Positions 1 through 59,753 are shown, numbered from the whole stretch's first letter. The stretch is 59,753 nucleotides of DNA, filler included, from Porpidia crustulata (GCA_964255105.1; 10 parts of 10 records of this genome joined end to end with filler, not necessarily neighbours in it), one strand, 5' to 3'. Notes: generated from the sequence alone by a model not told the origin. Program-made: numbers and translations.

Positions 1-581
1 ATTGGTTTATAAGTATTATTGATTTATGGATTAAGAGGGCTGTTGATGGGATGTGATGTGATGCGATGTGATGTGAGATGAGGGGTGGTTGTGTAAGAGT
101 CGTGAGGAGGTTGAGAGTAGATGAAAGGAGTTTGGTGTTGTTCGGGTACGGTTTATAATTTCTGGATACGGGGTATCGGACTGTTCGACGGTATGAAAGC
201 TGATCCGTGCGTGAAACTAAACAAGGTTCATGGATTCATAAACAAAGAGACAACAAGGTAGGTAGATTCCGGGATACGGCCAGATGAGAGCTCGACACAC
301 CCTAAAAACCCCGCGAGTTTCACTCCTCTAGTCAACGAACAATAAAACCAGCATTCTTCAATGAATTGATTTTTGTATTTACATAGTCCAACCCGACCCT
401 CCCTCCTCAAAAGAATGTCCACCAGTTTAGACTCCTGACGAGTTCAATCCGGCTCTCGATTGCTTGACTAACTTCAGAACCTTCGAGCATTCAATGCACA
501 TGCGCATGCTCAGCTTTTCACCCATATTAACGCAGCCGGCTAATTCCTCCCCAGAACAATACCCTCACACATACCCACGCC

Positions 582-3548
582 TTACATCAACGTTGCACTT
601 AGAGGTAGCTTCCGTGACGAGCTCCCAACATATACCGTTTTCGGGCTCTTCGATATCACCCAGTTCTGACTCATCGTGTCCCAATTCGACACATCGCGTC
701 TTAAAATGTCAGCACGGAAAGTTGCAGACTGTCCTGGTTGAATGGATAGTCGCTCAAAGCCACGGAGAACGACTTTGGGATCGTAAGGGCCGCCGAGAGA
801 AATGTACATCTGCGCGACCTCCTCACCAGCGACCTTTCCTGTGTTGGTGACGGTGGCGGTGACCTTGTACAAGACATCGTAGAGTTGTGCGTTACCTCCA
901 GGTGCTCCACCAGCAGGCAGCAAAGGCTGTGGCGAACCATCCTGGGAGCCGGCCGGAACAAAACCCGGGAGTGCGTAGTCGGTTTCATTGGCGGACGCTT
1001 TGAGGTCTGTGAAGTTAAGGTATGGGTAAATGTAGATTGGAACACGTTCAATATTCTTCGGGAAGAGGTAGTCAGCGGTGTTGTTGGAAATACTACCGAG
1101 AGTTGGTGCTGGACCGGTCTTGCCAGTTGTTGGCTGGTAGGGAGCGGCTGAGGTCTTTTCGACTTTCAAATCCGAGTATCCAAATGTAGTGTAGCTCAAC
1201 CCGTAGCCGAATTCGTAGGTCGGGGCAATGCCTCTTTGGTCGAGGCTGCGGTAGTCGATGAAGACTCCTTCCGTGAAATCTTGTTGAGGAGCGTTCATAC
1301 CCGCGTTGGGCGCGTATAGCAAATCAGTGCCGAAATCCTCACGGCGAGCAGCCATGGTAAAAGGAAGTTTGGCCCCTGGGTTGAAACGTCCATATAGAAC
1401 GTCAGCAATGGCATTGCCAGACTGTTCGCCTGGAATACCGGCCCATAAAATGGCTGTAATGTTTGGGTTGTCCGCATACTCTTGAATGAGAACCGCACCG
1501 ATGGTGTGGAGAACAAGTATAGTGTTGTTGCACAAGGCGGAAACATTACGAACCAAGGTATCACCGCCTTGCCACAGGGTAAGGTTTTTGCGATCCCCCT
1601 CATTACCATCCACAACAATGTAACCCTCACCGCCATCAGCGTTTGCAAACACTATCGCAGTGCTAGCTGCACTGGCGAGAGCTTGAATCTGTTTGCTGGC
1701 AAAATTATCTGTGATAGATTGGAAGGATCCAAGGTTATTCAATACCTCGTTTTGAATAGTAGTCTCGGGTGTAACGAGGTAGGGAAAATTCGCAGTCCCA
1801 CTTCCCCAGCCCATGGCAAGAGTACCATTGTCGCAACCCCGGTCAGAGCAGCCGTTGGGGCCATCCGGGGCACTACCTGCGTCATTACCGAAGACTGCTG
1901 TGAGCTTCTCTTTTCCAGTCAAGGGCAGTGCATTGTTAGTGTTCTTCAGCAGAACAGTACTTGCACATCCAATTTGACGGATGAGGTTTCCGTGTTTGGC
2001 GCGAACGTCCACGTGCTCGTTGATTGTTGTGTAGCCCATCTTTGCAAGGAAATTCTCGGGACCATACGTATCTGGAGACCACGAATCGAAATTGATGGGG
2101 ATTTGAGCCTGGTCGCGTCCAACGTAGTACCAAGCTGCTATGATACGTGTGGCCATGTCATCAAGACGCCATTGGGGGATAGTGCCATTGAGGACGGCAA
2201 CCGTGAGGTTCGCACCCCAGTATGAAGTCCCTGAATCGAAGGTCACATCGCCGGGCATGGTCATATCCAACCCGGCTAATGCACCACCAACGCCGGAATG
2301 CTGCGCAGCCCAATCACTCATGATAAACCCTTGAAAGTCAAGCTCGCCCTTTAGTATCTTGTTGAGCAGCTGGCTATTCTGGCAGCCGTAACTGTTATTC
2401 ACTTGCTGGTAAGAGCACATGATGGATCCGACACCGGCTCGGACAGCATCGGCGAAAGGCCTGGGATAAATTAGATCACGTCGGGAACATCTGGATGCAG
2501 TGTAAATACCATAGGTACAGCTCATGCATCGTAGTATCGTCGATGTTTGAGCTGAGGCTGTCGGTAATATTGTAGCCATGGTCGTGAGCTTCGGGAGCTT
2601 GACGGAAATGCTCCTGCTCATTGCCAATATAGTGCTTGGCGCATGCCATCACACCCTTGCTCTGGATGCCCTTGATGGTCTGAGCCATCATGATGCCCGT
2701 CAATGCAGGATCGGGGCTGCAATCACTGATTAGCTTTTGCGAGTGATTGAGCCAAGAGTGATTGAGGCAAGTTCGTAACATGAGCTTACCTGAAGCCTTC
2801 CCAGTTGCGACCTCCTTCAGGTGCACGGCCAAGTGGACCGGCGACTGGACCCAACTGTATATCCACGCCCTTTCCCTGGTGCTCGGCTCCCATAGCTTGA
2901 CCACGGGCGTATGCGAGACCGCGATCAAATGTGGCAGCAACATTTACGCCGGCTGGAAACGCAGAAACGTAATCGGCTGTTCGATTATCAGCCATCAATT
3001 GCAGACTCTGGAACATCGAGTAGCATACCGAACCTGACTCCGAGAGGGGAATCTTGCAAGCACATGCTGCGGAATCCCAGTCGAGGGATAGCACCATTTT
3101 GCCCAACACAGCGCTCTCCTTCCCATCTGTAAGGCACATATCAATATCCCGATCCTACGCGTGCTCTCCAATTGTGTACATACCCAACTCCAGTGGTTAG
3201 ATTTACCTTCTCAAGCAAAGTGAGCTGCTTCACGAAGGTCCGAGCTTTGGTATACGCATCTTCCCAATTCCCGGCCCCTGTACCCCACGGCGATGGGTAA
3301 TAGGGTTCTGATGTTGGTTGGCCGGGGACTCCATCTGCGACTGGGTCCGGCGAGCTCGCGCTGGGATAAGTTGAATTTGGAAACTAACAGGGCATCGTGA
3401 GAAGCTGTTGAATTGATAATTGACTGATGCTACCGCTATTTGATGATTCAAATGGGCAATGACTTACTGGAGCAGTTGAGTTGCCATTCTGAGCGCTGAC
3501 AAGATTTGACGCCACAAGCATCAACGGCACAAGCGCGGTACGCCACAT
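582..3548 (-). CDS. bglA: Secreted GH3 beta-glucosidase (BglA/BGL1 type), multi-exon, complete
   Basis: ATG at 3548 gives a signal peptide ([19 protein letters not shown]). Exons read [56 protein letters not shown] (catalytic Asp) and a C-terminal FnIII-like EEVAQMY...LRGFE. Stop at 582-584. Confidence 0.93.
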
Positions 3549-5213
3549 CCTGAGATCCGATTCAAGCTAATTGTTGGTGGGGCAAAAATAACAATGAGAA
3601 CAATTACGCTTGTAGACAATAGGATTTATCCGTTTTTATATTAATGATAAAGAGGTGTTACTCATGATGAATGACAGACATATGTAGTGATTCACGGGCA
3701 AAGAGGGTGGGTGGAGTACTTTTATGTAGTAATGCATCATTCGTGCCTGCCCACATCTCAATACTAATACTCGTCATGCTGCTGTATCCTTCCACCCCTC
3801 GTATACTAGGAAGGTACCTAGCAGCGAGCATTGTTCATATGATTCTTTCTGAGTAAGGATTGCCGGTGCAAGCAGGGCAACAGCCTTCTCGGTAAGCTCG
3901 GACAAATTCGCACAGAGACAGAGCCCCGCAATTCGTTCGAACTTTCTTCACATAAAGCTGCTTTACCCCGACACACCATCAAGCCTGGTGAAAGTAGTGT
4001 ATTTAGGATGAGCACTTGGATTCAGGAAGTGTCAAGGCAGGCTCGAAGTTTCACCGAAGACCGAGGGGAGTTAGGGGACTAACAGGCTTTTAAAGGCAAT
4101 CATTATGACATGACGCAATTTCGTAAATAGCCTCGCGCTCTGTGCTCTCGCTCGGGGCCCCTACCGGACATGACAGGGCCACTCATCTCCCAGATCTCTT
4201 CCAGTTCTCCAATTCCAGCAGGTTGTCCTGCATAATAAAATCCCAATTCTCCCGCAAACTTTTGTCTTGCTTCAGGAACGCATTCCGTCCTCCAGGTACA
4301 TTGGTCATGCACCCCGCATTTGCTGGGATCCAAGCTGCCGAAAGCGAAATCTCCTAGCATGCCAGAGACGCACCGTTACTTCCTTCAGTCGTACTGCTAG
4401 TGCCAATGCAGGAAAAGCCGAGATCTTGGAGATGGGCTCAACTAATAGGCAATTTGATCGAAAGCCTTCCGCAGAGGAACGAGATGCTGACTGCAGACTG
4501 CACCGCAAATGCTGCTTTAAACGGCTCAGGGAATCGGGACTCGGAATGAGGAGGGTCTCTAATATGATCGGGAGGGCTCTTGATGTTCGACGTTAGCTTT
4601 CAACGTCGGTTGAGTCGTCAGCCATTGACATCTAATGCTACCTAATCTGACATGCTTAGCTCTTCCTGGATTAGCGGATTAAAGTTCCTTGCAAAAATTG
4701 TATCGTGAAAGTCACCTTCAGTGTCAGTGCCAGTGCCAGTGCCAGTATATTCCGGTATGGTGACTGGTAAAGGATCGATAAGAAGCTGATCGCTGCGTCT
4801 TTCGCGTCTTCTAAAACCACTCTAGGGGTGATCATAGTCTAGTTCTCAATTTCTGTCCATGAAGTGCAACCTACCGGAGAAATTTTGGATTGGCTTTTCT
4901 GGTAGAGAACATACATGACGAAGGTACACAGATGTCACTTCACAGCTATGAAGTAAACCGAGGTTTGTTGTGTCTTGCCTGCCGATCCTGGCTCTGTAGA
5001 ATTGGCCACTTCATCTCTCGCACTTCCGAGCACAGCTTGACTGTATATCAAACCCCCGGCTGCAAAATTCATCAATCTATAAATTCCCTATCATCTATAC
5101 ACAATGTAGTATCTACCCGTTGGTGCATTGAGAATTGTCATGTATTATTGTTGGCATGAGAGAGCTAGCAAGTCGTGTTAAAAACAGCCTGGCATATGTA
5201 CTGGAAACGGGAC

Positions 5214-5440
5214 CACGCGGGTGAAGAAAAAAATGAGACTGAGTAATAAACGTCTTCGGGCGCAAATTTGCTAACAAATTTCGCAACTATTTGATTATAT
5301 CACGAAATCACAGTCATTTCACTGACAGACTATCAAATAGATTGGGTTTCCGTTGATTTATGAAAATTCGTCAGCAACTTTGGTGAGGTTTCCCCCAAAG
5401 ACGTTTATTGCTCAGTCTCATTTTTTTCTTCACCCGCGTG
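5214..5440. mobile_element. MITE (non-autonomous DNA transposon), 227 bp, 43-bp TIRs, 5-bp TSD GGGAC
   Basis: 5214-5256 (CACGCGGGTGAAGAAAAAAATGAGACTGAGTAATAAACGTCTT) matches the reverse complement of 5398-5440 at 42/43 positions. GGGAC directly flanks both ends (5209-5213 and 5441-5445). The interior is AT-rich and non-coding. Confidence 0.9.
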
Positions 5441-5915
5441 GGGACTTAAAAATGTCGGGATCGTTGTTTCAAGAAATGCCGAGAACTTAGATATCTCTAG
5501 TTGCATCACTCATCAAAATATATATATTCTTTCCATCATAAATTTACGTATTGACTAATACTCAGTAAATGTCGTCTTCAGGACTTGCTTCTGCTGTGAG
5601 TTTCTTTTCTTCACACCTTCGACGCTTGTCAATGAAGTGTAGCGGCATCCCAAGCGACGTATGACTAACATCGACTCCCATATCTGCTTTCCCTTGACCA
5701 TTCGCCTCGCTCTTGTTGTCATCGGCGCCGAAGATGAGAATAGGAATGAGGTCTGAGGGTGAAAGTGAAGCATTGCTCGAAACACTGCCTGGAACAACTT
5801 TTCACTTTTCTCTTGGCCGTTCTCGAGGCGTGAACTTTGATACAAGCGGAAAGGACAGAGGCCTTTGAACTTAACTATATCAGATTAGAAAAGTAAGGGG
5901 GTGGGAAGAGGTGGA

Positions 5916-6015
5916 NNNNNNNNNNNNNNNNNNNNNNNNNNNNNNNNNNNNNNNNNNNNTTAATTAATTAANNNNNNNNNNNNNNNNNNNNNNNNNNNNN
6001 NNNNNNNNNNNNNNN
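5916..6015. other. Artificial contig linker (N44-TTAATTAATTAA-N44)
   Basis: 100-nt spacer with a palindromic all-frame stop core, identical at nine positions. Confidence 0.98.
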
Positions 6016-6536
6016 TCCCCTTAGTTTTCCAACCTACAGTCAAAATACCCCCAAATACACAATCCCATGAACCGTCATAGAAACCCTTGATCAAAATCTT
6101 CAATCTGACCGCCAAACCCCAACTCGCTGGTTTGTTGCTATGCTAACGCAAGGGAGGGAGACCTAAAAAACACGAGGAGAAGACGACGCTCAAAACCTTG
6201 GATGATGATGCGCTGCGTTAGGGTTATGGATGGATGAGGGTGTGCTATATTCCGATCGACGCCCGCCCGTGTATTGACATCATTGGATATCTTGGTGGTA
6301 GTGGTGTATGTTCTCTTGAGGTTTGATGCGAACATTTTTATACGTCGTGCTCATGCGGAAGAATTTGGAAACGCTGCACTTAAAGTGCTGGAATATGTTC
6401 AATTTGGACATGTGCTTGTATGTCTTGTGATATTTTGCAGACAGGGGTTTATTGGACTGGTGCTCGTTTGGGCGTTTGTAGAAGGAGTGGAATTATGCTG
6501 GGAAGGCGCAGTGACCCGAAGTGGAATACGAATGGC

Positions 6537-8937
6537 TCAAAAAACGTCTTCAGGCCACTCATAATCTTCCTTTTGAATACCAGGCAAGGGCTTGTCTGCA
6601 TGTTTGGCAATCCTTTCCTTGCTGTTTGAAAGAGACTCCGGTAGCGGAGCCACAGTATCATGTCCTTCGGAATTCATCGTCGCTGTATCGTCATCTTCCT
6701 TGGGCGCCATCCTAGGCGACATCCTCTTCGGAGAGACCAGACTAGGCGGCGGTGGAGAGATCCCACGCTTCACCATCTTACTCCGTGTCTTCATTGGCGA
6801 CGTAACCGAAGGTGGAACTCGAGTCTTATTGGGAGATGCAGAAAGTGGAGGTGCGAGGAAAGGAGAGGCAGGACGGTCCTGGTGAGAAAGCGACTTGTGA
6901 TCTGTCTTCTTCTTGTTGTGAGGAAGGTTGTTCATGTAGTCGATTACTTGAGCTTCAGTCATGGTAGGGTAGAGGACGCGTAGGTTGATGGCATCCACGG
7001 AAATCCTACCAAATGGGATATTGCTGTTGGAGACTGAACGCAACGAAAGTACCTTGGCTTGATCGATTCTGCTAGGATCAAAGACCTCTGGCATCGTAGG
7101 AAGTGGAGGCACAGGATCTAGAGTCTTCCGTGACGAAATCCTTCGTGGACCATTTGGCGTTACATTTCTTCCATGCCTGGCCTTACTCGACTCAATAGCA
7201 ACACTTTCCTCAATTTTTTGAGACTTTCGAGAGCGTACTGAGCCTTTGTTGGCAACATCCCATTTAATTGGGTCGATAACGGAATCACTTGTGTCTTCTT
7301 CGTGGTTTGGGTTGTATAGAGCGTCAACGCTTTTACGCTTCCTTGACATGGGCTCTCTCGAAACCGAAGATCTAAGCTCACTTTGAAGCTGGGAATTGGC
7401 TTGAGGTGTGAGGTCGCCCACGTATGGGCCTGTCTCGCTAGGTTTATCATCATGAAAGCTCTCCTCTTCCGGAACATTACTGGTATCATGGCTTTGTAAA
7501 ATCCGCTGTGATGGAAGCGAAGGAAGTGCACCAGGCTTGAAAGGTTTCAAACCTAGCTTGGATGGCTCATGGAGCCCTTCGAGTTCTCGACGAGCCTTGT
7601 CCAGTTTCATTTCCAAGTCACTTACTTTCATGGTTAACTTTTGTTGTTTCACTAGATCCTTCTTCGACGGCGAGTTTCGCAATGGCTGTGCAGCTGTAGC
7701 TGTGTTCAACTCATCACCAAATTCGATGGAAGGTAAGGGAAGCGAGACCTCGGACTGCACTATCTTTGTCGGTAACAAGTGAAAGTGCGATTTGACTTTC
7801 TTTAGGCTTTGCAGAGAGGGTTTATGAAGTGTTAGGGATGATCTACGGCCGGAGTTCCTAGTAACCATTGGACTTGGAGAGCGACCTGATCTGGGTACCG
7901 GTGGAGGTGGCATTAGTCCTTGAACCGGTGCAAATACCTGGTAGTCTTTGCTGTGTTCTGTTGATGACCGGTACCCGTCCATGTCGATTCCCGAGTCTCG
8001 AAACTCGGGCTTGCAAGGGGCTTCGTCGACATCATCATACCTGATGGTAGGTAATTCTACGCTCGCCCGCTGCTTTGAAGGAGCCTTTGTCCCTTTGAAA
8101 CCACTATGCTTCAATTCTGCATAGGTCTTTTCTGCCTTGGCTTGTCTCTCTTGCAGGATGTCCTTTTCTGGGGACTTTATCTCCTCTGTCTCTTTCCACA
8201 TGCCATTGAATCCCTGCCACACGTTTGCCGGGTTAAAAGCATTGACAATGGCTTTTCCGAAACGAAACATGCTTGAATGTTTCGATGAGCTAATGCTAGC
8301 ATGATGACTAAAATCTGCATCTAGAATACCAGTATCTCGATTTTGGACGTGGCCTCCGGCCTCAGTAGGCGTCAAAAAACGAGCCATGGCCTCTTCGTCA
8401 CGCGTGTATAGGCTAGGTGGTTTCTTACTGGCTCGGTCGTTCATGCTTCCCTCTTGAAATCTTGAAGGTCGAGATATATTGGAGGACGTCCTTCTGTATT
8501 GAGGTGAAGTCGACTTCCTTGCTGACTTGGAGGGTCCTTTGCGAGTGCTGTCCGGCTCAGTTAAGGGTTTGAGGGACAACTCTGACACTCGGGTTCGCTT
8601 GGAGATGTGTAATTGATTGCTGTCATTGTCGCCTCGTACAGCCGAAGCCTTTACATCCTCATATGTGGTCGAAGGGTTGTGACTGAGAGGTCTCTTCCGA
8701 GAATTATTCCCGGGACTTGAAATTGATTCATTTGGCGGGGGCACTGCATTCAAATGTAACAGCGAGGACTTTCTTCGACTCTGAGGAACATCATATTGAA
8801 TCTACGATATCGGCATTATGCGATTAGTTTATAGTACTATACGAAGGGCTCATTGCAGCGGATGTCGTCTGCACAGTAAGACACACCTTCGGACCGGTAG
8901 GTTTCCTTGCCCCTGAACCGTCTTTCTTCGGAGCCAT
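6537..8937 (-). CDS. Conserved fungal Ser/Pro/Lys-rich, largely disordered protein with a central coiled coil; function unknown
   Basis: 738-aa ORF extended by exon 1 (8887-8937, MAPKKDGSGARKPTGPK) through intron 8802-8886 (GTGTGT...CTAAT...TAG), in frame. Motifs RPSRFQEGSMNDRASKKPPS and KVSDLEMKLDKARREL; ends EDYEWPEDVF. Confidence 0.75.
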
Positions 8938-9652
8938 GAATACGTGTTGTACAGCAGATTCCTACACAAAGTAGGAGCACATGGCAGCAAAGCCCGTGCT
9001 TGCTACATCAATCTCATGAAGGGTCTGGATCTTTCAACTCGATATTGTGAGGGTTGTTGATTGTGTCCAAGTAAACACACAACCACCGTCGCCCCCACAG
9101 GCTCGCGTAAATAAAGTCCTTAGCTCCGGCTGGCCTATCCCTGTAATTTGCAAGGATCACGCAAGAGATTCAAATGGCAGCCTGTCACGTGCACACAAGT
9201 AGATCTTCTTAAACATCCCTTGAGCTCGTAGTCGCTTTCTTCCCAGGAATATAGTGTACCATTTTGATATAAGAATATTCAATATCTACAATGGATATGG
9301 CAGACAAGTCCGCGCCTCTAGAATTTGGAATCGATACTTTTAATCCTGGTGGAGCATCCGGCCAGCTGCCGGGATATAGTAGTCAAATGTTGGGGAAGGT
9401 CCAATGCTCAGGTGCTTCCTATCGTAGTATACGGAGGCACAAGATAGGGTCATCAATCTCGGTCTCTCGATTCCATCTTTCAATTTCGTATTGCTACCTC
9501 ACAAAGCTGTTGCTTTGCACAATCATTAGTTCTTAGTTTTAGTTCAAAATCTTTACTCTCTTTGTTGTATTCTCGATTTGTCGTTCTATAATTCTTTGGT
9601 TACGGGAAGGTTGAAAAGCCCGTTGAGACTGTGTATGTTATAGACTGAGGCG

Positions 9653-11928
9653 ATGGCGTCAGAAGGCCCACCGACCGAGATCCTTTCCAATACCTTTCAA
9701 TGTTATAAGGAGAATCTGGACAGGCTCGCGGAATGGCTTTTGAATACTGTAGAATTGCTTGGGTGCAACGTCGAGCAAATGAGCATGTCTGGCTGCGGGT
9801 CTGACATGAAGGAAGAGTCGAAGGAGCCTACAACTGAAACCCCACCCACAACAACAGAGTGGCCAACCTATGCTGTCAGTCTCGAGCTTCTCATGAAGCT
9901 AGCAAGGACTGTTAAGCAGAGTAAACAAGTCCGAGTTCCTCATGAGATGCTTACTACTGTAATTGAGCCCATTAAGATCCTGAAAAAATTCTCCATGTTC
10001 AACGAAAAGTCCGCAGGCCGTGCGAGCAACTTATCAGACGGCAAGGCTTACTTAGCACACCTCCACACTATTAAGACTCTGGAGAAGATTCATGAAATGC
10101 TGCTACTTGACGGTGACTCGAGAGATATAATTGTCCCTCCAGAAGATGCCACAGTGCATGAGATAGGGAAGAAAAGTAAAGTTGGTAATTCAAGCCTGAA
10201 GCATCCTATCTCAGGTTTGATCTATCATTTTGGGGGCCTTGAGTCAGAGAAGTCGACCAATTTGGTTCCCAAGACCTCCTGGGATGAAGATCGTATTGGT
10301 AACAAATTGCCAAGTTCGCATCGCAAAGTGGTGTATGCTGCAGATACAGATACTGGTGGAGAGATCCTTCTGGCGGTGTTTTGCCTTCTCGAAGACTGTC
10401 ACAACATTCAAACTTATCTACGGAGATGTTGGTGGAGTTACAAGCTGGGCAAGCTAGACCTTGTGACTGCATCGGCCATCACTAATACAGCGATTGACTT
10501 GGTTCGAAGAATTCATGAGCACTATGCTCGTACATACCCCGTATACGAAAACACGACTTGGGTCACTTATTCTTTCTTCTTGCATTACTGTGATGTCCGG
10601 AAAGTCGATCCAGGAAATCTTCCGTCGCCTGAAGCATGGTTCAACTACGAAATGGCCGATGTTGCCGAATATTGCTATATACCCATACACTCTATACTTG
10701 GAGACCTCTCCGAGGTAATAGAGCCTGGCTACCTACAGAAACTCAGAAATGGGATCATTGGCGTTCATGATCCTAGGCGTCATAGACATAAATTTTCCTT
10801 TCATGAAAAGATTCAAGAGGATGACATAATCATCCAGGAGATTATGCCCGAATTATGCCTTTTAACACAATCACAAGTACGAGCTTTCGGGCAAGACTGG
10901 ATGGTTCGAGGATTGAGGGAGATGCAACGTACGCAAGAGCCCGTGTTTTGGCTTTGCTTTGCTTTACAAATTTTCCTCGACGTTTACCATATATTTCGTG
11001 AGTACAGTGGGTACGCCCTTGCCGAGCTACAGGCCGCTGGCCATAGTGCTAGGGAAGTCACATGCAGAGTTATAGCAATGTCTACGCGACCTAAAGGATG
11101 GACGAATGACAGTCTAATTCGCAGCGCTTTCGGTTTTGCTAGATTATGGATCATCGACGACGCACTCGAAAAGATGAGACAGTACCATTTCCGGTCCGCT
11201 TACAAACCACGATGCGTTAAACCTTTCTACCTCATGCGACGACATCCGATTCTTTGCGGCTTGACCAAGTTTACGCTCCTGCAGAGGATGCATGAAGCCG
11301 GGGTCACGATAGCGGCGGCTTCGGGGTCAATATTGGCAATGGCCCATTTATATAATGCGATTCGACAGATGTCGATACTTGGGATAGAATGGCCGGCCAT
11401 GGAGCTTTTCGTATCTATCAATAATCCCGAAATTCTGTTCGCTGGGGATCTTCCCACAACTTTGGATGACTGCTTGAAGAGATATCATGTCATGGTTGGG
11501 ATCAAGGCCCAAGCTGGAAAGGAGCCCAGAAGTCCACGAGACTATGTTCGCAACGCTCTGACTTTCAGAATCCCTAGCCAACAGTGGTTCTACAACGGCT
11601 CCACAGACTGGAACATCACGAATACGGAGTCTCTACTAGACGACATGAACCCCCGAGACCCCAAGCACCAAGCCATCCGCGACCGCTGGAACACTTCCCA
11701 CCAAATCACCGCGCTCGACTTGTTATCCTCGTTGCAAACCGCCATGGTCATCCAACGAGAAACTCTCGAATACGACTACCTGGACATGCACCACCAATGC
11801 ACCGAGCTCTTCGCCACATTAAAACACCAGTTGCACGACGCGCTCGACCTGTACCTCGGCTCGGAGTACAGCAGCCGCAAAGACGCCGGGTCGGAGATCG
11901 TGGGGGATATTTTGAAGTTGGCGGCGGG
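9653..11928 (+). CDS. Fungal DUF6604-like hypothetical protein, 3' truncated at contig end
   Basis: Intronless ORF of over 750 aa. The N-terminal YKENLDRLAEWLLNT...G and later W.SYK.GKLDLVTASAITNTAIDLVR patterns resemble DUF6604 proteins (recognised from memory). Confidence 0.65.
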
Positions 11929-12028
11929 NNNNNNNNNNNNNNNNNNNNNNNNNNNNNNNNNNNNNNNNNNNNTTAATTAATTAANNNNNNNNNNNNNNNN
12001 NNNNNNNNNNNNNNNNNNNNNNNNNNNN
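11929..12028. other. Artificial contig linker
   Basis: N44-TTAATTAATTAA-N44. Confidence 0.98.
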
Positions 12029-13231
12029 TGTGGGAGCGGGATTCGCGGGATTTGACGATGATGTAGCTGGAGACCATCTGGATGTGTTTGTCGCGCAGGG
12101 CGCGCAGCATGGCCAGGCAGGCGTCAAAGGCGATGGTCAGGGCTCGGTTGCTTTGGTGGGACTCGACGTACTCGTGGATGTTGGCGACGTTGGAGACGTG
12201 CTCGAGGAAGCGCCGGTGCGGGCCGGGCATGTAGGAGCGCATTTCGTGGATGAAGTTGTGACGGGATGGAGGGGCTTGGCCTTCTGGCTCGGAGTCGGAG
12301 CTGTAGGCCGGAGAGGGAGGTTTTGAGCCGGTAGGACGGTGTGAGACGCCAAGAATGATGTCGAAGAATTGGATAAGCGAGGATTGGGCGTTACTGCCAC
12401 CACCGTATTGACGGTATTGTTCATAGCCGCTGCCATCTTCAAAAATGACGCCTTTAGGAAGACCCGCGTCTGCCATGTTCTTCGATCCCGCGAGAAAAGG
12501 ACGAATCCGGTGGTAAAAGACATGAGGATCGCAATTTTCGTACATTCGTTGCAGCAATGTCCCAAGCTCATCAAGTCTTTCTGCAAAGGTATGCAGGCTC
12601 TCTGTCACCGCCCTGCTGTCGTTCATACGAGCTACGGCTATTGCGTCCAGCATAAGGGGAATTAAAGGCGCCCCTCGTGCCTCAATTGCTACAGACACCA
12701 GATAGAACCAGGATTCATCGGTTGAGCCAGTAAAGGTCGCCAATGTGGATAGATTCTCAAGGGTGTCCATAGGCTCGTCTTCGAATATTGGTTTGAAGTT
12801 CCATAGGCACACACCAGCGTATGTGGCTACGGGAGGTAGCTCAAGGTACTTGCAGAGCTGAAGAAAGGGAATTGAGAGGGAAGGTGGGACTCTCTGTGGA
12901 AGCGTCAGCGGAGGACATTGGGCATGATGATTTGGCATACTTCTGCAGGTTTGTCTCCGCCCCATATATATGCATGTGTCATGAATGCCATCAACATATA
13001 CGCCCTGCGCAGTTCCGCCCGACGTTGTAACCTCCATGTCGACAGTACTGGCATTTCTTCCACTACGCCCCGCAATCTCCGGCTGAGAATCAGAGCCTGT
13101 AGATTTCCGACTATGGCCTCCCATCGCCTGTAGTATGGATCTGGAAGATGTTCCAATGGACGTTCAATGGGAAGAAAGCCATGTTCCGGTGACATGCCAT
13201 AGTCTTCCAAGATAGGAATAGGCGGGATCAT
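12029..13231 (-). CDS. BNA2: Indoleamine 2,3-dioxygenase (kynurenine pathway), 3' truncated
   Basis: MIPPIP...YGMSPEHGFLP; intron 12894-12940 (GTATGC...GCTGAC...CAG); LPPVATYAGVCLWNF, FTGSTDESWFYLVSVAIE, FYHRIRPFLAG, GGSNAQSSLIQFFD, MRSYMPGPHR, RDKHIQMV (heme His). Confidence 0.93.
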
Positions 13232-14275
13232 AGCCCTAAAATGATGGACGTCGTAGATGCGCCAAGCAACCTTGAAGACCTCCTAGATAATCTCTTTTAT
13301 TCGAATTGAAGAGGTCAAGCAGCGTATCGGATACTCCGCGTTGGGTTTTGGTGGGGGTACGGTGGGCGGCAACACCTGGTGTACTTAGATCTTGATATCG
13401 AAGTGTATGGTGTCTAGTAGAGTAGTAGACAGTGTAGAAGATCGTCTACAGGTAAATTGTGCGCCGAGGTGTAGGATTATAGACAAGAAAATTCTTTGAT
13501 TATATGTATTATTCAGCTTAAGCAACGCAATAGAAGAAAGCCTTGGTATAGAACGACCACATGCCTATCGTTCCCTAGCGTAGAGCGTCTTCGATACCCG
13601 CCTCCTCATTCAGGTCTTCTTGTATCAGCAGTCATTGTATGCTGGAAATATTCGGTAGCGCCGAGATCGGTGGACGGCGGAAGCCATTGAGTTTCCTCTG
13701 ACTCGACCGGATAAAGGGATTCCTCACACAGGGAGGCGCTCGTGCAGGTTTTAGATCGAGTAGCATGTTGAAAAAGAAATATCATGCACAAAGAATTGGA
13801 TTACTAGCTGCTATCTGCGATATTTCAAACGTCCTCGGATATACGAATTGATCATTTAATAATACTATAGTATTACTCAGGCACAATTGCCGTATATGAA
13901 TATCACAACAACCTATGCAGGGCGACGCACGTCATCGTCATCATCATCATCGTTATCATGACTATCGAGCACGTGACTCATGTGCCCCTCTTACTCTTCT
14001 CATAGCTCTCGGTAGAAATACTGGGTGTATGTCGGAATTGTGCCAGAGTGATTACAATACCTTGATAATTGATCAAAATATGAAAAATCGAATGCCTCAA
14101 GTGTGGTTCAAGTCCAGATTGAGAAATCGTTATGGCTATTTATAACGATTAGATTGTCGTAGAAGAGCATTCCCCCCAGCTGAGACGCCCATGCTACGAG
14201 GACTCCATCCCCTCCAGATGCGCCGTAGATGTAGCACGTTATATGCGTCGTAAGCGTGAAGACCTCGCTCTCAAA

Positions 14276-15876
14276 TCAATGTTGACTCCACTCAATACTA
14301 TCCAGCGCCACGCCTTCCTGAACTAGCTCCCACAACGGACTGAGCTCTCGTAAGAAGCTGACCCGTTTCGTCACTGCCTTGAGTACGTAGTCGATCTCGC
14401 TCTCAGTGGTGAATCTACCGATTCCGAATCGAATGCTACTATGCGCGCTCTCATCACTGTTTCCGAGAGCTCGGAGGACATAACTGGGTTCCAGGGATGC
14501 AGAGGTGCATGCACTTCCGGATGACAGGGCAATATCTTTCAATGCCATCAACAGAGACTCGCCCTCGACATAGGCAAACGATACATTCACGCAACCGGGG
14601 TAGAAGTGCTGTGGATCGCCATTCTGAGATGTATGCTCCAGAGAAAGCAGCCCTTTCAAAAGCCGATCTGAGAGGGCTGTGACTCTTTTGGAATCGTACT
14701 ACAGACAATAAATTAGCACCGAAGGCGGTCGGGAATCAATCAACTTACAGCCATCTCTTCCTTGGCGATTCGACAAGCTTCTCCAAAGCCAACCACTAAC
14801 GGAGGGGCAAGAGTGCCACTCCTCAGCCCCCTTTCTTGTCCTCCCCCGCTAATGATCGGGTCAATCCTGACTCGAGGTCGTCTCCGAACATAGCAAGCGC
14901 CGATACCCTTTGGTCCGTAGATTTTGTGTGCCGATATAGACATCAAATCAACATTCCAGTCGTTGACGCTGATTGGGATCTTTCCCACCGCCTGCGCTCC
15001 ATCAGTGTGAAAAAAGACCTTTTTCGATCTGCACAGCTTTCCAATATCTTCCATTGGTTGAATCACCCCAATCTCGTTATTGACGGTCATTATACTGACA
15101 AGAGCCGTGTCTGGTCTGATTGCAGCCTCCAGCTCTTTCATGTCCACCAATCCGTTGTTTTGTACTGGTAGATATGTGACACTGAATCCCTCATCTTGCA
15201 TATGCCTACAGCTGTCCAGAACACATTTGTGCTCTGTCTGAGTGGTTATAATGTGCCTCTTCTTTCCACTTCTCCCGAAGAACCTTGCAACTCCTTTTAT
15301 GCTCATGTTGTTACTTTCCGTCGCCCCACTTGTAAAGATGATCTCCTTCGAGTCAGCACCTATGAGATTCGCAACATGCTCCCTAGCTTGCTCTACTGCC
15401 TTTTCTGTCTCCCAGCCGTAAGCATGTGTTCTTGAATGAGGATTCCCGTAAAGACCAGTGAAGAAAGGTAGCATAGCATCGAGAACTCGGGGATCCGTGG
15501 GAGTTGTAGCCTGCATGTCAAGATAGATAGGTCGCATTCCTTCGTCCATGATTGTAGCCTGCTTCAATATACCCGCTGCTGGACTCATCATGGCTTCTGC
15601 GGACATGCCCGTGCCTGGAATTTTGACATTTTCAGGCAGCTTTCCCGTCTGCGCAGTGAAAGCATTGTGATCCGCTGTGATGGTTGTATCAACGCTGACT
15701 TGTGCTCTGTCTGCCTTTGACTCTGAAACATAGGGTCGTTGTAAAATTCGATTGACGGTGGCAATTGCTGGCGATTGCAGATGCGGTGAATTTCTGATCC
15801 AGCTATGCGAACATGATAGTCTTCTTCGAGCTAGTCTTGTGGCCTGTCGCACAGCTGTGGGTGCAATATTAGACAT
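14276..15876 (-). CDS. NFS1: Mitochondrial cysteine desulfurase
   Basis: Arg-rich presequence from ATG 15876; [37 protein letters not shown] (PLP Lys), [17 protein letters not shown] (catalytic Cys). One intron, 14699-14748. Confidence 0.96.
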
Positions 15877-16627
15877 GTTGACAGTGCTCGTGAAAAGGTC
15901 AGGAGGATGATCTTGATGGAAGGAATTGTAGATGATTGATGACCCTAATCGGATCCAGGTTCGCCTCTCCCGTTGAGCCAATCGCTCGATATTCCGGCAC
16001 TAAGCTACTATTGGCCAGACCGTTGAAGCTCAGATCAGACATTTGAGGATTGTAGATTTCGTTCCATAACTATTGTACATCTATGTATAAATTGACTGCC
16101 TTCTACTTGATACTGAATGCGAAATACTTCTTGAATGCGTTAATTTTTGGAAGTTCTCCACGGTCGCGAGCCCATCCGCGTGGCTCCTTTTGGCCAAGGG
16201 GTCTTGGGTACTCTAGGGCAGGTCAATGCCGTCAGCCGGCATGGCTGCGATTCACTACCACAGAGAGCGCTTGAAGCGTTTGAAGCTTTTGAAGCTGCAC
16301 AACGAACCTAGAAATTGCTGCATCTCCTACTGCACTTCTTCATCGGATAGAATAGATTTACTCGCCGAATTATCGACCGCAACGGCCGTCGTACTTGTAC
16401 TACCCTTCCGCCTAATTCCCATCACACGTGCTTCTCTATGGGGTAGAGTATCGTCGTAAACTGTCACGGTCGTCGTCAGCATTGCGCCTCCACTGGTAAA
16501 TCTCGAGCGACGCTCAGACATAGCTACAATCGGCATTTGATGGTATCATTCGCATTTGTCATATTCGCCCAAGAAATATTGTCTAGGAACCTCTGGCCTG
16601 TCCAGCTGTAACCTCACCTCGGACGTA

Positions 16628-17938
16628 ATGAGTTTGAAGGGCCTCGGAAAGGCTGCCGTGCGCGTATGTGCTTAGACAGCTTAGGAGTGTCCTCACTGCT
16701 AATATGGTTATTTTGGTTAGGCTCCACAGACTTTGAAGCAAAGGTTCAATATTGTATGAAGCTGCGCTCTCTCGACCGTCTAAGGCTGCATAAGCAAGAT
16801 CTTGCCACGGCGCTGATGTTTCTGTTTCTGTTTCATAGGGAGAGCATACAAAGGATGCTGTCTATATTGATGCGGAGAGGCGGTTTCAAGAGCTCGAAAA
16901 GGCATGCTCGGTAATTTGGTTAGGCGCGGCACTCCACTAACGATATATGTGCAGGAGACGAAGAAATTACATGACGAGTCGAAGAAGTAAGCGGGATAGA
17001 CATGACTTCACACTCATATGCTGATGAAGATAGATATTTCGACGCCATCAATGGTAATTCATTCTACAAAATCCAGGTCAAGGATAAAGTTGATATGGTA
17101 GGACAGGCATGTTGAACCATCAGATCGAATTTTCCAAAGCTGTACAGGAAATCTACAAACCGATATCCGGGCGAGTCTCGGACCCTAATTCTATAATCCC
17201 CGAAGGCAACCCAGAAGGTATCGAAGCCTGCGAAGAATATGAGACCATTGTCAAAGACCTACAGGCTACATTAGAGCCAGAGTTGGAAATGATACAAGCA
17301 AGAGTCATTACACCTGCAGATGAGCTTATGGGCATTATAAAGATTGTTCAGAAATCGATTGTCAAACGTCAGCACAAACAACTCGATTACGATAGACGCA
17401 AAGCCACTTTGAAGAAGATACAAGATAAAAAGGACAAAACGCTGAAGGATGAGAAGTCACTTTACAAAGCGGAAAGCGAAGTGGAACAGGCAACACAAGA
17501 ATTCAACTATTTCAATGACTTACTGAAAGACGAACTACCGAGATTATTCACCTTGGAAGCCGAATTCATCCGTCCCCTTTTCCAATCATTCTACTACATG
17601 CAACTCAATGTCTTTTACACCTTGCACGAAAAAATGCAAAACATCGACATTGGCTATTTCGACCTGACCCTCGACATCGAAGCCGCCTTTGAGAAAAAGC
17701 GCGGCTCGATCCAAGACCAAGTCGAGTCCCTTTCCATTGTCAAATTCAAAACCACCGGTTCCAAGAAACCCTCGGCACCACCAAAATACGGCAGCGGCAA
17801 ACTCGCCCTCGAAGGCCGTAAATCCACCGGCAACGCGAGCGATAACACCGTCCTCGCAATCGAAGGCCGCAAATCCCATGATCCCGGATCCTTGCGAAGA
17901 CCCCACGACGCCACCGAAAACCCTCCCCCGCCATACTC
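16628..17938 (+). CDS. RVS167: N-BAR amphiphysin Rvs167/Hob1 homolog, multi-exon, 3' truncated (SH3 not in contig)
   Basis: MSLKGLGKAAVR|APQTLKQRF start with several short exons; BAR helices MLNHQIEFSKA...KRQHKQLDYDR...LKDELPRLF...FQSFYYMQLN; Pro-rich PPPPY just before the gap. Confidence 0.85.
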
Positions 17939-18038
17939 NNNNNNNNNNNNNNNNNNNNNNNNNNNNNNNNNNNNNNNNNNNNTTAATTAATTAANNNNNN
18001 NNNNNNNNNNNNNNNNNNNNNNNNNNNNNNNNNNNNNN
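17939..18038. other. Artificial contig linker
   Basis: N44-TTAATTAATTAA-N44. Confidence 0.98.
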
Positions 18039-18281
18039 GATATAGGCGTTGGAGGGGTGGAGGTTTGAAGGCGCGGTGGGAGGATCTCGGGGAGTTGGAG
18101 GTTTGGCGGTGAGGGTGGAGGGACCTTTGTGGGTTGAGTGGTTAGTCGGACGCTTGGCGAGGTGGCGTATTTGGATTGTTAAGAGCCTCGAGGGGCTGCT
18201 AGTGGGGGATTGAAAGCCAAGATTGATTTTAGGGACCGCTCTTACCAAATGTATATTATCTCGTCGTGAAGAACCAACACC

Positions 18282-20767
18282 CTAGTAAATGGCAAAGAGC
18301 CAATTCCCTTTCTTCCATTCCAACGTCACATGAAACCGTTCAGAAACCCCAAAACACATATGCCATGGTCCCATTCTCTTTGTCAGCTGCTTCAGCTTCC
18401 GATCTTTCGGCATTTTCCTGTATATGCTCTTATATTTCTCTATCTTGGTCTTTGCTTTCTTCTCCACCTTTTCAGGTACAATTTCGTCTTCGTCGTTGGC
18501 GCAACGTCCACTCCAGGCCAGATCCAGCCAAGCCTCCTGTTCGTCATGGTCGATCCACTCTCCAGGGATTTTTGATCGTGCCGTTTCCGCCTCGAGATCC
18601 GGTATGTTCGTCACGTCTTCAAGATACCCGGCCATGGTAATCACAGTCTTCCAGAATTCGAAGATTCCATACTTTTCCGCGCAATAAGTGAGTTCTTGCA
18701 TCTCGAGCCGAGAAAACCTACGTCCTTTGGAAAGAAACCGAGATACCGCATGCATTCCCCATGACCATGTCGGACTTTTCTCGTGTATCGCCTTTTGCAA
18801 CATGTTCAAATGTTCATCAACTTGGAGTACCGATCTGGGTGCGCATGCTTCTGCAAAGTCATCCGATTCAATCAAAGCCGCGAGCGCTCGTTTCGGCTGG
18901 ATTTGATATAGGCGTGTATACATCTGTTCCTGCAGTTGTCCAACCCAGTAGATGGAAGCAAGGTTATGCTCAAAATACACATATGTACCCAGAGTCTGCA
19001 TATTCCTTCGTAGAAACTCGGTTATGTCAAGACGGAAATAGATGTCGTTTAGGGCAATCGTAGAAAGGGAGAAGAAGATGCTCGCAGAAATGTCGTCCCA
19101 TTTTGACATCCAAGGGTCAAGAATTGGAATCGCTACCTCCTTTGTCAAAGTCAGAAGCTGTCCACTACTTAAGAAAATTTGGAGGTAGGTGCTTTTGATC
19201 TTGGGATGAGCCGGCTTCGGTTCGAATCTTAAACCCGAATCTAGAAGGAGTCGGAGGATCTCGATGAGCCGTTGGCGTTGAAACATATCTGGCTGAATGG
19301 TTTTATGGCCCTCCAAGAGTGCTTGAAGTGTCCAGTCTAGGAGCGATCCACCATGCTCATCTCGATCAAAGGGGGAAGCTTTTCGGGCGAGGAACAGATC
19401 TTGGATCTTGTCCAAATCTAAACTCCTACAGGCATTGAATATTTCAGAATCCATACTGACAACATTAAATGTATTGGGTTTAATTGTAATGGTACGGCCT
19501 TGAAAAACTCTTGATATGCGCTGCAGGGTTATAAGAGCGCCTTTGTGGAACGTCCACATGGCAGGATGGAAAGTCAAGTCGATCCTTGTGTTTTGAGTCG
19601 ATCCTGATATCACCTTTGTAATCTCAACCCGGAGACTTCCAAAACCAAGGGTTCGCCGCTTCACTGATTTATGGGTGGGCTGAGTAGTCTGTCTATCTGG
19701 ACTCGTCTCTCTAGAAAGCTGGTATTCCCCAGATATCTTAGTGAAGGTTTGCTGACGTCGAACTCTGGGTATGTCTAAATCCTCTTCCGTATTAAACCTA
19801 GCTTGACTATTTCTCTCGTTGTTGCGCTGGGAATTTTCGCTTCGGATGATTATTGAAGCTTTGCGGCCAGCGTCCATGGATATAGCATTCTCAAGTTCCG
19901 ATTCCAGTTTCTCTTCCTGCAGAGCTTCTTTCACAACTTCTTTCAATGATGAGAACAGTTGAGTATACAGAGCATCGGTTATAGCGGTGGGTTTCTGTCG
20001 GAGCAGCGATTGAACAGCTTCATTGACTGCGCTCGTTTCACTCCGAATACCTTCCACTATCTGCCGCGTCTCGGACAAACTCCCTCCAATACCGGTGACT
20101 TGGGCTGCGAGTCGGCCCTCCGATTCAGCAGCATCAGAGCGAATTACATCAGCTGCTGATCGAACTGACTCTTGCAACTGCGTAGCTTGATCGACCACGG
20201 TACCTTGGATAGTCTCGAAGCGGATATTATTATCTGCTTGATTGGAAACGATGGTTTGTTGGACAAGTAATGTCTGGGCGCCAATCTGTACAGTGGCATC
20301 ACTACCACTCAGTCAGCAGCTTCTTTCACCCAGAAAGTTCATATCTACGATACAGACCGCGTCTGCAACCCAAGGCGAAGACTTATAGCTTGCAGTTGAG
20401 GACTGATAGCGGTCCTCAACTTGGTAAGATCCTTGCTAGCACTCTTTAGAAAAGTCCATTGTAGGCTTCGTAGAACACGGCCTGGAGATAATTTTGAGCC
20501 CTGTCCAAGACTTTCATTATATTTGCGTCGGATCTTGGTGTGGAAGCTGAGTAAGGGCGCCTGGCACTCTGCTGCTAACAGAGCAACATCATCGGGCGTC
20601 GAGATTCTGAGTGCTTCTAGGACAGTTACTAGCTGGTGAAGCCATGCAATCTGCTGTTGATAATCAGATGCAGCTCCACCGGTCTCTCTCAACGCATCGT
20701 ATACATCTACGATGAGGCTAATTCCAGCAATGAAATCTCCAATCGAAAAGCCGAATGGAACAGCCAT
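18282..20767 (-). CDS. Protein with an N-terminal HeLo-like/SesA-type fungal NLR-associated domain, a coiled coil and one degenerate ankyrin-like motif
   Basis: Exon 1 (20358-20767) MAVPFGFSIGDFIAGISL...ALRETGGAASDYQ is a typical fungal STAND N-terminal domain start. Intron 20302-20357 joins it in frame to the 638-aa ORF. Ankyrin-like IFNACRSLDLDKIQDLFLARKASPFDRDEHGGSLL. No P-loop seen. Confidence 0.7.
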
Positions 20768-21309
20768 CGCTGTTCATCTCTGAGTACCTCTCATGAACAA
20801 GGACTCCAATATTGCCTCATAAAGCAGTGCGCTGGACAGACGTTGAGCTGCTGTAGCCTGATACGTGAAGGCGGGCATAAGAAGGCGGGCAGAACGCCAT
20901 CTTTCTACCCAAGACAGCCTGGATCTCACAGCTGCAAAACCCCCCTCACCCTTGACGTTCTGACAGTGGTTGCAGACGAGGCGTAGTCCTGGCCAATCAT
21001 AACAATCATCAGTGGATGACTGATGCGCTAGGAGTCGACGGCGCTGTGTCGAAGTGATACAAAGACATTGTAGGCTAGGGTTACATGGGCATACAACCCT
21101 AGTATCTAATGTCTATTCGCTCACCTCAGGGCTACAACAAGTCTCGCAAGCCATACAGTGCGACGACCACTATTGAACAGGTTCAACATGTGCCAGCGAA
21201 TAGACACCATGATAATGTTTTTCGCAAAGTTCCGATGCATGACAACGAGCAAACCAATACAACTCTATCAAATCCTTACTTAGTAGAATCCACGTAGCGT
21301 AGTTACAGC

Positions 21310-23390
21310 ATGTCATCCCAAATCGACTACTTCAAAGGCGAACCTTGTGGTATTGGTAACTGCAAGTCGAAACGATTTTTTGTTGCTGATGATGGAGAGA
21401 CTTATTGTGGTAGAGGGCACATGCAAGAGGTAAATTTTACTCAAACTTCGTACTTCGCGAAAGTAAGTAATTTGCTCTCTAGGGTCTTAGGGCTACGCAG
21501 CAGGATGAGGATGACTTTGGGACCCAAGGGCGCAAAAGTCGTCGAGAGAAAGAAGTTCAGGAGAAGGTTTCCCGAAGTAATATCTTTGGCTTTGGCTATT
21601 TTTGTCTCCTTTTCTGATCTCTCCAAGTGTCCCGTGGTATCAGCGCGTTCGAGCTTTATCTCCAGTCGTATCAGCTAATCCTCTGGCGACAATGTTATGC
21701 TCTTACACAAACCATTGGCTTATCAGGAGAGCTCGAGAACGTCGTCAAAGATCTTTGGGCACTTCGCTTGCAACTGTTGAAAAGTCGAGCCTTCGTGGAT
21801 TCTGACGGAGACACGATGTTTAGCTCGCAAACGCAGAGCCAAAACGATACAGAAAGCGGCAATACACGAAGGCATGAATCGAAGGCAGTGGCAGAAGATA
21901 CGCCAGCCCTTATTGAAACATTAGGTCTTTGCTATCTCGGAACGATACTGTTACGATTACCAATAAGCTTAGGCGATATGCACAGGTATTAGACAGTGTC
22001 ATAACATGTCCAAAACCAGGACTAACGTGACTTTTCACTCTTCAGCTGGGCCGTCAAAGAAGACATTCCTTATTTTCGAGCAGTACGCATTGTACCTCAG
22101 GTGATGAGGAGCAAGCTTCCAGCAAATTACCATAGTGCTCTCGATACGCTAGTATGATTGTTCCCTCAGAATCAAGTGAAGTAATCTAATGCCCTCTGAA
22201 GACAGCATTGAAACCAGATGACCTCCACAAAGCGGTATATAATCTAGCACTTCTTTACAACCATCACTTTCAGCTTGTGCTCCCACCACTGAACCATTCA
22301 TTACTTCTTTTCAAGCACATCAAATACCTCGCTTTACCCAGTAGGTTGATCGACCGACGTGAGTATTTCAAGTGATTTCTGACGCAATGTAGTCGAGCTA
22401 TACGTCGTCACCCGGCACTTGGCATCACTACTTGCCATAGACTTTACGTTTCCCAACCCCGGTCCTCGGCAGTCCAAATCATCTCTCCCAGAGATACAAC
22501 TCATCTCCTTGGTTGTTATTGCCGTCAAGCTGTATCATCCATTTGACTCGCATCCTAGACACTTAAGAAGCTTGAGCGAATTAGGTACTCTTACGATAGA
22601 CTGGGACATCTGGTGTAAGTCTCAAACAGAGTATGTCACCAGACATAAATCCACAGGAAAATTAGGGCGTGGCAATGAAGTCAATGTCAATGAGAAGGAT
22701 ATCATGGGAATGTCAGGGGAGCAGCTTGACGAGTACCTAGATTGGTATGAGAAGACATGGGTCAAGGATGAGCCTCAAGAGCCCAATTCACGCGGACCAC
22801 CTCAACAGATTCTTGACATGTTTCCGACCGGTCGACCTGATGGCTCATCGCCTGCCATGGCCAATTACGATCAAGACAGCAAAGATGATCGAGCCGCGCT
22901 AAACCAAAAGCTTAAGACTGTAGAGGGCAGCCTTAAATTGAGGGGCATCGTTTCAGGAGAAAGCGAAGAGAAAGGTAAGAAACCTGTAAGGCGTATAGGT
23001 TCTTTTTACAAGCGGTACCGAACCATCGAAGATCTTTCACCACAAGCAAAGGTTTTTTACGATGCTGCGGCTTGTTCAGTTGGCGCATCAATTCCAACTT
23101 TAGTTCTTTCTGTCTTCCGACTGGAAAAGAAACTTGAGGCGTTTCATGCTGGAGAAGAAACAGAGGACGAGGACGAAGTTGTCCCGGATAAGGAACGGCA
23201 TTTGGAGAGCGACGACAGTATTCCGATATTAGATGAGGGTCAAAGAGAGATAGACGAGATCGAAATAGTGGAAGATGCTGAGGGAGATGCTGAGGCGTCT
23301 GAAAGGCGCGTAAACAACGATGTAGTAGCATCGCCGAACCTGGAACTATTAGTACCAAGCAGCACATCGGATTTAATGGATGAAGACTAG
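21310..23390 (+). CDS. RRN7: RNA polymerase I core factor subunit Rrn7/TAF1B, multi-exon
   Basis: N-terminal zinc ribbon CGIGNC...DDGETYCGRGH; ELYLQSYQLILWRQ, VVKDLWALRL, LGLCYLG.ILLRLP, LPEIQLISLVVIAVKL, LDEYLDWYEKTW. Confidence 0.85.
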
Positions 23391-23677
23391 CTCGGCTTTG
23401 ACTGAATATTGCACCTAATGACTGGCGTGACTTTAGAACAACCGTGAGGAGTACGCAAATTGCGATCTTTGGACAGATGGCTCAATATGACCTCTAGCCC
23501 GAGGCGCCAAAAGATCAAACCCCCAAAGCGCGCTAAAAATGGCAATCCTAGGGCTAGGGCGTAGAGCCTCATAATTCACCGTGCCACCCCATCTAAGCGA
23601 ATCTCAAAATCCACAACAACCGCACCTTACCACCACCGCCATCACAAGCCGTGACACCTAACGAGGAGACCGCAATC

Positions 23678-23942
23678 AGTAAGTCATTGCTATAACTATC
23701 GATATTGGCGCATAGCTAACCAACAACTCTTTCTCCAGTGCAGATGTAAGCAACATCATACACTAACCCGTCAACGCTACCGTCATCCACTGTCTATCTT
23801 CCATCGCTCTCCCCCATCAACATCCTTCTCCCCCTCAACCACAACCCCGTAACTAACCATCGCCTACCACCCAGTTTCGTCAAAACCCTCACGGGCAAAA
23901 CCATCACCCTCGAAGTCGAGTCCTCCGACACCATCGACAACG
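23678..23942 (+). CDS. Ubiquitin gene 5' end (probably a ubiquitin-ribosomal protein fusion), truncated by gap
   Basis: A(23678) | intron 23679-23738 | TGCAGAT (23739-23745) | intron 23746-23874 | TTTCGTCAAAACC... splices to [25 protein letters not shown]. Confidence 0.9.
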
Positions 23943-24042
23943 NNNNNNNNNNNNNNNNNNNNNNNNNNNNNNNNNNNNNNNNNNNNTTAATTAATTAANN
24001 NNNNNNNNNNNNNNNNNNNNNNNNNNNNNNNNNNNNNNNNNN
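23943..24042. other. Artificial contig linker
   Basis: N44-TTAATTAATTAA-N44. Confidence 0.98.
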
Positions 24043-24055
24043 CCCCCCTTCCCCC

Positions 24056-25175
24056 TTAGACCGTCCCGGTAATACTCAACTCGCGAATCTCGCCCAAAAT
24101 ACCCTCGACCTTCTGATCCAGCAACCCTTGCGCGTACGACTCCCGCGTGTCCGCGTCCAAAAACTGCTGCACCTGCGCCATGCGCGAATACGCCTCGGCG
24201 CAAAACCGCAGCTGGATCTTGACCAGGGCCTCGAAGCTGGGGTCTAAATACGGCACGCGCAGGTCGATGAGCTGGGGGATCTCGGTGTAGAGCTGTTCGT
24301 TGAGGGCCTCGTAGCCGACGCGGGCCTGCTCGGATTCGCGCTCGGCGCGGGGCAGCTTGGTCGGGTCCTTGTCGGGTTTCTCGACGAGTTTCTTGACGCG
24401 GGCGCGGGTGGAGTCGTAGTCGAGGAGTTTGTGGTTGCGTTTTTTTATGCACTCGTTGATGTCGGGGAAGTAGGCGCAGAAGCGGGAGATGGGTTCGAGG
24501 ACCGTTTGTCTTTGGGGAGGGGTGATTCGTTAGTTTTAAGAAAGCGGAATTTTGATATGGATGGAAGCTTTTTACCTGAAAGGTCCATCGAGTGCTTTGA
24601 TGGTTTCGGCGTCGAGGTCTTGTACAGCCTGTTTGTAGCTTCTGCTTACACCGTCGTTGGCACCGGCGTCACCGTAGAAGGCGTCGATTGTCTCTGCGAT
24701 GCGCATTTGGGAGGCTGTCATGGCTGTGTTCGATATTATTAGAGTCCTGTGATGCAAAATCACTGCTTTGTAAATTGGAGTCCCAACCTCGCAACGAATC
24801 TAGGTATCCTTTGGCTTCCTTCTGGAGTCTATTTGCTGCAGATTCCATGGTGCGGTAGCGTCTGAATTAAAGCATTGCTGATAAGCCATGATTCTTTCTA
24901 ACAAATCATTGCCGAAAATTTGGGGCACACCTCTCTTCAACTTCATAGTCTCGATCATTTGTCTTTTCGACATGCCCTGCGCCCATCTCGTCAACCTCCG
25001 ATACGTTCATTTTTGCATCTTGCCATGAAGCTCAGGCATAGAATTCTTACCAGTCTTCATCATCACCTGGGTCGTAGCCCGATTCACATTCTTTTTAAAG
25101 CCTGCGAACATTTTGTGAGCTTCCGTCAAACATGGAGTACTTTTTGAGCAAGGTTGACTGACCTGCCCAAGACAT
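24056..25175 (-). CDS. RVS161: N-BAR protein Rvs161/Hob3, multi-exon, complete
   Basis: MSWAG|FKKNVNRATTQVMMKTG; AMTASQMRIAETIDAFY; KKRNHKLLDYD; RVPYLDPSFEALVKIQLRFC; ends LSITGTV* at 24056. Confidence 0.93.
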
Positions 25176-25904
25176 GGTGGATGGCGTAGGCGGTATGCTA
25201 TGCAAAAGTTTGAGCAAGTTTGCCTGCGCTACAGTTCAAAACGTGTAGATGAAGTATATTCGACTACATAGGGTGATAGGCACTCGTCCGTGCTTCACAA
25301 GCTCGGCTATTAATCGCAACTTTAACCGCCAGTGTAGATATCTATTAATAGAAGCTTCCCCCGAATCGAGCATAGACATCCATACGAAGGTACCTCTCAT
25401 AGGGTGCCAGAAGTCATTGCATAAAGTTTCATAGGATTGTGCCGCTTAAGTTGTGCAATGACTTCCGGCACCCCTTACGATTTCATCACTCAGCAGCACC
25501 ACTGAGCACGCGAACTACTGTGACGCGAGCGAAGAATCCTTTGTATCATTCGAAGAGGCAGAAAAAGCCCACTGAACTAAATTAACCCCAAGTTTACACA
25601 ATTGCCTCCGCCAAGATAGTTACCCCATGGTAAGCCGTTTCATGAGTACAGCTCATGTAGCGACCTATATCGCCAACCTCTTGATCACAAATACCTCCCC
25701 CGTCCTCTAAACCTCTTTTTCCCAAAACGCCAACGCCCGGCTCTGAAATGACCGATGGGGTATGCAACGCTGGTAGATAAAGACAAAGCCATGCAGAATC
25801 ATTGAGTCGTAAGCGTAGCAAGAGAATATGATGCAAGCCACCGAGGCGCCAATGCGAATATTGTCCTCGAAGGTTCTCCGCAAGGTCATCTCCTGTCATG
25901 TATA

Positions 25905-27501
25905 TTAGAAACCTTCCTGAGCCGCTTTACAAATTTTAATCTCGCGACCCCATTCCGACTTTAAGACTTGCGAGGCTGTAATGCGTCGTGTGGGATTAGG
26001 GTCAAGTATCGAGTAAATGACGTTTCGGCAACGAGCCTGCTAATAGTTAGAAAGAACCCTCGTGATACACGGAACCATTGATACGTACCCTATGCAAGGT
26101 TTCAATAGGCCCGTAGCCATCTTCGTCACGCCTACCCTCCAGATATCTTTCAAAAAATTCATCCTCATCCTTTTTCGCCACGCGCCAAAGGTGTCTTCCA
26201 GTCCTCATGGCCATATATATGACACCAGTAGCCCATACGTCGACGGCTCTCGGGTCAAATTCCTTCTCGACGTACTCTTCAGGAGCAATATAAGGGGCCG
26301 AGCCGCAGAGGCCAGCGGTCATGTGCGCCTCCTTCTCCCAGGCCATTCGAAAACACTCTCCGTTGCCGAAGTCGGTGATCTTCAAAGACCCGTGGGTGGT
26401 AAGTAAGAGATTCTCGGGCTTGAGATCGCGATGAGCAACACCCATCTCGTGCAAGTACTCAACGCCGCACATCAGTTGCTTGAAGTAGCAATCAGCCTCG
26501 AGAACCTCAAGCTTCCCCGCTGCCAACACCAGCGTGTAGAGATCCCCGCCAGCGCAGAACTCCATGACTTCGCAGTAGTCACCCTTCGCATCCTCCAGAA
26601 GGTCGAGGGTATGGATGATGTTCGGGTGGCGAAGCGAAGATGAGATGCAAAACTCGGAGGTGAGCCGCTTCTGGTACTTCTTGGGCGACTCTTGGGGTCT
26701 GCGGCGGAATTCTTTGACGGCGTATAGGTGTTCGATCTTGGAATCTTTTGGGTCTGGTTTGTGAGAAACTCGGACGATGCCAAACGCGCCACGGCCCACA
26801 ATTTCCTGGCATTTCCCATACTTCTGGACCAATGTTGCTGTAGCATTCGGGCCCCCTTTCTTGTCCGCTGCCAGCTTCTCGCGCTCGTTCTTCAATTGGT
26901 CGACCCAATTGGAGACTAGAGACAGTTGTTGCTCGGCACCCGTATGCTCCTCTCGTTTCCTGCCACCCAGTACATCGCGCACAATATCCGAAAGTTTTTC
27001 TTGTCTTTTGGTGCTCTTCAGAGTGTGTTCATGGGTGCCGCCCGAAAGGACTTCGAATCTCTTAAGAATTGGGTCTGCTTCTCTGATGTCCTTTTTGATA
27101 CCTATAGTGCTCGCTCTTCTCTCCGCCTCGGCGGATGACTGCGGTCGCTTTTCAGAGTATGAGGACTGTCGAGCGGGTGTCTTGAGGTTCGAGGACTTCA
27201 TGCCACTGCCATTACTCTCGGTATCCGAAGCACCGTTATCCGAATGCCGGCTATCCCTGCCTTCCTTATCGATAGGCACTTTGGCTTGAGAAAACATGCG
27301 AGTAAGACGATTGGATATCGTGGGTTTCTTGGGAGTAGCTGTGACGCTCATTCCCTTGTGCATCGCGAGTGCATTCTCTGGAATAGTGGGAGTCGAACGG
27401 ACATCCTTGCCATCTTGAGACGGTAGGGATGCAGTTGATATGGTCGGAGAGGGAGTGGCAATGGGGGAAGGGTGTGCAGACACGGTGAAATGCCCGTTCA
27501 T
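25905..27501 (-). CDS. SAT4: HAL-family Ser/Thr kinase (Sat4/Hal4-like)
   Basis: KYGKCQEIVGRGAFG, YAVKEFRR, RLTSEFCISSSLRHPN, HRDLKPEN, ITDFG, GSAPYIAPEE. Intron 26037-26088, then last exon ARCRNVIYSILDP...EGF* (TAA 25905). Confidence 0.85.
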
Positions 27502-29880
27502 CGTGACTGATAGGTTTTCTCCGAAGACGAAAAAGGTGACTTGAAGAAATTGAGTCCCCAAGGTCGTGTAAGCTCAGCGTGCTAGATATGAGTTTTATGG
27601 TAGTGGAAGGTCGATAACAATAGTTTGACACGTGAAATTATTCTGGGTGGCAGATAAGACTTTCTACCGTCCGTGAAGCTTTGGAAGCAAATGATGTGAC
27701 CGCCACCGCTGGGCAGCCTCGGAGATCAAGCCGCGCAGGTGAAATTCGACCAAATTCAAAGATGTTGAGTATTTGAGCAGCAGAAGCGCATATTATTTAT
27801 ACGTGGAGGGAGGTGCGCAGCAATGGCGTGCCTTCGAGAAGTGGATTATTAAGTAGAGTGAGAATAAAGACGGATTTGGACTAATTCGGAGAGATCTGGC
27901 AGTTGACGGCCGAAATTGAATGTTATTGAGCGTACGACACTCGGAAGTCGTCAAAAGTCGAGGTGAACATGCTGATATGCTCGTACGACCTGGTCTGGAT
28001 GGTTTACAAAGGATTCTCGGAGTGCCTGGTGGGAGCTTTGAGGGGAGGAATGTTGGTAAGACGAAAGGTTGACTTTGTGGGCGGTCAAATATCGAGCCTA
28101 AATTAAATCCAGCGCTACCTGGTTGCGGTCGGAGGGGAAGTTGTGCCAAACGTGATCGAAGAAAGTTGCACGAGACATATTTATGCACTGAGGGGCGTCA
28201 AGCGGCAAGAGATATGAATTTGAAATCACAAGTTCCTACGGCTTGTGTGCTTGTCCAGGTATAGTAGTGTAAGTCCAGAGAAAACGAATTTAATGACGGT
28301 TGATTTCAAACGAAAGAAAAAGTTTACTTTGCATGTGATGATGTGAGGCATAAGAGGGGTCTTTTTGTGTGGTTTAATTTTTATTTTATTTGTGCAACAC
28401 TGCAGTACTGCAAAACTGCAGTGATGATTTGCACTGTCGAATTTGTGCATGATGAGTAAGCGAGAAATCCACAAATTAGGTACCCAATGGAAATTCCAAA
28501 TGGAAATTCCACAATAGGATCTTCACGTCATCCGTGCTACATGGATCCGCTGGCTTGGTCGTGATTTGCCCATTGCACTTCATCTTCCCAATTTTTGCTT
28601 ATATCAAGGTCCTATCTTCAGTCAATTTTCTCGTCTATGTACGAAGTCTCCTGACGTGTCCCCGTTCTTTTTCCTGGCCAACGTGCCGCCCACAATAGGG
28701 TTGCATTCCAATAGAGACTATTGATCTGCAGTGGTAGTCGTATCTGACCCCTGGCGTACTGTCCTCCTACTGGCTCACTTTAATCCCTCATACAGGACAT
28801 TTCTTAGCCGGCAGTGTTGGTCTGCATCACCCAGCGTGGAGTGCTAGATCGAAAAGTGTAAGATACCGCAATGGTTTGTCGGACATGCTCTGACACGTGT
28901 ATACCTCACTGGCTGAATCCAATTGCATCTGAATGCTTAGATGCAGCACATGGGACGCACAGGCAATCTATCAGATAACGATCTGTGTTTCAGTTTGGGG
29001 GAGCACCGTGCTGCATGCAGACGACGCTGCAACATAGCCACCATAGTGGATTTGATATACAAGAGCAGACCAGGAGCGTATCAGTGCAGGCACATAGGGA
29101 GAAAAGGTAGTCGGCCAATCAATTACGATCCGAAGCTTCCTCCCGCATTTTTTGGCTCACTGCATACCCGGTCTTCGGGCGCTGCATCATCTCCAGTGCG
29201 GACCAAAGTGATTGACGGCCTTTGCTTCTTTGCCCGCTGTCATACAGCTGTTCTTTGAGCTGGTTGCAGTAGTAGATGCGCTGTGCAAATCTAGTGATTC
29301 CTGCCACATCAATCACGCAATACCCTGCATAGCTGGAGTGTGAGGAACTCAAGCGACCACTGATCCCAAAACTTTAGGCATCCCATCGTCGGCGCAAGCA
29401 TCAAGGCTTGCTACTGCTTGAACGATACAATCTAGCATGTCAATGTCACAATTATCAAATAGTTAGATCAAGCCGCGGAGCAACGACATGATGGAGAGGA
29501 TCGTTGACCCAATATGCAGAGACTCGAGGTCTAGATGCAATAGAGAGGTTTTGCAAACCAAACCTAGCAGTATTTCCTTAACGAAATGTAACGGTTGTTC
29601 TAATAACAACACAAGATATAAACAGAGATAGACTAGAGTAACGAACTCCTTGCTACTATAGACTGAGGTCTGCAGATAGCTTAGACAATAGAACTGATTG
29701 TATTGACTATTACATGAGTTGAGCACGAAGCTCCTATCTAAGGAAATGACTATCATTATATAGACATAAGAAATTCGTGCTAAGAGCCTATGCTATGGAT
29801 GCTATGTCCATAGCTCAGCTATTATGCCTAGCTATCATACCTAGCATGATGAGATTTACGCTTCTTCCGCGTAACGTAAT

Positions 29881-29913
29881 CCGACACTAAACGCACGCCG
29901 ACACTAAACGCAC
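29881..29913. repeat. 17-bp tandem duplication at contig end
   Basis: CCGACACTAAACGCACG followed by CCGACACTAAACGCAC. Confidence 0.7.
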
Positions 29914-29924
29914 ACCCCACCAAA

Positions 29925-30024
29925 NNNNNNNNNNNNNNNNNNNNNNNNNNNNNNNNNNNNNNNNNNNNTTAATTAATTAANNNNNNNNNNNNNNNNNNNN
30001 NNNNNNNNNNNNNNNNNNNNNNNN
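29925..30024. other. Artificial contig linker
   Basis: N44-TTAATTAATTAA-N44. Confidence 0.98.
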
Positions 30025-31569
30025 GTGAACCAACACTGGACGACTTACTCTTTGACGTGTCCTCCGAACAATTTGAGGTGCGCGGCGTGGGAGAGGCTGA
30101 GCGCGTCCTCGTAGATGGTGGAAGCCATCAGGTTGTTGGGAGTGCGCTGGTCGGCGGCTGAGGTTTCGTCGTAGTCTTTGCGAGCGAGCTGGAGGTTCTT
30201 GAAGTCTTTGCTGGCGCATGCGGAGGGCGCTGTGCGGGCTACACGTCCGATGATGGTGCCGGAGATCTCGAGGGTGCCGAGATTAATGTTGTGGGTGATT
30301 GTGGATGGGGGTTGCGAGCCTGATACCCCGCCGCCGGCCAAGTCGGCGGAGGCATACCATAAGGACGAGTACCATCCGTAGCTCTCGGTGTAGCGGTTTA
30401 TATTCAGCTGAGAGAAATCGATGCACCATGATGGGATGTCTTTATGGCCCCGGTCGCTCATGGCGCATAGTAAGATGTCCAAATGGCCCTGCTTCAGGAC
30501 GTGAACCATTGCTTCTGGAAATAATTGACTATATGGCTGGCTGTAATCAACGTTCAACTCCTGAGTTACAGCGGGGATCGCGAGCCCCAGTATGCCAAAA
30601 TTCGCATCGTGAGGCTGAGTCTGTTTACGATTGCTGGTGGCGTAGAGAAGGCCGCTGAGATCCCATCGGTCCACCTCCGCAGCTCTTGTTTTCCTCCGCG
30701 CAATCTCCAGAAATTGTTCTGTTGACGTGTCATTTTCGCAGATGCCTTCTCGACTAGCCCGCACGCGCTTCATTTCCCGACTTGTCATATCATTCATTAT
30801 CGGGATAATAGCCTTCCACGAGACCCATTGACGACCACATCCCACGAGCGGTGGTTGCCGCGATAGAATGGCCTCCTGTACGACCCATACTCTAGACCAC
30901 CAAGGTCTGTTGAAGAGCTTCGTCAACCCTGGCGTCAATAGTTCCTGCTCCTCTCCCGACCCCTCAAAATGCCGCCCTTTTTGAGAAAGCGCATCGCTTG
31001 TCGGATTTCCTTGCCCGACTCCCCCAGCCAGATCAGCACCGTGGATGCGTTCTCGTAGATCTGCCGCATTTTGCCAACCTGGTCGTTCTTTTCCGCTAGA
31101 TTGGATTGGTTGATACATACAGCATCTATCCACAAGACGCGCGGCCTGTCTGTCAGCCGAAGATACACGAGCGCCATGTACAGATTCCACGTCACGGAGA
31201 AGGTCTGCCCGTTGACACTTATCCCTCGCTGCCCTGTCTCGTCGCCCCAGTTGTAAGAAAGGCCTCGTACACAGGCTCAGGTCTACGACCCGTCCTCAGG
31301 CTTACGTCTTTCAGATTGCAGGAAATGGCTTCACGCTTGTTGCCCGCTGGATTCAAGACCAAGACTCGAAACATAGTAGTACCGGTCTGGAGGTCTTCGT
31401 ACCGGAGAGGTGTAGCCGCCGAGGGGGCGGTGTCGTGAATTGGTTCGTCGTGCTCTAGAGATCCTTCATCGCCTGAGGCATCAGAAGGGAGGTCGTCATA
31501 TTCAGCGAATGGGACGAAGACGTCTCTGAGGATCTTTTTGAAGCCTACGCCTATCGATTGAAGCTTCAT
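30025..31569 (-). pseudogene. HET-domain (HET-6-like) heterokaryon incompatibility gene with two apparent frameshifts; 3' end beyond contig
   Basis: Three consecutive frames give YEA/LSYNWG (shift near 31260), LWIDAVCINQ...QVGKMRQIYENASTVLIWLG (shift near 30980), then RPWWSRVWVVQE and IPSWCIDFS. The shifts may be sequencing errors. Confidence 0.8.
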
Positions 31570-32174
31570 GACTCTTACTGAGCAACATTAGCCTTCAGCT
31601 TTATATTGTATTTTGTAATACTGTCATCTCCGTTTCGTAATTCTCATGGTCGGAATGTTGAGGCGAGAGGTTTCCACCAGGTTAAACAATAGATGCGGGG
31701 TAGATATGGGCGTAGACTACTGCGTCACAGTGCTCGCTCAACTAGCTGGCCAGACTCATTTGTTGAATGTTTCTTTGTCTCATTGGAGCGTAAGGCGGTA
31801 GAGGTCAATACAATGACTTCGAATGCAAGTGATCCTTGCTCTCGTTCAAGGTGAGTCTGAAAATACTGCGTATGATCGCGAAAGGAGTGAATTGGTTTCG
31901 CAAACGCTACCAGGATTGATACTCTTCTCAATAGGGTCCATGTCGGAGCGAAGTTCGTCTCCAAAATCTGGTTAAGTTTACAACGAAAGTAGCAACAACT
32001 GCACGATAATTGTCTCAATAGCTTGGTGCTAAGTAAGCGCCTCTCTGAGGTCATTCAAGACGTCGGCAGCTTTTGTACTCGCTTGACGAGACCAATGCCA
32101 GTGCCAGCCCAGGTAGGGACCCTTCCCCTTTCAACAGTCTCCCATAACTTTCATTAGATGTGGTTATGAAAATG

Positions 32175-32620
32175 CTAGTGTACCGATGGGGGGTGCGTGA
32201 TGGAAATTGCGTCGAGTACCCATCTGAAGGCGACATAAATGTGCGTGAAGGGGGCTCGATGTGTGGCGGGCGGAGATAGCTTCGATGTCGAGGACGGGAG
32301 GATCAAGGGCAGGAAGATTAGGCCACCACCAATAGAGGACCAGCAAAAGAGGCGATTGACAAATATGGGGAGAACGGCGTCCCAGGTTGTGAGGAGGAGG
32401 GACTGAATGAGAGTACACATCAGAGCAGCCAGCAGGCGGCGAGAGGAAAGGAGGAGAAGGATTGCTTTGCCCGATCGAAAGCTTGTAGATGATGTTGCAT
32501 TATGTGATATGCACGTTTCGGACGACGTAGATGGGTTAGCCGCAGGGGGCGAACTGCGTGTAGGTTCCTCCTTAATTTCTGCCTGAGCCTCTGTGTCTAC
32601 TGCCGTTTTTCCTTCCGAGA
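32175..32620 (-). pseudogene. MFS transporter gene fragment
   Basis: LLSSRRLLAALMCTLIQSLLLTTWDAVLPIFVNRLFCWSSIGGGLIFLPLILPS resembles the TM7-8 region of fungal MFS transporters. No N-terminal half or remaining helices found. Confidence 0.55.
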
Positions 32621-33081
32621 GGATAACGAATGCGTAAGTATTCATTATTTTCAATCTGAATGCCTTTTGCCCCATCCGAGCGCATGGTACCGGATGACAA
32701 TAGAGATTGTTGTAAGGATTCCATATCCGGCAAAATCTGTTCCAGTCCCCGCCTTAGTCTTTCCTTAGCAAGCAGATATCGTAAGTAGTCGATGAACGCG
32801 TGATTACCAATGGCATCGATTGCTCTCACTCTAGTCTTCTCCGCCCAAAATGAATGCATATTTGGATCGTCGGTAGAATCTTCTTTGTGTAGTTCTTCCC
32901 TCATTGGCGATGAATCCACCAATGCTGGATGATAAACTTCCGCCTCTTCCCGAGCAAATAAGTGTCGTTTGCGACTACTCGTGTCAAGATCATATAATGT
33001 CAGCTCATAGTCAAAGAGCTTTTTTAATTCTTCGACAGTATAAGCGGGATTTCCGACAACCAGAACAGCCGGCGCCGACAT
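32572..33081 (-). CDS. Hypothetical protein or gene relic
   Basis: 169-aa ATG-initiated ORF in good context (CATCAATGTCG) with protein-like composition and no recognised motif. Overlaps the MFS fragment in another frame. Confidence 0.3.
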   Translation of the reverse strand: MSAPAVLVVGNPAYTVEELKKLFDYELTLYDLDTSSRKRHLFAREEAEVYHPALVDSSPMREELHKEDSTDDPNMHSFWAEKTRVRAIDAIGNHAFIDYLRYLLAKERLRRGLEQILPDMESLQQSLLSSGTMRSDGAKGIQIENNEYLRIRYPLGRKNGSRHRGSGRN

Positions 33082-33413
33082 TGATGTTGTGTAGAATGTC
33101 GAAGGTTTCGTCTCGCTCTCTGTGAATTATTTTCTCTTGCTGCTCCCGGGAGATCGTCTTCATTCATGAACCATTGTAAAGCGACCATATTTTCAACCAA
33201 CGCCAATCGTAACATGACATCCAAGATAATCATTCACTAACGTCCAAGCATGCGAGGGACCTGTATATATCATGCTTGATCACATTGTATATGTTGATTA
33301 CCGCCATACATGACGGCCAAGCTTTCCCTCAAAACTGGATCTGGAAGGTTGTTTGGAAACCTGTTTCTCACTTGCAATTAATGGTACCTTCCACTTCTAT
33401 CTGCAGCTATCGG

Positions 33414-35254
33414 CTATCCTGATATAGTGAGGTTGGCGCATGTGAGGTCATATGTTGAAGGATTGACAAATGAAGGCACAGGATCATTCGCGAATCCAAG
33501 TCGAATCAAAGAATCGCCTATGCGCAGTTAATCTTCGTTCCTTTCTCTTGACAGACTAGAGCATGAACGAAACTTACTATTCGAGTTATATTGTGGCCAT
33601 CCTATTTGCTTCAACCCGTTCACCGGATCGGCCGCGAAGGTGGCCCAAGCATGCATCATCGTTGCTTGAAGCTTCTTTTCGGGCGCAGATTCCGGAAGCC
33701 GGCTAACATCTTGCGATCCTCCAATGATCATTTCAACATCGGATCCGTGATAAGCGCCGCTTGTGGGATACAAGCGAAGATTGTCCCAATCTCCAAAGTA
33801 TCGGTAACAGTACGAGGGCACTCCGAACTTGATCTTGTTGCGACCTGCAAAGGCTATAGGGCATGTAAAGGAGCCGTCATTGAATTGATTCCAGAGTAGA
33901 TCAGTAAGGGTGGTACCCTGGGAAAAAGCCGGAATCTTGTAGTAGCCAGCTTCATTATTGTTCTGCCCAACGAGGAAAGGCTAACACAGCCAAGGAACAC
34001 TAACATGTCAGATTCGTCCGCCCTTCAAATGCAGATACAGGATTCTTCGGGCAGACTAACCAGTCTTGCAAAGCTTCCATTATTTGACAGAAGGGTGTAA
34101 CTGTCGAAAACCGTCACTCCGTCAGGTGTAGGCTGGAAGATGGGCGACGCACGCGCAGGGCTTGAAGACAGTGGAGGTTTGATCTTCGTTGTAGCCGCCT
34201 CGATGGCAGTGACGTTTTTGATGGCTCTCATACAGGGTAAAGTATCACCCTTTGAGCCGCATCCCAGCAATTCACTCACATTGTACCAGTGCTGCAGCGC
34301 AATCTGATTGGAGTTCAAGCCAAAGCTGAAGGCGTTGCCCGAGCTCTCGATGAAACCACTGACAATTGGATCTTTCACGTACGCGTATGACCAATAGTCT
34401 ACCGCAACGCTGCCCGACGACTGGCCAGAGATAATGATTTTCTTTGGGTCTCCGCCGAAGCCACCAATATTGTCGCGCACCCATTCCACTGCTAGTCGTT
34501 GATCAAGAAGCCCGACATTTTGTGCTTCGCCTGGAGCTCCAGAAAAGCCAAAGAAGTTGATACGGAAGTTGAGAGTTACGACTACGACATCTTCCGCATC
34601 TGCCAGATATTGGCCGTCGTAGTAGGGAGTGTTGCTTGTACCTGTTGACCATCCTGTTATACAACTGCGATCAGCATCTCTTGTCTCAAACAACTCATTA
34701 TTGGGGTGGATTACTGCCTCCGTAAAAGAATACTATTACTGGCTTGTCCTGCTTCTCCGTGTTCTTAGACCATATGTTCAGACTCAAGCAGTCTTCGCTT
34801 CGATTCGTATCGATCGAGCCGGTGAAAGCCGCGATGATCTTGCCGAATTGCGGCGTCGCAAGTGGATAAGGTTTCGAAGGTGATGCGGGAGCAACCGGGC
34901 ATGAACTAAATGTATCATCAATGACCAGATACTTTGATCTTTCTGACAAGGTTTCGCGTACGCTGCCTGTAACGTAGAAAAAGGTCAGCGTGTTGCATTG
35001 CTTGGTTCCTCTTTCGGACCTTGACTTACAAAGTCTGATGCTTCAAAAGTACTGGACGCGTCTCCGTTGAATTTCCGTGGAGCGGCGAAGCGCAGTGGAG
35101 GCTCTGCATAGGGTATGCCGAGATACTCTACAACTGAGGACGCATTGGGGGCTGTGTGACCGACAATGAGACCATTGTTTGTCTGTACCGATGACAGGAG
35201 ACTGCGTTTATGGGGCAAAAGAAACAAAATACATATGACATCGATCACACGCAT
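33414..35254 (-). CDS. Type-B carboxylesterase/lipase (cholinesterase-like), multi-exon
   Basis: EYLGIPYAEPP, SEDCLSLNIW, VFFYGG, VVVVTLNFRINFFGF, GLLDQRLAVEWVRDNIGGFGGDP. Catalytic triad GQSSG / NNEAG / GAYHGSD is intact. Stop TAG at 33414. The start position is less certain. Confidence 0.88.
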
Positions 35255-35897
35255 AGTTACACACGTGAATAGCGTGAAGTAAAATAGAAATTTCGCCGTC
35301 CATGTACCTATCGGATTGTGTTGGAGAAGGAATGCAGGTGGCAGAGGCTTGCTGCAACACCGGGCTGCCAGGTAGTGCCAGAGCTGCTGGGAGCATGTCC
35401 CAATGCGTTGAATCGAGACAGCTTGCGCAAGACAGCCCACGCGCGCTAGAGACGTATAATAGAGGGGCTTGCAGTAGCGCAACGCAGGATATTCAATTCG
35501 CCAGATATCGCAAGATATCGCAAGAGATTGAGCGAATTTGATACGTAGCCTGGGCCAAACGTGTGAAAGCATGTCGGCTTCCTCGCACAGCTTGGCCACA
35601 TGTTGGCGCGGGTGGCGCGGGATGTAGCTGCAGCCCGGATTATCCTCACGCACCTCGCCGCCGCTAATTCATAAACGTAGCATTTTTCTCCGCGAACCCG
35701 ATCCGCTTGTTCCCGACGTCGAATACGGTAAACAACGACCGTAGAAACACCTGGCCCAGCGTCGCCGAGGCGTATCCTGCGGTTCCTTGTAGGGCTCCCA
35801 TGCATACTGTATCGGTTACATGACGGTCAGACACTTTTGAAAAATATTTTTCGTTTTAGGTCTAAGAAAGGGGCGACGGAGGGAAGATGGGGGAAAA

Positions 35898-35997
35898 NNN
35901 NNNNNNNNNNNNNNNNNNNNNNNNNNNNNNNNNNNNNNNNNTTAATTAATTAANNNNNNNNNNNNNNNNNNNNNNNNNNNNNNNNNNNNNNNNNNNN
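35898..35997. other. Artificial contig linker
   Basis: N44-TTAATTAATTAA-N44. Confidence 0.98.
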
Positions 35998-36900
35998 GGG
36001 TTGGCCATCGAAAAGTGACTAGATCAAGCATGTCAGCGGCATCCTCATATGTACGAATCTAGGAATTGCTCACCTTCTTCTTCTGCCCTTGCGCAGCGCT
36101 CTTGACGCGGTTGCGACTCTTGATCACGTCGGTTTTGAGACTTATTGGCCGAGGCGTGCCATGTAATTTAAGGAACAAGCCACACGCATTGCAAAGGACC
36201 GACCCTATCTCATCTCGGCGCCAAAGCGGTGTCGTCGATGTTGTGCAGTTCTGGCATACTGGCTGTACGTTTCCATGTTCATGATCAGTAAATGTTGCCA
36301 TGTTGATGGTGAAGCGATAAGGAACTTTGGCGGTCAAAGACTTGGCGATAAGGACTCCGGCCGAGGCTAACAGGCTAACAAGGAAAAGATGCCAACTCAC
36401 AGGAACGTTGCCTGAAACGCCCGGGGTTGCCGCAGGAGATGAAGTTGCGTAGGTCATGCTGTGACTCGCATTATTGTACGCTCTGTGGTCGCACAAGGTG
36501 GTTAGCAACAGGATTCGATGAGTGGTGGATTGGTGATGGTTTGCTGCATGCCAACAATTTGCGACAATGCCATTCGCGTAGCAGTCGCGTTTGTGAAACA
36601 AGCAATATTGGCAGTAACGTACCTGAGCTGGGGAGAAGGAGCCGACGCAACAGACGCCAGCGTGGATAGAGCTGGAAGCGCGAGGTTTGAATTATGCTGT
36701 GGATAGTGTTGATATGTAGACGCGGACGAGGGTCTAGATATGTTGTGCCCTATCGAAGGCAATGGTGAAGGTACCCTATCGGCCACTTGAGGTGTAGTTC
36801 GATACGGCGATAGATCTCGGTCTTGATGAGTGGAAGGTGGTCGAAGAGTTGGATCAATGGGCGATGCCCTGTAGATCAGGGGTGCTACTGTTGAAGCCGT
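35998..36900 (-). CDS. areB: GATA zinc-finger transcription factor AreB/NreB/ASD-4, 5' part, with alternative starts
   Basis: [52 protein letters not shown]. Upstream exons 36623-36900 and 36401-36482 splice in frame. Alternative ATG at 36301. The gene runs into the gap. Confidence 0.85.
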
Positions 36901-37096
36901 GATTGCGGTTGGGCGGTCTATCGAGAGTGAAGGAAAGTGCAGGACTGCAATGCTTCTCAACGCTGTAGCCTGTGAGGTATTGGAAGTCTGCGATTAGTCG
37001 AGGTAATGATTTAGATGATTGGCGGTGCTGGCTTTGGTTCTTCGTTGTCGGAGGCAGAATGATCGGCGTGAATTAATTATGGCGACGGGACAATTA

Positions 37097-37331
37097 GATA
37101 GTATTAATTTATTGGCTTGACGTGAGTGCTGGATTCTCTAGATAGGATTACAGTCAACGAGACAAAGAACAGTATTAATCGTATAAATTAAACGATGTTG
37201 TTGCTGACGAGCTGATAAAAGGGATAAAGTACTGAGCATCTAAGGTTGGGAGGGATTGGGGGAAGATAATAATTGTGAGGATTCCCTCTAAGCGATAAGG
37301 CGGCTCAGTTCAGGGGGCAGCGATTAGATAG
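37097..37331. promoter_or_regulatory. Cluster of GATA sites upstream of areB
   Basis: GATAA at 37214, 37223, 37265 and 37294, and GATAG at 37097, 37141 and 37327, all in the same orientation. Confidence 0.5.
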
Positions 37332-37888
37332 AAAAATTGTTTATAGCAAAGAGAGGAGGGTGAGAGATGGTGTGAGAGGTGAGTGAGGGTGTAGGAGGCA
37401 CGGATGGTAGGGGGAATAATCATAGGACGGGAGATCAGCCCATCCAATTTCATTTCCTGCGCGAGTACTCTATTTATATCATCACTGAAAATCTGAGTCT
37501 GAAGGAGTCCCCTCGTCCCTTCATCCCCTTTCCCTGCTGCAGATCCCTCCAATCTCATCAAGAGGTCTCATACATACATACTTCATCATACGGATTACAG
37601 ATGCACTCACTTAAGCGATTCCTATTAGGTCGGAAATCTCGACAAGGGCTTGGAGTGAAACATGACTTGTTTATTTTTTCTGTACCTGCGTCTACTGTGC
37701 CGCCCGTTATGCATTAGCTTCTAATGCCCTTCCCCCCCGTGCGTCTCCCCAGGTATCCTGTCACCCTAAGATCCTTTATGGCTAGCATTCTCGGGGGTTT
37801 CTTACGCGATCCACTGGCACTTGGGCTGACGTCCACTTAACGCGCATCTGTGTCTTGACTACCTGAGCCTCCCCCGTGATGGCGTAGT

Positions 37889-40800
37889 ATGGCTACCATC
37901 AAGGCTCTTGAAGGCCGGACCGTAAGCTGATCAGCTCCGTGCCTGGCGTGAAGTCACAAAAACTAACACAGCCATTCCAGGTGCATCAAATCCAGTCTGG
38001 GCAAGTCATCGTGGACTTGTGTTCCGTGGTGAAAGAGTTAGTGGAAAATAGTTTAGACGCCGGGGCGACATCAATCGGTGGGTGAAAGTACTGGAATGTG
38101 GCCCCCAACACTGTAGGCATCAACCCTGATCAAGTGGCAGATGTGCGCTTTAGAAACAATGGACTTGAAGCTATTGAAGTCCAAGACAACGGCATAGGGA
38201 TATCAAAGGAAAATCATGAGACCATTGGCAAGTATATTCCATTCTCATAGAGAAAAAAGGAGCTCATTTGGTTGGTAGCACTCAAGCACTATACCTCCAA
38301 GCTTTCGAGTTACGATGACCTCACATCTTTACAGACGTTTGGTTTCCGAGGAGAAGCTTTATCGTCTTTATGCGCACTCTCTAGCTTCCACATCGTCACC
38401 GCCCAGGCCGACGAGGCTCCCAAGGGTACCAAACTCGACTTCGAGACCTCCGGCAAGCTGAAAGATACCCAAGTGGTAGCCAGTCAGAGAGGGACTACTG
38501 TGGCTGTGGAAAACCTTTTCATAAACTTACCTGTGCGTCGAAGAGAACTTGAGAAGAACATCAAGAGAGAATATGGAAAAGTCTTGGGCGTGCTCCAGGC
38601 CTATGCTTGTATCAGTACACAGGCCAGACTCTCCGTAAGCAATGTGATGGCTAAGGGTAAGAAAGCTATCGTCTTTGCTACTAAGTCTAATCAAACAACT
38701 CGAGAAAATATTGCCAATGTATTTGGTGCAAAAGCATTAGTGGGATTAGTGATGATGGATCTTAAGTGTGAGATTCAGCCCACTAAGAGTCGGATTCAAG
38801 GATGGACTGCACAAGCAGATACAGAGTAAGTGCGGATCGCCACCCAAATCGAGCCTTATATTGAAGTTTATGGTTAGGAATAAGCAAGTCTGCGTGGTTG
38901 GGCATGTCTCACGTCCCGTCTTTGGCGAAGGTAGACAAGCACCCGATCGTCAGATGTTTTTCGTCAACTCAAGACCTTGTTCACTGCCACAAGTTGCCAA
39001 GGTGTTCAATGAAGTGTACAAGTCCTACAATCTCTCCCAGTCACCGTTTGTATTTGCGAATATAATTCTAGATACCAGTACGTATATAAATCCGAAATCA
39101 ATGTCATTGGCTGACGGACAAGATGCTTATGATGTGAATGTGTCACCGGACAAAAGAACGATTTTTCTGCACGATCAGAATACTCTCTTGGAAACGCTGA
39201 AGGTGAGATAGTATATGTAACAGCATAGACAATTCCTGACCTTTACAGACATCTCTGACCAAGCTATTCGAGAAGCAAGAGCAGACCGTTCCACAAACGC
39301 AGCGGCACCTCCCAAAGCTATCAATTAAGCAGCTTACTATACGTCGAGAGGCTTCAAGCATTGACGGAGAGGATCCCTACCAAGATGGCGAAGATATCGA
39401 GCCATTGAGAGGTGCTTCTTCTCAAGCAAGTAGCGAAGGAGATGAATCAGACACGGAGGTGCAGGCTGCGCGAGCCACGGGTCTGCTAGCAAAATTCGCG
39501 GAACGAGATACAATGGCCCGGACTAGCAAGCCTCCTACCTCTGTAACAGCGAACAATGATGGTGCGCCGACGAAAGACAAACAAAAGCTCATGAAAATAC
39601 TTGGTAAAGAAGACAAAGGTAAGTCTCAGACCAATGGATGTAACGAACGCCCCGATGCGTTGGAGGCGCAGGTACCGGCGAAGTTTCGCCCTGTGCTCGA
39701 CTTTAATGAAAGGTTGGCGGAACAGCAAGGCGCGGGTTATGAAACCCCACGAGAATCATCCAGAGTAGAAGACGAAGAGGAAATTGCCGTATCGCAACCT
39801 TCGCCGATTAAATCATCTCCTGGAGTCGTACGGGCTGCTTTTGATCGAATGCGACCCCGGCGTGATCCTGTAGAAGTAGCAACTATAACCATTGGCTCAA
39901 AGACGACAATATCACCCTTGCGGCCAATATCTACTATGAAAATGAGAACCAAAGAAGCGTCCTACGCTTCTCCTAAGGCCAGATCTGGCGCAAAAAGCTT
40001 CTCAACACAAAGGATCAGCAGAAGAATCAAGGCGTTCACTGCCCCTGGAGCACAAGCTGAAGCATCCCCCGGTGCTTCACCAGATGAGCTCGACCTGGAC
40101 GAACAGATAGATAGTGAGAGCGCCAGCGAGTCAGAAGAAGCTGAGAATGTTGAACAATCAGACTCTAGTGATGAGCAATCAGAACAGGAAGAGGCGAAAA
40201 GAGCAGTGCTAGAGACTTTGGAAGCTGAGAGCGACGAGTCGGGGTCCGACCCAGCATCAGATACCGGCTGTGAAGACAATGATGGGGACTACCTGGATGA
40301 AGAAAGTAAAAAAGCTGGAGAAGATGCCCGAGTTATCGAGTTGATACAATTAGCTGAAGATAAGTCAGCACCGGCTTCTCAACATAGGATTAAACGTGCG
40401 TCTCAATTACTCAAAGGTGGCGGGCAGAAGGACGCGACCACAAGCTTGATCCAGGTAATCCAAACGTCGTTGGAACGCATTGAGTCGCAAATGCAGTTAT
40501 TGCAGAAGGCAATACAAGATGCTTCAATGGAACAACGTCGGCAGGAGCAAACAGCTCCGTTAGCAGATGACTCCCCCGAAGCCGTTCTCTCGCTCACCGT
40601 CTCCAAAGATGACTTTTCCCGGATGCGCATAATCGGCCAATTCAATCTTGGCTTCATCCTCGCAGTCCGACCCTCGTCCAAAGCTCAATGCTTCGAGCCC
40701 AATGCTTCTTCAGATCAGCCAACCAAAACGAATATAAACTCTGGCGACGAACTTTTCATAATTGATCAACATGCCTCGGACGAGAAGATAAACTTCGAGC

Positions 40801-41348
40801 GTCTTCAACGTGTCACCACTCTCCAAAACCAGCGTCTCGTGTACCCAAAACCCCTGTCTCTTACCGCCATCGAAGAAGAAATCATCCTTGAAAATCAGCC
40901 TACTTTAGCCCACAATGGTTTCATAGTTGCCGTCGACACCTCCGGCGACAAACCCGTCGGCAGTCGCTGCAGTTTACTCTCTCTACCTATGAGCAAAGAA
41001 GTCACCTTTGATCTGTCCGACCTCGAGGAATTGATCACTTTACTTGCCGAGTCGCCCCCTATATTATCAACCTCCACCTCCACAGCAAACACTCTCGGCC
41101 AGTACATCCCTCGACCCTCAAAAACACGCCGCCTCTTCGCCATGCGCGCTTGCCGCTCAAGCATCATGATTGGCAGACCGTTGTCGCGGTTGCAGACGGA
41201 GCGGTTGGTGAGGCGTATGGGCGAGATTGAGAAACCATGGAATTGTCCACATGGGAGGCCGACGATGAGGCATGTGCTTAGCTTAGCGAATTGGGAAAGC
41301 TGGACGGAAGGAGATGGGGGTCGTCAGTCTGGACAACGGGAACGTTGA
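37889..41348 (+). CDS. PMS1: MutL-alpha mismatch repair endonuclease subunit Pms1 (PMS2 ortholog), multi-exon
   Basis: MATIKAL...VHQIQSGQVIVDLCSVVKELVENSLDAGA, GFRGEALSSL, GQFNLGFI, DQHASDEKINFE (endonuclease motif), ACRSSIMIG, PWNCPHGRPTMRH. The true C-terminus may extend to 41564. Confidence 0.95.
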
Positions 41349-41866
41349 GGCCATCAATTGGAAGGGGTTTTCGAGGAAATTAAGACACAGGAGGTAAATG
41401 AGATGGAAGGTGAGGAATACGAGACCGACGCTGATGATGATGACGACGATGACGACGAACTGGATGAGGCTAAGGACCAGCGTGAAGAGCAGAACGAGCT
41501 TTCTGAGCGAGAGCAAGATGAAGAGGATGATGATGATGTGGAGCGCGGATTTGGAGACATCTAAACTACCAATGTTGGTATAACCCAAAAATACGTGCAG
41601 TGAACAATAATACAATAAGTACCAGGAGACGCGCCGAAATCGCGTCATCAAGGCATCGAGGTACGGGTAGATAAATCCTAGCGTGTGAGACTGCTGCAGG
41701 GCCAACGGTAGCCCTTCCAGATTTACTAGGACTCGCGGCTCAAATTACCTACTCCGTAATGAACGTAGGATACGATGGGGTTTATGAGATTGCTTTTGAA
41801 CGACCACGTCTCACTTAGGAACTCCACCTTGTGAAACCACCAAAAAGCCCCATCCAAGATAACCCA

Positions 41867-41966
41867 NNNNNNNNNNNNNNNNNNNNNNNNNNNNNNNNNN
41901 NNNNNNNNNNTTAATTAATTAANNNNNNNNNNNNNNNNNNNNNNNNNNNNNNNNNNNNNNNNNNNN
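41867..41966. other. Artificial contig linker
   Basis: N44-TTAATTAATTAA-N44. Confidence 0.98.
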
Positions 41967-44900
41967 GAATACAACAGGCTGCCATTATTCCAGAATCCAC
42001 TCCAGCTTTCTAGAATGCCAGAAGCCGGCCTCGAGATATTGGGGGAAAGGATAGGGAACTGGAAGGTTCTCCTGTCCCCAAAAGTCCTCAAGAGCATCCA
42101 AAGCTTGGGTCACTCCGGTTCAGTCTTTCCTATACACCAATATCTACCAACCTAAAGTACTGACAAGTAGAATAGGGAATTTTGGACCTATCAAAGGGAA
42201 GTTGCGTGATCTGGCGTCCGGATCGTGGTCTTACCATCTCGCCGGCACTTAACAGGAAAGGAAGCGGATAAGAGTTCCTCTTGCCACCACACGATGCAAT
42301 TCGCAAATCTTCATTTTGTGGCAAATTGACGTTGCATTAGATCATACGACTCAGACCGAGAGTCAGCTGGTCAAAGTTTGGGAGATCGGCGTCAAAACGG
42401 AGGTATTGCAGTCCGTCGGTCGTATCATCCTACTTCCAGATCAATACGTGATCGACCATGTCGCGCGATGTCGTCAGAGACCACGGGAGGATGCTGACAG
42501 AAAACTCATTTCAACGCTCTTCCCTGACTGTTCTGGTACTGCAAAGCCTGGAGCGGAACGGCAAGGGCTGGACATCCGGACGGTTGATCGAGAAGTCCTC
42601 GATATGGCTAACCGTTTCTACACCCTCACTGAACCGATGATCCACTCGGTTCTGGCCAATGACCTTTTGGCAGAGTTCCCTTTTGACTTTTCTGGAGACG
42701 AAACACATGTCATTCTTCACGATGGTACTTCCAGTCTAATCTTAGGTCGGAGTGGTACAGGAAAGACAACATGTCTTGTGTTCAAGCTACTCGCAAAGTA
42801 TGCAGCCGGCTGTGCCGCCGCAGGGGAGCGATCGCCAAGGCAGTTACTTTTCACGAGATCATCTGAGCTTGCTGCTAAACTCAAAGACTACATTGGCAGG
42901 CTGATGAAAACATTGGCAGCGAACACTTTGACCAAAGCGAGCAGCAGGAGATAGAGTTTCAGTCGCCAGTTGTTGAGGATGACAATAACCATTACGACAC
43001 TATTTTGCAATTGCAAAACGACTCGTTCCCCCTTGTTTGTTCATTCGATCGCTTTCTACAACTCTTGGAGAACACTATTGAAAGTGTGAATCAGAAAGGG
43101 TTTCCTGCCACAGATCATGACGATTATGCCCTGCACAAAGAGCAATCGGACCAGTCGGATGATCACTTGAACAGAGAACATCTACAGTGACAATCATTAT
43201 TGAAGGACTCGATCACTCAATTTTTTGACTTCCAGTCTTTCAGGTTGGACTACTGGCCAAGATTCCCAGCCGCTCTCGTCAGAAACATTCCTATTGAACT
43301 TGCTTTCGCCGAGATTATGGGAGTAATCAAGGGCTCTGTATCATCTCGAAGGACGCTTGAACCTCTCTCTCGTCAAGCATACTTGAAGCTAAGTAGTAGG
43401 ATGGCCCCAAATTTCACCCTCGAAAGCGAAAAGTCCCGAGTCTATGACATATTCGAGAAGTATCACATCTTAAAGCTTCGCCGACAGGAATTAGACGGCG
43501 TAGACCGTGTGATAGAACTGATTAAAGCAGTAAGGGAAAATCAGAAACTCCAGAATTATCTTGAGGCTACGTTTGATGAGATCTACATCGATGAAGTACA
43601 AGATCTGCGATGCCTCGATATTGAGTTGCTATTAAGCATAATTAATCAAGGTCACGCATATCATTTCGCCGGAGATACTGCACAAACTATTTCGCAAGAC
43701 TCCCACTTCCGCCTTCAAGACATTAAGACACTATTCTACGACCATTTTGCCGATGCAGCCTCACGGATGAATCGGCCTGAGCTCGCGCAACCTGAGTTCT
43801 TTATGTTGCCAAAGAATTACCGCTCGCACCAAGGCATCCTCGGTCTAGCATCCCTTGTAATGGAGATGTTGTGGAACGGGTTTCCGGAGACCGTTGATAA
43901 ACTCGAGCCTGAGGTCGGACAAATTCATGGGCCGATCCCTATCTTTTTTTTGAGTTGCAACGTCCAAATGCTGGCAGCAACTGATACGCGTCCCACCGAC
44001 CAGCCTGAGAGAAGTCTTGACTTCGGTGCCGAACAAGCAATCATCGTGCGTGACCAGAGTACTAAAGCCAGACTCCAAGCGGATTTGAAGGACAAGGTTC
44101 TGGTGCTTACCGTTCTTGAAAGCAAGGGCATGGAATTTGAGGACGTCTTCTTGTGGAACTTCTTCACCGACTCTCCCTACCCTAGCGGTTGAAGGTGTGC
44201 GGATAGCTCAATGACCAAATCCGGAAACTTTGACTCTACAAAGCACGCCGGAATGTGTTCCGAGCTGAAGCAGTTTTACGTCATCATCACCAGAGCACGT
44301 ATCCACTTTTCAATCATTGAGAGCGAAGAAACCTTGGCTGCACAAGTGGCAAACCTCCTGAAGCAGAGTACGTCATCACCCTTGGTTGAAGTGACGACTT
44401 CATCCGATCCGGGTTTTCTCAAAGACCTCATCTCTTTACGATCCATATCGCATGATCCTCAAAGATGGTCTGACAGGGGGAGGGAGCTGACGCAGCGCAA
44501 GCAATATGATGATGCTGCTATATGCTTTCGCAGAGCAAAAGACGAACGCGGTGAGGCTTGTGCAACAGCATATATCTTCGAGGAGAAAGGAAGGCGCTTG
44601 AATTCGATTAAGGATGTTGAAGTAGCCCGTGGTTGCTTCCGGTCCGCTATTCAGAAGTTCCTGGAATTAGACATGGTCGCAGAAGCGGTCCGCAATCTTG
44701 AGAGAATGAAAGAGTACAAGGAAGCGGCTTGGCTGTGGGCTAAATATGGAAAGCCTGGTAAAGCAGCACCGTTGTCCGCAACATCACGCATGTTTTGTGA
44801 AGCTTCAGAACACTACCACCAAGCTCTCAGCTACGATAAGGCAGCAGATACCCTCCGGCACGGCGGTTTGGCTGAGGAGTTGGTGTTGTATGTCACAAGG

Positions 44901-47659
44901 AATCAAGAGAAGCTGAGCTTAAGCGGCTTTAAAAGTCATCGCCGTCTTTGTATCCTCCTCCTGAAACAAGGAAAGATAAGTTCTAAGCTCCTCGCACCAG
45001 CGATTAAAGTGCTCGGGTTCGCCACCGAACAAGAGCACGCTTTCATTGGGTATGAGATGCATGATCAACTTGAGGACCTCTACGTAGATCAAGGGAAGTT
45101 CAAAGAGCGCTTTTTACTCCTTTCCCGAACCGGAAAGCTTGGCCGTGCGTTGAAAGCAGTTGGCGATCTTAGTAGCTCTGATACTAGAGATCTTCAAGGT
45201 ACTATCGGAACAATCCAGAACTACTATTCTGCTGGCCCAATCGTCTGTCCACGCTTCGATGATGTAGTCGTTTCAGTTCATCTTCGATCCACGAACTCTG
45301 ACTGGATTTACGCTCAGCGATTGATCACAAGTAAACGGAGAAATCGCATCTTTGATCAGGTAAAAGCAATGAAAGACGGAGAAGTCAAAAATTTTCTTCA
45401 GCTTCACGCACTTCTCAACTTTGGACTAGTCAATCACATATCGATCCTGAATAAGATCCCGTTTGAAGCCATTGAAGCAGCTTCCAGGAAGGCCGAGATC
45501 ATTTCTTCGCAATCCGAAAGTATCAACGATTCACTCATCTTGTTGCTCACTGAAATTATGAAAGTCGATCATGAGATCAAGCCATTTGTTCTACTCCCTT
45601 GAGCTCCTTTTCACAAGTGTGCGGCGAATGTCAACATCAATGAGTATCCAAGGCTAGCAAAGCAGTGATTTCTGCATGAACTGAAACGTACCATGCTTTC
45701 GCTGAACGCAATACTAAGAAAGCTATGGAAATCCGAGTGACCAGTGAGATATACATATTTCTCAACTCAAGGATTCTGCAATCGCCACAAAGACCGCAGC
45801 TGTCTTGATCTGCACGAGAGAGTTAAAGCGTCCGATTGTAATCAAAAGATATCATCCTTGATCAAAATCAACGCCGCTTTCTGTAATCTCACAGGCATGT
45901 ATCGCAAGAAACTTATGAAAGGATATTTCCAAGAAAGATTTTCTGGGCTTAGACATTATTGGCTGAAGAGCCTTCTTGAAGAATTGATATTCGTTTTCTC
46001 GTTCGACCAATGTGCGCAGGCTATTGCCGAAGCCCAATCCAAAATTTTCGATAATAAACAGAATCCACAGCAGAACAAAAGACTATCCATCATTGCCGCC
46101 AGTATTGAAGACCTTTTGTTTCACAGGTTGGGCAACGGCTGAACGGAGAGAAACGATCTCTCTTCTTTAATTGAACAAATTAAACTCTCACAAATGCTTG
46201 ATACATCCACCTCTGTTCATCCCTTTAACGATACATCAACTGACCTGATCTAGACTATGACGTTCAGGATCGATTTGCCCGATGCCTCTCTTACAAGCTG
46301 TACAGATCTGCAGACACGCAATTTCAACGATACCAATTATGAACACTTCAAAATCTCGAGAACAACATGAAAACCGCAGATGCTCCCGCATTTCAGGAAA
46401 GCCTTCGGCAATTCATATCTCATCTTTCCCTTGTGGATATCGATCAGATTTTGTCTTTTCATGCCATGACGGCTGTCTTCGAATTTCTCACCACCTATCT
46501 GATTTTCCGCTCATGTCCTGTCGCTGTCCTCATACTGCAGTCTTGAATAAGCATTCATCTGCCCTGATTTGCTCACGTTGAGCAATCTCCGCTAAGAGAA
46601 GAACTATCTGATCGCGACATGCAAACCTATGCAAGTAGCCTACTTGAGTTGACTACACGCTACTGCCAGCTTCTGTCATACCTTGAATTGCTCCCAGATC
46701 ATGAGTTCCATTTTGATACGAGCTACTATCCATCTCGTCTTCTACATCGGCGAAACGTAGAGCTCCTTGCCCTTGTCATTGTCAATCTGGGATTTTACTA
46801 CGGCAGAATGAAGACCTTCAGAGAAGTGTGGAAAAGAGTGTCTAAGATACGTGTGATTCCTCAGGTTTATCAATGCAGCTTTTGATTAAAGTAGATCTTT
46901 TCGCTTTCTCACTTTCGGGATCTTTATCTTCGTCATGATACACTGCGCGAGCTGTTAGAGAATCTCGTCAAATCCTACGAAGCCTACAATGACAAGGACT
47001 GCCTGAAGTTCGTCAAGAAGACTGACGGCGAACATATGGCTGCGAGCATGCTACAGAAGCTCGATGTACAAACGATTTCACTAGCTGAGCTCGTTTTCAC
47101 AACTTACGCGTCTCGCGAATGCCCGCAGGCCTTATCATCAAGTGAGACTGAGGCGCAAGACTTACGTCGCTCGGAAGCAGTTCAGAAAATCCAACAATTT
47201 TGACGATCTCACCATTCGAAATTACTAGCAAGGAAAGCCTTCTTCAAGATACCCGTAGGTAGAATATACATCCGCGTCACAGAGATTTGCAAGTATAGCG
47301 CCGCATTCAAGATGATGCGCTATCTTCTCACAGACTACGGAATCGAGCTTCTCGAGAACGTTCGCAGTATGAGCAGCACAGCATTCGAGCTTCAACAGCG
47401 AGCAGTCAATCTACTCAGTAGTCTTTCACAAGGGCAATTCGAGCAAGTCGATGAGATTATACAGCGAGTAAGCAGCATCGAGGAATCGCTGGAGAATGTC
47501 GCCAAAACTATTTCTATGGATCGCCTTAAGGAAATCGCAAAAGAAGAGCTCAACGGCGCGCAGCGATTATTCCAGGATGCTGGCTTCAAGCTTGAAGGAG
47601 TAGCAAGAGGTATGCGTGAGGCTGCAAAACTGATGGAAGCTATCGAAGAAATAGATTAA
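41967..47659 (+). pseudogene. TRANK1-like UvrD/SF1 helicase-TPR gene, inactivated; 5' end beyond contig
   Basis: SF1 motifs GRSGTGKTT, IYIDEVQD, AGDTAQTI, NYRSHQGI, SKGMEF, YVIITRAR, followed by TPR-like helices (YDDAAICFRRA). Ten in-frame TGAs, one TAA (42250), frameshifts near 42928 and 46426, and two AT-for-GT splice donors. Confidence 0.85.
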
Positions 47660-47832
47660 ATGTGCGGCAGAACGACTTCTGTGACGAGAAAAGGCCTAGA
47701 GGGTAGAACTAGACCCGACAATGATTTTCGTTCATCATCCCTCACACATCATCGCTTCCAGCACCATCACCCAGCATCCCAATCTTCATCACCCCTACCC
47801 AACGACCATCCCTATTCACCATCCCTATCCCC

Positions 47833-47932
47833 NNNNNNNNNNNNNNNNNNNNNNNNNNNNNNNNNNNNNNNNNNNNTTAATTAATTAANNNNNNNNNNNN
47901 NNNNNNNNNNNNNNNNNNNNNNNNNNNNNNNN
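47833..47932. other. Artificial contig linker
   Basis: N44-TTAATTAATTAA-N44. Confidence 0.98.
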
Positions 47933-48904
47933 GCATTGGGGCTACTGATACCGGCATTTTTAGGGAGCGAAAAAAGGGGGGGGGGGTTGACTTTCAGGGT
48001 GGCAGGCTGAAAATTCAGCGGGCACTCGGTGGGCGCGAGAGATGGCAGCTGAGGGTGACGGTAGTTTAATTTCGCGGTGATTGCTGCTTGCGAGGAGCTG
48101 GGTGACTGGTTCGGCTTTATTTGATGGTTTGTTATGGATATTGGACAGGAATCCTGCGTGGAAAGGATATACCTCCGCAGTCATAATTGTGTAACTTAAC
48201 CTTGGTCTATCTCCTCTTTAATTTCCCCCAGGAGTCAAAAGTCAGCTCCCATCTGGCGAACTGATGGCATTGATGCGCTTGCCGCAGCTTCGAGTGTTGC
48301 TTGCATTGCTGATCTATACCGCTACTGAGAATGTACTATGTGCATCGACAGGTGAGCTGAGAGCAGAGGGATTATTGTATTCGTAGAACAGTAAAGGAAA
48401 ATGTTATCATAAATCGCCGAGAACCAAATGGTCGGGATTTCCAAAATCATCCCGTCGAAGAACCTGAAACTCCGGTTGGAAGCGGGGCAGTGCCAGGGAC
48501 TGCCTGGTCAGTTTAGCCATCTTCCCACGTGACCTGAGTACTCCTTGGTGACCGTGACTTCGCCGTCTGGACTACAACGTTGTCAAGATCTAGTAAACGG
48601 CGCGATTGTGTATTTCCATAGCCCGTCGGCTTGCCTTTGGTTGCTCATCAAGCTTGGTGACGCGTACGTTGCTTCATAGACGACTTGGGTGTTTTGGACT
48701 TTATTCTAGTGCAAGTATAACCGGTCACCGAAGAATACCTTGTTTGGGAAACGCTTCAACACCTGTCAACAGTACCTCATCGACAACTCGTCATACAGCG
48801 GTCGCATCGCTTGTCGCAAGAGCCATCGATGAAGAAGGACACAGGGAAAGAGATAGGAAAGCGATAACGGCCGAGTTTGGTCGCGAGAAGAAGGCGTCGG
48901 AGCC

Positions 48905-51900
48905 ATGGCGAGCTCTCCTCCAACCTCCCCGCTGGGGTTACCTCGGCGGCCTATGAGCGCAATGTACAGAAGTACGAGTCGCATGAGCATAAGTAGTAAA
49001 CAAGGTGGAGGGAGCAGAGCTTCCGATGAAGATGGATCCAAGACCTCGGTCAAAGTCGGTAGGTGCAAGACCGTCTGGCTGTTGAGCTGTTGAGAGTATA
49101 GAGACGAAATATACTGAACATCGCCCTCACAGCGGTGCGAGTGCGTCCACCTCTCCAATCAAGTGATGCGGGCTTCGACTTGATCCCGCAACGGTTCCAA
49201 CGATCCATGCTCCAAGTGATATCTCCCACCAGCTTGGCAATCAATGCACCTCAGGGCCGGAAGTTGTTCGTTTTTGACAGGGTGTTTGGGGAGGAGGTCC
49301 GGCAGGAAGGAGTCTGGGAATATCTCAATGAAAGCGTCGATGCTTTCGTCCAAGGCTATAACGTGTCCGTGCTTGCTTATGGTCAATCCGGCTCCGGCAA
49401 ATCATATACCATGGGTACTTCGGGCCCTATCGAACAGGGTGATTCACGGATTATGGGTAGGTGATTCGGATTGAAAATCGGCCAACTGCCGAACCCTGCA
49501 TATCATAACCCTACGATGGCGATCCCTGGCTGACCTAAGGTGTTTCCAGGCGTAATCCCCCGAGCGGCTGGTGTTTTGTTTGATAAGCTCTCTGGACCAC
49601 CGACGTTGAAACGAAATGGATCATCTGCTCTCAGAACACCAACCCGCTATTCCATGGGAGCTGCTCAGAATCTTACAACGCTGGCAAAGACCGGCGGAGA
49701 TAAGAATTGGCAACTGAAAGCTACCTACGTCGAAGTAGGCTCCTCCTATGAAATCTGCCTATTGGTGCTAATTATCTTAGATATATAACGAACAACTACG
49801 AGATCTTTTAGTCCCAGAAAACGTCCCACAAGGTGAACGATCAACTGTAGCCATTCGCGAAGATACCAAAGGCCGCATTCTTCTGACTGGGCTGCACCAA
49901 GTTGATATCAATTCTGCCGACGACCTGCTGAGTGCTCTGAATTTTGGCTCCTCAATCCGCCAAACGGATGCCACCGCCATCAACGCAAAGTCCTCTCGTT
50001 CGCATGCCGTCTTTAGTCTGAACCTTATCCAGCGCAAGAATACGGCGCAACCGATATCGGCCCGAGAGAAGAGATTCTCGGTACCACTGGAAGCGATGTC
50101 CGGTGCGGAGAATTGGGTAACAGTTGATAGCAAGCTACACTTTGTAGATCTAGCCGGTAGCGAACGACTCAAGAACACTGGGGCAACCGGAGCATCTGCA
50201 AGGGAAGGTATCTCCATCAATGCTGGTTTGGCGAGTCTGGGAAAAGTAATCTCGCAACTATCATCCCGCCAATCCGGATCCCACGTCTCTTACCGAGATT
50301 CCAAGCTCACTCGCCTTTTACAAGACTCTCTCGGTGGTAACGCAATCACGTACATGGTTGCCTGTGTCACAACCGCCGAATTTCATCTTAGCGAAACCCT
50401 AAACACCGTGCAGTACGCCCAGCGAGCCAGAGCAATCCAAAGCAAACCCCAGATTCATCAAGTCTCAGACGAGAGCGACAAGCAAGCTGTGATTGATCGT
50501 TTACGGGCTGAGGTTTCGTTCTTACGCGACCAAATTTCGAGTACTGAGCGAGGAGATCGACGAAGCAACGGAATGCAGGACAGAATAGAGCGCCACAATG
50601 AGCGCGAAATTGAGCTTCAAAACGATCTTCTCAACGTGCAAGAAAACTACACCGCACTGAGCCAGCGCCACGCCAAGCTTATATCTGAAATCACAAAGGC
50701 GAGAGACGACGAACCTGGAGAGACACCAACGCTTTCCGGAGCCATCGGAGACTCCGCGGTTGAAAGACTCAAACGATCCAACTCGTTTGCAGAAGCTGTG
50801 GAACAGGTGGTACTCGAGTACGAGAAGACTATACAAACGCTAGAAACCTCTCTTTCCGCCACGAGATCTTCCCTGTCAACAACGGAAAGCAGCCTAATGG
50901 AAAAGGAATCAAAATTTGCATACGTCGAGACTGTCAATCAGCAACTTCAAAATCGTCTACAGAAGATGATGGACCGAGAATCTAGCACCGAGAGGTATTT
51001 GCATGATCTGGAGTCGAGATTGGATGGGCATAATACTGGCGAGGAGAAGACTTCGACGGTTGTGATAGAACTTCGCAAGGAGATCGCCAGGATTCGAGAG
51101 AACGAGGCGAGTTGCGAGGAGTATATTTCGACCCTGGAAGAGCGCTTAGCCGAGTCGGATCAAGATATGGAATTGATGCAGCGGGAAGTCGATCGCCTCG
51201 AGCATGTGGTTGAGCGCCAGAGAAGCCTTGGGAAGCTTGATAATCTCCTGTACGAGTTTGATCATGGAAAGCAAAACAACGAACCTTTGGGAAAGAGCCC
51301 GTCCAAGGGTTTACCAAATGGCTTTGCGAAACCAACCAATGGGATCAGGTCCGAGCGTGGCCTGGCTGACTCGGCTCTTGAAGAAGCGGCAGAAATTCCT
51401 ATTCCAGATTCGGACGACGAAGAGTGGGAGCGGGTGTCGGGAACAAGATCGGAACCTAATGGAGACGGTCTGGCTGCAAAAGAGACGAACGTTCCTGGCT
51501 CGAAAACGGTCACTCCATCAAACATTTCTCGGCAAAGCCCTGCCCAGACGGAATTCGTGGCCGACAAACTCGACATCGTGACTCGGGAACTCGTCGATCT
51601 CCGTGTCGAACACGAGTCAACTATGATCGAACTGGACATGATGTCAGCCAAATACGAAGAAGCTTTGAGGACACTCGCTGAACTTCAAGACTCTGTGGAC
51701 GAGGCACGTCATCCAGCTGAACTGCCAAACGTTGCATCCCCAGTCTCTACACGGCCGACGTCTTTTTTAGGGGATGCGAGGGTGAGCGAGCTCAGAGACG
51801 TGGAACACTTGCCATCCTCGCGCTCTCTATCATCGGAATTGTCCTTGGATGGGGACTCGGCAAGCTCAGTGGAGCCATACCCAAGCGAAGCCAACCTCAA

Positions 51901-53793
51901 CAAACTACTGCCTGGAACCATGGACCGTACCGTACATGGTGAAGAGACGCTGACTCGAGAAGTAGACCAGTTGAAGACGATATTGGTGGAGAAAGAACAG
52001 GCCTTGGCTACCATGAGCGACAAGTATTCGCAAATGGAGGCCTTGCATCTTGACACCCTCGACATTGTCGAAGAGCTCAGGGCAGAAGTCAAAAAGGCAA
52101 AAATGAACCCACCAAGCTCACCTACAACACCTGTCATCAGAAGAAAGGGCAGTGTCATGACCATCGACCGTGCTCACCGGTCGCTTGCATCATTGAAAAA
52201 CATAGCTGCTGACAACTTTGAAGACAAGCCGGATACCATGCAGAACTTTGAGCTGAATCTGAATACAGCTATGCACGAGCTACATCAAAGGTCGGAACGC
52301 GTACAGGTTCTCGAAGCTGAATTGGTAAGCTTGAGAAGGGAAATGGAGTCGAAGACAACCATGATCTCTGGCTTGACGAGGGAACGATCGAGTTTGAAAT
52401 CTTCGCCAATAGATATTTCGGTCGTGTCCACCATGCACGCCCAGCTTCAACAGAATGAGGAGCACATTAGATCGCTGCAAGAGACTCATACTTCTAGGGA
52501 ACAAGAACTTGCCGACGAGATCGAGTCTCTCAAGACGGCTCTTGACGAGCACAGGGAGACGGCGAAATCTGCTATGCCAGGATTTTTCCCAGAAACACCG
52601 GCTCCCTTGGAGCAACAGGAAAAGCAGCTGGGTCGCCCTGACGGACAACCTTATGAAGTGGGCAGACTTCGGGAAGAGCTATCAGTTATGGAGAATAGAT
52701 ACCAAGAAGTAGTAAAGTCAATGGAGGTTTCGGAGAAGGAGTTCATTGCGACAATTGCAGGATTAGAAGCATCTTTAGCCAATGTCGGAGCAATACATGA
52801 TGCAAGATCTAAAGAAATCCAAGTTGGTGAGGATGACAACGAACGAGCACTGAACGATTTGCGCCTCGAAGTCGACGAGCACAAGACGACAGTTGGCTCT
52901 TACGCTCAACGAATCGCCGAGCTCGAACAACTACATGCAGATACACGAGGGGAAATTGAAAAGGCCGCACGCTACAAGACTATGACCGAAGAGCAACTCA
53001 CATCACATCGTGATCAAATTTCCATACTTGACAGCCAAGTCCAGGAACATCAGTCGGCGATAGAATTCCACAAATACGGTCTAAAGTCATTACACGACTC
53101 GCATGCCAGGGATATTCAGGATCTACGCTCGACGTTGACGGCTGAGAAGAATACCGAATTGGAGGCACAAACACGGACCGCCACAGACGAATTGGAGATG
53201 CGCCACAAGGACATTTTGGCACATCTCGAGGAGATTACAGGTCTCAAAGCACAGCTCGATGAGCAGAATGCACTTGCTGCAGGGAAACAGGCGCAAATCG
53301 AGGAACTGAATACAGAACTTCAGGCCGCCAAAATCCTTGCAAGGGAGAAACAAGAGCAACTGGAGAACCAACTTGAGTTGAGCAACCACAAGGAAGAGCA
53401 ACGGCTGATTTCTCAATCTGTTAGTCAGGAACTAGAGCAGAAAGTTGCCTCGTTATCGACAAGCATCGAACAGGTCAGTGATGAGCGCGATCGAGCAACA
53501 CGGCTTGTGGAAGAGCTCGAGGAACAGATATCCACAAGTTATGACCACCAACGCGCTACGACAAGTAGACTTTCTGTGCTCAGCTCTGGCCGGGATCAAG
53601 CTCTTGTTGAGGCCAGCACAACCAAGGCAAAATTGGAAGAAGAGTTGGAAGAGACTCGTAACCGATTAGAGGCAGCTGAGGTGAGTACTTTCATCTTGTG
53701 TTCTCCGATGCCCACTAACGTTAATCCAGAACACCCTCCGCTCATACACGGACAACCACACCCAAGAACGCTCCAACTCCCTCACCTCCAACA
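48905..53793 (+). CDS. Kinesin motor protein with long coiled coil (probably kinesin-4 family), 3' truncated
   Basis: VRVRP, FVFDRVF, AYGQSGSGKSYTMG (P-loop), EIYNE, NAKSSRSHAVF (switch I), FVDLAGSER (switch II), HVSYRDSKLTRLLQDSLGGN, then over 1000 aa of coiled coil. Confidence 0.92.
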
Positions 53794-53893
53794 NNNNNNN
53801 NNNNNNNNNNNNNNNNNNNNNNNNNNNNNNNNNNNNNTTAATTAATTAANNNNNNNNNNNNNNNNNNNNNNNNNNNNNNNNNNNNNNNNNNNN
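53794..53893. other. Artificial contig linker
   Basis: N44-TTAATTAATTAA-N44. Confidence 0.98.
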
Positions 53894-56516
53894 GGGCCAG
53901 CTAGCTCGATGGCCTTTTCTACTGCCTCGGTGAGATCGTCAAAGGCGATTAGGGGGAGGTTACTGTTTGCGATCTGGGTCGGTCAGGATTTTGCTACCCA
54001 AAAAGCGTGGATATTCAAGACATACGATACTCTGGCCGATTTTCTCATTAGTTCCTCGAAGCCTGACGACCACGGGGACCGTGATACCGAGGTCCTTGTA
54101 CGCCAGGACGATACCCTCGGCGATCATATCGCAGAGCGTGAGGCCGCCGAAGATGTTGACGAAGACGACGTTGACCCTGGGGTCTTGAAGGACGGTTTTG
54201 AAGGAGGTTTTGACGGTTTCCTTTGTTGCTTTGCCGCCGGTATCGAGGAAATTGGTGCAGCGGCCTCCGAGTGATGCGATGGTGTCGACGGTGTTCATTG
54301 CGAGACCGGCGCCGTTTACTGTCGGGGGGCGGGGGAGAGTTAATGCTATGGCGGGATTCGCGTTCGGGTTTGACTTACCTAGTGTACCAAGATTGCCGTT
54401 ACCCGGGAGTTTCCAGTAGACTATACCCTCACTTGCGGCTTTCGTTTCTTGGTCGTTGAATCCCCGCTCTGTTCTCAGAGTGTCAAGCTCCACGGAAGAT
54501 TTGCTTATGCGAAGGAATGCCTCGTCAAGATATATACGAGACCTTGCCACCACCCAAGCCCTCTTACGGTTTTGGGTGACCTTGACAGATATCGAGACGG
54601 CTTTTTCATCATAGAAAATTGCAATTATTTTTGTGAGGATGAGGACTAGACCGGCATTTGTGGCTGCAAGTCTTTCCTTTTCCTCGTCTGTAGTCGCAGC
54701 AGTAATAAGAAACTCCATAATCTCGCTCTCCTTTAAGGGTTTGCCGTACTCCATGTAGAATACTATAGAATTGGCTCGCCCGGCAAGAGGAGATTTGATG
54801 AGAATACACGGCATTCTTCGTGATCTATCAAATGTGACTTCGAGATTCCATCTATATTTCCAGGCTGACAATCTCGAGTCTCTGGGCTGCAAGCCGTAAG
54901 CTCTGAGTATGTCGTTCCCACGGGATGTCTTGAGATGAAATCTTCTTCGCTTATTGAGGTAAATTGGTGATTTGGAAGAAAGCTTGGGCCTTTGAACTGC
55001 CGTATGAACACCTCGTCTTTGAGGTATGTTGAAAGATTGAGTCTCCTGTGAATTGATTTACCCTATATTGTCTCTAGAGGGATTATCCACTAGTATATAC
55101 CTTTTTCGGAGATGTTATAGCATCAGAGCTATTAGCTCGACGGTCCAGTAATGGTTTCATCACGTCTCCAAGTTGGGCGGGGTGAGTGACGATTGTTACC
55201 CCGGCGTTTTCCAAGGCCCTAATCTTTCCTTGCGCATCATGACAGTAAGGGCCAATAAAAGCACCGGCATGACCCATGATTCGATTATGTGGAGCTTCAA
55301 TCCCTCCGATCAGAGCCAGAATTGGTCTTGAGACTCGTCAGCGCATCCTTGAATCGTCTGGTACTTAAAGGTGATTGGATTACTTTGGATTCGCGGTCCT
55401 TGCCCGATAATCTTGGATCCATTCTGCAGCTTCTTCCTCAGCTGTACCTCCAATCTCTCCAATCATAATGATGCCTTGAGTAGCTTCGTCATCTTCAAAG
55501 GTTTTGAGAGCGTCTACAAAATCAGTTCCTGGGAGAGGATCTCCTCCCATACCAATGACCAGACTTTGACCGACACCTGCTCTTGTAGTCGATGCAATTG
55601 ATTCATAACTCAATGTGCCGGACTTCGCTACGATCCCAGCAGCTCCAGCAGTCATGAACGGATGTGGATGAAAACCTATCCTGCATCTTCCTGTGGCGGA
55701 AATTATCCCGGGAGAATTCGCGCCTACCAGTCGGCTTTTTGATTGAGATTGCAACATAGCATGCACCTTGTCAAGTTGAATTAGACTTTAGCCGAATAAA
55801 ATAAGGATATAGATTTACTCGAAGAAGATGGTGGACTGGAATATGCTCGGCAACGGCAACAATCAGAGGAATCTCTACTTCTATTGCTTCTTCAATAGCC
55901 GCGGCAGCACCTGGCGCAGCTACATACACAGCAGTAGCATCTGGTTTGAGATGTTTTTGAGCCTAGGAATTTAAAGAATTTCAGTATTTAATTGCTGTCG
56001 TTGGAATAGACTCTGCTATGCCAAATCTTGTCTTACTTACAGCACGCACTGTCGCAAACAGCGGGAGGCCAAGATGCTCCCCTTCTCTCCCGCGTGTGAC
56101 ACCACCGACAACCTTGGTGCCATACTCTATCGATTGCTGAGCATCTTGTGTTGCCTAAATCATTCTTTAGTGGCGGAACTAGAAGCATATTCCTAGGAGA
56201 AGCACACTTGTTTCCCCGTAAAACCTTGATATATTACTGGTCAAACTTCCGAGTCAGCATCGTCTGGAGGGTTGATACTCCAAATTTTTCAATGGTCTCG
56301 GGCGAGAGAACAGCATCGAGGTGTGGAAGCTCAACTAGGAAGGAGAAATTGCAATGAAGTAGGCTTGCCTCGAGTATGAGATCCAATTTTGAGATTTGAA
56401 ACTGTACTATCATAATTCGTAGACAACGTATGCTGCAGCCGACAGAGTGATAAAGCAAGCCTGGTCGATAATGCAGGTATATTGATGGGCCTTGCCAATC
56501 CCAATGGCCTCACCAT
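53894..56516 (-). CDS. Succinyl-CoA ligase-like alpha+beta fusion protein with mitochondrial presequence; last codons lost in gap
   Basis: Alpha part: VIYQGFTGKQ, YGTKVVGGV, RLVGANSPG, KSGTLSYE, GMGGDP, GEIGG, MGHAGA (phospho-His). After intron 55046-55100 the frame continues into beta motifs VNGAGLAM, NFLDTGG, VNIFGG...CDMIAEGI, PVVVRLRGTN. Confidence 0.85.
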
Positions 56517-56918
56517 CGCTTCCAAAGTATTTGAGCTTGTCCCAATATCCCACAACTCAAGACAAACGCCTCTATGCCATTACTCAAATCACATAGAAAA
56601 CGAATGCCTTGGCAAATGCCGAAGCCGGACTTAAGGAGTTCGCGGCTCCGAAGCGCGAGAATCTCATACTTTTGAATAGCCGCGCACTATACTTGCCTAC
56701 CTTACCACCTACCTCGCCACCTCGTCTACCTCTAAAGTCCGCCTAGCTTTGCCTGACAAATTATGACAGATCAGTGTCTAACGAATTAGGCCTTCTGTAA
56801 TTGAGTTGATCAAGTTCACTATACAAGACCGCACATTCTTCTTACACGTGTATTGCCCGTCATTTACCTCCTAAAATCCAATCACAAAATTAATTGAGGA
56901 ACCATTTGTCCTCTCACT

Positions 56919-57528
56919 ATGGTTGATCTTCATCAGTCCCAAACGTACCCTATCAATCCACGTGGAGCCGAACCGGCTCTCACCTTATCGCAATTTTGGG
57001 AGATTATGATCATAAAATGTCGTCACCCTGAACTTTTCGTGGATCCTATATCAAGCTCTGAAGTCTTGGAAGAAACAGATACGTTCATAAAGAGAGTAGT
57101 GATGTTCAAAGAAGTCAGGTCTAGTGTCGGGCTACATAACACCAAGCTGACGCCTTGATAAGGGCATGGGCCCGCTTAGTGGAAAAGCGACCGAGGAAAT
57201 CAGACTTGTACGACCATGGAAGGTATTGCATAAAGTTTCTCGCTTATTATACCAATGGAAACTAAAATCTCAATCTTGTGGGATTCAGGCCGACTTCTTC
57301 AATCTTGAGAGCGGCGCCTATATCAGCAATATCGTATCACAGGGGAAAGACGAGACCGATCTTTATCTTACCTTTTATTTCGATTGGAAGTACCCAAACA
57401 TGAAAGAAGGATCCAAAGAAGAGAAAGAGACTTCTGATCAATTGTGGAACATGGCCAAAAAGGCGGTGCAACATACGATCGATAACGCGCGGAATATGGC
57501 CAAAGAGGGTAAATTGAGCAAGGCTTGA
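56919..57528 (+). CDS. DUF1857/AtaL-like (START-fold) protein, three exons
   Basis: PINPRGAEPALTLSQFWE...KCRHPELFV...ISSSEVLEE and ISNIVSQG...DLYLTFYFDW...AKKAVQHTIDNARNMAKEGKL pattern. Confidence 0.75.
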
Positions 57529-57996
57529 AGGAGAAAGAACACCACATATACCTCTATAAATTTCATTCTCTACAAACTGGAGTGGAACGCTACACGAGTA
57601 TTTGCCTCATATTACCTTGCTAGACATGAGAAATAAAGATTGATGTGATAGGTACATACATGGAAAATAGATTACCGACTTTGGGGATTTGACTGAAGCG
57701 CACCGCTTAAACTAGAGCTGTATGATCATCTCTTCCTATTTCGGACTAGCATTTCAAATTAAGGTAAGCATCCTGGAGATTTGTCTGCCTGCGTTCACTT
57801 GTCCTCTCTTATTATTTCTTACATTCAATTACCGATTCTGAATGCAGTGACGCTTCACCTCGACGAGTAACTCAATTCGACAAGTGACACATTTCAACGG
57901 GTGACTTATCAAGCAGTCTAATTTACAAGACAATACGTCATTTAGTTGGGTATCCTTCAGTAACATTTATCACCAACGCCAGCAAGCAACAGCCAA

Positions 57997-59122
57997 TTAT
58001 ACATCGCCGCCCTGATTAATAGCACGAGTCAGGCCCACTGCAGCCCCGGCCGCCACTGTACCTATCACAACCATCTGCAGTGCTGCTAGCGCATTGGCTT
58101 TCATATTCTTTGATCCTTTCCAGCCACCAGTGATCGCAGTCTTGATCCAGCCGAATGCGAATAAAGTTACCACCATGATACCGATGCTCCAATAGAGAGC
58201 TTTCAGGACTTGCATCTTCTTTACGCAGAAGTAGGGTATTAGGGGAATTATGCCACCCAAAAGATAGCTTCCGCCAATGACGAGTGCGGAGATAGCAGCT
58301 CGAGAACTATCGGGCTCTTTGGCCTCATGATGATTCCTCATCAAAAAATCCAGTAACCTATCTGGTTCCTGCATTAGACTTGCGACGTTTTCGCTCGTAA
58401 TCGAAGACGATAGTCCGTATCGCTTTAAAGAACGATGGAGGAAAGACATGGCTTTGTTTGGTGAATGCTCAATCATTGCTTTTGTTTCGCCCAGCAGAAC
58501 CTTGTATGAATGTCTAATTGATGTTAGTCGTGATGCAACGTACTAGGAAGACTTGAAACATACGCCTCTCCCTTGGCCGCTATGTAGCCCCCAAGGCCCA
58601 TAGAGATTGCTCCAGCGATAAGTTCGGCGAGCCCACCAAGATAGACGAGGCGAGCATTTCCAAAAGACGACAAGCCCGCAGCCAAGGCGAACGGTACCGT
58701 CATACCATCGGAGAGGCCTAGGGTTGCATCTGACACGAATCGAACATTAAATCGCTTTGTGACTGGCTGATTGTCTTGCTGCTGTGCTTCGAGGTCGCCG
58801 GAAGACTTTTCATTCATTTCCGGGCGCTCCAGATCAAGTACACTAGTATCGCTTGCGGTGGATTCCTTTCTATTGCCTGGAATGGTAGGAGATTTTTGAA
58901 CAAGCGTTGCGGGTGAAGAATCTTCGCTTTCATGAGACCATGTAATTTTGCAAAGCAAAGAATCAACTTACCGGCTGTCATCATGCTTGTATTTGAATCG
59001 GGCAACGGGCTCTCAGCCGATGGGGGTGTTGCTAGGCTTATGTCGTCCTGGCGAGAATTGCCTGAACTAGAGGACAGCCATCGACCGCGGAAGAGACGAT
59101 TCACCAAGAATATAAACGGCAT
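57997..59122 (-). CDS. CCC1: VIT1/CCC1-family vacuolar Fe/Mn transporter
   Basis: SDATLGLSDGMTVPFALAAGLS, GGLAELIAGAISMGLGGY, GGSYLLGGIIPLIPYF, TLFAFGWIK. Exon 1 boundaries are approximate. Confidence 0.88.
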
Positions 59123-59753
59123 TTTTCTTTGGAGCTTGGGTTATGATTCGGTTTGGTCTTTCTACACGGTATGAAAGGTTGTATGATTTTCGAGCACTGG
59201 AGGTATCTATATCATATCGTGGTGGTGAGCCGCTCCCGGATGGAGCTCAGCCAATCAGAAGCTCCGTGAAGTAAGCGCTGGTCGATGGGCATCGCCTTCT
59301 ACGCAATCTGCGCCCGTTATGATACGTTTCAATTTGCCGACAATGATTCAAGATCGCATCATGCAACCAAGTTTTGCGGGGTGTAAGGTATCTAGCTCGC
59401 GATAGCCAACTGTCGTTCTTGTGTTACTAAGTACGAGTACAGAACGGGAAAATCTCGCTTGAGCCCCAACCTGCATTTGAGGTTTGTCCTATTCATACTC
59501 AAGTGACGCGTCTTGCGTACTGGAGCATTCGCGTAGAAATGATCCCAAAATACGAGGAACCTTCCTCACGGAGCAAAGAGTACCACCATAGTCAATATTG
59601 TATCGAGTATTCTAGTCTGTAATAAATGAGGCAATCTGACATTTTGACGCGTGTTCCACTCATTTGCATTAAAGAATCAGATCCCATTGAAGAGTCATTA
59701 AAACCACAGCATCAACGAGGCACAAATTCCCTGATGCCTATCCTATCATACAC

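Follow-up and report, generated by a model that had tools for sequence, protein, structure and literature searches.

A UvrD-like helicase pseudogene of Porpidia crustulata carries a tract of CpC hypermutation, probably the mark of a RIP-type genome defence

The DNA analyzed here (the window; 59,753 nt, from the lichen-forming ascomycete Porpidia crustulata, GCA_964255105.1) joins ten unlinked contigs of ~5.9 kb through N44-TTAATTAATTAA-N44 spacers, so that genes that appear as neighbours in it have no physical adjacency. One of these contigs holds the pseudogene of a UvrD-like helicase, a tract of hypermutation over its 3' part, and the following features, given in window coordinates:

41967..47832, unstranded: single 5866-bp contig, N44-TTAATTAATTAA-N44 spacers at both ends; the same contig is present in run X1
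42015..47659, + strand: pseudogene, UvrD-like helicase with TPR-like C-terminal region (Pfam; ortholog L001)
42015-42117, 42176-46200, 46254-46846, 46895-47659, + strand: exons (L001 model)
42250..42252, + strand: in-frame TAA from GAA (G>T transversion), not of CpC type, upstream of 43188 (alignment)
between 42927/42928, + strand: 1-bp deletion with frameshift, not of CpC type (alignment; frame shift between ORFs)
43188..43190, + strand: TGA from TGG, outside the main tract (ortholog alignment)
44190..44192, + strand: TGA from TGG, outside the main tract (ortholog alignment)
45600..45602, + strand: TGA from TGG, codon also TGA in L005-7 (ortholog alignment)
45666..45668, + strand: TGA from TGG, codon also TGA in L005-7 (ortholog alignment)
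45738..45740, + strand: TGA from TGG (ortholog alignment)
46140..46142, + strand: TGA from TGG (ortholog alignment)
46340..46342, + strand: TGA from TGG (ortholog alignment)
46544..46546, + strand: TGA from TGG (ortholog alignment)
46565..46567, + strand: TGA from TGG (ortholog alignment)
47201..47203, + strand: TGA from TGG (ortholog alignment)
46201..46253, + strand: intron, donor GT to AT by G>A after G (relatives CTTG/GTACAT, window CTTG/ATACAT)
46847..46894, + strand: intron, donor GT to AT by G>A after G (relatives CAG/GTGTGT, window AAG/ATACGT)
45270..47743, unstranded: main CpC>TpC hypermutated tract (change point 45273; 3' edge at the end of homology with relatives)
47744..47832, unstranded: CC-rich tail, unaligned to relatives and without CpC depletion (20 CC/GG vs 14 TC/GA in 47741-47832)

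The ten-contig make-up of the window, the TAA at 42250 and the 1-bp deletion had been overlooked in the original prediction for this DNA. In the read-through translation of the gene, Pfam detects both the N-terminal and the C-terminal domain of UvrD-like (superfamily 1) helicases (UvrD-helicase PF00580, E=3.3e-10; UvrD_C PF13361, E=1.9e-9), and the full-length homolog P0024 contains both UvrD domains together with a weak TPR match. Ortholog L001, which is intact (CDS of 1827 aa, single terminal stop), served to set the reading frame; nucleotide identity of the window gene to L001, L002 and L004-7 is 83.4-83.7%. The flanks of L001 contain nine ORFs, none of which matches a Pfam family above the cut-off, and thus show no sign of transposon proteins. 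The dN/dS of the window copy against L001 is 0.29, indicating that the gene was constrained through most of its history.

All ten in-frame TGAs that had been predicted lie in the frame of L001, and in that frame no TAA or TAG occurs within 43188-47203, as had also been claimed. The suggestion that these stops sit at Trp sites is borne out by alignment: each of the ten stands opposite TGG in L001 and L004, as do the two sites covered by L003, and in an 18-protein alignment the six TGA sites that fall within P0002 are Trp columns, with Arg in a few sequences at 43188 and 45666. Every Trp-to-stop change produced TGA and none TAG (10/10; binomial p=0.002). There are 26 ancestral Trp codons; 3' of 45270, 8 of 12 are now TGA, versus 2 of 14 on the 5' side (Fisher p=0.014), in agreement with the 3' gradient noticed originally, and 14 Trp codons of the window gene are still TGG. 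The two introns starting at 46201 and 46847, for which a change from G/GT to G/AT had been proposed, do have G/GT donors in L001, L004 and L005.

The window helicase gene is a true pseudogene. It carries 53 derived changes at conserved residues versus 7 in the sister lineage; upon polarization, 13 of the 53 are of CpC type, as judged against a reference that is 16% diverged and not the ancestor. The TAA, the frameshift and the many ordinary changes at conserved residues indicate that it has been a pseudogene for some time. Since the TAA and the frameshift are not of CpC type, hypermutation is not established as the first or sole inactivating event; the earlier description of hypermutation as inactivating the gene stands for the ten TGAs and two donors, but overstates the case in view of these two lesions of another kind.

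When changes were counted by dinucleotide context against the orthologs, the CpC preference (GG>GA on the coding strand) predicted for a RIP variant or deaminase that affects part of the gene was recovered, in the window copy within a bounded tract toward the 3' end and very cleanly in a relative allele. Within the tract (45270-47743), 94 of 252 CpC sites show C>T, versus 40 of 336 upstream, and both strands are affected (43 C>T, 51 G>A). In the three 3' kb, C>T per CpC is 0.31-0.36 versus 0.15-0.16 in other contexts (97/286 vs 164/1049, p=5e-11), and in the three 5' kb it is 0.10-0.14 versus 0.09-0.14 (39/316 vs 131/1172, p=0.55). The 5' edge maps to a change point at 45273 (LLR 26.5; 2-lnL support 45163-45513). 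The (CC+GG)/(TC+GA) index over 44967-47659 is 0.378 in the window and 0.632 in the same stretch of L001, and the ten lowest 600-bp values of this index in the whole window all lie within 45001-47600. The window copy is a diluted record, in which C>T is 1.4-2.2 times as frequent as T>C in every context. Both classical RIP indices come out negative (TpA/ApT 0.59; (CpA+TpG)/(ApC+GpT) 1.37), judged by thresholds of >0.89 and <1.03, respectively, as quoted in literature excerpts.

A near-identical pair of alleles, L004 and L005-7, provides a rare natural before-and-after record of one light burst. L005, L006 and L007 are mutually identical in three assemblies and differ from the near-identical L001, L002 and L004 by 83 private changes over 10,070 bp (10.07 kb), of which 81 are C>T or G>A (37 and 44, respectively), with 79 of these 81 at CpC. 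Polarity was set by outgroups, the window contig having the L001/L004 state at 32 of the 49 private in-gene sites. The gene has 608 CpC cytosines, of which 45 changed, compared with 0 of ~2250 in CpA, CpG and CpT (Fisher p=1.5e-31). The hottest motif, T[C]CA (complement TG[G]A), is changed at 24 of 115 sites, and the window tract follows the same motif order (TCCA 19/34, ACCA 9/15). The dN/dS of L005 against L004 is 1.34, so the changes were unfiltered by selection, and the pattern is alike at non-synonymous sites, in introns and in flanks. Four TGG>TGA stops have arisen in L005-7, two of them at TGA codons of the window, a recurrence explained by the shared hot motif. The changes span locus positions 360 to ~9975, a tract that fills nearly all of the compared DNA; at one end they stop no more than ~100 bp from a structural break relative to L004, and at the 5' end the probability of no change in positions 1-359 is 0.15. 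Three haplotypes of the locus show three different downstream junctions. In controls, L003 shows a balance between C>T and T>C among its private changes (24 and 22, respectively; 3 of the 24 at CpC), and CpC accounts for ~1/5-1/4 of transitions in 29 pairwise matches of other fungal helicase loci, where transversions are numerous.

Hypermutation at the DNA level, in which the 5' C of CpC becomes T on either strand, caused all ten TGAs and both broken donors. TGG is the hot trinucleotide and the donor G/GT has a G after a G, which accounts for the TGA stops and the G/AT intron starts alike. We consider it likely that the dead helicase copy owes its CpC changes to a RIP-type genome defence, the hypermutation then being a RIP-like process with CpC as its target. 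The hypermutation struck the 3' 2.5 kb (~45270-47743), with lighter scattered changes further 5', and prefers T/A-[C]-C-A (complement T-G-[G]-A/T). In the RIP-type reading, a DNA-methyltransferase-like enzyme would deaminate cytosines of double-stranded DNA before meiosis, with a duplicated segment as the putative trigger and CpC, not CpA, as the target dinucleotide in this lineage. The original prediction had left open a partial duplication or leakage from a neighbouring repeat; of the two, partial duplication of the 3' part of the gene appears to be the better fit to the sharp edge on the 5' side and the plateau of changes. When compared with the contig by blastn, the window's nine other contigs (54 kb) gave no match and thus no second copy of the mutated segment, and a search of the protein collection with the last exon gave seven matches (best 71% identical) and no partner copy.

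The same CpC>TpC changes could instead come from a non-RIP enzyme, an AID/APOBEC-like or other double-strand DNA deaminase that acts locally, whether in repair, in recombination or in a conflict with another organism, and needs no duplication, an origin that we regard as unlikely. It would accommodate the missing partner (window and protein collection) and the fact that CpC differs from all RIP contexts found described in the literature excerpts, as well as the preference for 5' T or A besides the 3' C requirement (5' neighbours of the 81 changes in L005-7: T 42, A 22, G 10, C 7; A at +2 in 45). However, the dominant neighbour is the 3' one, C at +1 in 79 of 81, which fits the CpN logic of RIP, and the changes form kilobase-long tracts that show a plateau and a sharp edge. 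AID/APOBEC enzymes are steered by the 5' neighbour, use single-stranded substrates and leave strand-coordinated runs, whereas here the 5' neighbour is merely a preference and the strands are interleaved, with no strand clustering (47 runs vs 41 expected in L005-7; runs test).

Much less probable is a genome-wide bias, from UV or a mutator strain, combined with ordinary pseudogene decay and no local hypermutation. Lichens are sunlit, CC is a dipyrimidine, and the window copy does have its excess of C>T in all contexts; yet UV causes C>T at both TC and CC dipyrimidines, and among the TCN trinucleotides of L005 only TCC changed (TCC 24/219, TCA 0/213, TCT 0/266, TCG 0/226), in keeping with the absence of change at any of the ~2250 non-CpC cytosines. 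Moreover, the nine other window contigs lack CC/GG depletion ((CC+GG)/(TC+GA) of 0.71-0.88 vs 0.537 for the helicase contig), the change point falls sharply within the gene, and the rate at which Trp codons became stops (4 of 26) would presumably be an unbearable load if it applied genome-wide in a living fungus.

A sequencing or assembly artefact, such as motif-specific base-calling errors at methylated cytosines, is more improbable still. Motif-tied errors can recur across independent assemblies, and the comparison was made on contigs; against this, changes are present at just 9-37% of motif sites, the unmutated alleles L001, L002 and L004 come from assemblies apparently of one project (by accession series), and the window tract has its sharp internal edge. 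The contig from an independent assembly of run X1 (5853 bp, word depth 11.7) shows zero letter differences from the window contig, although X1 is the likely source of that contig and its match is thus no independent support; of two further runs in the same study, X2 gave zero pieces and X3 one 51-bp piece, from a paralog.

Least credible of all is that the gene is functional with TGA read as Trp, whether by A-to-I editing (restoring UGG and the GU donors), a TGA=Trp code or a suppressor tRNA: although the ten stops are all TGA at Trp codons, both donor lesions are A-for-G, two TGAs recur in another lineage and dN/dS against L001 is 0.29, the in-frame TAA at 42250 and the 1-bp deletion at 42927/42928 in conserved coding sequence rule it out, as further indicated by the 53 versus 7 changes at conserved residues, the same pattern at non-synonymous, intronic and flanking sites, recurrence through a shared hot motif, the 14 Trp codons still TGG, and the strong preference of fungal A-to-I editing for U 5' of the edited A, which would favour UAG over UGA. 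Editing or recoding had gained weight from the two codons shared with L005, and was dropped on the pattern at non-synonymous, intronic and flanking sites and then on the TAA and frameshift.

Returning to the RIP-type reading, a bolder form of it is conceivable, although we lean against it. Lecanoromycetes might possess a distinct RIP-type pathway whose enzyme deaminates the first C of T/A-C-C-A in paired double-stranded DNA; it would be active in nature today and strike transposons and ordinary host genes alike. This locus would then have been struck independently in two lineages ~16% apart, because its segment is prone to repeated duplication or movement, and RIP in lichen fungi would be systematically mis-measured because classical indices are blind to the CpC form.

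RIP is taken to be CpA-directed and is surveyed by TpA- and CpA-based indices, to which a CpC form is invisible, scoring here as "no RIP"; surveys would then misjudge how extensive genome defence is in lichen-forming fungi. The motif is an efficient gene killer, since the hot trinucleotide is the sole Trp codon and the consensus splice donor also holds the target, and single host genes, besides transposons, appear to be lost by CpC hypermutation in wild populations. The clean specificity profile of L005-7 offers a yardstick for a candidate enzyme, be it a RID/DIM-2 paralog or another deaminase.

Among known systems, restorative A-to-I editing of premature stops in mRNA, found in Fusarium and Neurospora, shares the genomic A-for-G at Trp codons in otherwise conserved genes; unlike those genes, this one has a TAA and a frameshift, and its DNA-level pattern extends into flanks and introns. 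The APOBEC3 enzymes act on retroviruses, A3G by GG>AG and A3F by GA>AA, and resemble the present case in serving as a defence, in being steered by dinucleotides and in making stops from TGG by G>A. A3G, however, alters the 3' C of CC (GG>AG, giving TAG) in single-stranded DNA on one strand, whereas at the helicase locus the 5' C of CC is altered (GG>GA, giving TGA) on both strands, interleaved. RIP variants target CpG in some Aspergillus, (A/T)pCp(A/T) in Magnaporthe and TpCpG in Microbotryum; they illustrate that context varies by lineage and that a 5' A/T preference is possible, but none is CpC-dominant. In Neurospora, CpC is the least used RIP context.

RIP has been reported in lichen-forming fungi, according to literature excerpts, and a 2025 survey, in the passages matched, gives CpA preference as common to RIP-like defences; in the matching passages of the RIPCAL paper, CpC>TpC appears solely as one of four formal possibilities. 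The literature searched, consisting of matching passages with subscription journals outside its coverage, yielded no report of CpC-dominant RIP. The RID-/DIM-2-dependent RIP of Neurospora crassa and other Pezizomycotina is like the present case in producing only C:G>T:A transitions on both strands, in kilobase tracts with an edge, with the base 3' of C setting the target, and in leaving changes unfiltered by selection and genes killed by stop codons. It differs in that the classical indices are negative here and a duplicate partner was not found in the window or the protein collection, and above all in its target: Neurospora RIP uses CpA, while the changes in L005-7 fall at CpC in 79 of 81 cases and never at CpA. 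That a Neurospora-type CpA preference would yield TAG, not TGA, as originally argued, is right as dinucleotide logic by the excerpted RIPCAL table, and with CpC in place of CpA as the target, TGG becomes TGA.

The contig at window 41967-47832 carries, on the plus strand, a UvrD-like helicase gene (Pfam UvrD-helicase, E = 3.3e-10; UvrD_C, E = 1.9e-9). A protein search with this helicase gave 210 matches at E ≤ 0.001 among 8000 candidates scored, the top one 78% identical, and the majority of the named matches came from lichen-forming fungi. In P0024 (1854 aa), a named full-length homolog, a weak TPR match follows the helicase domains. A scan of metagenome contigs yielded 29 loci, of which seven (L001-L007) contain the orthologous gene as DNA. 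L001, L002, L004, L005, L006, and L007 share a mutual identity of 98.4-100%, with the last three representing a single allele (L005-7), and L003, which spans the 5' 3.6 kb only, is ~95% identical to the other six. Compared with the window copy, the six full-length loci show 83.4-83.7% identity and L003 shows 87.2%. The intact CDS of L001 (1827 aa) provides the following exon model for the window copy, which is listed with two lesions of a different kind, both upstream of the span 43188-47203 covered by the original prediction.

42015-42117, plus strand, exon
42176-46200, plus strand, exon
46254-46846, plus strand, exon
46895-47659, plus strand, exon
42250, plus strand, in-frame TAA, from GAA
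between 42927 and 42928, plus strand, 1-bp deletion

In the frame set by the L001 CDS, the in-frame TGAs are exactly the ten originally predicted (43188, 44190, 45600, 45666, 45738, 46140, 46340, 46544, 46565, and 47201), and no in-frame TAA or TAG lies in 43188-47203. The proposal that they are former Trp sites holds, as L001 and L004 have TGG at every one of the ten, and the six within the large exon map to Trp columns of an 18-protein alignment; likewise, both introns that appeared to begin at G|AT read G|GT in the relatives. These comparisons confirm the initial observation. The 26 ancestral Trp codons are now 14 TGG, 10 TGA, one TTG, one AGG, and no TAG, and Trp-to-stop changes gave TGA in 10/10 cases (P = 0.002). 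TGG codons and G|GT donors are built-in targets of a process that converts CpC to TpC (C>T at the first C of CC, read as GG>GA on the other strand).

The L005-7 allele and its near-identical relatives form a before-and-after pair for this process. The allele has TGA at 45600 and 45666, the same codons as in the window copy, where these relatives have TGG; a reading of the shared stops as tolerance of TGA was dropped once every difference was listed. The L006/L007 allele, aligned over 10,070 bases, shows 83 private changes; of these, 81 are C>T or G>A, with C as the 3' neighbor of the mutated C in 79 of the 81; their direction was set by outgroups. The gene itself (locus positions ~2571-8315) carries about 47 CpC>TpC changes, and this comparison of orthologous DNA bears out the suspected CpC preference: 45/608 CpC cytosines changed, vs. 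0/~2250 cytosines in CpA, CpG, and CpT (P = 1.5e-31), in agreement with the 3' tract of the window copy described below. The wider context is T/A-[C]-C-A, with T at -1 in 42/81 and A at +2 in 45/81, and T[C]CA changed at 24/115 sites. Both strands were affected, C>T and G>A being interleaved along the tract (47 runs vs. 41 expected). Coding sequence, introns, and flanks all contain these changes, the first at locus position 360 and the last at ~9975, within ~100 bp of the point where L004 and L006 part structurally. The changes are recent. The allele, identical across three separate assemblies, has a dN/dS of 1.34 (L005 vs. L004) and four TGG>TGA stops (45303, 45600, 45666, and 45960 in window coordinates), and is itself a fresh pseudogene. 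The control locus L003 has a balanced set of 60 private changes (24 C>T vs. 22 T>C, 3/24 at CpC), and among helicase loci from other fungi, compared in 29 pairwise matches, CpC accounts for ~1/5-1/4 of transitions, with numerous transversions. The L005-7 spectrum, set against these normal controls, demonstrates that a CpC>TpC hypermutation process exists in this fungal group.

The window copy is 16% diverged from its reference, the L001/L004 consensus (925 differences, including 431 C>T and 235 T>C), so ordinary substitutions blur its picture. The CpC excess is clear and local, as seen in the C>T rates for successive kilobases:

41967-44966, three 5' kb: per CpC site 0.13, 0.14, 0.10; per other C 0.11, 0.14, 0.09
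44967-47832, three 3' kb: per CpC site 0.31, 0.36, 0.35; per other C 0.15, 0.16, 0.16

Pooled, CpC and other contexts are indistinguishable in the 5' part (39/316 vs. 131/1172, P = 0.55) and differ sharply in the 3' part (97/286 vs. 164/1049, P = 5e-11). A change-point fit places the edge of this kilobase-scale tract at 45273 (2-lnL support 45163-45513, LLR 26.5), where the CpC change rate steps from 0.119 to 0.370, and the tract stops at ~47743, where homology to the relatives runs out. The remaining ~90 bp to the contig end (47744-47832) are CC-rich, CATC/CACC-like simple sequence that fails to align with the relatives and in which CpC is not depleted. Both strands are affected (43 C>T, 51 G>A), and the order of motifs is that of L005-7 (TCCA 19/34, ACCA 9/15). 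Upstream of the tract the hottest motif alone stands out (TCCA, 9/34), which fits a light spill-over that would explain the pair of 5' TGAs. The ratio (CC+GG)/(TC+GA) gives the same outline: 0.378 in 44967-47659 vs. 0.632 for the same stretch of L001, 0.662 vs. 0.672 in the 5' part, and 0.537 for the entire helicase contig vs. 0.71-0.88 for the nine other contigs, with the ten lowest 600-bp windows all within 45001-47600. Hypermutation has thus recurred in two lineages at one locus, and the TGAs common to both are parallel events at a hot motif that reads TGG on the other strand.

The 59,753-base window is a composite of ten contigs, each 5860-5915 bp long and ordered from longest to shortest, linked by N44-TTAATTAATTAA-N44 spacers (5916-6015, 11929-12028, and so on up to 53794-53893), so gene neighborhood across any spacer carries no meaning, and the genes flanking the helicase contig sit on unlinked contigs. 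One has a plus-strand open frame (39240-41348) with a MutL C-terminal dimerization domain (E = 1.3e-14) and is probably a mismatch-repair gene of the PMS1/MLH type; it terminates in TGA, after which an acidic stretch continues in frame. Another has a long plus-strand frame (49781-53793) that encodes a kinesin motor domain (E = 6.7e-60), truncated by the contig end. Sequencing run X1, the probable source of the window, contains a contig of 5853 bp (word depth 11.7) with zero differences from the helicase contig. Two short X1 contigs, at depths of 3.3 and 2, match 46159-46226 and 46949-47022 at ~85-90% identity, and one extends into sequence resembling the relatives' intron, which suggests a second, rarer homolog or genotype within the same sample.

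Several other sources of the pattern were considered. A single-strand deaminase of the APOBEC kind is rejected on the 3' neighbor (C in 79/81) and the interleaving of strands. UV damage is rejected because no non-CpC cytosine of the gene changed in L005-7. A genome-wide mutator does not fit nine other contigs without CC/GG depletion and a change point within the gene, nor does a sequencing artefact fit the sharp internal edge of the window tract. RNA editing or TGA recoding is excluded by the TAA at 42250 and the 1-bp frameshift at 42927/42928.

dN/dS is 0.29 for the window copy vs. L001 and 0.23 for L003 vs. L001, indicating that the window lineage was under constraint during most of its history. 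Among residues that nine more distant homologs conserve, however, it has 53 derived single-base replacements (only 13/53 of CpC type), and its sister lineage 7; with the TAA and the frameshift, these mark the window copy as a pseudogene of some age. L004 lacks 23 bp of a coding exon (45020-45042 in window coordinates), which shifts the frame, and the protein collection contains truncated products from its contig, 957 aa and ~400 aa long, that match this deletion. Given that deletion and the four stops in L005-7, the gene is evidently dispensable, and several haplotypes have lost it independently. Downstream, three haplotypes run into three unrelated sequences (L001/L004 split at locus position ~9599, L004/L006 at ~10076). 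This boundary, structurally unstable or mobile, adjoins the hypermutated tract.

We infer that the process is RIP-like, since the base 3' of the cytosine decides the target, as in the CpN logic of RIP. Its target may have been a duplicated segment, as a plateau with an abrupt edge suits duplication better than decaying leakage, and the undepleted CC-rich 3' tail speaks against a leak whose origin lies past the 3' end. No partner copy of the mutated segment was found in the rest of the window or among the protein-collection matches. Overall, the original interpretation, a CpC-preferring RIP variant or deaminase, is supported.

RIP has been reported in lichen-forming fungi, according to passages of the literature that matched our search; these contained no report of CpC-dominant RIP. 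Classical RIP indices on the helicase contig are negative (TpA/ApT 0.59; (CpA+TpG)/(ApC+GpT) 1.37). In the RIPCAL work, target choice follows the CpN dinucleotide, and CpC>TpC appears solely as a formal possibility. The process acting on the window copy and L005-7 differs from RIP in that its changes fall at CpC, whereas CpA preference is, according to a 2025 kingdom-wide survey, common to RIP-like defences; it resembles RIP in being steered by the base 3' of the cytosine.
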